35,651 bases of DNA, taken from Candidatus Woesearchaeota archaeon. Its GTDB lineage: Archaea > Nanobdellota > Nanobdellia > Woesearchaeales > SKGA01. Positions within the stretch are counted from its first letter, which is position 1, and every line of letters begins with the position of its first letter. A program made the position numbers and the translations under genes. Below the pieces are notes generated by a model. That model saw only the letters and a list, made by a program, of their open reading frames with translations. It did no database searches and was not told the origin of the DNA. Shown one piece after another: positions 1 to 35,651 of the stretch. Where the stretch lies: positions 1 through 35,651 of the forward strand of contig JAFGOT010000027.1 of assembly GCA_016926395.1 (NCBI GenBank). The letters run 5' to 3'.

Positions 1-1263
1 ACTATTGCTGATATTACTTATTTTCATTTTGATGATATAATCTCAAACATTCAAACAAAATCAAATTCTAATATTTTAACTAATCGTAAAACAAGAGGAA
101 AATTAAATGCGGCAATTTCTTGTAGTGCAAATTCTTTAAGATCTCTGCTTCAAAATTTTTCATTTGATCATCGTATGATGCCTGGTATTTATGCAGGTCT
201 TCCTTGGTTTTTTCAAATATGGAGTCGTGATGAATTAATTTCTCTTGGTGGCCTGATTTCTTTAGCAAAAGAGCAACATGATCATGAATTATTCTCAAAA
301 ATAAAATCTATTCTTGAGCGTCATATAAAAAGTGTTCTTCCAAATGGTGACTTGGATAATCGTTTTCCACGAAGTGAACTTGGTAGTGTTGATGCTTTGG
401 GTTGGCTTGGGAAAAGGATTCAAGATTTTTTGATTGCGTTAAAAGACGAAAAACTTCTTTATACTTTATTCTCTCCTGTTGAACTTGTTGGTTGGTCGCA
501 GATGCTAAAAGAAGCTCTAGAAAAATCAAAAAAACACAGACTTGTTGATGGTCTTTTCAAAAACGATTTTAATGAAACATGGATGGATACATCATATCAT
601 GATGATGGTAGGGTTGGTTTTAGAATTGAAATTCAAGCTCTTTATTATTCTCTTTATGATTCAATAATTTTTATCGAAAAACTTGTTAAGTCTCCTTACA
701 CAAATGATTTTGTTAATGAGCAAAAACAATTTGTAAAGTTAATAAGAGAAAATTTCATTGATACAAATTTTGGCGGATATTTAATTGATGGGAAAAATTT
801 TCAAGGTCACACTGATAGGTCTTATCGTCCAAATATTTTTTTAGCAGCATACTTGGCGCCAGATATATTGTCAAGAAAAGAATGGTTAACTGTTTTTGAT
901 GCTTATCTAAAAAAATTATATCTGCCATGGGGAGGTCTTAGCACGATAGGTCATGATAGTTCATTATATCAACCAACTTATACCGGTCAAGACAATAAAA
1001 GTTATCATCGAGGTGATTCTTGGTATTTCATAAATAATATTGCTGCAATTGTTCTTGATAAGTTTGGAAGAAAAAATTATGAAACTCAAGTTCGATCAAT
1101 TGAACATGCTAGTGCTAAAGAGTGTGTTGATTTAGGTTTCTTAGGTCATTTTAGTGAAGTTAGTTCTAGTAGTTTTCAAGAAGCACAGGGTAGTTTATCT
1201 CAAGCTTGGAGTGCAAGTACTTTCTTAGAATTAACTCTTTATCGTTACAGTGAAAACGACTAG
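1..1263 (+). CDS. Amylo-alpha-1,6-glucosidase / glycogen debranching enzyme family (GDE_C-like), 5'-truncated by window edge
   Basis: Frame is open from base 1 to TAG at 1261-1263 (ORF track starts at Met 175). Motifs GIYAGLPWFFQIWSRDE, SVDALGW, YRPN, SYHRGDSWYF and QAWSAS are typical of GDE_C (alpha/alpha)6 glucosidases. Confidence 0.85.
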   Translation, partial: TIADITYFHFDDIISNIQTKSNSNILTNRKTRGKLNAAISCSANSLRSLLQNFSFDHRMMPGIYAGLPWFFQIWSRDELISLGGLISLAKEQHDHELFSKIKSILERHIKSVLPNGDLDNRFPRSELGSVDALGWLGKRIQDFLIALKDEKLLYTLFSPVELVGWSQMLKEALEKSKKHRLVDGLFKNDFNETWMDTSYHDDGRVGFRIEIQALYYSLYDSIIFIEKLVKSPYTNDFVNEQKQFVKLIRENFIDTNFGGYLIDGKNFQGHTDRSYRPNIFLAAYLAPDILSRKEWLTVFDAYLKKLYLPWGGLSTIGHDSSLYQPTYTGQDNKSYHRGDSWYFINNIAAIVLDKFGRKNYETQVRSIEHASAKECVDLGFLGHFSEVSSSSFQEAQGSLSQAWSASTFLELTLYRYSEND

Positions 1264-1362
1264 TTTTCACTGTTCAACATGTTAGTGTTGTCACAATGAA
1301 AACGACTAGTTTTCGCTGCTCAAAAATGTTTATTTTTGTTGTGGTGAAAATGATTAGTTTAT
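1251..1362 (+). repeat. Degenerate triple tandem repeat (46-48 bp period) starting with the last codons and stop of the debranching-enzyme gene
   Basis: Units start at 1251 (tgaaaacgactagttttcactgttc), 1297 (tgaaaacgactagttttcgctgctc) and 1345 (tgaaaatgattagtttt). Each of the first two contains the inverted repeat GAAAAC-n5-GTTTTC. Confidence 0.8.
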
Positions 1363-1449
1363 TTTATCTATTATTTTTTCAGAAAAAAGAATTTGAAATA
1401 AAAAGTTCTGTTCCCTGATTTTTCAGGTCACAGTTACCTACTTAAAGGT

Positions 1450-1611
1450 TTATTTTTTTCTTACGACTCTTAATGCTTTACTTTTACATTTTCGACATTG
1501 TACTTTTCCAGCCAGAACTTTCATTTGTTGAGCTCTAAACTTTGTTTTACAATCTTTACATACGAAAATGTTTTTGTATAATCGTGCGTCTGCTTCTGCA
1601 AATTTTGCCAT
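1450..1611 (-). CDS. rpl40e: 50S ribosomal protein eL40 (L40e), 53 aa, absent from ORF track
   Basis: Manual translation MAKFAEADARLYKNIFVCKDCKTKFRAQQMKVLAGKVQCRKCKSKALRVVRKK* has a CxxC...CxxC zinc ribbon. SD-like AAGGAG lies upstream. It is directly downstream of aIF5A. Confidence 0.85.
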   Translation of the reverse strand: MAKFAEADARLYKNIFVCKDCKTKFRAQQMKVLAGKVQCRKCKSKALRVVRKK

Positions 1612-1640
1612 TTTTTATCTCCTTAGTAAATATGATTTAT

Positions 1641-2042
1641 TTAGTCGTTTTTAATTGACTTCATTACTTTGTCCGCAAGGATTTCCCAGTAAACAACAGT
1701 AACTCCTTCAACTACTTGACCTTGTAATTCTTCTGGAATTAACATGTCGAATGTTTCAAAACTTTCTGAATCCATTACGTTTGCATGTGTTCCTTCTACT
1801 GATAATACTTGAGCGTTTTTCTTACCAATAACTGGAACTTCAACATTATCGTGACCTGGCATGACTAGATTTCTTTTTCTGCCATCAAGCATTCCTGCTG
1901 CCATTAGATTTACTTTTGCGTGTCCGTGTTTTCCTGGTCTTGATACACTAACGTCAGTTACCTGACAAGCAACACCTTCAATAATGATGTAACTGCCTTT
2001 TTTCATGTGACCAATACTTTCGAATTTTATTTCTCCAGCCAT
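1641..2042 (-). CDS. eif5a: Translation factor aIF5A (eIF-5A)
   Basis: Hypusination loop SRPGKHGHAK. Length of 133 aa is typical. SD-like GAGGT lies upstream. Confidence 0.97.
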   Translation of the reverse strand: MAGEIKFESIGHMKKGSYIIIEGVACQVTDVSVSRPGKHGHAKVNLMAAGMLDGRKRNLVMPGHDNVEVPVIGKKNAQVLSVEGTHANVMDSESFETFDMLIPEELQGQVVEGVTVVYWEILADKVMKSIKND

Positions 2043-2206
2043 ATTAAATACCTCGTTAGAGGCTCCACAAATTTTTGACTTTTGCTGCCTCGATAATTGT
2101 TATTTTGAATAATGATTTTATTCAATTACAAGAACTTTTTATTCTTGTTTAAGAACACTCGTGCCTCTTGCCTAAGTTTCTATAAACTCTAAGAATTAGA
2201 ATGGCC

Positions 2207-2259
2207 TTTATAAATCTTACTCAGTGTTTAAGCCTTTATAGAGCCTATTGATTTATAAA
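2207..2259. promoter_or_regulatory. Divergent promoter region with two palindromic TATA boxes (TTTATAAA at 2207-2214 and 2252-2259)
   Basis: The second box ends 24 nt before the nop5 ATG (2284), consistent with a leaderless transcript. The first could drive aIF5A on the minus strand. Confidence 0.6.
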
Positions 2260-2283
2260 TAAAGACTGTTTTGTCCTATTATT

Positions 2284-3033
2284 ATGTCCAATAATGATTT
2301 TCAAAGCATCCGAACCGAATTAATCAAGAAAACCAAGTCTCAACTAGCTGATTCTGTAACTGAAGATATAATTATTATGCAGACTCTTGCTACTATTGAT
2401 GATTTATCATTATCTTTGAATAATGTGGCTACTCGTCTTCGAGAATGGGCTGCTTACACTGTTCCTGAATTGGAGCATTCTGTTTCTAATCATGAATCTT
2501 TTGCTAGGTTTTTAGTAACTAAATCTTATGATGAGATTCTTTCTGAGTTTGTTAAAGGACAAACCATGGGTGCTAGGTTATCTTCTGAAGATTATTCTGC
2601 TCTTGTTTCTTTTGCGACCAAAGTTCTTGAAATGTATGAGCTTAGAACTTCATTAACTGATTATCTTGAGTCTTCTTTACAAAAGTACACTCCTAATACT
2701 CTAGCTATCTGCGGTCCTACGATTGCTGCTAGGCTTTTATCAAGTGCAGGATCTTTAAGACGACTCGCTACTATTCCTGCTTCAACTATTCAACTTTACG
2801 GTGCTGAAAAGGCATTATTTAGACACCTAAGAAGCGGAGCTAAAAGTCCAAAATATGGTCACATTTTTAGTCACCCTCTTTTGCAAAATGCGGCTCGTAG
2901 TGAAGCTGGAAAGGTTGCGCGTGCCCTAGCTGACAAAATTGCAATGTGCGCTAAACTTGATTATTTTAAAGGGGATTTCCTAGGTGATAAATACTTGATT
3001 GCTCTTGAAGTCAAATTTGGGGGTAAAAAATGA
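2284..3033 (+). CDS. nop5: Nop5/Nop56-58 box C/D RNP protein (short form)
   Basis: Nop domain motifs PASTIQLYGAEKALFRHL, PKYGHIF and GKVARALADK. Stop overlaps the fibrillarin start. Confidence 0.95.
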   Translation: MSNNDFQSIRTELIKKTKSQLADSVTEDIIIMQTLATIDDLSLSLNNVATRLREWAAYTVPELEHSVSNHESFARFLVTKSYDEILSEFVKGQTMGARLSSEDYSALVSFATKVLEMYELRTSLTDYLESSLQKYTPNTLAICGPTIAARLLSSAGSLRRLATIPASTIQLYGAEKALFRHLRSGAKSPKYGHIFSHPLLQNAARSEAGKVARALADKIAMCAKLDYFKGDFLGDKYLIALEVKFGGKK

Positions 3034-3812
3034 AGCCAAGAAATAATTTTTCAAAGAAGCCTCAAAAGTCTTTTCAAAAAGACAAATCTAAATTTGATTC
3101 AAAACCGCAACGTTCTGAAAAGCAAAGTTCTCACGGGATGATGCCTCTTGGAAAATTTCCTAATGTTTTTTCCGAACGAAAGGGTCGTTTCACTAATTAT
3201 TTTACTAAAACTGAAGATGGTAGATCTTTTTTTGATGAAAAAATTGTGAAAATTGATGGTCAAAAGTATAGAAATGTTAATCCTGAACGAAGTAAGTTAT
3301 TTGCAGGTATTGCATCTGGTATTTCTCAGATTGGTTTCAAAGATGATAGTGTTGTTTTATATCTTGGCGCTAGTCATGGTTATACTGTTAGTTTTTTATC
3401 TGATATGATAATTAATGGCCAAATTTATGCAATGGATTTTGCTCCTCGAGTGGTTAGGGATTTAATTTTCTTATGCGAAGCAAAAACTAATATTGCTCCT
3501 TTTATGGCAGATGCTAACCAGACAGCAGCGTATAGTGAATTGCTTCCTGCTTCTGGTGTTGACGTTATTTTTATGGATATTGCTCAGAAAAATCAAGTTG
3601 AGATTTTTACTAAAAATTGTGATGCTTTCTTAAAGTCTGGCGGTTTTGGTCTTTTAGCACTTAAATCTAGAAGTGTTGATGTTACAAAAAAACCAAAAGA
3701 TATTTTCAAAATTGTTAGATCAGAACTTGAAAAAAAGTATGTTGTTGTCGATTATCGAGAACTTGATCCTTTTGAAGAAGATCATGCTTTGTTTGTAATT
3801 AAGAAAAAGTAA
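3030..3812 (+). CDS. flpA: Fibrillarin-like rRNA/tRNA 2'-O-methyltransferase
   Basis: Motifs RSKLFAGI, VLYLGASHGYTVSFLSD, DIAQKNQ and LKSRSVDVT. Coupled to nop5. Confidence 0.96.
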   Translation: MKPRNNFSKKPQKSFQKDKSKFDSKPQRSEKQSSHGMMPLGKFPNVFSERKGRFTNYFTKTEDGRSFFDEKIVKIDGQKYRNVNPERSKLFAGIASGISQIGFKDDSVVLYLGASHGYTVSFLSDMIINGQIYAMDFAPRVVRDLIFLCEAKTNIAPFMADANQTAAYSELLPASGVDVIFMDIAQKNQVEIFTKNCDAFLKSGGFGLLALKSRSVDVTKKPKDIFKIVRSELEKKYVVVDYRELDPFEEDHALFVIKKK

Positions 3813-3910
3813 TTTATTTGGTATTGCGTTAAACGCAATCCCTGGCGCTCGCCTATTGCAAGAATGGCGAAGATGATGATGCTTTGTTTGTAATTAAGAA
3901 GAAATAATTT
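3774..3910 (+). repeat. Direct repeat of fibrillarin 3' end (3774-3812 vs 3869-3907) separated by two hairpins
   Basis: 35/39 nt identical, EEDHALFVIKKK* vs EDDDALFVIKKK*. Hairpins are at 3823-3839 (attgcgt-taa-acgcaat) and 3849-3870. Confidence 0.9.
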
Positions 3911-4029
3911 CTTGTTTTTTTCTTATTATTTGTTTATCCTTTCTTTTTAGAAAGCTTTTTAAATGATTTTCACTGAATTTCTTACTATTAGTGTTATTAC
4001 TATAATAATTATAATTCCCTAAGGTGTGA

Positions 4030-7000
4030 TTGGTGAGGTTCATGAATAATAAGATTCTAATTTTTGCATTGTTGACAGTTCTATTTATTGGCTTAAGCTC
4101 AAGTTTTGTATCTGCAGCCGCGGCTGCTGATTGTTCGACCAGTCAAGCTTCGGATGAAAGCTTAAGCACTTCTAATGCTGCGAGTACAGGTCTTAAATTT
4201 GGATTTTATGGTGGTGTTTCCAATTTTTGGGGGACTGCTCGTCCGAGTTATTATTTAGATAGAATAAAGGACGCAACTGTTACATCTTCTGATATTTCTC
4301 AAGTTTTTAATTATTATCCTTCTACTCTTTATGGTTATGCATACAATACTTTGACTGGTGGTGTTCATTATGATTATGATTGTGAAATGGGTTATAGGGC
4401 AGGAACTTATATCTATGGTTATCCTGGAAAATTGACTGTTAAATTATGGTCTGATGGAACTGAAGGCGGCCGTTTACAAAGTACTTTTGATAAGCCTCAA
4501 GCTTTTGTAGGTGTCCAAGTTTATGAATTATATGATGGCGCGGGTTATGATCCTATATGGGGTTTAATGGGTTCAGTATCTTCTAACAATCCTGTTTCTG
4601 TAGGTCAGTTGTTGGCAAACCCTATTAGTAGTAGTCCTTTACACCTTTCAGGTGTTGGCGATCAAGGTTCTGTTTATGAGTATTTATCTTTGCCTCCTGG
4701 AGTTTATTATATTGCAGTAGCTGGTGGTCATAATAATCGTAATGAAGATTGGAATGATGACTATGAAACAGAGATATCCTTGTCTGGTACTTATAAGTCC
4801 TTTTCTCATTTACTTGAAGATGAGACTGACATAAAAAATAATCTTCCTTTAACTTATTTTAAATCATATCCTTCACTTTGTGAATTAGCTGGTGGTGCTC
4901 ACATAAAGAATACCGGTGTTTCAACATCTGATATAGTTAGTGGTGAAATTTATTGTTGTGGTGCTAGGAATGATGATGTTGGTAAATTTAATTATCAGTA
5001 TCGTTGTGATTATGTTGATGGAGAATATGTTTGGACTAATCTTTGTGAGTTGGATTATGACTCTCTTACTGGTGATAGTAAAACAAGAGCAAGTTCTTGT
5101 TTGGTCTGTGAAGCTGATTCTATAGATGGCGAGAATTATGCTGGTTATTGTATTGGTGAGGGTTTTGATGTTTACTGTGATAATTCTCAAACCAAATCTT
5201 GTTCTAATTTTGATGATGATCGTTCAAAGTGTTTGTTAGCTGGTTGTGGAACTTTCGTTCCTGGTACTCAATGTGAGTGTAGTGGTGTAGATTGTTCTTC
5301 AGGTGAAGTTTTTGTTGAACCAATTGGTAGTGCACCTGGTTCTGCTGGTTGTTACACTGCTTCCGAAATGCAGGCTACTTTTGGTGTTTCCGATTATTGT
5401 GATTCCGTTTGTGCTCATACGGACGGTACTGATTATCCTTCGGTGGTTATTGATTATACTGATGGTGATTGTGGCGGTACTAGTTCTTATACTTGTAATT
5501 TTGCGAATGACAATACTTGTCTTGCATTAGATTGTCGTCTAAGAGATGACGCGGCTAATTATTATTATTCTATTCCTTCTGGTTGTTATGAAAATACCTA
5601 TATACGAAATAACAAGCCAGAATGTTTTGCAGTTGGTTGTGGTTGGAAGTGTAGAACTTCTGATGGAAATTGTGATACTTCTATTGATTGTACTATTGGT
5701 AATCACTGCTCTGACGATCACGATCCTGATGAATTAGATTCAAGAACTTGTCATTCTGATGCTACAAAATGTATTGTGGGTTATTATGATGGTTACATTA
5801 ACGGAGGTTCGGCTTTTAGTTCAAATGATCATGTTGAAGTTGGTGTCGGCACCTATGTTTGTGCTGAAGACGAAACGGGTGTTGGAGTTTACAAACAGTG
5901 TGGTATTTATTTAGAACCTTATTCTTATGGTTCATGTACTTCTACTTCTGCTGAATTTACTTGTACTGGCACTCCTGATCCTCAGGTTTGTAAATCTAGT
6001 ACTCTTTATTGCTCTAATGAATGGATTGATGGTCCTAGAACTGCATCTTCTTGTACTAGTATTAATGGTAATTGTCATTACTCTGAGGGTCAGTGTTACG
6101 ATTCTGATGGTGGTTCTGGTGGTGGTGCTTACGCAGGTATTTTCAATGATGTATCTATTCCTTTAGTTTCAGGTTTTACTTTTGAGACTTGTCCGGAGGC
6201 TGGCACTCAATCTGTTTGTGAAGCTATGGGCTGTTCTTGGTCGCCTGCTACTTGTACTGGCACATATACTAAATCATGTAGTGGAACTCCTCCTTGTGCT
6301 TCTTGGTGTTATGCTGATCCTTCATTTACTTCTTGTACTGGTCTATCTTATGCTCAATGTACTACTGGTTGTACCCGTTCTTGTAAAGTAACTGGTTTTG
6401 GCTCTGCTGTTAATAAATATACTAATTCTAATTTAGCTCTTAGAGAATCTGCTTGTGACTGTGCAGGTGATGTTTGGGAAACTTGTTATATTGATTCTGA
6501 CGAAGATGGATTTCCTTCATCATCTCAAACTAATTTATGTGTTGGTTCTGATTATGTTGAAGGCGAGGCATTTGCTCCTTCTGCTGATCCTGATAATCTT
6601 TACTTTTGTGGATCATATACTGGTGTTTGGGATTGTGATGATAATGATGATTCAGTCTATCCTCTTCCTTATTATTTAGATAACGATGGTGATGGTTCTG
6701 GAGATTCTTCAATGGAAGATTTACTTTGTTCTCCTCCTTCTGGTTGGGTGGATGTTGGCGGGGATTGTGATGATGATGATCCTTGTTTGGTTCCTTGGAA
6801 TATTTGGTACTATGACGGTGATGATGATGGTTTTTACAATTCAACTGTAGATTCTACTGATAGCTGTACTCCCTTAACTAATTATGTAACTAATAGAGCA
6901 GAATGTTCAAGTGAGGATTTCTATGTTTCTTCACTTTTACCAGATTGTGATGATTCAATATCTAGTTGTACTTCTAATTGTAATACTGGTTATAGGGATG

Positions 7001-9795
7001 CTGATGAGGATGGTTATCCTCTTCAAAATGATAATATAACGCCTGGTTGTTCAAGTTCTGGTTATATTCTTGAAAGATCTGATGGTGCTTGGGATTGTGA
7101 TGATTCGCCTTCAACCGGTTCGGATATTTATCGTTTAGCTAATGTTTGTCCAGATAGTGATTCCGATGGAGTTTATGTTTGTGAATCTTGTGAAACTGAT
7201 GTTTGTGTTGGTGATTTTGTTTCTGACAACTCTAACTATGTTGGTTTTGACGAGTTAACTTATTCTGATTGTAATGATATTAATTCAGAAGATGACTGCG
7301 ATGATGGCAACATAACAATTTATCGTTTAGCAAACATGTGTCCTGATTTTGATGATGATACTCATTATGATTGTGATGCTTGTCAAACTGATGTTTGTGC
7401 TAATGATAATGTTCCTACATCTCATCCTGATTATATTGAATGGACGCAAACGCAATGTTTGGCTGCAGGAGAAACTGATTGTGATGATTCTCAAAGCGAT
7501 AGGTGGAGAGTTTCAACTGTTCACAAAGATGATGATTATGATGGTTATTATGATTGTGCTAATCCTTTAGTTGATCAATGTATTGGTTGTGATGATCCTA
7601 ATGATGGTTTTTGTAAAGATTCTTACATGCCTGTTGATTCTTATGGTGTTACTTACACTGATGATTATGCATCAACTTGTACTTATGACAACGCTATAAG
7701 TGATTGTAATGATAATGATGTTTTGCTTTATCATTTATGTTGTAATAATGCAAATAGTTATGAGTTCAAAAAATCAAGTCCAACTTATACTTTTGATTCT
7801 TCTAAAACTAACACTATTCTTTACAAAGTAAGAATGGATAATTATGATACTAGTTGGACAAATGGTGAACCTAGAATTGATGGTAACGATTGGCCTTTCA
7901 ATAATGTTGATTGGTCATTAGCTACATACACTTCTGATGGTAAGACTTTATTTGACAAAAGCATTTACGGATGTGCGGCTTCTAGTACTGCTAGTGTTTA
8001 TTATGATGTTGGTCCTGGAAACGTTGTTGTTGTTGAAAATAATGGTGGTGTGAATTTCATTTCTCATGATGGTTCTGCAAAGGACAGAGTAACTAAAGCA
8101 ACAAACACTTATTGTGATTCTAAAGGTTGTCCTTGGGTTGATTGTGACAACAATGCTGCCTCTGCATCTCAATGTGGTTATCCTTTCTTATTGGAAGGTA
8201 AGTCGTTGAAGTCTGGCTGGAATACTTTGAGTGATAATGGTTTATATAATCCTGATGACTCTGCTGAACGAGGTTTTGGTGGTTATACTGATTATGATGG
8301 TACTGCTTATGATGTGCGTCAAACAAGAAATGAATCTTGTGGTGATGATATGATTGCAGGTAGTTCTGAGTATGCAACTATTGGTTTCTGTGAGGCAAGT
8401 ACTGATTATAGAAGACTTTGTTGTGTAAGCCCTAACATGTATAACATGGATGGTATTTGTGTTGCTTACGATCAATGTCCTGATGTTATGGAATCTGCTC
8501 CTGTTTGGATTGATAGTTTGTCTCAAGCAGAATATGATTCTTACGTTGCAATTTTAGCTGTTTCTGGTGATGGTTACTGTTGTGATAATGAAGGTCCAAG
8601 TGTGGGAAAAGAATTATGTGTTGCTAGTGAAAAGGGTTGTTACATAAAAACAGCATCTCTAGCTGAAACTCCAATTCCTAAACCTGGTTATGTTCAAAAT
8701 TGGAATGATTGTCCTGCTGGTTCTTGTGCTCTTGAACTTTGTAGCTCTGCGACCAATTATTCTCTTTGTGAAAAATCAACTACTTGTGAATCCGAAGTGT
8801 ATAAGTTATACGTTCCTGGTATTACAAATCTAAAAGAGTGTCATCCAATTTCTGGTGGTTTATCTATTACTGCAGAGAAAGCTGCTTCTTATCCTTCGAT
8901 GCAAGCTGGTTGTGATGAATCCAGTTGTGAACGAGTTACTGAAACTATTTGTACTCTTGACACGTCTAGTAATTCATGTTATGCTCTTTGTAATGATGAT
9001 AAATCCGAATGCGAACTTGTTTGCGCTCAATCTGATTACACTTGTAGTAATGTTGAAACTTTAAGAAATTGTGAAGATCCATCTTGTGTTTATGATAATA
9101 CTAATCCTGTAATTTCATATAGATACAATGTTGATACAACACAATCCTTATCTTGTGAATCTGACTACTTTACTGAATGTAATGAGTTTGGTTGTGCTCC
9201 TCCAAAATATTGTGGTGGAATTCCTCCAGATGGAACTTTAGAGTATTTTGCAAACTGCGGTGCATATCCTCCTCTTTATACACATAATGTTGTTTGCGAT
9301 GAACACGTATCTTGTAGTAATCATGATTGTAATGAGTCTCAAGCATTAAACAGTGCTGACAATTTAGTTTGTCTTCCTGAAGTTACTGGTGCTTTAGATG
9401 TTGAGGGTAATAATTATCCAAAACTTGCAATGAATGATAACTTAGACACTCTTCAATGTTCTCCTGAGACGACAATAAAAGTTAAAGGTCAGCCTTTCTG
9501 TCCAGAAGGATTTGATTATGATGTGACTAACACCCGTTGTATTAAATCAACATATAATTGTGATTATGGTTATCGAGGAGCATTGGTTAATGGTTGTGAT
9601 AATTTAACTAGAGAAAATGATCCTTACTTAATGTATACTTCTGGTTGTTTCCAAGATTCTTCAGGCTTAGATATTGATTCAGTAAATGATTTGAATGCCA
9701 AGGCTTGTTGTCTAGATTATAGCATCGTTTCTGGTAGTGACATTTATGATGTTTACACCATTGAATCTGGTGAAGAATACATAAGAATCTATTAA
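4030..9795 (+). CDS. Giant (~1920 aa) secreted Cys/Asp/Gly-rich surface protein with repeated DxDxDG and DC(D/N)D putative metal-binding motifs
   Basis: N-terminal signal peptide (NNKILIFALLTVLFIGLSSSFVSA); start may be GTG 4033 or ATG 4042. PPC-like strand LSLPPGVYYIAVAG at ~4684-4726. Very Cys-rich thereafter. Repeats such as YYLDNDGDGSG...GDCDDDDP lie at ~6480-7720. Confidence 0.85.
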   Translation: MVRFMNNKILIFALLTVLFIGLSSSFVSAAAAADCSTSQASDESLSTSNAASTGLKFGFYGGVSNFWGTARPSYYLDRIKDATVTSSDISQVFNYYPSTLYGYAYNTLTGGVHYDYDCEMGYRAGTYIYGYPGKLTVKLWSDGTEGGRLQSTFDKPQAFVGVQVYELYDGAGYDPIWGLMGSVSSNNPVSVGQLLANPISSSPLHLSGVGDQGSVYEYLSLPPGVYYIAVAGGHNNRNEDWNDDYETEISLSGTYKSFSHLLEDETDIKNNLPLTYFKSYPSLCELAGGAHIKNTGVSTSDIVSGEIYCCGARNDDVGKFNYQYRCDYVDGEYVWTNLCELDYDSLTGDSKTRASSCLVCEADSIDGENYAGYCIGEGFDVYCDNSQTKSCSNFDDDRSKCLLAGCGTFVPGTQCECSGVDCSSGEVFVEPIGSAPGSAGCYTASEMQATFGVSDYCDSVCAHTDGTDYPSVVIDYTDGDCGGTSSYTCNFANDNTCLALDCRLRDDAANYYYSIPSGCYENTYIRNNKPECFAVGCGWKCRTSDGNCDTSIDCTIGNHCSDDHDPDELDSRTCHSDATKCIVGYYDGYINGGSAFSSNDHVEVGVGTYVCAEDETGVGVYKQCGIYLEPYSYGSCTSTSAEFTCTGTPDPQVCKSSTLYCSNEWIDGPRTASSCTSINGNCHYSEGQCYDSDGGSGGGAYAGIFNDVSIPLVSGFTFETCPEAGTQSVCEAMGCSWSPATCTGTYTKSCSGTPPCASWCYADPSFTSCTGLSYAQCTTGCTRSCKVTGFGSAVNKYTNSNLALRESACDCAGDVWETCYIDSDEDGFPSSSQTNLCVGSDYVEGEAFAPSADPDNLYFCGSYTGVWDCDDNDDSVYPLPYYLDNDGDGSGDSSMEDLLCSPPSGWVDVGGDCDDDDPCLVPWNIWYYDGDDDGFYNSTVDSTDSCTPLTNYVTNRAECSSEDFYVSSLLPDCDDSISSCTSNCNTGYRDADEDGYPLQNDNITPGCSSSGYILERSDGAWDCDDSPSTGSDIYRLANVCPDSDSDGVYVCESCETDVCVGDFVSDNSNYVGFDELTYSDCNDINSEDDCDDGNITIYRLANMCPDFDDDTHYDCDACQTDVCANDNVPTSHPDYIEWTQTQCLAAGETDCDDSQSDRWRVSTVHKDDDYDGYYDCANPLVDQCIGCDDPNDGFCKDSYMPVDSYGVTYTDDYASTCTYDNAISDCNDNDVLLYHLCCNNANSYEFKKSSPTYTFDSSKTNTILYKVRMDNYDTSWTNGEPRIDGNDWPFNNVDWSLATYTSDGKTLFDKSIYGCAASSTASVYYDVGPGNVVVVENNGGVNFISHDGSAKDRVTKATNTYCDSKGCPWVDCDNNAASASQCGYPFLLEGKSLKSGWNTLSDNGLYNPDDSAERGFGGYTDYDGTAYDVRQTRNESCGDDMIAGSSEYATIGFCEASTDYRRLCCVSPNMYNMDGICVAYDQCPDVMESAPVWIDSLSQAEYDSYVAILAVSGDGYCCDNEGPSVGKELCVASEKGCYIKTASLAETPIPKPGYVQNWNDCPAGSCALELCSSATNYSLCEKSTTCESEVYKLYVPGITNLKECHPISGGLSITAEKAASYPSMQAGCDESSCERVTETICTLDTSSNSCYALCNDDKSECELVCAQSDYTCSNVETLRNCEDPSCVYDNTNPVISYRYNVDTTQSLSCESDYFTECNEFGCAPPKYCGGIPPDGTLEYFANCGAYPPLYTHNVVCDEHVSCSNHDCNESQALNSADNLVCLPEVTGALDVEGNNYPKLAMNDNLDTLQCSPETTIKVKGQPFCPEGFDYDVTNTRCIKSTYNCDYGYRGALVNGCDNLTRENDPYLMYTSGCFQDSSGLDIDSVNDLNAKACCLDYSIVSGSDIYDVYTIESGEEYIRIY

Positions 9796-9818
9796 GGTTC
9801 TTTTTTTATTTTATTTTT

Positions 9819-12800
9819 TTATTCTTTAAGAGTTCCTAAACCCGTGTGAGTTTCATCTTTAGTTCTAGAAGTCATCGTTTTGTATATTATATTAACATTA
9901 GCAAAATCTCTAATCATATCATTAATTGTTATATCTGATGCTAATGCACCGTTCATGAAACTCTTATAGTTGCTTGTCTCTGACATATTTCCGAATCTAC
10001 CAAGTAGTTCTCTCATTCCAATTGCATAATGAATGTCTGATGCGGGTTGTCCTTGAGGTACACAAGTAAATGTTATGTCTGCTGTCGAATTAAATCCTAA
10101 GTTATTCGAGAATCCTCCACTATGTGAATCTGTAATCCCTGCTTTGTCGGTTACTGACTCTGCATTGATTCCCATTTCATCTCTTACTGACTCCATGTAT
10201 TCAGGATCGTTTAAATCAACTTGTGGTACTCCAATTGAAGCTCGCGGTGTATCAACAACGATTATATTATATGGTAAACCAGTGTGTGTTTGGATAAAGT
10301 TACCTAATTCTACTGGCCAGTCTGGATTATCAGAATTTGGAGTGTTATATACTCGCAGTTCATTCCAGTAAGACCAAGGCGCATTATATGTGCTTCCTTG
10401 TAATGATCTTAAGTCGTCTTTATTTATTGTTAGAACAGAATCATTAACTGGGTATGTCCAGCTTTTTTGAATCATGTTTGGATTATAGATTAAAACAGTG
10501 TCTTTGAAATTAGTTAGTTTGTCTTTAACTGGAACAGTTCCCATTTTTATGTTGTATGTTCCACCTACTGGGATGTTATCATGACTAAAATAATTATCAA
10601 CATTAGCTCCTTGAACTACAAAGTCAATGTCGCCAGTTATTCCAACAGGGAATGGTCCTAATCTGTACTCTCCATTAACTGTTGTTGTAGAGTAAACTGT
10701 TCCATCGGTTTCTGTGAATATAACTTCTAGCTCTCCAGCATCCCCATTGTCGCTTGTTTTTCTTTCTCCTTTCAAAACGAATTCTTGTTCAAGAGATGTT
10801 AAAGTTGGTTCTGTAAATACTGTTTGATTTGCACTTAATGATTTAGTCCATGTAGCAGGATAAATAGGTATGTTACCCTCTATTGTTTTTGGTATTACTT
10901 TTAGAGTGTATGTTGTATTTCCTGTTTCATTTACTAAAACTGTATCTGTAATAATTTGCCCGTCTAAAACATTAAATATTGTATCTGCAACACCAAGAGT
11001 GTTATTCGTAAATATGAAATCTGCTGTTGTTCCACTTTGCATTAATGGATCATTAAATCTAGTTCTTATCACTCCTTTGTATTCAGTTGGAGGAACTTCT
11101 TCTTTTACTAATTCATAAACTAATTCATTTGCCACTCCTTCGTTTATTGATATTGGTATAGAATCGCTTTTTATGTATCCTGCTCTCTCCATTAATAATT
11201 TTAAATCCAGTGTGTGTCCGGGCATTGTTGTTTGTAGGTTTGTGATTGTATCTTGTAGACTGTTCCCACTCATTAACAACTGCCCATTAAGGAATGCTTT
11301 TACATCAACAGAATCAAGTGCAATTCCACTTGCGCTATCTTTTCCTACAACACCTAATTCGTATAAGTATGTTAGAAGTTGGTTTTCTGTTATTCTGTTT
11401 TCTATTGTTTCTGCTGTTAGGTTTGTTTCTAGTCTGTAATCTGAGTGTTCATCTAGGTTTGATTTTAGTATTATGTTTTTATTTGTGTTTACGTCTTGGA
11501 ATGTTAGTGTGTCAAGAGAATTGTTTCCGGTGTTGCCAGATCCTATTAGTGTTGAATCGCTACTTAGTACTAGCCAATTAACGCCTGGTAAATTGTTTCC
11601 TTCTCCATCTTGAGAATTTATTACTAATTCGTATAAGTATGTTAGAAGTTGGTTTTCTGTTATTCTGTTTTCTATTGTTTCTGCTGTTAGGTTTGTTTCT
11701 AGTCTGTAGTCTGAATGTTCGTTTAGATTTGATTTTAGTATTATGTTTTTGTTTGCGTTTAAGTCTTGGAATAATAATGTGTCAAGAGAATTGCTTCCTG
11801 TATTTCCTTGTCCAATTAACACTGAATCGCTACTTAACACTAACCAATTAACGCCTGGTAAATTGTTTCCTTCTCCGTCTTGAGAATTAATAACTAAAGT
11901 ATACTCTTTTGGTTGTGGATTATTTATTTCTGTGATTTGATATGTTTGATTGAAGTTTCCGTTTGTCAAATTTATTGAATCTAATTTATCTTCTAAATCT
12001 ATTCCACTAAATCTTAAAAAATGTTTTAATGTATCTGGTGTTATTTCATTAAATGCATCAATACTTATGTTTTCAAAACTTACTTGTCCTTGTTCATTTG
12101 AAAATAATTTTAGTGTATCTGTACTATTTTCTTTCCACATTTCTGCTAGTACGTTGTTTAGAGGATTTCCTGTTTGTTCGCTTACTATTGTGGCGTAAAG
12201 GTTAGCGAAAAATTCTTGCTGTTTTGGAGTTAGATTGTGATAATTTTTTATGATGTCTCCTTGGCTTACTTTCCAAAGAGTATCTCTTGCCATTTCTAAA
12301 TAATCGTTTGCAGGGATTTCAACTGCGAAATCAACACTATCTGGTATTAATTTATTTCCTTCTATTGGTTTGATTGCAATATCAGTTATTTGAGCATCTC
12401 CGTTATTGTCTGTGGTGATATTAAATGAATATTGTCCGTCTAAAGAATTAACATTCATGTTTGTATTTTTTTGTATGTTGCCATATTTGTCTTCTAGATT
12501 AAAGAACATGTTCGCAAAGAATTCTGGCCATTTTTGCATTTCAAAATCAAAGTAGTTGGTGTTTTCTAAATCTACTGACTTAACAATCTCAAGAGGTTGA
12601 TATTCGTCAACTTCTTCTGCATCATCTAATCTGAATATGAAATTATTATTTTCTGCCATTCGAGCGCTTTTTTGTCCATTGTTGTTTTCTGATGATTTAT
12701 CAAATTCAATTGTTTGCATTCCATAACTTGGAAGCATTCCTGGAATAATTTTTTTTGCTGGATGAACTCCATCACTGAATAGAAGAACTTGCTCTGGAAC

Positions 12801-13223
12801 ATTCGGTATGTTCATTGTTGCTTGAAATTCATTACTTCCCACTCTTTGAAATTGTGTTCCTGAAATAGTTTGTCCAGCCATATTGTATAAATGGCCATTT
12901 TCAATATTTTGGTTGGTTGTAACGTTGATTCGCATTTGACCTCCTTCATATGTGATGGTCATTTTATCGCCTGAGAATCCAGGAATGTCATTAATTCCTG
13001 TAACTATGTCTTTTAATTCGTAAAAGCCCGAAAAGTCTGTTAATGTGTCTTTTCGTTTAGTTGTGTCATTTTGAGAAATTGCTTCGACAATAATATTTTC
13101 AAGAGCTTGTCCTGAGTTTTTATCTGTGACGTACCCTTGTATATCCTGGCCGTTTGCAAATAATGGTGCCAAAGCTAATGATCCGATTGTGAGTGTTTTC
13201 CAGAATGCTTTTTTCAGGCCCAT
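9819..13223 (-). CDS. Large (1134 aa) secreted multi-beta-sandwich protein with carboxypeptidase-regulatory-like domains and a T9SS-CTD-like segment
   Basis: Signal peptide ends ...PLFANG|Q. IQGYVTDKNSGQALENIIV...TDFSGFYEL resembles CarboxypepD_reg. VTGIND...LYNMAGQTI resembles a T9SS type A sorting domain. Contains an internal 90-aa duplication. Confidence 0.75.
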   Translation of the reverse strand: MGLKKAFWKTLTIGSLALAPLFANGQDIQGYVTDKNSGQALENIIVEAISQNDTTKRKDTLTDFSGFYELKDIVTGINDIPGFSGDKMTITYEGGQMRINVTTNQNIENGHLYNMAGQTISGTQFQRVGSNEFQATMNIPNVPEQVLLFSDGVHPAKKIIPGMLPSYGMQTIEFDKSSENNNGQKSARMAENNNFIFRLDDAEEVDEYQPLEIVKSVDLENTNYFDFEMQKWPEFFANMFFNLEDKYGNIQKNTNMNVNSLDGQYSFNITTDNNGDAQITDIAIKPIEGNKLIPDSVDFAVEIPANDYLEMARDTLWKVSQGDIIKNYHNLTPKQQEFFANLYATIVSEQTGNPLNNVLAEMWKENSTDTLKLFSNEQGQVSFENISIDAFNEITPDTLKHFLRFSGIDLEDKLDSINLTNGNFNQTYQITEINNPQPKEYTLVINSQDGEGNNLPGVNWLVLSSDSVLIGQGNTGSNSLDTLLFQDLNANKNIILKSNLNEHSDYRLETNLTAETIENRITENQLLTYLYELVINSQDGEGNNLPGVNWLVLSSDSTLIGSGNTGNNSLDTLTFQDVNTNKNIILKSNLDEHSDYRLETNLTAETIENRITENQLLTYLYELGVVGKDSASGIALDSVDVKAFLNGQLLMSGNSLQDTITNLQTTMPGHTLDLKLLMERAGYIKSDSIPISINEGVANELVYELVKEEVPPTEYKGVIRTRFNDPLMQSGTTADFIFTNNTLGVADTIFNVLDGQIITDTVLVNETGNTTYTLKVIPKTIEGNIPIYPATWTKSLSANQTVFTEPTLTSLEQEFVLKGERKTSDNGDAGELEVIFTETDGTVYSTTTVNGEYRLGPFPVGITGDIDFVVQGANVDNYFSHDNIPVGGTYNIKMGTVPVKDKLTNFKDTVLIYNPNMIQKSWTYPVNDSVLTINKDDLRSLQGSTYNAPWSYWNELRVYNTPNSDNPDWPVELGNFIQTHTGLPYNIIVVDTPRASIGVPQVDLNDPEYMESVRDEMGINAESVTDKAGITDSHSGGFSNNLGFNSTADITFTCVPQGQPASDIHYAIGMRELLGRFGNMSETSNYKSFMNGALASDITINDMIRDFANVNIIYKTMTSRTKDETHTGLGTLKE
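11358..11897 (-). repeat. In-frame tandem duplication, 2 x 270 bp (90 aa)
   Basis: LVINSQDGEGNNLPGVNWLVLSSDS...ENQLLTYLYE occurs twice. 11355-11438 is identical to 11625-11708, and substitutions cluster in the middle of the unit. Confidence 0.95.
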
Positions 13224-13248
13224 ATTGTTATCTTTTAACCTATTTGTA

Positions 13249-13256
13249 TTTATAAA
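13249..13256 (-). promoter_or_regulatory. TATA box (TTTATAAA) for the 1134-aa gene
   Basis: Lies about 26 nt upstream of the ATG at 13223, so the transcript is probably leaderless. Confidence 0.6.
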
Positions 13257-13291
13257 TGTTTCGATTTATATACTACTGTAAAGTGACAAAT

Positions 13292-14518
13292 TTATTTGCT
13301 TTCGTATATTTTGTCGAAAATAACGTTTGATAAGCTGTCTAGAATGATTGGTGTTAGATATTTTTCAGTTAATTGTTTGGTTTGGTTTTTATTTTCTACT
13401 GTTGTGTATATTACTCTTCCTTGAGCCATTGCATTGTTATTCTCATCAAATTTTTTAGTGTATTTGTAATCAATAAAATTATTTTCTTGTTTGTATGGAA
13501 TAACATCTCCACCTTTTATTTTTAAATCTTGATTTCTTTTAATTTTATTTGCCTTTAACATCATCAAATATATTGCTTTGTCTGATTCATGAATTAATGT
13601 TCCTTTGTTTACTCTTATATCGTAACTTTTCAATGCAAAGTCTATGATGACGACTATTTTGTTTTCATACGTATAAATTCCTGGATTGTTTAAATCTTCT
13701 AGTGTGATAATTTCTAAGTTTGTTTTATTATTTCTTTTTTCTTTTTCTTCTTTTTTGATGTTATATGCTTCTAACCGTTTTTTTGTTAATTCAAAGTATC
13801 CCTCTTGTATTGGGCTTTCTGTTAATTTTGCATATTCTTGGGATTGATTTACAAATTCGAAAATTTCTTCAAAATCTTTGTTGTCTTTTTCTATCATTTC
13901 CTCAAGTCTTTCTTCAAATTTATCTTGGCCTTTCCCAACTGTTTTTTTAAGATCTTCTTCACATTCTTTATCGATAATTAATGCTTTTGTTTTATTTTTA
14001 TAACTTAGAACTAATTTTTCTTTACTCTGTTCTTTGCTTTGTGCGTATTTTAAAGCAGAATAAAGAAACAAATCTATTTGCTTTAGATTTTCTTCATCTA
14101 AATCTCTAATTTGTTTATTATATTCTTTTTTGAATGTTTTTTCTGATTTTAAAATTTCTGAGAAAACATCGTTTCTCTTTGTTTCTAATTTGTTTATCTC
14201 TTCTAGTTTTTTGTTAAAGAAAATCTTTCCATTATCCGACCATTCTTCATCTCGATCTTTTCTTACTAATTCTTTTGCTTTTTCAAAGTCTTGCATATCG
14301 ATATATTTTTGATATTTTAAAGATGCTTCTGTCTCCAAAATTTTCCTATCGAGTCTAATTCTCTCAATTGACAAGTTCATTGTTTTAGCTTTTGCTTTTA
14401 GTTCATTAACTTGTTCTTGGCTAACTCTGTTTTCAGGAATTATTGGTTGAAATGCTTGTTTTGTAGTGCTACAGCTAACTGTTGCGGCTATTATTGCTGC
14501 TAAAGCTAACTTTTTCAT
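13292..14518 (-). CDS. Putative lipoprotein, Lys/Glu-rich coiled-coil, function unknown
   Basis: MKKLALAAIIAATVSC is a short signal with lipobox Cys, followed by a long charged helical region. Confidence 0.75.
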   Translation of the reverse strand: MKKLALAAIIAATVSCSTTKQAFQPIIPENRVSQEQVNELKAKAKTMNLSIERIRLDRKILETEASLKYQKYIDMQDFEKAKELVRKDRDEEWSDNGKIFFNKKLEEINKLETKRNDVFSEILKSEKTFKKEYNKQIRDLDEENLKQIDLFLYSALKYAQSKEQSKEKLVLSYKNKTKALIIDKECEEDLKKTVGKGQDKFEERLEEMIEKDNKDFEEIFEFVNQSQEYAKLTESPIQEGYFELTKKRLEAYNIKKEEKEKRNNKTNLEIITLEDLNNPGIYTYENKIVVIIDFALKSYDIRVNKGTLIHESDKAIYLMMLKANKIKRNQDLKIKGGDVIPYKQENNFIDYKYTKKFDENNNAMAQGRVIYTTVENKNQTKQLTEKYLTPIILDSLSNVIFDKIYESK

Positions 14519-14550
14519 AAAAAAGAGAAATGAAGATTATCTTAATAATC

Positions 14551-14610
14551 TTACGGCTTATACAAAAACTCATCAATCAAATCTTTTGCTTTCTCACGTC
14601 TTGCTTGGTG
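14551..14610 (-). pseudogene. Isolated diverged copy of the trpS 3' end (19 codons plus stop)
   Basis: Translates HQARREKAKDLIDEFLYKP*, versus the TrpRS tail HQKRRKEAENQIEDFLYKPE*. The ungapped match is 11/19 identical. Confidence 0.85.
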
Positions 14611-14641
14611 TCTTCCGTTTAGGAAGGCTCAAAAAATAAGT

Positions 14642-15763
14642 TTATTCTGGTTTATACAGAAAATCTTCTATTTGATTTTCTGCTTCTTTCCTTCTTTTTT
14701 GATGTTCAGCTAAGAACTCATTAATTTTGTCAATTAACATTGCTTTTACTTCGCCAGATAAGAGTTCGCCTTTTCGATATTTATCATACATCTCTTGTAG
14801 TTTTTCATCGTCATCTTCAAAGTATTGCATCCATTGACAAGCAACATCGATATCTGGATTTCCGCCTAGTTTTCTATGTTCTTCGACTGTATCTTGTCCG
14901 CCACTAAATGCATATTTGTTAATTTTTTTCTTAACTGTTTTTGGATCATCTGTTAGAAGAATATCTTTTCCTTCTCCACCTTTATCTGTCGATTGTTTTC
15001 CTTCTCCGCCTGTCATTGGCGTCATAAATTTAGCATGTAGTATTGCTGGTTTTTTATGTCCTAATTTTTCTATAACATCTCGACTAATTCTAAAGTGGGG
15101 ATCTTGATCAACACCAAGTGGAATGAGACACGGTCTGTTTTCATTTCTTAGTACGTTTGGTAAGAATGCTGGAACTGTTTGCATTGCAGTATAGAAGATG
15201 CTTCCTATATTGTTGGAATCCGTGAATCCAAATGCGCCTTTAACTTGTGATGTTGTTATTTTTTTTGCTACTTTGATTGCTTCTGGATACATAATTCCTG
15301 CATGTTTTGTATCAATCAAAAAATGTGTTTTTTTTGGGTCAAAACCAAGTGCAATCACATCTAACATGTTCTCGTATGTCCAGTCTTGAATTTCTTCATA
15401 ACTTTTATCTTGTTTGAATAAGAATTTTTCATCATCTGTGAACTGAAACCATAGGTCCACATCAAAAACATCTTGTAACCATTTGACAAATCTCCAAGTT
15501 CCAACATGACCTAAATGTATTGGTCCTGATGGTCCTCGACCTGTATATAAAAAGAATTTATTTCCTTTCTTGTATTCGTCAAGGCACCATTTCAGGTCTC
15601 TGTGTGCAAAGAATATTCCCCTACGTAATTGAGGGTGTAGTTCTCCTGCAAGTTCTTTGATTTGTTTAAGATCCTCTTCTGTGAGTTTCTTTATACCAAA
15701 TTCTAAAACTAGTCTTTCATAATCGACTGCTCCTTCGACCTCGTATGGATTTACTGTACTCAT
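14642..15763 (-). CDS. trpS: Tryptophan--tRNA ligase (archaeal/eukaryote type)
   Basis: Motifs YTGRGPSGPIHLGH (HIGH-type), GVDQDPHFR and KINKYAFSGGQ. The KMSKS position reads KQSTD. Confidence 0.96.
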   Translation of the reverse strand: MSTVNPYEVEGAVDYERLVLEFGIKKLTEEDLKQIKELAGELHPQLRRGIFFAHRDLKWCLDEYKKGNKFFLYTGRGPSGPIHLGHVGTWRFVKWLQDVFDVDLWFQFTDDEKFLFKQDKSYEEIQDWTYENMLDVIALGFDPKKTHFLIDTKHAGIMYPEAIKVAKKITTSQVKGAFGFTDSNNIGSIFYTAMQTVPAFLPNVLRNENRPCLIPLGVDQDPHFRISRDVIEKLGHKKPAILHAKFMTPMTGGEGKQSTDKGGEGKDILLTDDPKTVKKKINKYAFSGGQDTVEEHRKLGGNPDIDVACQWMQYFEDDDEKLQEMYDKYRKGELLSGEVKAMLIDKINEFLAEHQKRRKEAENQIEDFLYKPE

Positions 15764-15835
15764 ATCCTTAAAAAAAGACTTTTTCTTTAAAAATCTGTTG
15801 TTCGAATAATATAAATAAAAGAAAATGGCTCTGAT

Positions 15836-18016
15836 TTAGAGCTTTTTTATACGTAAAAGAAGTGAATTGCTTACGACGCTAACACTACTTAACGCCATCG
15901 CCCCACCTGCTATCATGGGATTTAATAGCCATCCTGTTAGCCCATATAACACTCCTGCTGCAATTGGTATTCCAAGAACGTTGTAAAATAGGGCCCAGAA
16001 CATGTTTTGTCTGATTTTACTCATTGTCATCTTGCTAAGTTTTATTGCACGAACAACGTCCATTAAATCATCTTTCATCAAAACTATTTCTCCACTTTCC
16101 ATTGCAACATCCGTTCCGCTTCCCATTGCGATTCCTATGTCTGCTTGAGCTAGTGCTGGAGCATCATTTATTCCATCTCCAACCATTGCGACAACGCCCA
16201 TTTGTTGTAGTTTTTTTACTTCGTTAGCTTTGTCTTCCGGAAGAACTTCTGCAGTGTATCCATCAACACCTACTTGTTTTGCTATTGCCTTTGCTGTTCG
16301 TTCGTTATCTCCTGTTAGCATGTAAACTTTTATTTTCATACTTTGGAGTTGTTTTATTGCTTCTTTTGAACTTTCTTTCACAACATCTGCAACTGCAATA
16401 TATCCCATGATGGTTTTTTTATAAGCCAGAATCATCACGGTTTTTCCTTCTTCTTCTAGATCGTGTATTTCTGGAATGTGGCCTTTAATATCAACTTTAT
16501 TTTTTATCATAAGTTTTGTATTTCCAAACGAGTATTCTCTTTTGTTTACACTGCCTATAATTCCAAAACCTGATATTGCTTTAAAGTTAGTTACTTTTTC
16601 AATTGGTATTCTTTCTTTGTCTGTGTAACTTATTATTGCTTCTGCTAGAGGATGTTCACTTTTTTTCTCTAAGCTTGCGATTATGCTAAGAACGTTTTCA
16701 AGTTTATTCTTTTCAAACACTGTTATGTTTGTGACTGTTGGTTTTCCTTTTGTTATTGTTCCTGTTTTATCGAGAATTATGCTTTTTATTTTATGGCTTG
16801 TTTCAAGTGCTTCTCCGCCTTTAATTAAAATACCTTTTTTTGCTCCTTTACCTGTTCCTACCATTATTGCTGTTGGTGTTGCAAGACCAAGGGCACAAGG
16901 ACATGCTATAACTAGCACTGCAATTCCTGCTTGCAAGGCAAAACTAAATTCTGCCTTCAATCCTAGTAGCCATACTAAAAATGTTCCTAATGCGATTAGC
17001 AAAACACTTGGAACAAAGTATGCTGAAACTGTATCTGCAAATCTTTGTATTGGTGCTTTATTTCCTTGAGCATCTTCAATTAATTTTATTATTTTTGATA
17101 GTGTTGTATTGCTTCCAACTTTTGTTGCTTTAAATGTGAAGTTTCCGTGTTTGTTAATTGTTGCTCCAATTACTGTGTTGCCTTTAATTTTTTCAACAGG
17201 AATACTCTCGCCAGTAACCATGCTTTCATCAACTGATGAGTTTCCGTGCAACACTATTCCATCAACTGGAACTTTTTCTCCTGGTTTTACAACAACATAA
17301 TCGCCAACTTGAACGTCATCAACTTTGACTTTCATTTCAATTCCATCTCTAACAATTGTTGCGATTTTTGGTTTTAGTCCAACTAATTTTTTTATTGCGT
17401 CACTTGTTCTTCCTTTTGCTTTAGCCTCTAGTAATCTTCCAAAAATAACTATTGTTATTAGAACTGCGCTGGCTTCGAAATAAACATGCGCCATCCCCAT
17501 TATTAATTGATATATGCTATAGAAATAAGCAGCACTTGTTCCCATAACAACAAGTGTATCCATATTTGCAGATTTTCCTTTTAGCGCTGCAAATGCGCTT
17601 TTATACATCGGCCATGCTACGTAGAATTGAACTGGCGTTGCAAGTAATCCCATTATTATTGCTTGATATGGAATTGGATTTTTCATAAAAAACATTCCTA
17701 GAATAAATACTGGGAGTGCAAATGTTAATCCTATAAAAAATTGTTTTCTAATTTGTTTGTATTCTTTTTTTCTTTTTTCTTCTTCTTTTTCAAAATCGCT
17801 TCCCTGTGATATTTTTGCTCCATATCCTTTTTTCTTAACGGCTTCTAAAACTTCTTTTAAGTCAACTTTTTTATCATCATAAACGATTGTTGCTTTATTG
17901 GTGCTAAGATTTACATTAGCTGATTCCATTCCATCCAATTTGTTTAAAGCTCTATTTACCATAGAACTACAACTAGCACAATGCATTCCAGTAATTTCAA
18001 GTGTTTCTTTTTTCAT
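15836..18016 (-). CDS. copA: Cu(I)-translocating P1B-1 ATPase
   Basis: N-terminal [33 protein letters not shown] and MxxSS motifs. The likely start is ATG 18016 ([10 protein letters not shown]), not 18115, which would overlap the upstream gene. Confidence 0.95.
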
Positions 18017-18017
18017 T

Positions 18018-19487
18018 TTATACTCCGCAAGTTCCACCTGCAGATCCACCACCACAGCCACATCCGCCTGAAGCTTGAGGTATTGCGGCAATCTCTTGTT
18101 GTATTTCTTTAGCACTCACACTTCCAAGATCTTCTTTTACGATAAATGTTCCTGGTATCATTCCCATCCAACAACTCCATGGAACAACCCCTTCTTTTGT
18201 TGGTGTAAATTCAATGGTTTGCATCCCTTTTTTTATGTCAAATTTGAGATTATATTCTGGTACTTGGATTGCATTATTGCATCCTGTAACTTCAAGTCCG
18301 TTTATTTTCCATTTTACTGGAACATCTTTTTGAAGAACAAATTTATCTGGTTCCCATCCATATCTTGTTACGTTCATTTCAATTACTTGATATTCTCCTT
18401 CCATTTTAACAATTTCATCACTTGCCATGCTGGTTGCTGTTACTTTGGCTGTCAATGTGTTTGTATCAAGACCTGATCCTGATAATGCCAAACCTCTATT
18501 AACCATTATTAATCCTAGTAATATAACAACAAATGCTGATGCTTTGAGAATTTTTGTTGTTGCTCTTCTTGAAACCAAACTCGTGATAAATCCAAATCCT
18601 AAAAGAACGGGTAATGTTCCAAGTCCAAATAAGAATAATATTTTTGCTCCTTCAATCATACTTCCTGTTCCTGCCGCCATTATATAGATTGCTTGAAGAG
18701 GTCCGCATGCTATCATCAAACCGTTTAATAAGCCAATCACTAACGGGCTTTTTGTATTCTTCTGTTCTTTTGCAACAAACTTTGTTACTCCTTTTGGTGT
18801 GTGTAATCCAAAACGTCGAAGTTTTGGAAAGACATTTAACATTTTAAGACCAAAAATTATTAAGAATAATCCGGCAAGAAGTCCTGCTATTCCTCTTATT
18901 TGTGGAGTGAATGCAATAAAAGAACCTAGCAGTCCAAACATTGCCCCGATTATCGTATATGATATTGTTTTTCCAAATCCGTACATAAAATGTGATTTGT
19001 GTGATTTCCTTCCTTCTTTCGCATCTTTTGCGCAATAACTAACAACAAACCCGCCACACATAGCAACACAATGAAATCCTGTTAGTAATCCCCCCACTAA
19101 AATTAAACCATAACTCATTCCTTGAGTTAGTTGTGGTAGTTGAATTCCTTCAACCATTTGAAATAAGAAATATGCAAGAACTCCAATTCCTATTGCTCCA
19201 ACAATCCAACCAGTTATTTCTGTTGTTTTATTTTCTGTTTTATATTTTTTTGATGTTTTGGGTGCTGGACTATCATCTAGAATTAAACATTCATAACCTT
19301 TTTCTTCAATTTTAAAAAGTATTTCATCGATGTCTGTTTTTGAAGGATCATATGTCACTTCTCCTTCTTCAGTTTCATAACTAAAATTTACTTTTTCTAC
19401 TCCCTCAACCTTTTCTGCTTGACGTTTAATTATTGTGGCGCAGGATTCACAAGTTGTTCCTTTTGCAATAAACTTTTCTGTTTTCAT
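18018..19487 (-). CDS. HMA + DsbD_2/TauE-like membrane domain + cupredoxin-domain protein
   Basis: N-terminal [15 protein letters not shown] and [12 protein letters not shown] (DsbD_2-like), several TM segments, C-terminal PWSCWMGM cupredoxin motif, and a Cys/Gly tail GGCGCGGG...CG. Confidence 0.88.
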
Positions 19488-19694
19488 CTATTTAACCTCA
19501 TATCCTTCTGAAGCTATTATCTCTTTTAGGTGATCAAGATCTGTTTGAGTTTCTTCAAATTCAATTTCCACTGAATTATTTTTCATCGTTGCTGTGCAGG
19601 TTTTTACTCCTTCTTCATCTTCAATGATATCTTTAATTAGCATTTCACAACTAGGGCAGTGCATTCCTTTAACTTCTAGATTTACTTTTTTCAT
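19488..19694 (-). CDS. copZ: Copper chaperone (HMA domain)
   Basis: GMHCPSC motif. Likely start is ATG 19694, preceded by SD AGGTGA. Abuts the next gene. Confidence 0.9.
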   Translation of the reverse strand: MKKVNLEVKGMHCPSCEMLIKDIIEDEEGVKTCTATMKNNSVEIEFEETQTDLDHLKEIIASEGYEVK

Positions 19695-19756
19695 GGTTTT
19701 CACCTTTCTGTCATTTTGAAAGCAAATCCTTTATTAATGCCTTTTCAGAATAAGTT

Positions 19757-19806
19757 GTGTTCTTTATTGTTCCTAATTGTCAAATTATTGTCCCAGAACG
19801 TTTAAA
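19757..19806 (-). promoter_or_regulatory. Copper-operon promoter: TATA-like TTTAAA followed by phased ACAAT direct repeats
   Basis: Plus-strand ATTGT occurs at 19766, 19776 and 19787 (10-11 bp spacing), with TTTAAA at 19801-19806. Confidence 0.45.
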
Positions 19807-19816
19807 GACGTGTTTT

Positions 19817-21235
19817 TTATAGAAATTGAGAAATATATTTTTTTCGAGTTTCAAATCCATTTTTATGTGCCAGTTTTTTCATTGCACTATCAAATCTACT
19901 TCCATATTGAGCTGCTCTTTTTTTTCTATCACACACATATGAAACAACACCTAACTCTTTACTAATCTTTCTAAGAATTGCTTTTTCTACGCCATTGACA
20001 ATTTTATCCTCTCCTGGTATGCTAAGTGCATATTCCACAAGTTCTTTGTCTAGGAATGGAAGTCTAAGTTCTATGCCGTAATTCATTGTGATGACATCAT
20101 CTCTGTATAGATCCCTTTCATGCATTGCTTTAAGTCCTGTCATACACTCTTCATTTATAGTTTTTGTAGTCTCTTTGTGTCTTTGATAGCCTGCAAATAT
20201 TTCTTCGCTTCCAAGACCTGAGAATATCACTCTTACTCCGTCTTGTTTAGCCATGTTGCAGCATACGGAGAATGGAAGAGCAACTCCTGCTTTAACAACG
20301 TCTGCTTCTTCAATGATTGGAATTATTTTTTTTAGTTCTTTTTCTACTTCTTCTAAGTTTAGAATTTTTTCTTTATACTTTAGATTCATATCGTTTGCTA
20401 CTTGACGTGCCACAACTAAATCTTCAGGATCTTTTGTTCTTTCGTCTTGGAATCCCGCACTATAACATGTAACATCATAACCTAAATCAGTCACTATTTT
20501 TGCTATAACTGTAGAATCTATTCCTCCTGAAAATAATATTCCAACATTAACTTTATCTTCTTTTGGAGGTAAACGTTTTTTTACGGAATTAATTAGAAGT
20601 TTCTTTACTCTTTCCTCATTTAGTTCTTCTTTTCTAAGTTTAAAGAATTCTCTATTTTCAAAGATTATTTTTTTAGTTTTAATATTATATTTTAGAATTT
20701 GTCTTGGATTAAGTTCGATTGATTCTTTTGGCAAAGCCTTTTTTTCACTTGCAAAAAATAATTCGAATTTTAACTCCTCACCACTAATTGGTTGGGTGTA
20801 GTGGTGTAGAGGTTTTACTCCAATTAAATCTCTAGCTAAAATAATCTCTTCTCCTTCGAAGTACGCAAATGCATAAACACCATCTAATTCTTCTAAACAG
20901 GAGGTTCCTTTTTCTTGAAGTAATTGTAATAGTAAATCAGAATCATTTTTTGCATTAAGTTTGTATTTGGAGTTTAGTTCTTTCCAGTTATATATTTCAC
21001 AATTAGATATTATTATTCCTTTTTTTCCAGGAATTGGTTGAGGAACATGTCCAACGATTGACAATAAGTTATGTCCAAAGTAACCTTCTACCTCTTTTGT
21101 TCCAATAGCGGCAATTCTAGTATTATCCGGACCTCTGTTTTTCATTATTTCAAGTCCTTTTAAGACTAATTCTTTTGCTTGATCGTCTGAATCAGTGCCT
21201 GCTTTGAAACCAGCTATACCTATTATACCGCACAT
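19817..21235 (-). CDS. asnB: Asparagine synthetase B family (glutamine-hydrolysing amidotransferase)
   Basis: N-terminal nucleophile MCGI, plus RGPD, NCEIYN, RDLIGVKPL, SGGIDS, SGLGSEEIFAGY and LRLPFLD. Confidence 0.9.
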   Translation of the reverse strand: MCGIIGIAGFKAGTDSDDQAKELVLKGLEIMKNRGPDNTRIAAIGTKEVEGYFGHNLLSIVGHVPQPIPGKKGIIISNCEIYNWKELNSKYKLNAKNDSDLLLQLLQEKGTSCLEELDGVYAFAYFEGEEIILARDLIGVKPLHHYTQPISGEELKFELFFASEKKALPKESIELNPRQILKYNIKTKKIIFENREFFKLRKEELNEERVKKLLINSVKKRLPPKEDKVNVGILFSGGIDSTVIAKIVTDLGYDVTCYSAGFQDERTKDPEDLVVARQVANDMNLKYKEKILNLEEVEKELKKIIPIIEEADVVKAGVALPFSVCCNMAKQDGVRVIFSGLGSEEIFAGYQRHKETTKTINEECMTGLKAMHERDLYRDDVITMNYGIELRLPFLDKELVEYALSIPGEDKIVNGVEKAILRKISKELGVVSYVCDRKKRAAQYGSRFDSAMKKLAHKNGFETRKKYISQFL

Positions 21236-21270
21236 TATAATTAGAGAAAAAGGGGCTTTTCTTTTTAAAT

Positions 21271-22608
21271 CTACGCCCGACTGATTATGTGTTCTATTTT
21301 TTCTTTTAGTTCTTTTACGATATTTTCTCTGTTTCCTTCAATATTTACTCTTACCAGAGGTTCGGTGTTACTTTTTCTAACGTTAAAAAAATATTCATCT
21401 GAATACACACTTATCCCATCAATTTCCAGAATTTCTTTTGCTTCATTTGTAAATTCTTTTTTTATTTCCTTTAGGGCGTAGTTAGGGTCATTAACTTCAT
21501 AATTGATTTCTCCCGAGTTGGCATACTTTTCGATAAGTGGACTAGAAAGTTCTTTTAGTGTTTTGTTTGTTTTATCTAATATGTTTAAAACATTAATTAT
21601 TGTATATATGCTTGAGTCTGTATAATGTAATTTTTGATAAACGTAGTGTCCTGATTTTTCGCCTGCAAATTGAACGCTGTTTTTCTTCATTCCTTTTTTT
21701 ATGTATGGTGCTCCTGATGCAAAAAGAAAACTTTCAATTTTATTTTCCTCTAGTATTTCTTTAACTGCTCGTGAGCTTCTAACTTCATATCCTGCCCTTT
21801 CGCCTTCTTTTAATATATTTGATCCAATTATTCCAATCATGATATCTGCAGGAATTATATCTCCTTCGTTAGTTACGAATATGACTCTGTCAGCATCACC
21901 GTCAAATGCAACTCCAAAATCAAATTCTTCTTTTTTTATTTTGGCTACTATTTGTTTTAAGTTTGCATTTATTGCGGGGTTACATTCGTGGTTTGGAAAT
22001 GTTCCATCTATTTCAGCAAACATTACTTCCAAGTGTATTTTTTCTCCAAATATTTTCTTTAATGCTTTAACTTCTAGTATTCCCATTCCATTTCCTGTGT
22101 CTGCTAATATTTTGTAGCTTCTGTGTATTGGTTTGGTGAGTTTTTTTATTTCATTGACATATTCTTCATTGATTGTTTTTTGAATTAAGTGTCCGGGTGT
22201 TTTTTTATTAAATTCTTTTTTGTTCATTATTTGCTTGATTTCTTCAAGGCCATTTTCTTTGAATATTGGAACGGCATTTTCACTACATATTTTAAACCCG
22301 TTATACTCTTTGGGGTTGTGGCTTGCTGTTATTATAACTCCTCCACAAGCAGTTCCTGAGTATAATGAAAAGTAGAATTGTGGTGTTGAAACTTTTCCTA
22401 TTGTTACAACGTTTTTCCCGGTGCTAAGAATACCTTTTATTAGAGCAGGATATAGTTTGTCGCCACTTTTTCTTCCATCTCGAGCAACGACTATTTTTTC
22501 TCCTTTCAGATATGTTCCAATGGCTTTTCCAAGATTTAGCGCAAATTCTTCATCTATATCTCTTTGATACACTCCTCGGATATCATACGCTTTAAATGGA
22601 TCACTCAA
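21271..22608 (-). CDS. Phosphomannomutase/phosphoglucomutase
   Basis: Motifs FKAYDIRG, ITASHNP, DGDADR, GEKSGH and VRKSNTEPLVR. TTG start with SD GAGGTG. Confidence 0.95.
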   Translation of the reverse strand: MSDPFKAYDIRGVYQRDIDEEFALNLGKAIGTYLKGEKIVVARDGRKSGDKLYPALIKGILSTGKNVVTIGKVSTPQFYFSLYSGTACGGVIITASHNPKEYNGFKICSENAVPIFKENGLEEIKQIMNKKEFNKKTPGHLIQKTINEEYVNEIKKLTKPIHRSYKILADTGNGMGILEVKALKKIFGEKIHLEVMFAEIDGTFPNHECNPAINANLKQIVAKIKKEEFDFGVAFDGDADRVIFVTNEGDIIPADIMIGIIGSNILKEGERAGYEVRSSRAVKEILEENKIESFLFASGAPYIKKGMKKNSVQFAGEKSGHYVYQKLHYTDSSIYTIINVLNILDKTNKTLKELSSPLIEKYANSGEINYEVNDPNYALKEIKKEFTNEAKEILEIDGISVYSDEYFFNVRKSNTEPLVRVNIEGNRENIVKELKEKIEHIISRA

Positions 22609-22657
22609 ACACTTTCACCTCTAATACTTTATTAGAGATTCACTTGTTTTTAAACTT

Positions 22658-23815
22658 TTAGTCTAATTTTAAGTACTGTTCTTTTCTTAGAAGTAAGCCT
22701 TTGTGTGGTATGTTAATTTGATCAAGGCTTGTATTGGTTGATAATTTGTATAGTGTGTCTTGAGGAAACACAATTTGTGTGCCTTTCCCTACTAGTCTAT
22801 TATAATAACCTTCATTGATGCTGTATTCTGATATTTCTTTGGCTAATATATGGTTTTTTGTTAGTGTTATTTTTCCTTGATACTTTTTCCCGTTTTTAGC
22901 AACTGGCATTCTTTTAGCCAGCAATCCTGCAAGGTATGCTTGTTGTATTTCTTCTCTTGAAGCATCTCTTTGGTTGTTGCAGATTTTTTTTAGGTTTATT
23001 AGATTTCTTTGTTCAATTAATTTTGAGAATCCTAAATATTCGCTAAAAAATTGTTGAATAACTTTTGAATGAATTGTTAATGGTCTGTTTCTTCCTGTTC
23101 CAAAATCTTGTCCATTTCCATTTCTTAATATAGCATCTTTTTGCACTTTGAAACTGTTTTCAATGATTGGGATTATTGTTTCTATCATCCATTCTTTTTC
23201 TTCTTCTCCAAAATAATTGAAGTATACTGTATGGACTCCTTCTTTTCCATTTTCTATTGTTGCCCCTGCAGTTGCAATCCCATACATTATTGCTTGTTCT
23301 AATCCTATTTTAGGAATTTTTATTCCTCTTGCTAAATCATTATCTGAAAATTGAAGACTTGGTCCCCAGATTTGGATTGTTTCTTTTGCGTTTAGAAGCA
23401 TATCTTTCTTTTCTATTTCTTCATAAACTATTTTTCTTAGTACTGTAGGACTATTAACTTGTATTCCCATTTCAGAATTTAATGTATTTCTTTCAGATTT
23501 GAAATATTGATTTATTCCTTTATTTATTGATTCTGATGATATTTGATAATTGTCTTCTGTTCCTATTAATGATTCAATTAAACTTCCTGTTATGTGCATA
23601 AGTGCGGTTGCCTTTTCAATTCCTTGTCTTGTAAGTGCAATATATGTCAGCTCTGCAGCTTCAATAACTCTGTTTTTTGTTCCGTGTGGTTTTCTTTCGC
23701 CTTTGATATTTTCTATTTCACTATCGCTGATTCCAAATGTGTTTTGAATTATATTTAATCTAGTTTCAAGATTATGTTCTTTCAAATCCGTTGGTTGTAG
23801 TAGTTTGGTTTTCAT
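22658..23815 (-). CDS. Hypothetical protein with probable degenerate two-motif LAGLIDADG fold
   Basis: EQAIMYGIATAGATI (aa 173-187) and QQAYLAGLLAKRMPV (aa 291-305) are ~118 aa apart, with TIHSKVIQQFF between them. The catalytic acidic residues are missing. Confidence 0.6.
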   Translation of the reverse strand: MKTKLLQPTDLKEHNLETRLNIIQNTFGISDSEIENIKGERKPHGTKNRVIEAAELTYIALTRQGIEKATALMHITGSLIESLIGTEDNYQISSESINKGINQYFKSERNTLNSEMGIQVNSPTVLRKIVYEEIEKKDMLLNAKETIQIWGPSLQFSDNDLARGIKIPKIGLEQAIMYGIATAGATIENGKEGVHTVYFNYFGEEEKEWMIETIIPIIENSFKVQKDAILRNGNGQDFGTGRNRPLTIHSKVIQQFFSEYLGFSKLIEQRNLINLKKICNNQRDASREEIQQAYLAGLLAKRMPVAKNGKKYQGKITLTKNHILAKEISEYSINEGYYNRLVGKGTQIVFPQDTLYKLSTNTSLDQINIPHKGLLLRKEQYLKLD

Positions 23816-23892
23816 TACTTATCAGTAACTAAGAAATCGATTTTTATTTATAAATGTGTCTGAATATAAAAAATAAAAATAACTGGTTTTTA

Positions 23893-24720
23893 CTAGTCGT
23901 TATTCCAGTTTTTGATTGCTTGTGCTAATGCCTCTTCACTTCGAACGTCTTGCCATTCTCCATAAAATACATATCCTGCACATTCTTCTCTGTTCGCTAG
24001 TTTAGGAAATACATCTTCCTCTAGTCTCCCATATCCTTCAGGAGCCTCATTTATTACTTCAGGTTCAAAAATGTAGAGTCCGGCATTAATTAGGTTTGTT
24101 GGAATATTTTCTTTTGGTTTTTCTACAAAACTATATACTCTATTTCCATTAAGAATTACGACTCCGTAGTCTTTAGGATTCATTGTGGTTGTTACTGCAA
24201 TTGTTGCTAATGTGCCTTGTTTTCGATGATATTCGTACATTTCTTTTATGTCAATGCTTTTTAGTTCATCACCATTACATACTAGAAATGTTCCACTTAT
24301 ATGTTGTGCTGCCTCTTTTAGTGCGCCTGCGGTTCCAAGAGGAACATCTTCTTCAATGTATGTTATTTCAACGCCAAGTTTTTTACCATCTTTTAGGTAA
24401 TTTTTTATAATTTCTTTTTTGTGACCTACTGCAATTATGAATTTTTTTATTCCTTGTTTTTTAAGCATTAAAATATTGTGTTCTAGAATTGTTTTTCCAT
24501 TTACTTCAAGCATTGTTGTTGGAATATCTTTCCGATCTATTTTCAGTTCGTATGGTCCTCCTGCAAGAATCACTGCTTGAGAGATGTTTTTTCTTTGGAG
24601 TGCTTTAGATAGATTGAGTTCAATCGCGTGACTTCTATTTTTTATTACGGTTCCATCTACTTGTGCATCTATTGATGATAGCATATCTTCGTCTATTGTG
24701 ATTGTTATTCTTTCTTTCAT
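23893..24720 (-). CDS. N-terminal ribbon-helix-helix domain fused to sugar-phosphate nucleotidyltransferase-like domain (degenerate active-site loop)
   Basis: RITITIDEDMLSSID...NRSHAIE is RHH/CopG-like. ILAGG, PLGTAG, NGD, FVEKP and INAGLY are retained, but GxGTRL and PKP are replaced. Confidence 0.85.
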   Translation of the reverse strand: MKERITITIDEDMLSSIDAQVDGTVIKNRSHAIELNLSKALQRKNISQAVILAGGPYELKIDRKDIPTTMLEVNGKTILEHNILMLKKQGIKKFIIAVGHKKEIIKNYLKDGKKLGVEITYIEEDVPLGTAGALKEAAQHISGTFLVCNGDELKSIDIKEMYEYHRKQGTLATIAVTTTMNPKDYGVVILNGNRVYSFVEKPKENIPTNLINAGLYIFEPEVINEAPEGYGRLEEDVFPKLANREECAGYVFYGEWQDVRSEEALAQAIKNWNND

Positions 24721-24729
24721 TTTTATCCT

Positions 24730-24774
24730 TTATAACAAATGAAGCTCAAAAACGGTTGTTTTTTGTTGTTTCAT
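24730..24774 (-). CDS. Possible 14-aa upstream peptide MKQQKTTVFELHLL
   Basis: GGAGG lies 7 nt before the ATG. The ORF lies between the TATA box (24816-24823) and the RHH gene. Confidence 0.3.
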   Translation of the reverse strand: MKQQKTTVFELHLL

Positions 24775-24795
24775 TTTATATCCTCCAAATATAAG

Positions 24796-24842
24796 TATGA
24801 CAATATATGATGTGTTATTTAAACTTTATGAATCTAGTATGA
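24796..24842 (-). promoter_or_regulatory. TATA box (TTTAAATA, 24816-24823) flanked by four phased TCATA direct repeats
   Basis: Plus-strand TATGA at 24796, 24806, 24827 and 24838 (spacings 10, 21, 11). Confidence 0.55.
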
Positions 24843-24950
24843 ACCCCTCTATTTAGTGGTTATTTATTTGTGTAGAATTGTTGTTTAAAAAGAAAGTGAA
24901 GGTGTCCTACATCTTAAGAAGTTGTATTGAATTGTTTAGAAATTTAAATG

Positions 24951-25017
24951 TTGAAACAGCTAAGCTGTTTCAATAAGTTAAGAATTAACTCCTGAAACTG
25001 TTTCAAGCAGTTTCAAT
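24951..25017. repeat. Nested palindromes plus 15-bp echo of the UPF0147 gene 3' end
   Basis: Perfect IR ttgaaacagc-taa-gctgtttcaa (24951-24973) and hairpin agtta-agaat-taact (24976-24990). attgaaactgcttga (gene end) recurs as attgaaacagcttag 43 bp downstream. Confidence 0.7.
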
Positions 25018-25260
25018 GCCTTCCAACATACTTGAGATGCTCCAAATTTGTTGTCTTGTAAATTGGTCTAAATTAGCATCTCCTGATATTTCATCAAGAT
25101 CACTAAGCAGTTTGTTAATAGTGAGAGAAAGGTCTTCATTATTTGAGCTTTTTAATAATTTAACAATCGCGCTTAATTTGTTCTTAATATTTCTTGGCAC
25201 GTTACTATCTTGTTCAAGTTCCGTAACATATTCTATTACTTCTTCCAGTTGCTCGTTCAT
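25003..25260 (-). CDS. UPF0147 family protein
   Basis: DSNVPRNIK...LDEISGDANLDQFTRQQIWSISSMLE pattern, 85 aa. Confidence 0.85.
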   Translation of the reverse strand: MNEQLEEVIEYVTELEQDSNVPRNIKNKLSAIVKLLKSSNNEDLSLTINKLLSDLDEISGDANLDQFTRQQIWSISSMLEGIETA

Positions 25261-25316
25261 TTTTTTACTCCGTTAAAAAATGCTCAAAATTTTTGATTGC
25301 ATTTTTTACACCATAT

Positions 25317-25631
25317 TTATTTTTCTAGATTATTGACGAGTTCTTCTCGTAATTTTTCAGCTTGTTCTTTAAGTTTAGATTCTTGTTTTTCTAAAGCATC
25401 CAGTCGGCTTTCATAAAGATTCTTCCGTTCTTCTAAACTATTTTTTATGTCTTTAGAATCTTTTTTTATCATTAATGTTCCAACAATTTGATATGCTTCT
25501 TTTTGATTTTTTAGTTCTCCAAGAGCACTATCTACTTCCATTATTTGTTTTTGATATTGTTGCTTTTGAGAAACGATTTGTGATAAGCTGTTTTCAATCA
25601 AACTGAGCTGTTGTATTTTTTCTTCGCTCAT
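25317..25631 (-). CDS. pfdB: Prefoldin beta subunit
   Basis: Coiled coil / EAYQIVGTLMIKK hairpin / coiled coil, in its conserved operon position. Confidence 0.92.
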   Translation of the reverse strand: MSEEKIQQLSLIENSLSQIVSQKQQYQKQIMEVDSALGELKNQKEAYQIVGTLMIKKDSKDIKNSLEERKNLYESRLDALEKQESKLKEQAEKLREELVNNLEK

Positions 25632-25643
25632 TTTTCACCAGCC

Positions 25644-25886
25644 TCATATTAATTTTTTTATTTGTTCGTAGATATCAAGAGTTTTGGTTATGCTTGTTAG
25701 TACTGCTCTTAAAGCAACCGCATCTTGTGCTTCCACTTTGAATATTAAATCAAGATTGTTTTTTTCGATACTGTATTTTGCTCGACTGTTGCTCAACTCT
25801 TTATCTTCGGGAGCGAACAGTTTTAGCAATTTTTCCGTTTCTGCTTCTTTAACGCACTCAGTTTTTAGGCTTAGTGTGTATTTCAT
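25644..25886 (-). CDS. pcc1: KEOPS complex subunit Pcc1
   Basis: RAKYSI...IFKVEAQDAVALRAVLTS motif. Lies between rpoP and pfdB. Confidence 0.85.
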   Translation of the reverse strand: MKYTLSLKTECVKEAETEKLLKLFAPEDKELSNSRAKYSIEKNNLDLIFKVEAQDAVALRAVLTSITKTLDIYEQIKKLI

Positions 25887-26020
25887 CTTGCTTTAACAGT
25901 TGCACTTTTAGTTCGGGATTTAAAGATGATTTTTGATCCGCAATAAATGCATCGAACTTTCTTTTTGATGTATTGTTCTCCTACCACTTTGTTGCATGAG
26001 AAGCATCTATATTCAGCCAT
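25883..26020 (-). CDS. rpoP: RNA polymerase subunit Rpo12 (RpoP), 45 aa, absent from ORF track
   Basis: Manual translation MAEYRCFSCNKVVGEQYIKKKVRCIYCGSKIIFKSRTKSATVKAR* is a zinc ribbon. ATGA overlap with pcc1. Confidence 0.92.
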   Translation of the reverse strand: MAEYRCFSCNKVVGEQYIKKKVRCIYCGSKIIFKSRTKSATVKAR

Positions 26021-26046
26021 TTTATTTTATTCTCCTAGATTCAAGC

Positions 26047-26289
26047 TTAAATTTCAGCTACTTTGGTTTGGATTTTGGATTTTTTTGCTACAGTATATGC
26101 TTTACTTGCAAATTTAGTTCCGCATTTAGAACATTGCCAAATTCCAAGGCTTACTCTTTTTACTTGATCTCGTGAGCAGGATGGGCATGTATATTTTTGT
26201 CTTTGTTGTTTTTCGATTACACCAAATTTGTCTTTAACGGTTTTCCCGTATCGCGCACCGAATCTTTTTGTAGATGGATTTTTTACCAT
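26047..26289 (-). CDS. rpl37ae: 50S ribosomal protein eL43 (L37Ae)
   Basis: KRFGARYG, CPSC...VKRVSLGIWQCSKC and AY motifs. Confidence 0.96.
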   Translation of the reverse strand: MVKNPSTKRFGARYGKTVKDKFGVIEKQQRQKYTCPSCSRDQVKRVSLGIWQCSKCGTKFASKAYTVAKKSKIQTKVAEI

Positions 26290-26342
26290 TTTGTTTCTCC
26301 TTACTTTAATTTAAGATTATAATTTTTTATTGAATTTGTAGA

Positions 26343-26417
26343 TGGGGCTGTCCAGATTCGAACTGGAGTCCTATGGTCCCAAACCACAGATGATAGACCA
26401 AGCTACACTACAGCCCC
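26343..26417 (-). tRNA. tRNA-Pro (UGG), no intron, CCA not encoded
   Basis: Acceptor GGGGCTG/CAGCCCC, anticodon loop TTTGGGA (anticodon 26381-26379), T arm TCCAG-TTCGAAT-CTGGA. Confidence 0.96.
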
Positions 26418-26446
26418 AAATAGTAAGTTCGAGAAATGCTAGGCGA

Positions 26447-26460
26447 TTTATAAAGGTTTC
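26447..26460 (-). promoter_or_regulatory. BRE/TATA (GAAACC-TTTATAAA) of tRNA-Pro
   Basis: TATA at 26447-26454, about 30 nt upstream of the tRNA 5' end. Confidence 0.65.
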
Positions 26461-26562
26461 CAAACACTTTTTTTACTCTACTTTAATTTAATTGTGCTCT
26501 AACGCCTTAAAACCGTAGAATTACGCAAATTTTCAAACCAAATACTTGTTTGCTCTTCACGC

Positions 26563-27609
26563 TTATAGGACTGGTGTGCCAAGATTTTTCTTCAGATTTT
26601 CAATTATTTCCACAGGACTTGGATCCGTCTTATATCTTAATGCTAAGTAATACGCGCTTAGGTCTCCTATTAAGATTGCTGTGAAAACTTTTGTTAAAAA
26701 GTCAGTTCCAGTTAATTTTATTTCAGTTGTTTCCACTCCTGCTTTATTTGTTAAATCTTTAACAAGTTCCATTCTTTTGTGAATTCTTCGATGGTCGTCA
26801 TCAAAGTGGAATGTTACAATATGATATTTTTCACTTTCAAGTCTTGTATAGCCTAAGATTTCATTATGATTAAATTCACTATAGCTATGGGAGAATGCAT
26901 GTATCTTTGCGTTCTCATTAATCTCACTTTTGAACCTATATGCTACAGGGTAATATTTATCAGAAGCATAAATTATTGGAATCGTTCCAAACAATTTCTC
27001 ACTAATATTTATTGAGTATGTTTTGAAATCAGGTTTTACTATCCCTTTTACTAATTCTTGAACGCTTGCCTGTTGAGTTGGTATTATTCCTAATCTTTCT
27101 AAAATTCGAAGGATTGGAAAGAATAGGTAGCTTATGGCTGCTGTTCTTGGTTGATATCCTTTTGGAACTTTTATGAATGGTAATCTGTTAAATGTGAATA
27201 ACTCTTCAAGTCTTCCTCCACTTGCAAGACCAACACATTTTCTTGTTATTCTTTGTGCTTCTTTAAATGCACTCAACGTTTCTTCTGTGTTTCCTGAATA
27301 ACTAACTGCAAACACTAATGAGTTCTCAGTCATTGTGCTTGGAATATTATAGTCTTTAACGGAAAAAACAGGAATTTTAGAACCTAGGTGGTTTAGTAAC
27401 ATTCTAGCAAATTCACTGCTTATTGCACTTCCACCCATTCCTAGAAAAAAGATTTTATCTACTGTTTGGATGTCAAACAGTTCAACATCGTCACCCAGTA
27501 AATATGCAGATTTTATATCTGCTCCTACCTTAGAATATTGTTCTAACAGGTTAGCTTTGTCATATTGGAAATAATCTTCAGGAAATTGATTTAGTTCATC
27601 TTCGGCCAT
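26563..27609 (-). CDS. Bifunctional phosphoglucose/phosphomannose isomerase (SIS domain)
   Basis: Motifs GMGGSAIS, SYSGNTEET, SGG, QPR, INENAK and EFNHNE. Start is ATG 27609 or GTG 27615. Confidence 0.93.
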   Translation of the reverse strand: MAEDELNQFPEDYFQYDKANLLEQYSKVGADIKSAYLLGDDVELFDIQTVDKIFFLGMGGSAISSEFARMLLNHLGSKIPVFSVKDYNIPSTMTENSLVFAVSYSGNTEETLSAFKEAQRITRKCVGLASGGRLEELFTFNRLPFIKVPKGYQPRTAAISYLFFPILRILERLGIIPTQQASVQELVKGIVKPDFKTYSINISEKLFGTIPIIYASDKYYPVAYRFKSEINENAKIHAFSHSYSEFNHNEILGYTRLESEKYHIVTFHFDDDHRRIHKRMELVKDLTNKAGVETTEIKLTGTDFLTKVFTAILIGDLSAYYLALRYKTDPSPVEIIENLKKNLGTPVL

Positions 27610-27720
27610 TGTCACGCACCCTAAAACCTCTATATTATCATAATATTTATTTATTTATAAATATATTCATAGTTTATTCCCTTTAGTTTTATAAATGCCT
27701 TCTTTTTCTTGTACATTGGT

Positions 27721-29046
27721 ATGACTTCAATTTTCATAAAGACCTTTGGATGTTCTCATAATGTTGCAGATAGTGAAGAACTTGCTTATTATCTGTCAAA
27801 TTTTGGTTATACTATTCTTGGTCTTGAAAATGTTACTAGTCATTTGAGCTCTTCTCAATCTGAATACGAATTAGAACTTCTAAAACAAGCTGATCTTATT
27901 ATTTATAACACTTGTACTGTAAAAAACCCTAGTGATGATAAATTTTTCACTTTGTTAAAAAGAACAAATAAACCTGTTGTACTTGCTGGTTGTATTCCTC
28001 AATCTCAAGTTGCAGATGAATGGTTAAAAGATTATAGTGCTATTGGCGTTGATAATCTTGACTTAATTGTTGAAGTTGTTGAAGGCACTCTAAAAGGGGA
28101 TGTTGTTCATCGACTTAAGAAAAGAAAAAGTTTAGATGATCGAGAACTTCCCATTATTAGGCGTAATTCTTTTGTTGCTATAATTCCTATTTTACAAGGT
28201 TGTCTTGGAAGTTGCACTTATTGTAAAACTAAACAGGCAAGAGGTCATCTTAAAAGTTACCCTAAAGAAACAATCATAAAACAAATTAGAAAAGCAAAAC
28301 ATGAAGGTGTAAAAGAAATCTGGCTTGTTTCTGAAGATAATGGTGCTTATGGAAAAGATATTGATTCTTCCCTGCCTGATTTGTTAAGAAATATTTCTTA
28401 CACTGTTTTGAATTCTGATATTATGGTGCGAGTTGGAATGCTTAATCCTGAATATGCTTTTGAATACAAAATTGAATTAGCAGAAATCATAAAACAAGAT
28501 TGTTTTTACAAATTTCTTCATATTCCAATTCAGTGTGCTAATGATTCTGTTCTAAAAGATATGAACAGACCTTACACCACTTCTCAATTTAAGGAGTCTT
28601 TTTCGTATCTAAGAGAAAAAATTCCAGATATAACTTTGGCTACTGATATCATTTGTGGTTTTCCAACTGAAAGTCCAGAACAATTTCTAGATACTCTTAA
28701 TTATGTTAAGGAAGAAAAATTTACTGTAATAAATATTTCAAAATTTTATCCAAGACCAAAAACTCCTGCCGCGAGGATGAAATTACTTCCGACACATGAA
28801 GTAAAACGTCGTAGTAAGGAATTGAGCGATTGGTTTTCTGGTGTGAATTTTAACGAGCCTTATGTTGGACAAACGTTATCTGTTTTATTCACTGAAAAAG
28901 GAAATGTTGATGGTTCGTTTATTGGTAAGACTAATAATTATCGAAATGTTATTGTTAAATCAAAAAAGGACATTTTAGGGATGCGTTTTAATGTTAAAAT
29001 ACATTCTACGACTCGAGATGATTTGCGAGGAGAAATAGTTAATTAG
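27721..29046 (+). CDS. mtaB: tRNA t6A37 methylthiotransferase (MtaB/CDKAL1-type radical SAM enzyme with TRAM domain)
   Basis: UPF0004 cysteines (TFGCSHN, NTCTVK, GCIPQ), CLGSCTYCKTKQARG, and C-terminal TRAM. TTTATAAA at 27688-27695 favours a leaderless ATG 27721 over TTG 27709. Confidence 0.9.
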   Translation: MTSIFIKTFGCSHNVADSEELAYYLSNFGYTILGLENVTSHLSSSQSEYELELLKQADLIIYNTCTVKNPSDDKFFTLLKRTNKPVVLAGCIPQSQVADEWLKDYSAIGVDNLDLIVEVVEGTLKGDVVHRLKKRKSLDDRELPIIRRNSFVAIIPILQGCLGSCTYCKTKQARGHLKSYPKETIIKQIRKAKHEGVKEIWLVSEDNGAYGKDIDSSLPDLLRNISYTVLNSDIMVRVGMLNPEYAFEYKIELAEIIKQDCFYKFLHIPIQCANDSVLKDMNRPYTTSQFKESFSYLREKIPDITLATDIICGFPTESPEQFLDTLNYVKEEKFTVINISKFYPRPKTPAARMKLLPTHEVKRRSKELSDWFSGVNFNEPYVGQTLSVLFTEKGNVDGSFIGKTNNYRNVIVKSKKDILGMRFNVKIHSTTRDDLRGEIVN

Positions 29047-29633
29047 TAATTATCTAGTCTTTTATTGTGAGCGTTTTCTTCTATTTTTTTTCTCACATGA
29101 GGTTCTTTTAAGAACAATCTGTTAGGGATATGTATTACATCGTCATATTTGGTTTCAACTTTTGTTTCAGAAAAATTAACTTCAATTACTTTCCCTTTTA
29201 CGCTGTTTATTTCTATAATTATTCCTGTTGGAATTCTTCTTGATATTTGTCTGTACGCCACAATGTTTGGTATTAAATCTTTTATCGCAAGTAAAGCCGA
29301 GATAAATAGAACTATAATCACTGCTATTGATATTATGTTTAAAAGCAGATTTGTTATTCCTACTTGATTTAAAGCAATGATTGTGAATATGAAATAAATC
29401 GAGAATGAAATAATTCCTGATATTAATTTTTCAATACTGGTTTTTATGCCCATTTTTTCTTTTAAGGCCTTATCTAGTTGAAACTCTTTTAAGACTTTTT
29501 GTAACAGCTTTCCAACTAAGTGTCCTAGTATTAGACCAATAAAAAACCACACTAATGCAATGATTATGTTGTTAATTAAAGGGTTGTTTTCAAGCAGGTT
29601 TCCTGTTGTAACGTTTAGGAAGCTTTCATTCAT
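29043..29633 (-). CDS. mscS: Small-conductance mechanosensitive channel family (compact form)
   Basis: Three hydrophobic segments, then KDLIPNIVA, GKVIEVNF...TKV and IHIPN. Confidence 0.8.
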   Translation of the reverse strand: MNESFLNVTTGNLLENNPLINNIIIALVWFFIGLILGHLVGKLLQKVLKEFQLDKALKEKMGIKTSIEKLISGIISFSIYFIFTIIALNQVGITNLLLNIISIAVIIVLFISALLAIKDLIPNIVAYRQISRRIPTGIIIEINSVKGKVIEVNFSETKVETKYDDVIHIPNRLFLKEPHVRKKIEENAHNKRLDNY

Positions 29634-29749
29634 TCTAACTGTAAAAGATGTCTGGCTGGTTTTTAATGTTTTCGCAAAATACGCCTTTGTTGTGCTTGTT
29701 TATTTGATTGTTTTTTGTTTATTTTCTTTATTATCTTCCTCATAGAGCG

Positions 29750-29769
29750 TAAGGCTTTTAAACGCCTTA
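29750..29769. promoter_or_regulatory. TATA-like TTTTAAA enclosed by inverted repeat TAAGGC/GCCTTA, between divergent mscS and herA-like genes
   Basis: taaggc-ttttaaac-gcctta. The box ends about 22 nt before the ATG at 29785. Confidence 0.5.
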
Positions 29770-29784
29770 TTCTTACAATAAGTC

Positions 29785-31827
29785 ATGCTTCTGGGAAAAA
29801 TCTTTGGAAAAGTAACAACAAAGGAGTTTAAGTTTCTAGCTGAGGCTGAAGTTAGAAAATTTGAGTACGTCCAAGTTTATCACGAAGTATATGAATATGT
29901 TTTATGTCAAGTTGTTGAACTTGAAAAACAAGAGAATATGACAACTGCTCTTTGTCAAATTATTGGCTTTAAGGATAAAGATGCTAAAATAAAAAAACTT
30001 CGTATTCCTTTTGAGCCGGGCAGTGAAGTTCTTAGTGCAGAAGATGATTTTATTTCAAGTATTATTAAACTTGAGAATACTCAAACAGGTGCTTATTTGG
30101 GAAAACTTGAAGGCAGGGATATTCCTGTTCAATTAGATTTAAAAAAATTATTAACTAAACATGTTGCTGTTCTTGCGAAATCTGGTAGCGGAAAATCTTA
30201 TTCTGTTGGTGTTTTACTTGAAGAAATTATTGACAAAAAAGTTCCTTTGTTAATTATCGATCCTCACGGAGAGTATTCTTCTATGAATCTTCCAAATGAT
30301 AATGAAGAAGAAAAAAAATTGATGGCTACTTTTGGTGTTACTCCTCAAGGTTTTAAAATTAATGAATATGGTGATACAACTGTCAATCCAAAAGTTAGGC
30401 CGCTACGTCTTCCTAACAATCTATCTTCCCAAGAATTGGTTGATATGCTTCCTGTAAGACTTTCTGCCTCTCAATTAGGTCTTCTCTATAGTGCGACTCA
30501 AGATATGTCTGCTTGTGATTTTGATAGTGTTATTTATTCGTTGCAGCAAGAAGAATCAAATGCCAAATGGAATGTTATTAAAGTTATTGAACAATTAAAT
30601 AATATTGGCTTATTTTCCTCTGCTCCCACTCCTTATCATGAACTTGTAAAATCAGGTTCTTGTTCTATTGTTAATTTCAAAGGGATTGATCCTGATATTC
30701 AAGACATCATTGTTTACAAATTAACCAAAGATTTATTTGAACTTAGAAAACAAAATAAAATTCCTCCTTTTTTTCTCGTAATAGAAGAAGCTCACAACTA
30801 TTGTCCTGAACGTTCTTTTGGTGAAAAAAAATCTAGTAAAATTCTTCGAACTATTGCAAGTGAGGGTAGAAAATTTGGTTTAGGTCTTTGTGTTATTTCT
30901 CAACGTCCTGCAAGAGTTGATAAATCTGTTGTCAGTCAATGTAGTACGCAGATAATTCTTAAAGTCACCAATCCTAATGATTTAAAGGCAATAAGTTCGT
31001 CTGTTGAAGGAATAACTAACAATACGGAAGCTGAAATTCAAGAACTTAGTATTGGAACTGCTTTAGTTACTGGTATAACTGATGTTCCTTTATTCGTCAA
31101 AGTTAGACCAAGAAGAAGTCTTCATGGAGGTCACGCTATCGATATACTTGGTGAATCAAATGGTGATTCTTTTTCTGATAATACTTTGTCATCTTCGGAT
31201 GAGGGATCTGATATTTTTGCTCAATCAAAAGAATTTGAAGAACAAGATATTGTTCCGTTAATTAAACCGAACACTACGCCAAAAGATTTGATGGTTATGA
31301 GTGATATTCCTTTAAGTGATATTCAAAACATTCTTCGTCCAGCTTACATGTTTACTTGCGAAGATAAAGAAGGGAAATTCAAATTGTTAGTAAGTAGAGA
31401 AGATGGTAGAATTATTACTGATAAAGAAGATTTTCAATTAAAGTCATTACCTGAGCTTCACAAGTTAACTAAAAAAGAACTTTTAGTTCTTCATCAAGCT
31501 TATGTTTTAAATCAATTTACTAGTCTTGATATGGTTAAGGCTATTGGTTCTAATATTGACATAGTTGATGATTTAAAATCACTTATTGATAGAAATTATG
31601 TTCAAGAAATAAGTCCTGATCATTTTAAAATCAGCGATAAATATATTTTTAGCACTCTTAACAAATTTAAAGTCTTTGACGAGATTAATTATGAGAAAAT
31701 TCCTTATACTCAAAAAGTTGAAGCAACTGTTGATATTGATTCAATTGTGGAAAATCTTCAACGTTTCACTTCCGTTCTTGATCATGCTGAAGTATACGTC
31801 TTAACATATCATTGCGTCCCCAAATAA
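29785..31827 (+). CDS. HerA/FtsK-type ATPase (HAS-barrel + DUF87) with C-terminal extension
   Basis: HAS-barrel-like N-terminus, Walker A LAKSGSGKS, IIDPHGEY, Walker B VIEEAH, EGRKFG and SQRP. Confidence 0.92.
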   Translation: MLLGKIFGKVTTKEFKFLAEAEVRKFEYVQVYHEVYEYVLCQVVELEKQENMTTALCQIIGFKDKDAKIKKLRIPFEPGSEVLSAEDDFISSIIKLENTQTGAYLGKLEGRDIPVQLDLKKLLTKHVAVLAKSGSGKSYSVGVLLEEIIDKKVPLLIIDPHGEYSSMNLPNDNEEEKKLMATFGVTPQGFKINEYGDTTVNPKVRPLRLPNNLSSQELVDMLPVRLSASQLGLLYSATQDMSACDFDSVIYSLQQEESNAKWNVIKVIEQLNNIGLFSSAPTPYHELVKSGSCSIVNFKGIDPDIQDIIVYKLTKDLFELRKQNKIPPFFLVIEEAHNYCPERSFGEKKSSKILRTIASEGRKFGLGLCVISQRPARVDKSVVSQCSTQIILKVTNPNDLKAISSSVEGITNNTEAEIQELSIGTALVTGITDVPLFVKVRPRRSLHGGHAIDILGESNGDSFSDNTLSSSDEGSDIFAQSKEFEEQDIVPLIKPNTTPKDLMVMSDIPLSDIQNILRPAYMFTCEDKEGKFKLLVSREDGRIITDKEDFQLKSLPELHKLTKKELLVLHQAYVLNQFTSLDMVKAIGSNIDIVDDLKSLIDRNYVQEISPDHFKISDKYIFSTLNKFKVFDEINYEKIPYTQKVEATVDIDSIVENLQRFTSVLDHAEVYVLTYHCVPK

Positions 31828-31862
31828 TAAACTTTAATAAGTTCTATACCAATTATATTGGA

Positions 31863-32987
31863 ATGAACAACGTTTCTAAGGACGAGATAAAGGAAATTCT
31901 TAAGAAATATGGTTATAACACTTCTTCATTTCAATTATTGACTTCTGGAATGAATTATTTTACTAGTGAATTAGGTGTTTCAGGTATTATTGGTTATTTA
32001 GTTGTTGGTAATGTTTTTGTTTGTGCAGGCGACCCTTTGTGTTCTGATGATGATTTTTTCAATTTAGTTCATGAGTTTAGATTATTTGCTAAGCGTAACA
32101 AGAAAAGATGTCTTTTCTTGCAGGTTTCAGAAAACATTGAAAAAAAGTTTAGAATTATGGGTTTTGGTTCATTGAAATTTGGTGAAGAAGCGGTTATTGA
32201 TTTGAACAATTATACCTTTGAAGGTCGAGAAAAAAGAGTTGTACGTCAACATGCTTCTCGTGCTAGAAATGCTGGTGTCGAAATTTCTTTATTGTCGAGT
32301 AAGGCAGAAGAGCGAGAGATATCTTATTTAAGTGAAGATTGGCTTGGTGGGCGAAAAACTAAAGGTTTTTCTTTTTTATTAGGTCTTAATCCTTTAGAAG
32401 AAAAAGAAGAAAAGTTCATTTTTGTAGCTAAAGAAGAAGGTGAATTAGTTGGTTATTTAACTGCAGTTCCAATCTATGCTCGTAATGGATTTTACTTTGA
32501 AGATGTTATTCGTAGTATTGATGCTCCAAGCGGGACAAATCAATTATTGATTCAATATGCAATAGAATTTCTAAAAGAAAAAGGTTTCTCAATTGTTACT
32601 TTAGGAACTGCCCCTCTTGGAAATCTTCGAAATGATGATACTGCAGAGCATAAACGAATAAATAATATTCTTAAATATTCTTATGAGCACTTAAATGGTT
32701 TCTATAATTTTAAAGGCCTTTATGAATTCAAATCAAATTTTGTTCCGAGTGTCTGGGAGAAGAAATATTTATGTTTTTATCCTGAAAAAATAAAAGCTAA
32801 TTATTTTGTAGCAATCATACGTGCATACACTGGTAAACGCCTTTCAGGTCTCGCATTTTCTCAATTAAAAAAACTAGCAACACAACCAATGGCTCCTTTA
32901 AAAAATATTGCAAAGCCTATACAGAACATTACAAAACCAATAAAGAAAGTTAAAATAAAAAAACCAAAATTAAAATTAAAAAAATAA
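31863..32987 (+). CDS. Stand-alone MprF/LysX C-terminal (DUF2156, aminoacyl-phosphatidylglycerol synthase-like) domain protein
   Basis: Motifs VCAGDPL, GEEAVIDL, DAPSGT, LGTAPL and FYNFKGLYEFKSNFVP-W. No N-terminal flippase. Likely start is ATG 31863. Confidence 0.85.
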   Translation: MNNVSKDEIKEILKKYGYNTSSFQLLTSGMNYFTSELGVSGIIGYLVVGNVFVCAGDPLCSDDDFFNLVHEFRLFAKRNKKRCLFLQVSENIEKKFRIMGFGSLKFGEEAVIDLNNYTFEGREKRVVRQHASRARNAGVEISLLSSKAEEREISYLSEDWLGGRKTKGFSFLLGLNPLEEKEEKFIFVAKEEGELVGYLTAVPIYARNGFYFEDVIRSIDAPSGTNQLLIQYAIEFLKEKGFSIVTLGTAPLGNLRNDDTAEHKRINNILKYSYEHLNGFYNFKGLYEFKSNFVPSVWEKKYLCFYPEKIKANYFVAIIRAYTGKRLSGLAFSQLKKLATQPMAPLKNIAKPIQNITKPIKKVKIKKPKLKLKK

Positions 32988-32990
32988 TTT

Positions 32991-33482
32991 TTAGTTATTA
33001 TTTTTTGGATCGGAATATTTCATCCAATGTTCTTGTATTCTTTTCATTACAAATTCAAGTTTTTCCTTGATTTCTTCGTTCCAAAATTTCAATCCTTCAT
33101 CAATGAATGGACCTTGAGCTTGCATGTTTTTTGTAATTCCAATAACATTATTTTTGCTAACGTATGCCATCATTTTATTCATTAAAAGATTAAGATCGTT
33201 TTTCTCTTCATCACTAAATGCTTGATTTTCAGTCATGTTAACTATACTGCTAGGGTTTGGCATAAGTATTGAATGAAGGTGATTGTACCATGAAAAATAA
33301 GTATTAACTATTCTTGCGCATAATTGTCTGTCGTATCTGTTGCTAATAAAACCCGTTCCTAATGCATCATCTTTTAGAAAAAATACTTTTTCTAATTCTT
33401 CAAAATTAGATTCAAATTTTAACTCTTCCTTTAGTTTAGAAAATGCTTTGTCTAGTTCTTCATACACTTCTTCATTGCTCAT
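32991..33482 (-). CDS. Hypothetical protein (163 aa, helical)
   Basis: Clean ORF with SD-like AAGGCG, convergent with the DUF2156 gene. No family recognised. Confidence 0.75.
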   Translation of the reverse strand: MSNEEVYEELDKAFSKLKEELKFESNFEELEKVFFLKDDALGTGFISNRYDRQLCARIVNTYFSWYNHLHSILMPNPSSIVNMTENQAFSDEEKNDLNLLMNKMMAYVSKNNVIGITKNMQAQGPFIDEGLKFWNEEIKEKLEFVMKRIQEHWMKYSDPKNNN

Positions 33483-33559
33483 TTGTATCGCCTTATTTTT
33501 TTAGAAAAATAAAAAATAAAAAATAAACTGCTTTTAGATTAACTGTTTGCAGTTCTCAA

Positions 33560-33577
33560 AAGAATCTAAAGATTCTT
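33560..33577 (-). terminator. Hairpin overlapping the rrp42 stop codon, followed by a second hairpin and a T-rich tract
   Basis: AAGAATC-TTTA-GATTCTT includes the TAG. Then aactg-caaa-cagtt and TTTATTTTTTATTTTTT on the coding strand. Confidence 0.45.
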
Positions 33578-34345
33578 TCTTAATTCGTTGCTTGTTTTTG
33601 ATGCAATATCAAAAGCATCTCCCAATTGTTCGATTGAGAAACTTTCTGATCCTCCTTTTTGTAGGGAGCATATTCTTTTGTCATCAAGACAAGTTACAGT
33701 AATCCTAGCTTCGATTGCATCTTCTTCAACTTTTGTAGGATCTACAAATAATTGATTTCCAATTTTACAAACAGTAACTGGGATTGGAGTTTCATTAATT
33801 TCCAATTTTTTATCTGTTAACTCTTTGTAGTTGACTTTTCCGTCTTCAATCACAGGGAATCTTGTTGCTTTGATTGCCGCCATTGCAGCTAAGCCGCCAA
33901 CATCAATTAGATTTCCGTCATGATTTAAAGGAACAACATCAACACTAACAATCCAAACTTTTTCTCCTGGTTCAACGCATAGTTGTTTAGCATCAATACA
34001 GTGTCCTTCTCGGATACCTCTATCAATTACTCTACCAATTTCGATTGCGTCAATACTTGGAGGTCCACTTTCTAGGCTTGGATGTGCCATTGGAATTAAT
34101 TCACAACCTACCATTAAAACTCCTTCATCAGGACTGTCTGGGTATGGTGTACCAAGAGATAGTTTTACTCCTGCGATAACTTCACAGTCACCAACTTTAA
34201 CTCGAGCACTTCCTTCACCAGTTACAGCGATATCTGTTTCAATTTCGATTTTTCTAAATTCTTCTTTTTTTCGTCCATCATATCTGATGTCTGCTTCTAA
34301 AGCTTTAACGATATGTTCTTTACTATTAGGTGCATTTCTACTCAT
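33566..34345 (-). CDS. rrp42: Exosome subunit Rrp42
   Basis: RNase PH fold: RYDGRKKEEFR, GSARVK, ELIPMAHP, RVIDRGIR, DGNLID and QKGG. Confidence 0.95.
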   Translation of the reverse strand: MSRNAPNSKEHIVKALEADIRYDGRKKEEFRKIEIETDIAVTGEGSARVKVGDCEVIAGVKLSLGTPYPDSPDEGVLMVGCELIPMAHPSLESGPPSIDAIEIGRVIDRGIREGHCIDAKQLCVEPGEKVWIVSVDVVPLNHDGNLIDVGGLAAMAAIKATRFPVIEDGKVNYKELTDKKLEINETPIPVTVCKIGNQLFVDPTKVEEDAIEARITVTCLDDKRICSLQKGGSESFSIEQLGDAFDIASKTSNELRKNL

Positions 34346-35066
34346 TGTCTTGCGCCTCCCCTTCTTTACCGTACTTTTCTTTTAGTGCATCTCGTTGGAT
34401 TTTTGCGATATCTTTTCCTGCAATTCTTGCAAGTTCAAGTGCGCTTTTCAAATCTTCTTTATTGATTACACCGTCCATTTGTAAAAGTACAATTTCATCT
34501 GTGCTTGGAATTATTGCTACTGGAATATCAACTGCTCCTTCACCTTCGTGATGTGCTTCTTCAGTATAATCCAAATCAACTAAATTACTTCCATCTACTC
34601 GACCAACTGCAACTGCAGCTACCATATCTCTCATGATGATTCCTGCGTCTGCTAATGCAATACTTGCAGCGCTTATACCTGCTGCTCGACTTCCTGCATC
34701 TGTTTGAGGTAAGTCAATAAATACATCAACTACTGCGTTTGGAAATTTATCGAGGTCAACTACTGCGCTAAGTGCTTTTTCGGAAACCATGCTAATTTCT
34801 TTTGCACGTCTGTTTGGTCCAGGTCGAACTCTTTCACCTTGTCCTGAGAAAGGCATCATGTTATATGTTACTCTTAAAATCCCTTTTGTTGGATCTTGCT
34901 GGAATCGAGGATATAATTCTCTTGGTCCATAAACAGTTGCATATGCCCAAGTTTTTCCAATTTTAAAATACGCACTACCATCTGCGTTTTTTATAACGCC
35001 TGCTTTTGCCTCTATTGGTCTACATTCAGTAAAGGATCTTCCGTCATGTCTTTTTGTATATGCCAT
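34338..35066 (-). CDS. rrp41: Exosome subunit Rrp41
   Basis: RHDGR, ADGSAY, VYGPRE, RRAKEIS and DAGSR. Start is ATG 35066 (MAYTKRHDGR) with SD GAGG; the ORF-track start at 35150 overlaps rrp4. Confidence 0.95.
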   Translation of the reverse strand: MAYTKRHDGRSFTECRPIEAKAGVIKNADGSAYFKIGKTWAYATVYGPRELYPRFQQDPTKGILRVTYNMMPFSGQGERVRPGPNRRAKEISMVSEKALSAVVDLDKFPNAVVDVFIDLPQTDAGSRAAGISAASIALADAGIIMRDMVAAVAVGRVDGSNLVDLDYTEEAHHEGEGAVDIPVAIIPSTDEIVLLQMDGVINKEDLKSALELARIAGKDIAKIQRDALKEKYGKEGEAQDNE

Positions 35067-35070
35067 TTTC

Positions 35071-35651
35071 TTATTCCTCACTGTTGTTGTTTTCTTCGTC
35101 TGCGTTTTGTTCATTGTTGAACTCTTCATTTGCAGGTTCGTTTTCTTCATTTCCTCTAACTGATAGTTCTTTTCCAGTTTTTTCTTCTAGAAATACTTTT
35201 ATTCGATCAGTTAATCCAGAAATATGAGATTCTTCTTCGATTTTTTCAATAGTTTCAACTGCTAAATTTTCCATTGCAGGTTCGCCATTAATCCAAACAA
35301 GTCCATTTTGTCCAACTGTAATTTTACAATCGGTTGCTTGTTTGATCATTGAAACCATACTTCCTTTTTTACCAATTATTCGAGGTACTTTGTTTGTGTT
35401 AACTTTTATTATTCTTCCCCCTCGAAGTTTGTAAAGACCTTGTCCTTTAACACTAACATCAACTAAGTTCTGGCTTGTTACATTTGTTATTTTACCAACA
35501 AAGTAATCGCCGATATTATAGTATCGTGTTAAGTCTGCTCCTTTTGGTACGAAGTCAAATGTTCCGTCTTTAATTGGAATTAAACCAGTGTATGGGCAGT
35601 TAAATTCTACTCTCCATCCCATGCTGATTACATCAATTACTTTTCCAATAA
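35071..35651 (-). CDS. rrp4: Exosome RNA-binding subunit Rrp4, 5'-truncated by window edge
   Basis: S1 and KH motifs (KVPRIIGKKGSM, GQNGLVW), acidic tail. The frame stays open beyond 35622 (IGKVIDVIS). Confidence 0.93.
   Translation of the reverse strand, partial: IGKVIDVISMGWRVEFNCPYTGLIPIKDGTFDFVPKGADLTRYYNIGDYFVGKITNVTSQNLVDVSVKGQGLYKLRGGRIIKVNTNKVPRIIGKKGSMVSMIKQATDCKITVGQNGLVWINGEPAMENLAVETIEKIEEESHISGLTDRIKVFLEEKTGKELSVRGNEENEPANEEFNNEQNADEENNNSEE

What the first reader, a model, noticed from the sequence alone, without database searches (positions are those of the whole stretch)
3774..14704. Candidate exchangeable surface-protein cassette bracketed by diverged echoes of the flanking core genes
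Three large secreted or surface proteins (1921 aa, 1134 aa, 408-aa lipoprotein) lie between two convergent housekeeping genes, flpA (+) and trpS (-). On each side, just inside the gene's stop, there is a short spacer with a hairpin and then a second, diverged copy of that gene's final codons and stop (3869-3907 and 14551-14610). No integrase or transposase is present. The inferred model is a replacement-type island swapped between related strains using conserved gene ends as anchors, with homology-facilitated illegitimate recombination at hairpins leaving the donor's or resident's gene tail as a scar. This would give an integrase-free route for surface or host-attachment variation in a DPANN symbiont. 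On the coding strands both adjacent hairpins contain TAAACG (gcgtTAAACGc; ttccTAAACGg), which may be chance. I cannot tell whether this has been described.
Basis: partly seen in the sequence, partly recalled or inferred. Interest (0 to 1): 0.8.

Follow-up and report, generated by a model that had tools for sequence, protein, structure and literature searches.

The report
Gene-end echoes, not a swappable cassette
Both duplicated gene ends are real, but they are two unrelated events of a kind scattered through this tiny archaeal genome (one a small hairpin insert that duplicated the fibrillarin gene's end, the other the left-over end of a second tryptophanyl-tRNA synthetase allele), and they do not mark the borders of an exchangeable surface-protein island.

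Summary
Observation confirmed. A second copy of the flpA end lies at 3869-3913 (40/45 nt). A second trpS end lies at 14551-14610, possibly extending to 14628. Both exceed every permuted control.

Interpretation mostly fails.
1. About 14 of 890 genes in this 1-Mb genome carry such echoes, and a third sits in this window at 1244-1323.
2. The flpA spacer is a 50-nt, two-hairpin, gene-less insert. Its conserved 3' core recurs at another gene of this genome and in five other MAGs. In 8 of 13 loci the core directly abuts a 17-79-nt repeat of the upstream target, which can be a protein-gene end, a tRNA end or intergenic DNA. The flpA echo is therefore a long target duplication.
3. The trpS echo has no such insert. 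It is a recoded tail as diverged from the resident tail as tails of different species, and neutral decay is rejected (P about 5e-5). It is a scar of a second trpS allele.
4. flpA and trpS are never neighbours in 12 genus genomes, and trpS has moved in this genome.
5. The 1921-aa gene is a positional orthologue in G003 and lies close to flpA in G012.
6. The variable slot runs from flpA to a phosphoglucomutase gene at 21.3 kb, so the trpS echo lies inside it.

The enzyme is unknown. Earlier notes of this scan describe the same insert class elsewhere in this genome.

The parts
3030..3812 (+). fibrillarin gene flpA, last gene of the conserved Nop5-flpA pair
   Evidence: Pfam Fibrillarin, E 8e-63. 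Nop5-flpA is conserved in all related loci examined.
3774..3818 (+). X: upstream copy of the duplicated target (last 12 codons, stop, 6 nt)
   Evidence: Direct repeat with 3869-3913, 40/45 nt.
3819..3868 (+). 50-nt family-B mini-insert: hairpin 3823-3839 plus conserved 3' core 3846-3868
   Evidence: The core recurs at C38:7538-7613 of the same genome and in 10 loci of 5 other MAGs. In 8 of 13 loci it directly abuts a repeat of the upstream target. All 12 distinct copies have a differently spelled hairpin 2-8 nt before the core. No Rfam family matches.
3869..3913 (+). X': downstream copy (the flpA echo), now non-coding
   Evidence: It carries Asp in place of a His that is present in nearly all relatives' tails.
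4030..9795 (+). 1921-aa Cys-rich secreted giant protein; positional orthologue in relatives
   Evidence: Signal-peptide-like N-terminus and 137 Cys. The C-terminal 500 aa are 30-36% identical to giant ORFs directly after flpA in G003 and about 1.2 kb from flpA in G012.
9819..13223 (-). 1134-aa secreted protein, lineage-specific
   Evidence: Pfam CarboxypepD_reg at residues 28-76. No homologue found in 17 family genomes or in 149 genomes of the order.
13292..14518 (-). 408-aa lipoprotein-like gene
   Evidence: Lipobox-like N-terminus. Only 25-29% identical hits in 3 genus genomes, at unrelated places.
14519..14550 (-). 6-bp hairpin and T-run directly after the echo's stop; looks like the original 3' end of the displaced trpS allele and lies just upstream of the 408-aa gene
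14551..14628 (-). trpS echo: recoded last 19 (perhaps 25) codons plus stop of a second trpS allele
   Evidence: 38/57 nt identical to the resident tail and 42/57 to the G001 tail. Between-species mean is 35.2/57. Six codons differ synonymously. Neutral-decay simulation gives P = 5e-5.
14629..14641 (-). 13-nt T-rich spacer after the trpS stop. If the echo is counted only from the HQ codons, the spacer is 31 nt (14611-14641) and holds the hairpin at 14612-14626.
14642..15763 (-). trpS, relocated in this genome
   Evidence: Pfam tRNA-synt_1b. It has three other gene contexts in the genus. The commonest context corresponds to C15:22.4-23.1 kb of this genome, which now holds a 159-aa ORF that I read as flavodoxin-like from its translation, without a domain search.
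21271..22608 (-). phosphoglucomutase/phosphomannomutase gene, the real right-hand border of the variable slot
   Evidence: Pfam PGM_PMM I-IV. Its homologue is directly convergent with flpA in G011 and closes the slot in G003.
1244..1323 (+). third gene-end duplication in the window: 34-nt repeat (30/34) holding the GDE_C stop and a hairpin, 12-nt spacer

Best explanation
Two independent gene-end events lie in a variable region. They are not the two borders of one cassette.

(1) Left side. A 50-nt gene-less insert (variable hairpin plus conserved 3' core, 'family B') entered 6 nt after the flpA stop. The 45 nt before that point were duplicated. flpA therefore stayed intact, and the original end became the non-coding echo. 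The insert belongs to a superfamily of double-hairpin mini-inserts of these DPANN archaea. They are flanked by long target duplications of variable length (17-86 nt). I infer that insertion happens between widely staggered cuts. I also infer that copies are seen mainly at gene and tRNA ends because insertions elsewhere in a roughly 86% coding genome are lethal. The enzyme is not identified.

(2) Right side. The trpS echo is the last 19-25 codons, stop and terminator of a different trpS allele. That allele evolved as a coding sequence in another lineage. It was displaced when the present trpS, or its 3' part, was joined illegitimately about 13 nt after its own stop. The allele origin is shown. 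The direction and mechanism of the replacement are inferred.

(3) The genes in between belong to a larger variable slot between flpA and a phosphoglucomutase gene. That slot holds a fast-evolving but positionally conserved giant surface protein, two lineage-specific secreted proteins, and relocated housekeeping genes including trpS.
For: Genome-wide scan:
- About 14 of 885 ORFs have tail echoes above every permuted control.

Class 1, near-identical X-insert-X':
- flpA X = 45 nt; C38a 86 nt (85/86); C17 67; C29 79; C19 56; C40 35; C38b 30.
- The inserts share conserved 3' cores in families A, B and C.
- The family-B core was found in 10 loci of 5 other MAGs. It directly abuts repeats of protein-gene ends (L060, L062), a tRNA 3' end (L058), a tRNA 5' end (L056) and intergenic DNA (L065).
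- At C19:24351-26306 X stops 7 nt before the stop codon, the insert supplies a new stop, and X' continues into a longer original tail. This shows that X' is the original continuation.
- The flpA end is hit repeatedly in the genus. G005 has a family-C insert with a 21/21 duplication. G013 and G006 have hairpins with short echoes. The closest relative (L147, 82% nt) has none.

Class 2, recoded echoes 7-31 nt behind the stop:
- Members are trpS, C2:35307-36500, C22:15115-16008 and C10. Neutral decay is rejected at P <= 2e-4.
- The trpS echo is as far from its own tail as tails of different species are from each other, and it is nearest to the G001 tail.

Synteny.
Against: - No enzyme was found. 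In this 82.5%-complete genome I found no reverse transcriptase, TnpB, Cas1, Y1 or serine recombinase, only 4-5 tyrosine recombinases. No recombinase lies within 4 kb of family-B copies in other MAGs.
- Five of 13 family-B loci show no flanking repeat.
- No true empty site was available in a near-identical strain. The nearest relative is only 82% identical in flpA.
- The flpA tail is so conserved between species (up to 83% nt) that the 89% identity of its echo does not by itself exclude a foreign origin.
- For trpS I cannot tell which tail is native.
- No reads were available to exclude misassembly.
Confidence: 0.6

Rival explanations
1. The 3.9-14.6 kb block is a replacement island imported from a related strain. 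Homology in the flpA and trpS ends served as anchor, the joints at the hairpins were illegitimate, and both echoes are donor or resident tails.
For: The trpS echo is a genuine second-allele tail. The slot downstream of flpA differs between relatives, and two cargo genes are lineage-specific. The conserved flpA tail cannot exclude a donor origin for its echo.
Against: The flpA spacer is a member of an insert family that makes the same architecture at unrelated genes and tRNAs. flpA followed by the giant gene is ancestral. trpS is not a conserved neighbour anywhere in the genus and lies inside the variable slot. A third echo in the window (1244-1323) and about 11 elsewhere have no island beside them. 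There is no GC anomaly.
Confidence: 0.1
2. Both echoes are attL/attR-type remnants of tyrosine-recombinase integrative elements. Such elements target gene 3' ends and carry a replacement end, as e14 does at icd. Here they would be reduced to miniature, gene-less derivatives (CIME-like) that are moved in trans.
For: The genome has 4-5 tyrosine recombinases. G003 has one inside the flpA-PGM slot. Recoded replacement tails, as at trpS, are typical of such elements (established knowledge). tRNA ends are also hit.
Against: The same core family sits at several different genes with different 30-86-nt repeats. A site-specific attP cannot explain that. No recombinase lies next to any copy. The repeat lengths are highly variable.
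Confidence: 0.15
3. Assembly artefact. Strain mixtures in the metagenome produced false tandem copies of gene ends.
For: The genome is a 40-contig MAG, and no reads could be inspected.
Against: The same architecture, with the same conserved cores, occurs in independent assemblies from other studies. The spacers are unique sequence. The link between the left and right parts of the contig is matched by G003 and G011, where flpA and PGM share one contig.
Confidence: 0.04
4. The echoes are kept by selection, for example as spare or alternative C-termini reached by RNA splicing or ribosome bypass, or as 3'-UTR structure.
For: Recoded echoes keep the amino-acid sequence and the stop codon.
Against: The echoes are out of frame with their gene (offsets 95 and 94 nt). 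The flpA echo has lost a near-invariant His. No relative has a trpS echo. No Rfam family matches and no exceptional fold was found.
Confidence: 0.05

Closest known systems
Insertion with long (and variable) target duplication, described for restriction-modification genes in bacteria (Nobusato et al. 2000 as cited in, and extended by, Furuta et al. 2010, PMC2853133)
   Same: Direct repeats of tens of bases flank the insert. They often overlap the 3' end of a gene or a tRNA. No transposase or integrase lies in the insert, and the mechanism is unknown.
   Different: Here the insert is a 22-84-nt non-coding double hairpin with a conserved 3' core, present in many copies per genome, in archaea. The bacterial cases are kilobase inserts that carry genes.
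Integrative elements that target the 3' end of a protein gene and bring a replacement end (e14 at icd), and their gene-less derivatives (CIMEs); from established knowledge
   Same: The gene end is duplicated and one copy is recoded by synonymous changes, as at trpS. tRNA ends are also targets.
   Different: The two tail copies lie 13-95 nt apart with no element body and no integrase. One core family is found at many different targets.
Homology-facilitated illegitimate recombination (de Vries and Wackernagel 2002; from established knowledge)
   Same: It could produce the trpS arrangement: a complete incoming gene joined illegitimately inside the resident gene's end.
   Different: Neither the anchor nor the donor has been observed. 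It does not explain the family-B insert at flpA.
Replacement-type flexible genomic islands for surface structures (concept of Rodriguez-Valera and co-workers; from established knowledge)
   Same: A slot between conserved genes holds different, fast-evolving surface-protein genes in related genomes. The slot here is flpA to PGM: empty in G011, five genes in G003, seven genes here.
   Different: The comparison is between species of a genus, not strains. The content includes relocated housekeeping genes. The echoes are not the slot's borders.
MITEs and IS200/IS605-derived hairpin elements (PATEs)
   Same: Small, gene-less, multi-copy and hairpin-bearing, with a sharply defined end.
   Different: There are no terminal inverted repeats. 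The target duplication is long and variable instead of short or absent. No Y1 transposase or TnpB was found in the genome.

Membership tests
   flpA and trpS are on different contigs in all 12 genus genomes that have both. trpS has three other contexts.
   True for a different slot, flpA to PGM: empty in G011, other genes in G003. The giant gene at the left edge is a positional orthologue. No strain-level data.
Insertion with long target duplication | Direct repeats longer than 30 bp flank the insert and correspond to one copy at the uninterrupted site | tested here: inconclusive
   A 45-nt repeat (40/45) flanks the 50-nt insert. The nearest relative, L147, has a single flpA end and no insert, but it is only 82% identical. 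At C19 the downstream copy continues the original reading frame.
Insertion with long target duplication | No mobility gene inside the insert | tested here: met
   The inserts are 22-84 nt and non-coding.
Integrase-driven element at a gene 3' end (attL/attR, e14 type, CIME) | A tyrosine or serine recombinase lies in or beside the element | tested here: not met
   None on contig C33. None within 4 kb of family-B copies in other MAGs.
Integrase-driven element at a gene 3' end (attL/attR, e14 type, CIME) | One element family uses one specific attachment sequence | tested here: not met
   Family B sits at flpA, at another gene, at tRNA ends and in intergenic DNA. Family A sits at four different genes. 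Each copy has its own repeat.
Integrase-driven element at a gene 3' end (attL/attR, e14 type, CIME) | The replacement gene end differs mainly by synonymous or conservative changes | tested here: met
   Met for trpS only: 6 synonymous codon differences, and neutral decay is rejected at P = 5e-5.
MITE / IS200-IS605 PATE | Terminal inverted repeats with a short fixed duplication (MITE), or no duplication plus a Y1 transposase in the genome (PATE) | tested here: not met
   Duplications are 17-86 nt and variable. No Y1_Tnp or TnpB-type match over cut-off.
Diversity-generating retroelement (template/variable repeat at a gene's 3' end) | Reverse transcriptase nearby and adenine-specific mismatches between the repeats | tested here: not met
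   No RVT_1 match in the genome. The mismatches are A>T, C>G, A>G and G>A.
Known RNA family (Rfam 15) | Match at or above the gathering score | tested here: not met
   The only hit in the window is tRNA-Pro. Nothing below E 0.39 at either spacer.

The most novel reading that the evidence does not exclude
Gene-end echoes in these DPANN genomes may come from an undescribed insertion chemistry, with cuts staggered by tens of bases at hairpin and core modules and no known transposase. The recoded class, including trpS, would then record frequent replacement of gene 3' ends between diverged lineages. Once present, an echo could serve as a safe homology anchor that lets neighbouring accessory surface-protein genes be exchanged without touching the essential gene.
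Probability: 0.12. Interest if true: 0.8.

Novelty: new variant of a known kind. Interest (0 to 1): 0.5.

Why it matters
The island-swap idea would have given DPANN symbionts an integrase-free way to vary their attachment surface, but the evidence does not support it for this locus. Three things remain of interest.
1. There is a little-known class of tiny hairpin inserts with unusually long, variable target duplications. They pepper 1-Mb archaeal genomes and preserve essential genes by duplicating their ends.
2. A second class of recoded tail remnants shows that 3' ends of housekeeping genes, here trpS, are replaced between diverged lineages.
3. There is a concrete variable slot, flpA to PGM, that holds giant Cys-rich and orphan secreted proteins.

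For annotation, such echoes should not be read as island borders or att sites without checking for the insert families.

Tried and rejected
- DGR template/variable repeat: no reverse transcriptase, and the mismatches are not adenine-specific.
- C/D-box sRNA or another known RNA in the spacers: no Rfam match.
- tRNA-derived or tRNA-primed element: the cores show no meaningful similarity or complementarity to the genome's 23 tRNAs.
- Viral or plasmid parent of the cores: family B is absent from IMG/VR. The 70 hits of a 17-nt family-A pattern there are chance matches that lack the rest of the core.
- Donor lineage for the trpS echo: back-translated patterns of the echo tail found nothing in 185,579 species genomes.
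- A trpS remnant at the place where G001 and G003 keep trpS (window 33483-33565), or a scar at the trpS 5' side: none found.
- att-like repeats around the recombinase in G003's slot: only a 13-nt match, E 0.059.
- A single-donor test from the two echo divergences: uninformative, because the flpA tail is highly conserved between species.
- Enrichment of echoes near contig ends or at convergent gene pairs: none.
- GC anomaly of the interval: none.
- A shared TAAACG motif family: not supported.
- A fuzzy-regex scan timed out and was replaced by BLAST.

Full report
WHAT IS THERE

The window is contig C33 of a 1.02-Mb, 40-contig, 32% GC genome that is 82.5% complete. Record titles of related MAGs and earlier notes of this scan place it among DPANN archaea of the Nanoarchaeota/Woesearchaeota type. 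I did not test the taxonomy myself.

Pfam confirms Nop5 (2284-3033), fibrillarin (3030-3812, +) and a class I Trp/Tyr-type synthetase (14642-15763, -). Three ORFs of 1921, 1134 and 408 aa fill the interval. All three start with signal-peptide-like segments. The 408-aa one has a lipobox-like Cys, and the 1921-aa one has 137 Cys. No recombinase lies on this contig.

THE ECHOES ARE REAL

The segment 3774-3818 recurs at 3869-3913 with 40/45 identical bases. The last 19 codons of trpS recur, out of frame, at 14554-14610 and are followed by a stop. Here 38/57 bases and 11/19 residues are identical. A three-residue motif that relatives have just upstream suggests the copy reaches 14628.

I scanned 885 crude ORFs, comparing the last 75 nt of each with the next 300 nt. 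The null was about 2,650 permuted pairs, whose scores never exceeded DNA 32 or protein 47. flpA scores 58/49 and trpS 25/65.

ECHOES ARE A GENOME-WIDE FEATURE

About 14 genes pass the same thresholds. A repeat search finds a third case in this very window, at the end of the GDE_C gene (1244-1323, 30/34, 12-nt spacer). The echoes fall into two classes.

Class 1:
- It has near-identical copies X and X' (30-86 nt) around a 22-84-nt non-coding insert.
- The 3' part of the insert is conserved in a few families.
- The flpA spacer belongs to family B, with a second copy at C38:7538-7613.
- A scan of one genome per species found the family-B core in 10 more loci of five other MAGs.
- In eight of the 13 loci the base after the core starts a 17-79-nt repeat of the sequence lying just before the insert.
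- The targets are protein-gene ends (L060, L062), a tRNA 3' end (L058), a tRNA 5' end (L056) and intergenic DNA (L065). Five loci have no detectable repeat.
- All 12 distinct copies carry a hairpin 2-8 nt before the core, each spelled differently. The architecture is kept while the stem sequence is free.
- At C19:24351-26306 X ends 7 nt before the stop codon, the insert supplies a new stop, and X' runs on into a longer original tail. The downstream copy is therefore the original continuation and the insert entered between the copies.
- X usually ends 0-6 nt after the stop codon.

The flpA end is hit repeatedly in the genus:
- G005 has a family-C insert with a perfect 21-nt duplication.
- G013 has a hairpin, a short echo and a family-B copy.
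- G006 has a hairpin with the same 11-nt centre as here, plus a short echo.
- The nearest relative found (L147, flpA 82% nt) has a single end and no insert.

Class 2:
- It includes trpS, C2:35307-36500, C22:15115-16008 and C10:11815-12864.
- The echo starts 7-31 nt after the stop, no conserved core is present, and the copy is recoded.
- For trpS, six codons differ synonymously. In 20,000 simulations of neutral decay with the same number of substitutions, only 5e-5 kept an open frame with an equal or better protein score.
- Over the same 57 nt, tails of different species of the genus share on average 35.2 bases (maximum 46). The echo shares 38 with the resident tail and 42 with the tail of G001.
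- The echo is therefore the end of another trpS allele that evolved under coding constraint. It is not a decayed local duplicate.
- It is followed by its own small hairpin and T-run (14519-14550).
- Which tail is native, and whether the gene or the downstream DNA was the incoming part, cannot be decided. No scar is seen at the trpS 5' side.

THE ISLAND MODEL TESTED

flpA and trpS lie on different contigs in all 12 genus genomes that have both. trpS has three other contexts in the genus:
- In G004, G006, G007, G011 and G012 it lies between homologues of C15:21.0-22.5 kb and C15:23.1-23.5 kb.
- In G001 and G003 it lies between homologues of window genes 32991-33482 and 33566-34345.
- In G002, G005, G008 and G009 it lies beside homologues of C22:33-34 kb.

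In this genome the C15 slot holds a 159-aa ORF that I read as flavodoxin-like from its translation, without a domain search. So trpS has moved and is not a conserved anchor.

On the left, G003 has GDE_C, eIF5A, Nop5 and flpA followed directly by a 1947-aa ORF. Its C-terminal 500 residues are 30-35% identical to the 1921-aa protein. G012 has a 1292-aa homologue about 1.2 kb from flpA. G013 starts a signal-peptide ORF after flpA at a contig end and has the giant's C-terminus at another contig end. The giant gene is thus a fast-evolving positional orthologue, not recent cargo.

Synteny with G003 resumes at the phosphoglucomutase gene (21271-22608). In G011 flpA and that gene are directly convergent. 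The variable slot is therefore flpA to PGM. It has no genes in G011. In G003 it has five, including a tyrosine recombinase 76% identical to C30:1664-2410. Here it has seven: the giant, the 1134-aa and 408-aa proteins, trpS, copA, a DsbD/HMA protein and asnB. The trpS echo lies inside this slot.

The 1134-aa protein has no homologue in 17 family genomes or in 149 genomes of the order. The 408-aa protein has only weak hits elsewhere. Beyond the genus, nothing from the slot follows flpA in 32 metagenome loci.

The interval has no GC anomaly. Echo loci are not nearer contig ends (p=0.62) and are not enriched at convergent pairs.

MECHANISM

What is shown:
- The X-insert-X' architecture.
- The sharp 3' core junction.
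- The variable hairpin.
- The variety of targets.
- The recurrence in independent assemblies.

What is inferred: insertion occurs between cuts staggered by tens of bases, and survivorship at gene ends explains the distribution, because the genome is about 86% coding with a median 32-nt spacer.

The enzyme is unknown. I found no reverse transcriptase, TnpB, Cas1, Y1 or serine recombinase, and the only GIY-YIG domain lies in one 531-aa ORF. There are 4-5 tyrosine recombinases, none next to an insert. A site-specific attP cannot explain one core family at many different targets.

For trpS the simplest reading is an illegitimate joint just after the stop of an incoming or relocated allele, which left the resident end behind.

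COMPARISON WITH WHAT IS KNOWN

The nearest described phenomenon is insertion with long target duplication. It is known for restriction-modification genes in bacteria, where 46-420-bp repeats often overlap gene or tRNA ends, and its mechanism is unknown (PMC2853133). The present inserts differ in being tiny, non-coding, multi-copy and archaeal. Replacement ends at integrated elements of the e14/icd type resemble the trpS echo, but here there is no element body. I found no paper describing this class.

Earlier notes of this scan on other pieces of the same genome describe the same insert class at other genes and tRNAs. My scan and my family-B survey were made independently and agree with them.

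VERDICT

The cassette interpretation is not supported, apart from the reading of the trpS echo as a recombination scar and the variability of the region. Confidence in the composite explanation is 0.6.

Noticed in passing
window 1244-1323: A third gene-end duplication. A 34-nt unit holding the GDE_C stop codon and a 10-bp hairpin is repeated (30/34) after a 12-nt spacer.
   Followed up: partly
G000 C15:22533-23012 versus window 14642-15763: trpS has left the position it holds in five genus genomes. That slot now carries a 159-aa ORF that I read as flavodoxin-like from its translation, without a domain search. trpS sits 18 kb from the place where G001 and G003 keep it.
   Followed up: partly
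L066 (G003:C2) 13696-14510, and G000 C30:522-6427: The flpA-PGM slot of G003 holds a tyrosine recombinase 76% identical to C30:1664-2410. It appears to be interrupted by six copies of an 8-nt tandem repeat (L066:14337-14400). G000 has three recombinase-like genes within 6 kb on C30.
   Followed up: partly
G000 C19:24351-26306 (-) and about 140 nt downstream: A family-A insert landed 7 nt before the stop. The gene now ends in the insert, and the echo preserves a longer original C-terminus.
   Followed up: yes
L057 (CAZFEG010000073.1) about 1850-2000 on the reverse strand: Two to three tandem units, each made of a short target, a hairpin and a family-B core. This suggests stacked or amplified insertions.
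   Followed up: no
window 4030-9795 and L066:3276-9119: The giant secreted proteins are built of repeated Cys/Asp-rich modules (137 Cys here; internal 192-nt repeats at 7126-7416). Only the C-terminal quarter is conserved between species.
   Followed up: no
window 9819-13223: The 1134-aa secreted protein has no detectable homologue in 149 genomes from 142 genera of the order. Only a CarboxypepD_reg domain at its N-terminus is recognisable.
   Followed up: partly
G000 C2:35307-36500 and C22:15115-16008: Two more recoded tail echoes (57% and 48% nt identity, 9 synonymous codon differences each) lie directly behind stop codons. In both, a short hairpin's right arm is the start of the echo.
   Followed up: partly

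Follow-up and report, generated by a model that had tools for sequence, protein, structure and literature searches.

The window analyzed here is a stretch of 35,651 nucleotides, positions 1 to 35,651 of contig JAFGOT010000027.1 from the genome of a Candidatus Woesearchaeota archaeon (GCA_016926395.1, referred to below as G000), which the names of its homologs mark as a Woesearchaeota/Nanoarchaeota-type member of the DPANN archaea. This genome is metagenome assembled, about 1.0 Mb in size, with 32% G+C and an estimated completeness of 82.5%. On the minus strand, positions 14642-15763 hold trpS, which encodes an archaeal-type tryptophanyl-tRNA synthetase (TrpRS) of 373 amino acids, assigned from its open reading frame (ORF), a match to PF00579, and the names of its homologs. 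The C terminus of the protein reads EFLAEHQKRRKEAENQIEDFLYKPE, and its last part, the resident tail HQKRRKEAENQIEDFLYKPE, occupies 14642-14704 on the minus strand together with the stop codon (14642-14644). Past the stop, on the same strand, lies a spacer of 31 nt (14611-14641), composed of a T-run, ACTTATTTTTTGAG, and then a hairpin, CTTCC-TAAAC-GGAAG (14612-14626; cttcc-gttta-ggaag on the plus strand). The spacer has a minimum free energy of -6.9 kcal/mol (z = -3.4), and none of 200 shuffled versions was equally stable. One nucleotide past the hairpin begins a second trpS end, HQARREKAKDLIDEFLYKP, which we call the echo (14551-14610, minus strand). It consists of 19 codons (14554-14610), starting with CAC CAA GCA and ending with CCG, and a TAA stop (14551-14553), and appears to derive from a second trpS allele. 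The two copies are on the same strand, 94 nt apart. The original prediction had placed a 60-nt copy about 30 nt past the trpS stop, directly after a hairpin, and both the coordinates and the content of that description are correct.

The frame of the echo is +1 relative to trpS. There is an in-frame TGA 7 codons upstream of it (14629-14631) and no usable start codon, and thus the echo is expected to be untranslated in its present form. The codons between this TGA and the echo encode AFLNGR (14611-14628), which resembles the FLKG of the nearest TrpRS relatives; by this comparison, the copied trpS end may extend to AFLNGR. Downstream, a gap of 32 nt (14519-14550, minus strand) separates the echo stop from the start of a gene for a predicted lipoprotein of 408 amino acids (13292-14518, minus strand), with a TVSC lipobox and no Pfam family. 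The gap contains a TATA-like sequence, TTATTAAG, about 25 to 30 nt upstream of the ATG of the lipoprotein gene, and from archaeal promoter geometry we infer this to be the putative promoter of that gene.

Several lines of evidence indicate that the match between the two copies exceeds chance and that the echo peptide is a genuine TrpRS tail. The best ungapped BLOSUM62 score of the echo against its own resident tail is 65; downstream of trpS in the loci of 29 relatives, no score exceeded 24. In a genome-wide scan with 15-residue windows, the echo scored 39, compared to a null maximum of 29 on the opposite strand. Across the entire 1 Mb genome, tblastn found two tail copies only, the resident tail and the echo (E = 4e-4); a candidate third copy at the far end of the island was rejected on this count. 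Finally, when a back-translated HQARREKAKD pattern was used to search public contigs for the echo peptide, 14 of the 15 matches were TrpRS C termini.

Since G000 is a metagenome-assembled genome, one might ask whether the assembly simply strung together two strain variants of the trpS end. The region does adjoin a strain-variable block, and the contigs of relatives often break just past flpA, the fibrillarin gene. However, an independently assembled Logan contig (L057, run SRR13394436, 4190 nt) matches G000 at 100% identity throughout trpS, the echo, and the lipoprotein gene, and the gene spacing of the G000 trpS locus recurs in another sequencing run; the trpS-echo arrangement is thus no chimeric join, as had been raised as an objection. 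Moreover, collapse of an assembly bubble is unable to make a unique 31-nt spacer, and a locus from another sample (L108) has a similar structure at another gene, that for ExoIII. We therefore give an assembly artifact practically no credence.

The way in which the two copies differ is informative. They align without gaps at 11 of 19 residues, reproducing the earlier claim, and at 38 of 57 bases. Six of the 11 identical residues are encoded by different synonymous codons, and all six codon pairs noted in the original prediction are correct. The 19 nucleotide differences are distributed 8:2:9 over codon positions 1:2:3, the pattern of differences filtered by selection, in line with the proposal that the echo was once the end of a functional TrpRS gene. 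In simulations of 19 random substitutions, at least 11 of 19 amino acids remained identical with a probability of 0.003 to 0.007, and a BLOSUM62 score of at least 65 was retained with a probability of about 2e-5. Such similarity is improbable under random change, which argues that the two trpS copies diverged as working gene ends. By this reasoning, the echo was the end of a working trpS allele during most of the divergence time. The same numbers bear out the earlier statement on neutral decay and exclude a local duplicate of that kind. A plain tandem duplication of the trpS end, with neutral decay of the downstream copy, would account for two copies 94 nt apart on the same strand, but not for these probabilities nor for the finding that only 2 of the 19 changes fall at second codon positions; in addition, the spacer is unique sequence and no part of a repeated unit.

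If the echo is the end of another allele, where might that allele have come from? The closest TrpRS sequences are P0001 (89% identical overall to the G000 TrpRS; tail FLKGHQERRAEAHKLIDEFIYKH), P0126, from locus L056 (91.7% identical over the body; tail FLAEHQKRREKAADLVDSFLYKQ), and P0002 (83% identical overall; tail FLKGHQERRKKAHKLIDEFIYKP). The echo shares 62 to 71% of its residues with the tails of P0001 and P0002, compared to 48 to 52% for the resident tail, and matches P0126 at 14 of 19 positions, compared to 10 of 19 for the resident tail. Like the tails of the nearest TrpRS relatives, the echo terminates at YKP followed by the stop. The echo therefore lies within the tail variation of the closest Woesearchaeal TrpRS proteins, and the original suggestion of a "fairly distant" ortholog does not hold; the tail comparison points instead to an allele from a closely related Woesearchaeal lineage. 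The TrpRS proteins found with the HQARREKAKD pattern, in GC-rich Thermoplasmata and Bathyarchaeia, were rejected as donors and serve only to establish the motif as a TrpRS tail. A TrpRS with the echo as its real tail was found neither among 120 close homologs nor in a tail-focused search.

It is tempting to regard the resident tail as the foreign outlier of the pair. That interpretation is undercut by the low identity of the P0001 and P0126 tails to each other (just 48%, at 87% identity of the bodies) and by synonymous difference rates with respect to P0126 that are equal for the resident tail (3/12) and the gene body (0.29). The TrpRS tail thus appears, from these comparisons, to evolve fast. 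G000 trpS is itself a mosaic of P0001-like and P0126-like stretches, and with a fast-evolving tail in a mosaic gene, tail similarity alone cannot name the native end. The neighbors of trpS also vary among members of the genus, and a flavodoxin-like gene now occupies the common A-trpS-B site, on C15; this varying context informs us about mobility of the locus, not about the echo.

Two loci provide a view of what surrounds the echo. L039 is a Logan contig of 1629 nt from another sample that begins 1 nt before a copy of the echo, HQARREKAKDMVDEFLYKP. This copy is identical to that of G000 at 55 of 60 nt (92%), with three silent and two conservative changes and with the frame and the stop intact. 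It is followed by the same gap (32 to 33 nt, equal to that of G000 bar one inserted base), a lipoprotein gene (57% amino acid identity), and then the promoter and first part of a gene of the type that encodes a 1134-amino-acid protein. Along this segment, identity between G000 and L039 is 91% in the echo and 98% in the gap and signal peptide, and about 70% in the rest of the lipoprotein gene. For two core genes from the L039 sample, which we assume to belong to the same organism as L039, identity to G000 is about 90% at the amino acid level and 65 to 71% at third codon positions. Either a recent exchange between lineages or constraint could explain the stretch that spans the echo, gap, and signal peptide. 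With a lipoprotein body only 57% identical, L039 itself is not the donor. Conservation of the echo at 92% across lineages, compared to the third positions of the core genes (if these are indeed of the same organism), again speaks against neutral decay of a local duplicate; it could reflect selection on the echo.

L056, the nearest backbone, has a different arrangement: a copper ATPase gene, trpS, 161 nt, and the gene for the 1134-amino-acid surface protein, with neither the lipoprotein gene nor the echo. Its similarity to G000 is close on both sides (98% amino acid identity at the 3′ end of the ATPase gene; 53 of 56 residues at the N terminus of the 1134-amino-acid protein), and the first approximately 94 nt of its intergenic region match neither the G000 spacer, the echo, nor the lipoprotein stretch. 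Compared with this backbone, the echo is part of a segment that is present in G000 and absent from L056. L039, with echo, gap, and lipoprotein gene in a contig that is cut at the echo, is a candidate donor-type arrangement, and L056, which has neither echo nor lipoprotein gene, is a candidate empty site.

The trpS echo is not an isolated case. In the same window, the fibrillarin gene flpA, on the plus strand, has a tail at 3774-3818 and a copy of it at 3869-3913, 89% identical, with a spacer of about 50 nt that contains a double hairpin. The two genes lie at opposite borders of the same 10.7-kb surface-protein block, so that echoes flank it on both sides. The fibrillarin echo is absent from the loci of 17 relatives, and it has lost a histidine (DH to DD) that is conserved in nine relatives of the same genus.

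To place these two cases in the genome as a whole, the last 15 residues of all 1077 ORFs were compared to the same-strand sequence up to 400 nt downstream, with the maximum of the opposite-strand null (29) as the threshold. At least 11 further protein genes, fibrillarin included, scored above the null after exclusion of three hits that were not echoes: the P0/P1 stalk-protein genes on C22, which are paralogs; a spurious ORF inside the gene for the 1134-amino-acid protein; and a reverse-strand view of the ExoIII site. The affected core genes include those for XPD helicase, ExoIII, a tRNA methyltransferase, PAC2, RsmB/F, methionine aminopeptidase, OapC, and DUF7121, among others. At one site at least (C22, 15057-15177), a copy encoding FQKSLGK and the stop is recoded synonymously almost throughout. 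The tRNA genes are affected as well: 4 of 23 (Asn, Gly-GCC, Val, and Ser-CGA) have a clear 3′-end copy 39 to 91 nt downstream, and another 4 are borderline, all of these tRNA copies lying 36 to 121 nt from the gene. The upstream control reached at most 13/20, leaving aside a tRNA-Thr pair (17/20); this pair, and a tRNA-Ala pair in the genome G003, are paralogs and were excluded.

A comparison of the genome with itself by blastn gave a consistent picture at the DNA level. It returned 26 local direct repeats, 11 of them inside ORFs, where they represent internal protein repeats. Among the remaining 15, 10 lie over a gene stop and 2 at a tRNA 3′ end; the last three, which do not count as echoes, are the tRNA-Thr paralogs, a 37-nt hairpin doubled past a stop (C31), and a pair on C10 that is 561 nt apart. 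No local direct repeat outside ORF interiors was at a 5′ end. Across the class, copies are 25 to 86 nt long, spacers are about 5 to 96 nt and contain no gene, and the copies lie 5 to 120 nt downstream of the gene. At the density seen in G000, 140 kb from a congener plus 260 kb from a complete genome belonging to the same order would be expected to contain about 4.8 echoes, but none turned up at the DNA level; at PAC2 and OapC, relatives have empty sites. The restriction to 3′ ends is strict, and the class is apparently confined to this lineage. The trpS echo is one of about 20 spare gene ends in a 1 Mb genome.

Some of these sites do lend themselves to local duplication. Near-identical pairs exist (86 nt at 98.8%, 67 nt at 98.5%, and 32 nt at 100%), and the ExoIII copies are identical within G000 and identical within L108 but different between the two, indicating that they originated from, or were homogenized with, local sequence; within-lineage identity of this kind may be the product of either gene conversion or recurrent insertion. 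For the trpS pair, given how its copies differ, we consider the chance of a simple duplication with neutral decay to be very slight.

Might the echo be kept because it does something? It could be an element upstream of the lipoprotein promoter, an anchor of homology for the exchange of surface-protein cassettes, or an alternative TrpRS C terminus reached by RNA processing or by ribosome bypass of the 94 nt of tail and hairpin. The high identity of G000 and L039 over echo, gap, and signal peptide, relative to the rest of the gene, would be in keeping with such a role, as would the intact reading frame and stop position in both, the placement of echoes at both borders of the surface-protein block, and the nearly complete synonymous recoding of the FQKSLGK copy. 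Against an alternative C terminus, the resident tail already ends in a stop codon with a T-run behind it, and a complete TrpRS therefore needs no processing. The fibrillarin echo with its lost histidine and the ExoIII echo, which lacks the SDHCP motif, look as expected of unused copies; five differences between the G000 and L039 echoes are too few to show selection; and none of the 29 relatives has an echo behind trpS. We consider a retained function unlikely. The echo itself is probably functionless, save that its last bases coincide with the expected position of the upstream portion of the lipoprotein promoter.

Hairpins are present in most of the spacers examined, in positions with which that of the trpS hairpin agrees, and several spacers have modules in common. 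One shared module is GTGCTACCAACGGTGCAC, in which the stem is preserved through compensatory changes; another is GATTTTGGTGCAGCTTTTGTGTGAAAAGGTGC. A third, GGTATTG-hairpin-CAATCCCT..CGCTCGCCTAT(T)GCAAGAATGGC, is found in the fibrillarin spacer and behind PAC2 (C38), and its 3′ half also occurs in the ExoIII spacer of L108, from another lineage. Modules have 2 to 5 copies in the genome, all but one at sites of gene-end copies; one spacer module was absent from 17 relatives of the family. The trpS spacer shares just a TAAAC-type hairpin loop and the T-run with the others, with no clear module. An Rfam scan of 13 echo loci and the flpA region identified only tRNAs and no family for their spacers, and scans of IMG/VR for these modules returned no matches other than coincidences with coding sequence (LAYGKND in GC-rich contigs).

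Direct repeats at gene 3′ ends bring to mind the attachment sites of a classical integrated element, such as a virus, a plasmid, or an island, that entered at the trpS 3′ end, brought a replacement end with it, and was then lost except for 31 nt. Duplication at the 3′ ends of tRNA and protein genes is a known signature of tyrosine integrases; four or five genes for tyrosine recombinases are present in G000 (on C30, C18, and C6), and its tRNA genes are among the affected sites. As with attL and attR, the repeats at trpS, at the other genes, and at the tRNAs are direct, on the same strand, with the upstream copy completing the gene. However, no element body separates them: there are 31 nt at trpS and only 5 to 96 nt, with no gene, at all of the approximately 20 sites. 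The left boundaries of the trpS tail and the echo, GAGTTCTTA and GAGCCTTCCTA, have only a loose similarity. Gene-end repeats paired over a long range, the expected mark of intact elements, were not convincingly found in G000. The variable copy lengths also argue against this explanation, as does the presence of one family of hairpin modules at different target genes, which is unlike an integrase with its own attachment site. Despite the precedent of prophage e14 at icd (PMC6379469), we find such an origin for the trpS echo doubtful.

We think it likely, although far from certain, that the trpS echo is a noncoding relic of another trpS allele, one that came from a closely related Woesearchaeal lineage; it would consist of the final 19 (perhaps 26) codons of that allele plus the stop, left as a scar that belongs to the gene-end class. 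It counts against this view that no enzyme or complete mobile element was found to be linked to the gene-end-copy sites. We imagine that the pair of copies would arise from an insertion or exchange of DNA where a gene ends, through recombination that is either site specific or guided by homology on just one side; the gene would retain one complete end, and the second end would be stranded downstream. At trpS, recombination between lineages might have replaced one side of the hairpin, leaving ends from different alleles, and the pair would then join an L039-type end, together with the 5′ region of the lipoprotein gene, to an L056-type gene and backbone. Within this scenario, we regard it as evenly balanced whether the echo was imported into an L056-like backbone along with the lipoprotein gene segment of an L039-like lineage. 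It is rather unlikely, but conceivable, that the echo is instead the older resident end, displaced when the 3′ part of trpS was replaced. The original prediction invoked horizontal replacement of either trpS or the downstream block; an exchange is indeed supported by the mosaic trpS and by the segment that is 91 to 98% identical to L039, but a one-off replacement is insufficient, given gene-end copies across the genome.

More tentatively, and as a possibility that we would not yet call probable, one can envision an undescribed process directed at gene ends, in which gene-less hairpin modules and a spare gene end are placed behind stop codons and tRNA 3′ ends. Candidate agents are the tyrosine recombinases of the genome, if they act in trans, and template switching at terminators. 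Ends left stranded in this way could serve as borders or anchors for the exchange of alleles and surface-protein cassettes between strains, an activity of which the trpS echo would be the fossil. A limited literature search found no published description of such a process. Gene ends in G000 appear to be recombination hot spots, and spare ends at about 12 protein genes and roughly one-third of the tRNA genes point to an active, gene-end-specific process. In the trpS echo, an essential synthetase gene would lie at a recombination border that joins alleles of sister lineages, with a fossil of the other allele beside it. If true, ultra-small archaea would have a new route by which their genomes change, and we would gain a handle on how their variable surface-protein islands are exchanged.

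Some known systems resemble the G000 sites in little. For transposons and MITEs, the duplications are 25 to 86 nt long, the trpS spacer has no terminal inverted repeats, and the two trpS copies differ at 33% of their bases in a pattern typical of coding sequence. With respect to diversity-generating retroelements, the echo has an A at 2 of the 19 mismatches, and no match to reverse transcriptase (RVT_1) was found in the genome (82.5% complete). Ectopic spacer integration of the CRISPR type, by Cas1-Cas2, is likewise a poor fit; no Cas1 was found in the same assembly, and the lengths of repeats and spacers vary widely. REP elements and BIMEs, the mosaic hairpin repeats found behind genes of bacteria, are more similar, in that short hairpin modules occur in varied combinations past stop codons and have compensatory stems; the G000 modules, however, have only 2 to 5 copies each, and no Y1/RAYT transposase was found in the genome as assembled. 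To our knowledge, REP elements are not known to come with a gene-end copy.

In the effector-immunity arrays of the Vibrio cholerae type VI secretion system (T6SS), homology on one side and an illegitimate join on the other displace old 3′ ends downstream (PMC5361080). The variable surface-protein block beside a conserved gene and the mosaic trpS are reminiscent of homology-facilitated illegitimate recombination (HFIR) as seen in T6SS arrays and the orphan 3′ regions of Rhs. That process differs in displacing whole variable modules rather than 60 nt, and in being rare and not specific to 3′ ends; it leaves the 3′ specificity, the shared hairpin modules, and the tRNA cases of G000 unexplained.

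Archaeal tyrosine-integrase elements of the SSV and pTN3 types leave duplications of tRNA 3′ ends, and phage 21 at E. coli icd and ICEs likewise enter the 3′ ends of protein genes. Partial tRNA 3′ ends downstream of intact genes are just what is seen in G000, except that the copies are 36 to 121 nt away with only a short spacer between, and that neither split integrase genes nor the bodies of elements were seen. Prophage e14, at icd, supplies the terminal codons of its target and leaves behind a 163-bp pseudo-icd copy (PMC6379469). The trpS locus differs from this type in the 31 nt between the copies and the lack of an integrase, and G000 in having about 20 such genes, some with common hairpin modules. 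In other respects the resemblance is close: the working gene is complete, a second end is stranded downstream on the same strand, and the two copies, recoded at 6 of their 11 shared residues and more alike in protein than random change would leave them, differ mainly by silent or conservative changes.

Copies of a gene's 3′ end lying behind a short spacer, here called echoes, are also found at core genes at 11 sites on contigs C2 to C40 of the genome from which the window derives (G000). The genes concerned are those for Lgt plus a 100-aa ORF (C17 39127-39324), XPD (C19 24218-24401), a 212-aa protein (C24 25865-25969), a 148-aa protein (C29 1853-1976), OapC (C29 9503-9682), MetAP (C38 2965-3190), PAC2 (C38 7509-7641), ExoIII (C40 11218-11337), a tRNA methyltransferase (C2 36438-36580), RsmB/F (C10 11762-11877), and DUF7121 (C22 15057-15177). 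At the 5′ ends of genes in G000, no repeats comparable to these 3′-end copies were seen. tRNA genes show them as well; copies of the last 17-29 nt sit 39-91 nt past the tRNA genes at C25 9824-9949 and C16 900-1036 and past tRNA-Gly(GCC) on C22 and tRNA-Ser(CGA) on C37, and four further tRNAs of this genome have 15-16/20 matches downstream.

Within the window, fibrillarin also carries an echo (3774-3913). Its tail, EEDHALFVIKKK-stop, is followed 95 nt downstream by a second copy, EDDDALFVIKKK-stop, with 89% nucleotide identity between the two and a double hairpin preceding the echo. The 3′ module of this spacer, CGCTCGCCTAT(T)GCAAGAATGGC, adjoins the echo behind PAC2 too (C38 7540-7641), as well as the one behind ExoIII on L108, a contig of another lineage. 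Among the copies of the GATTTTGGTGCAGC... hairpin module, only the one at C19 47057-47087 does not adjoin an echo; a TTTATAAATA box and a gene start follow it immediately, and it may be a promoter-linked source copy. Three contigs from the same genus (G004 C59, G006 C68, and G007 C22) end 150-230 nt past fibrillarin, and such breaks in several genomes suggest that the region past this gene is strain variable in other species as well. The G006 genome has a GCGTTAAACGC hairpin 3′ of flpA that resembles the one in G000. Elsewhere in the window, a 31-nt palindromic hairpin overlaps the stop of ORF 175-1263 and recurs 46 nt downstream with 90% identity (1247-1323), so that a terminator-like hairpin is present twice.

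The ExoIII echo is present in both L108 (3259-3381) and G000 (C40 11241-11342). Each lineage has a matching pair of copies, yet the pairs of the two lineages differ (TAT CTA in G000, TAC ATA in L108), so either gene conversion has acted here or insertion has recurred at one site.

trpS itself occupies at least three distinct genomic contexts in the genus (relatives' loci L002-L015 and G000 C15 21122-23550). In G000, a flavodoxin-like gene fills the usual A-trpS-B site on C15, and trpS sits behind a copper ATPase instead. This 1-Mb genome encodes four to five tyrosine recombinases (C30 543-6226, C18 1491-1943, and C6 20135-20713), three of them inside 6 kb of C30. Given identical contig-end sequences (window 1-47 with C37 46940-46986; window 35624-35651 with C29 1-28), the window contig probably joins C37 and C29.

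The 1134-aa surface protein gene, in the block bordered by fibrillarin and trpS, has an internal 270-nt tandem repeat with 89% identity (window 11354-11897). Beside the trpS echo, the 408-aa predicted lipoprotein has a bacterial-style lipobox, and this fits with the presence in G000, an archaeon, of Lgt, the prolipoprotein diacylglyceryl transferase (C17 38335-39138; PF01790, E = 9e-63).
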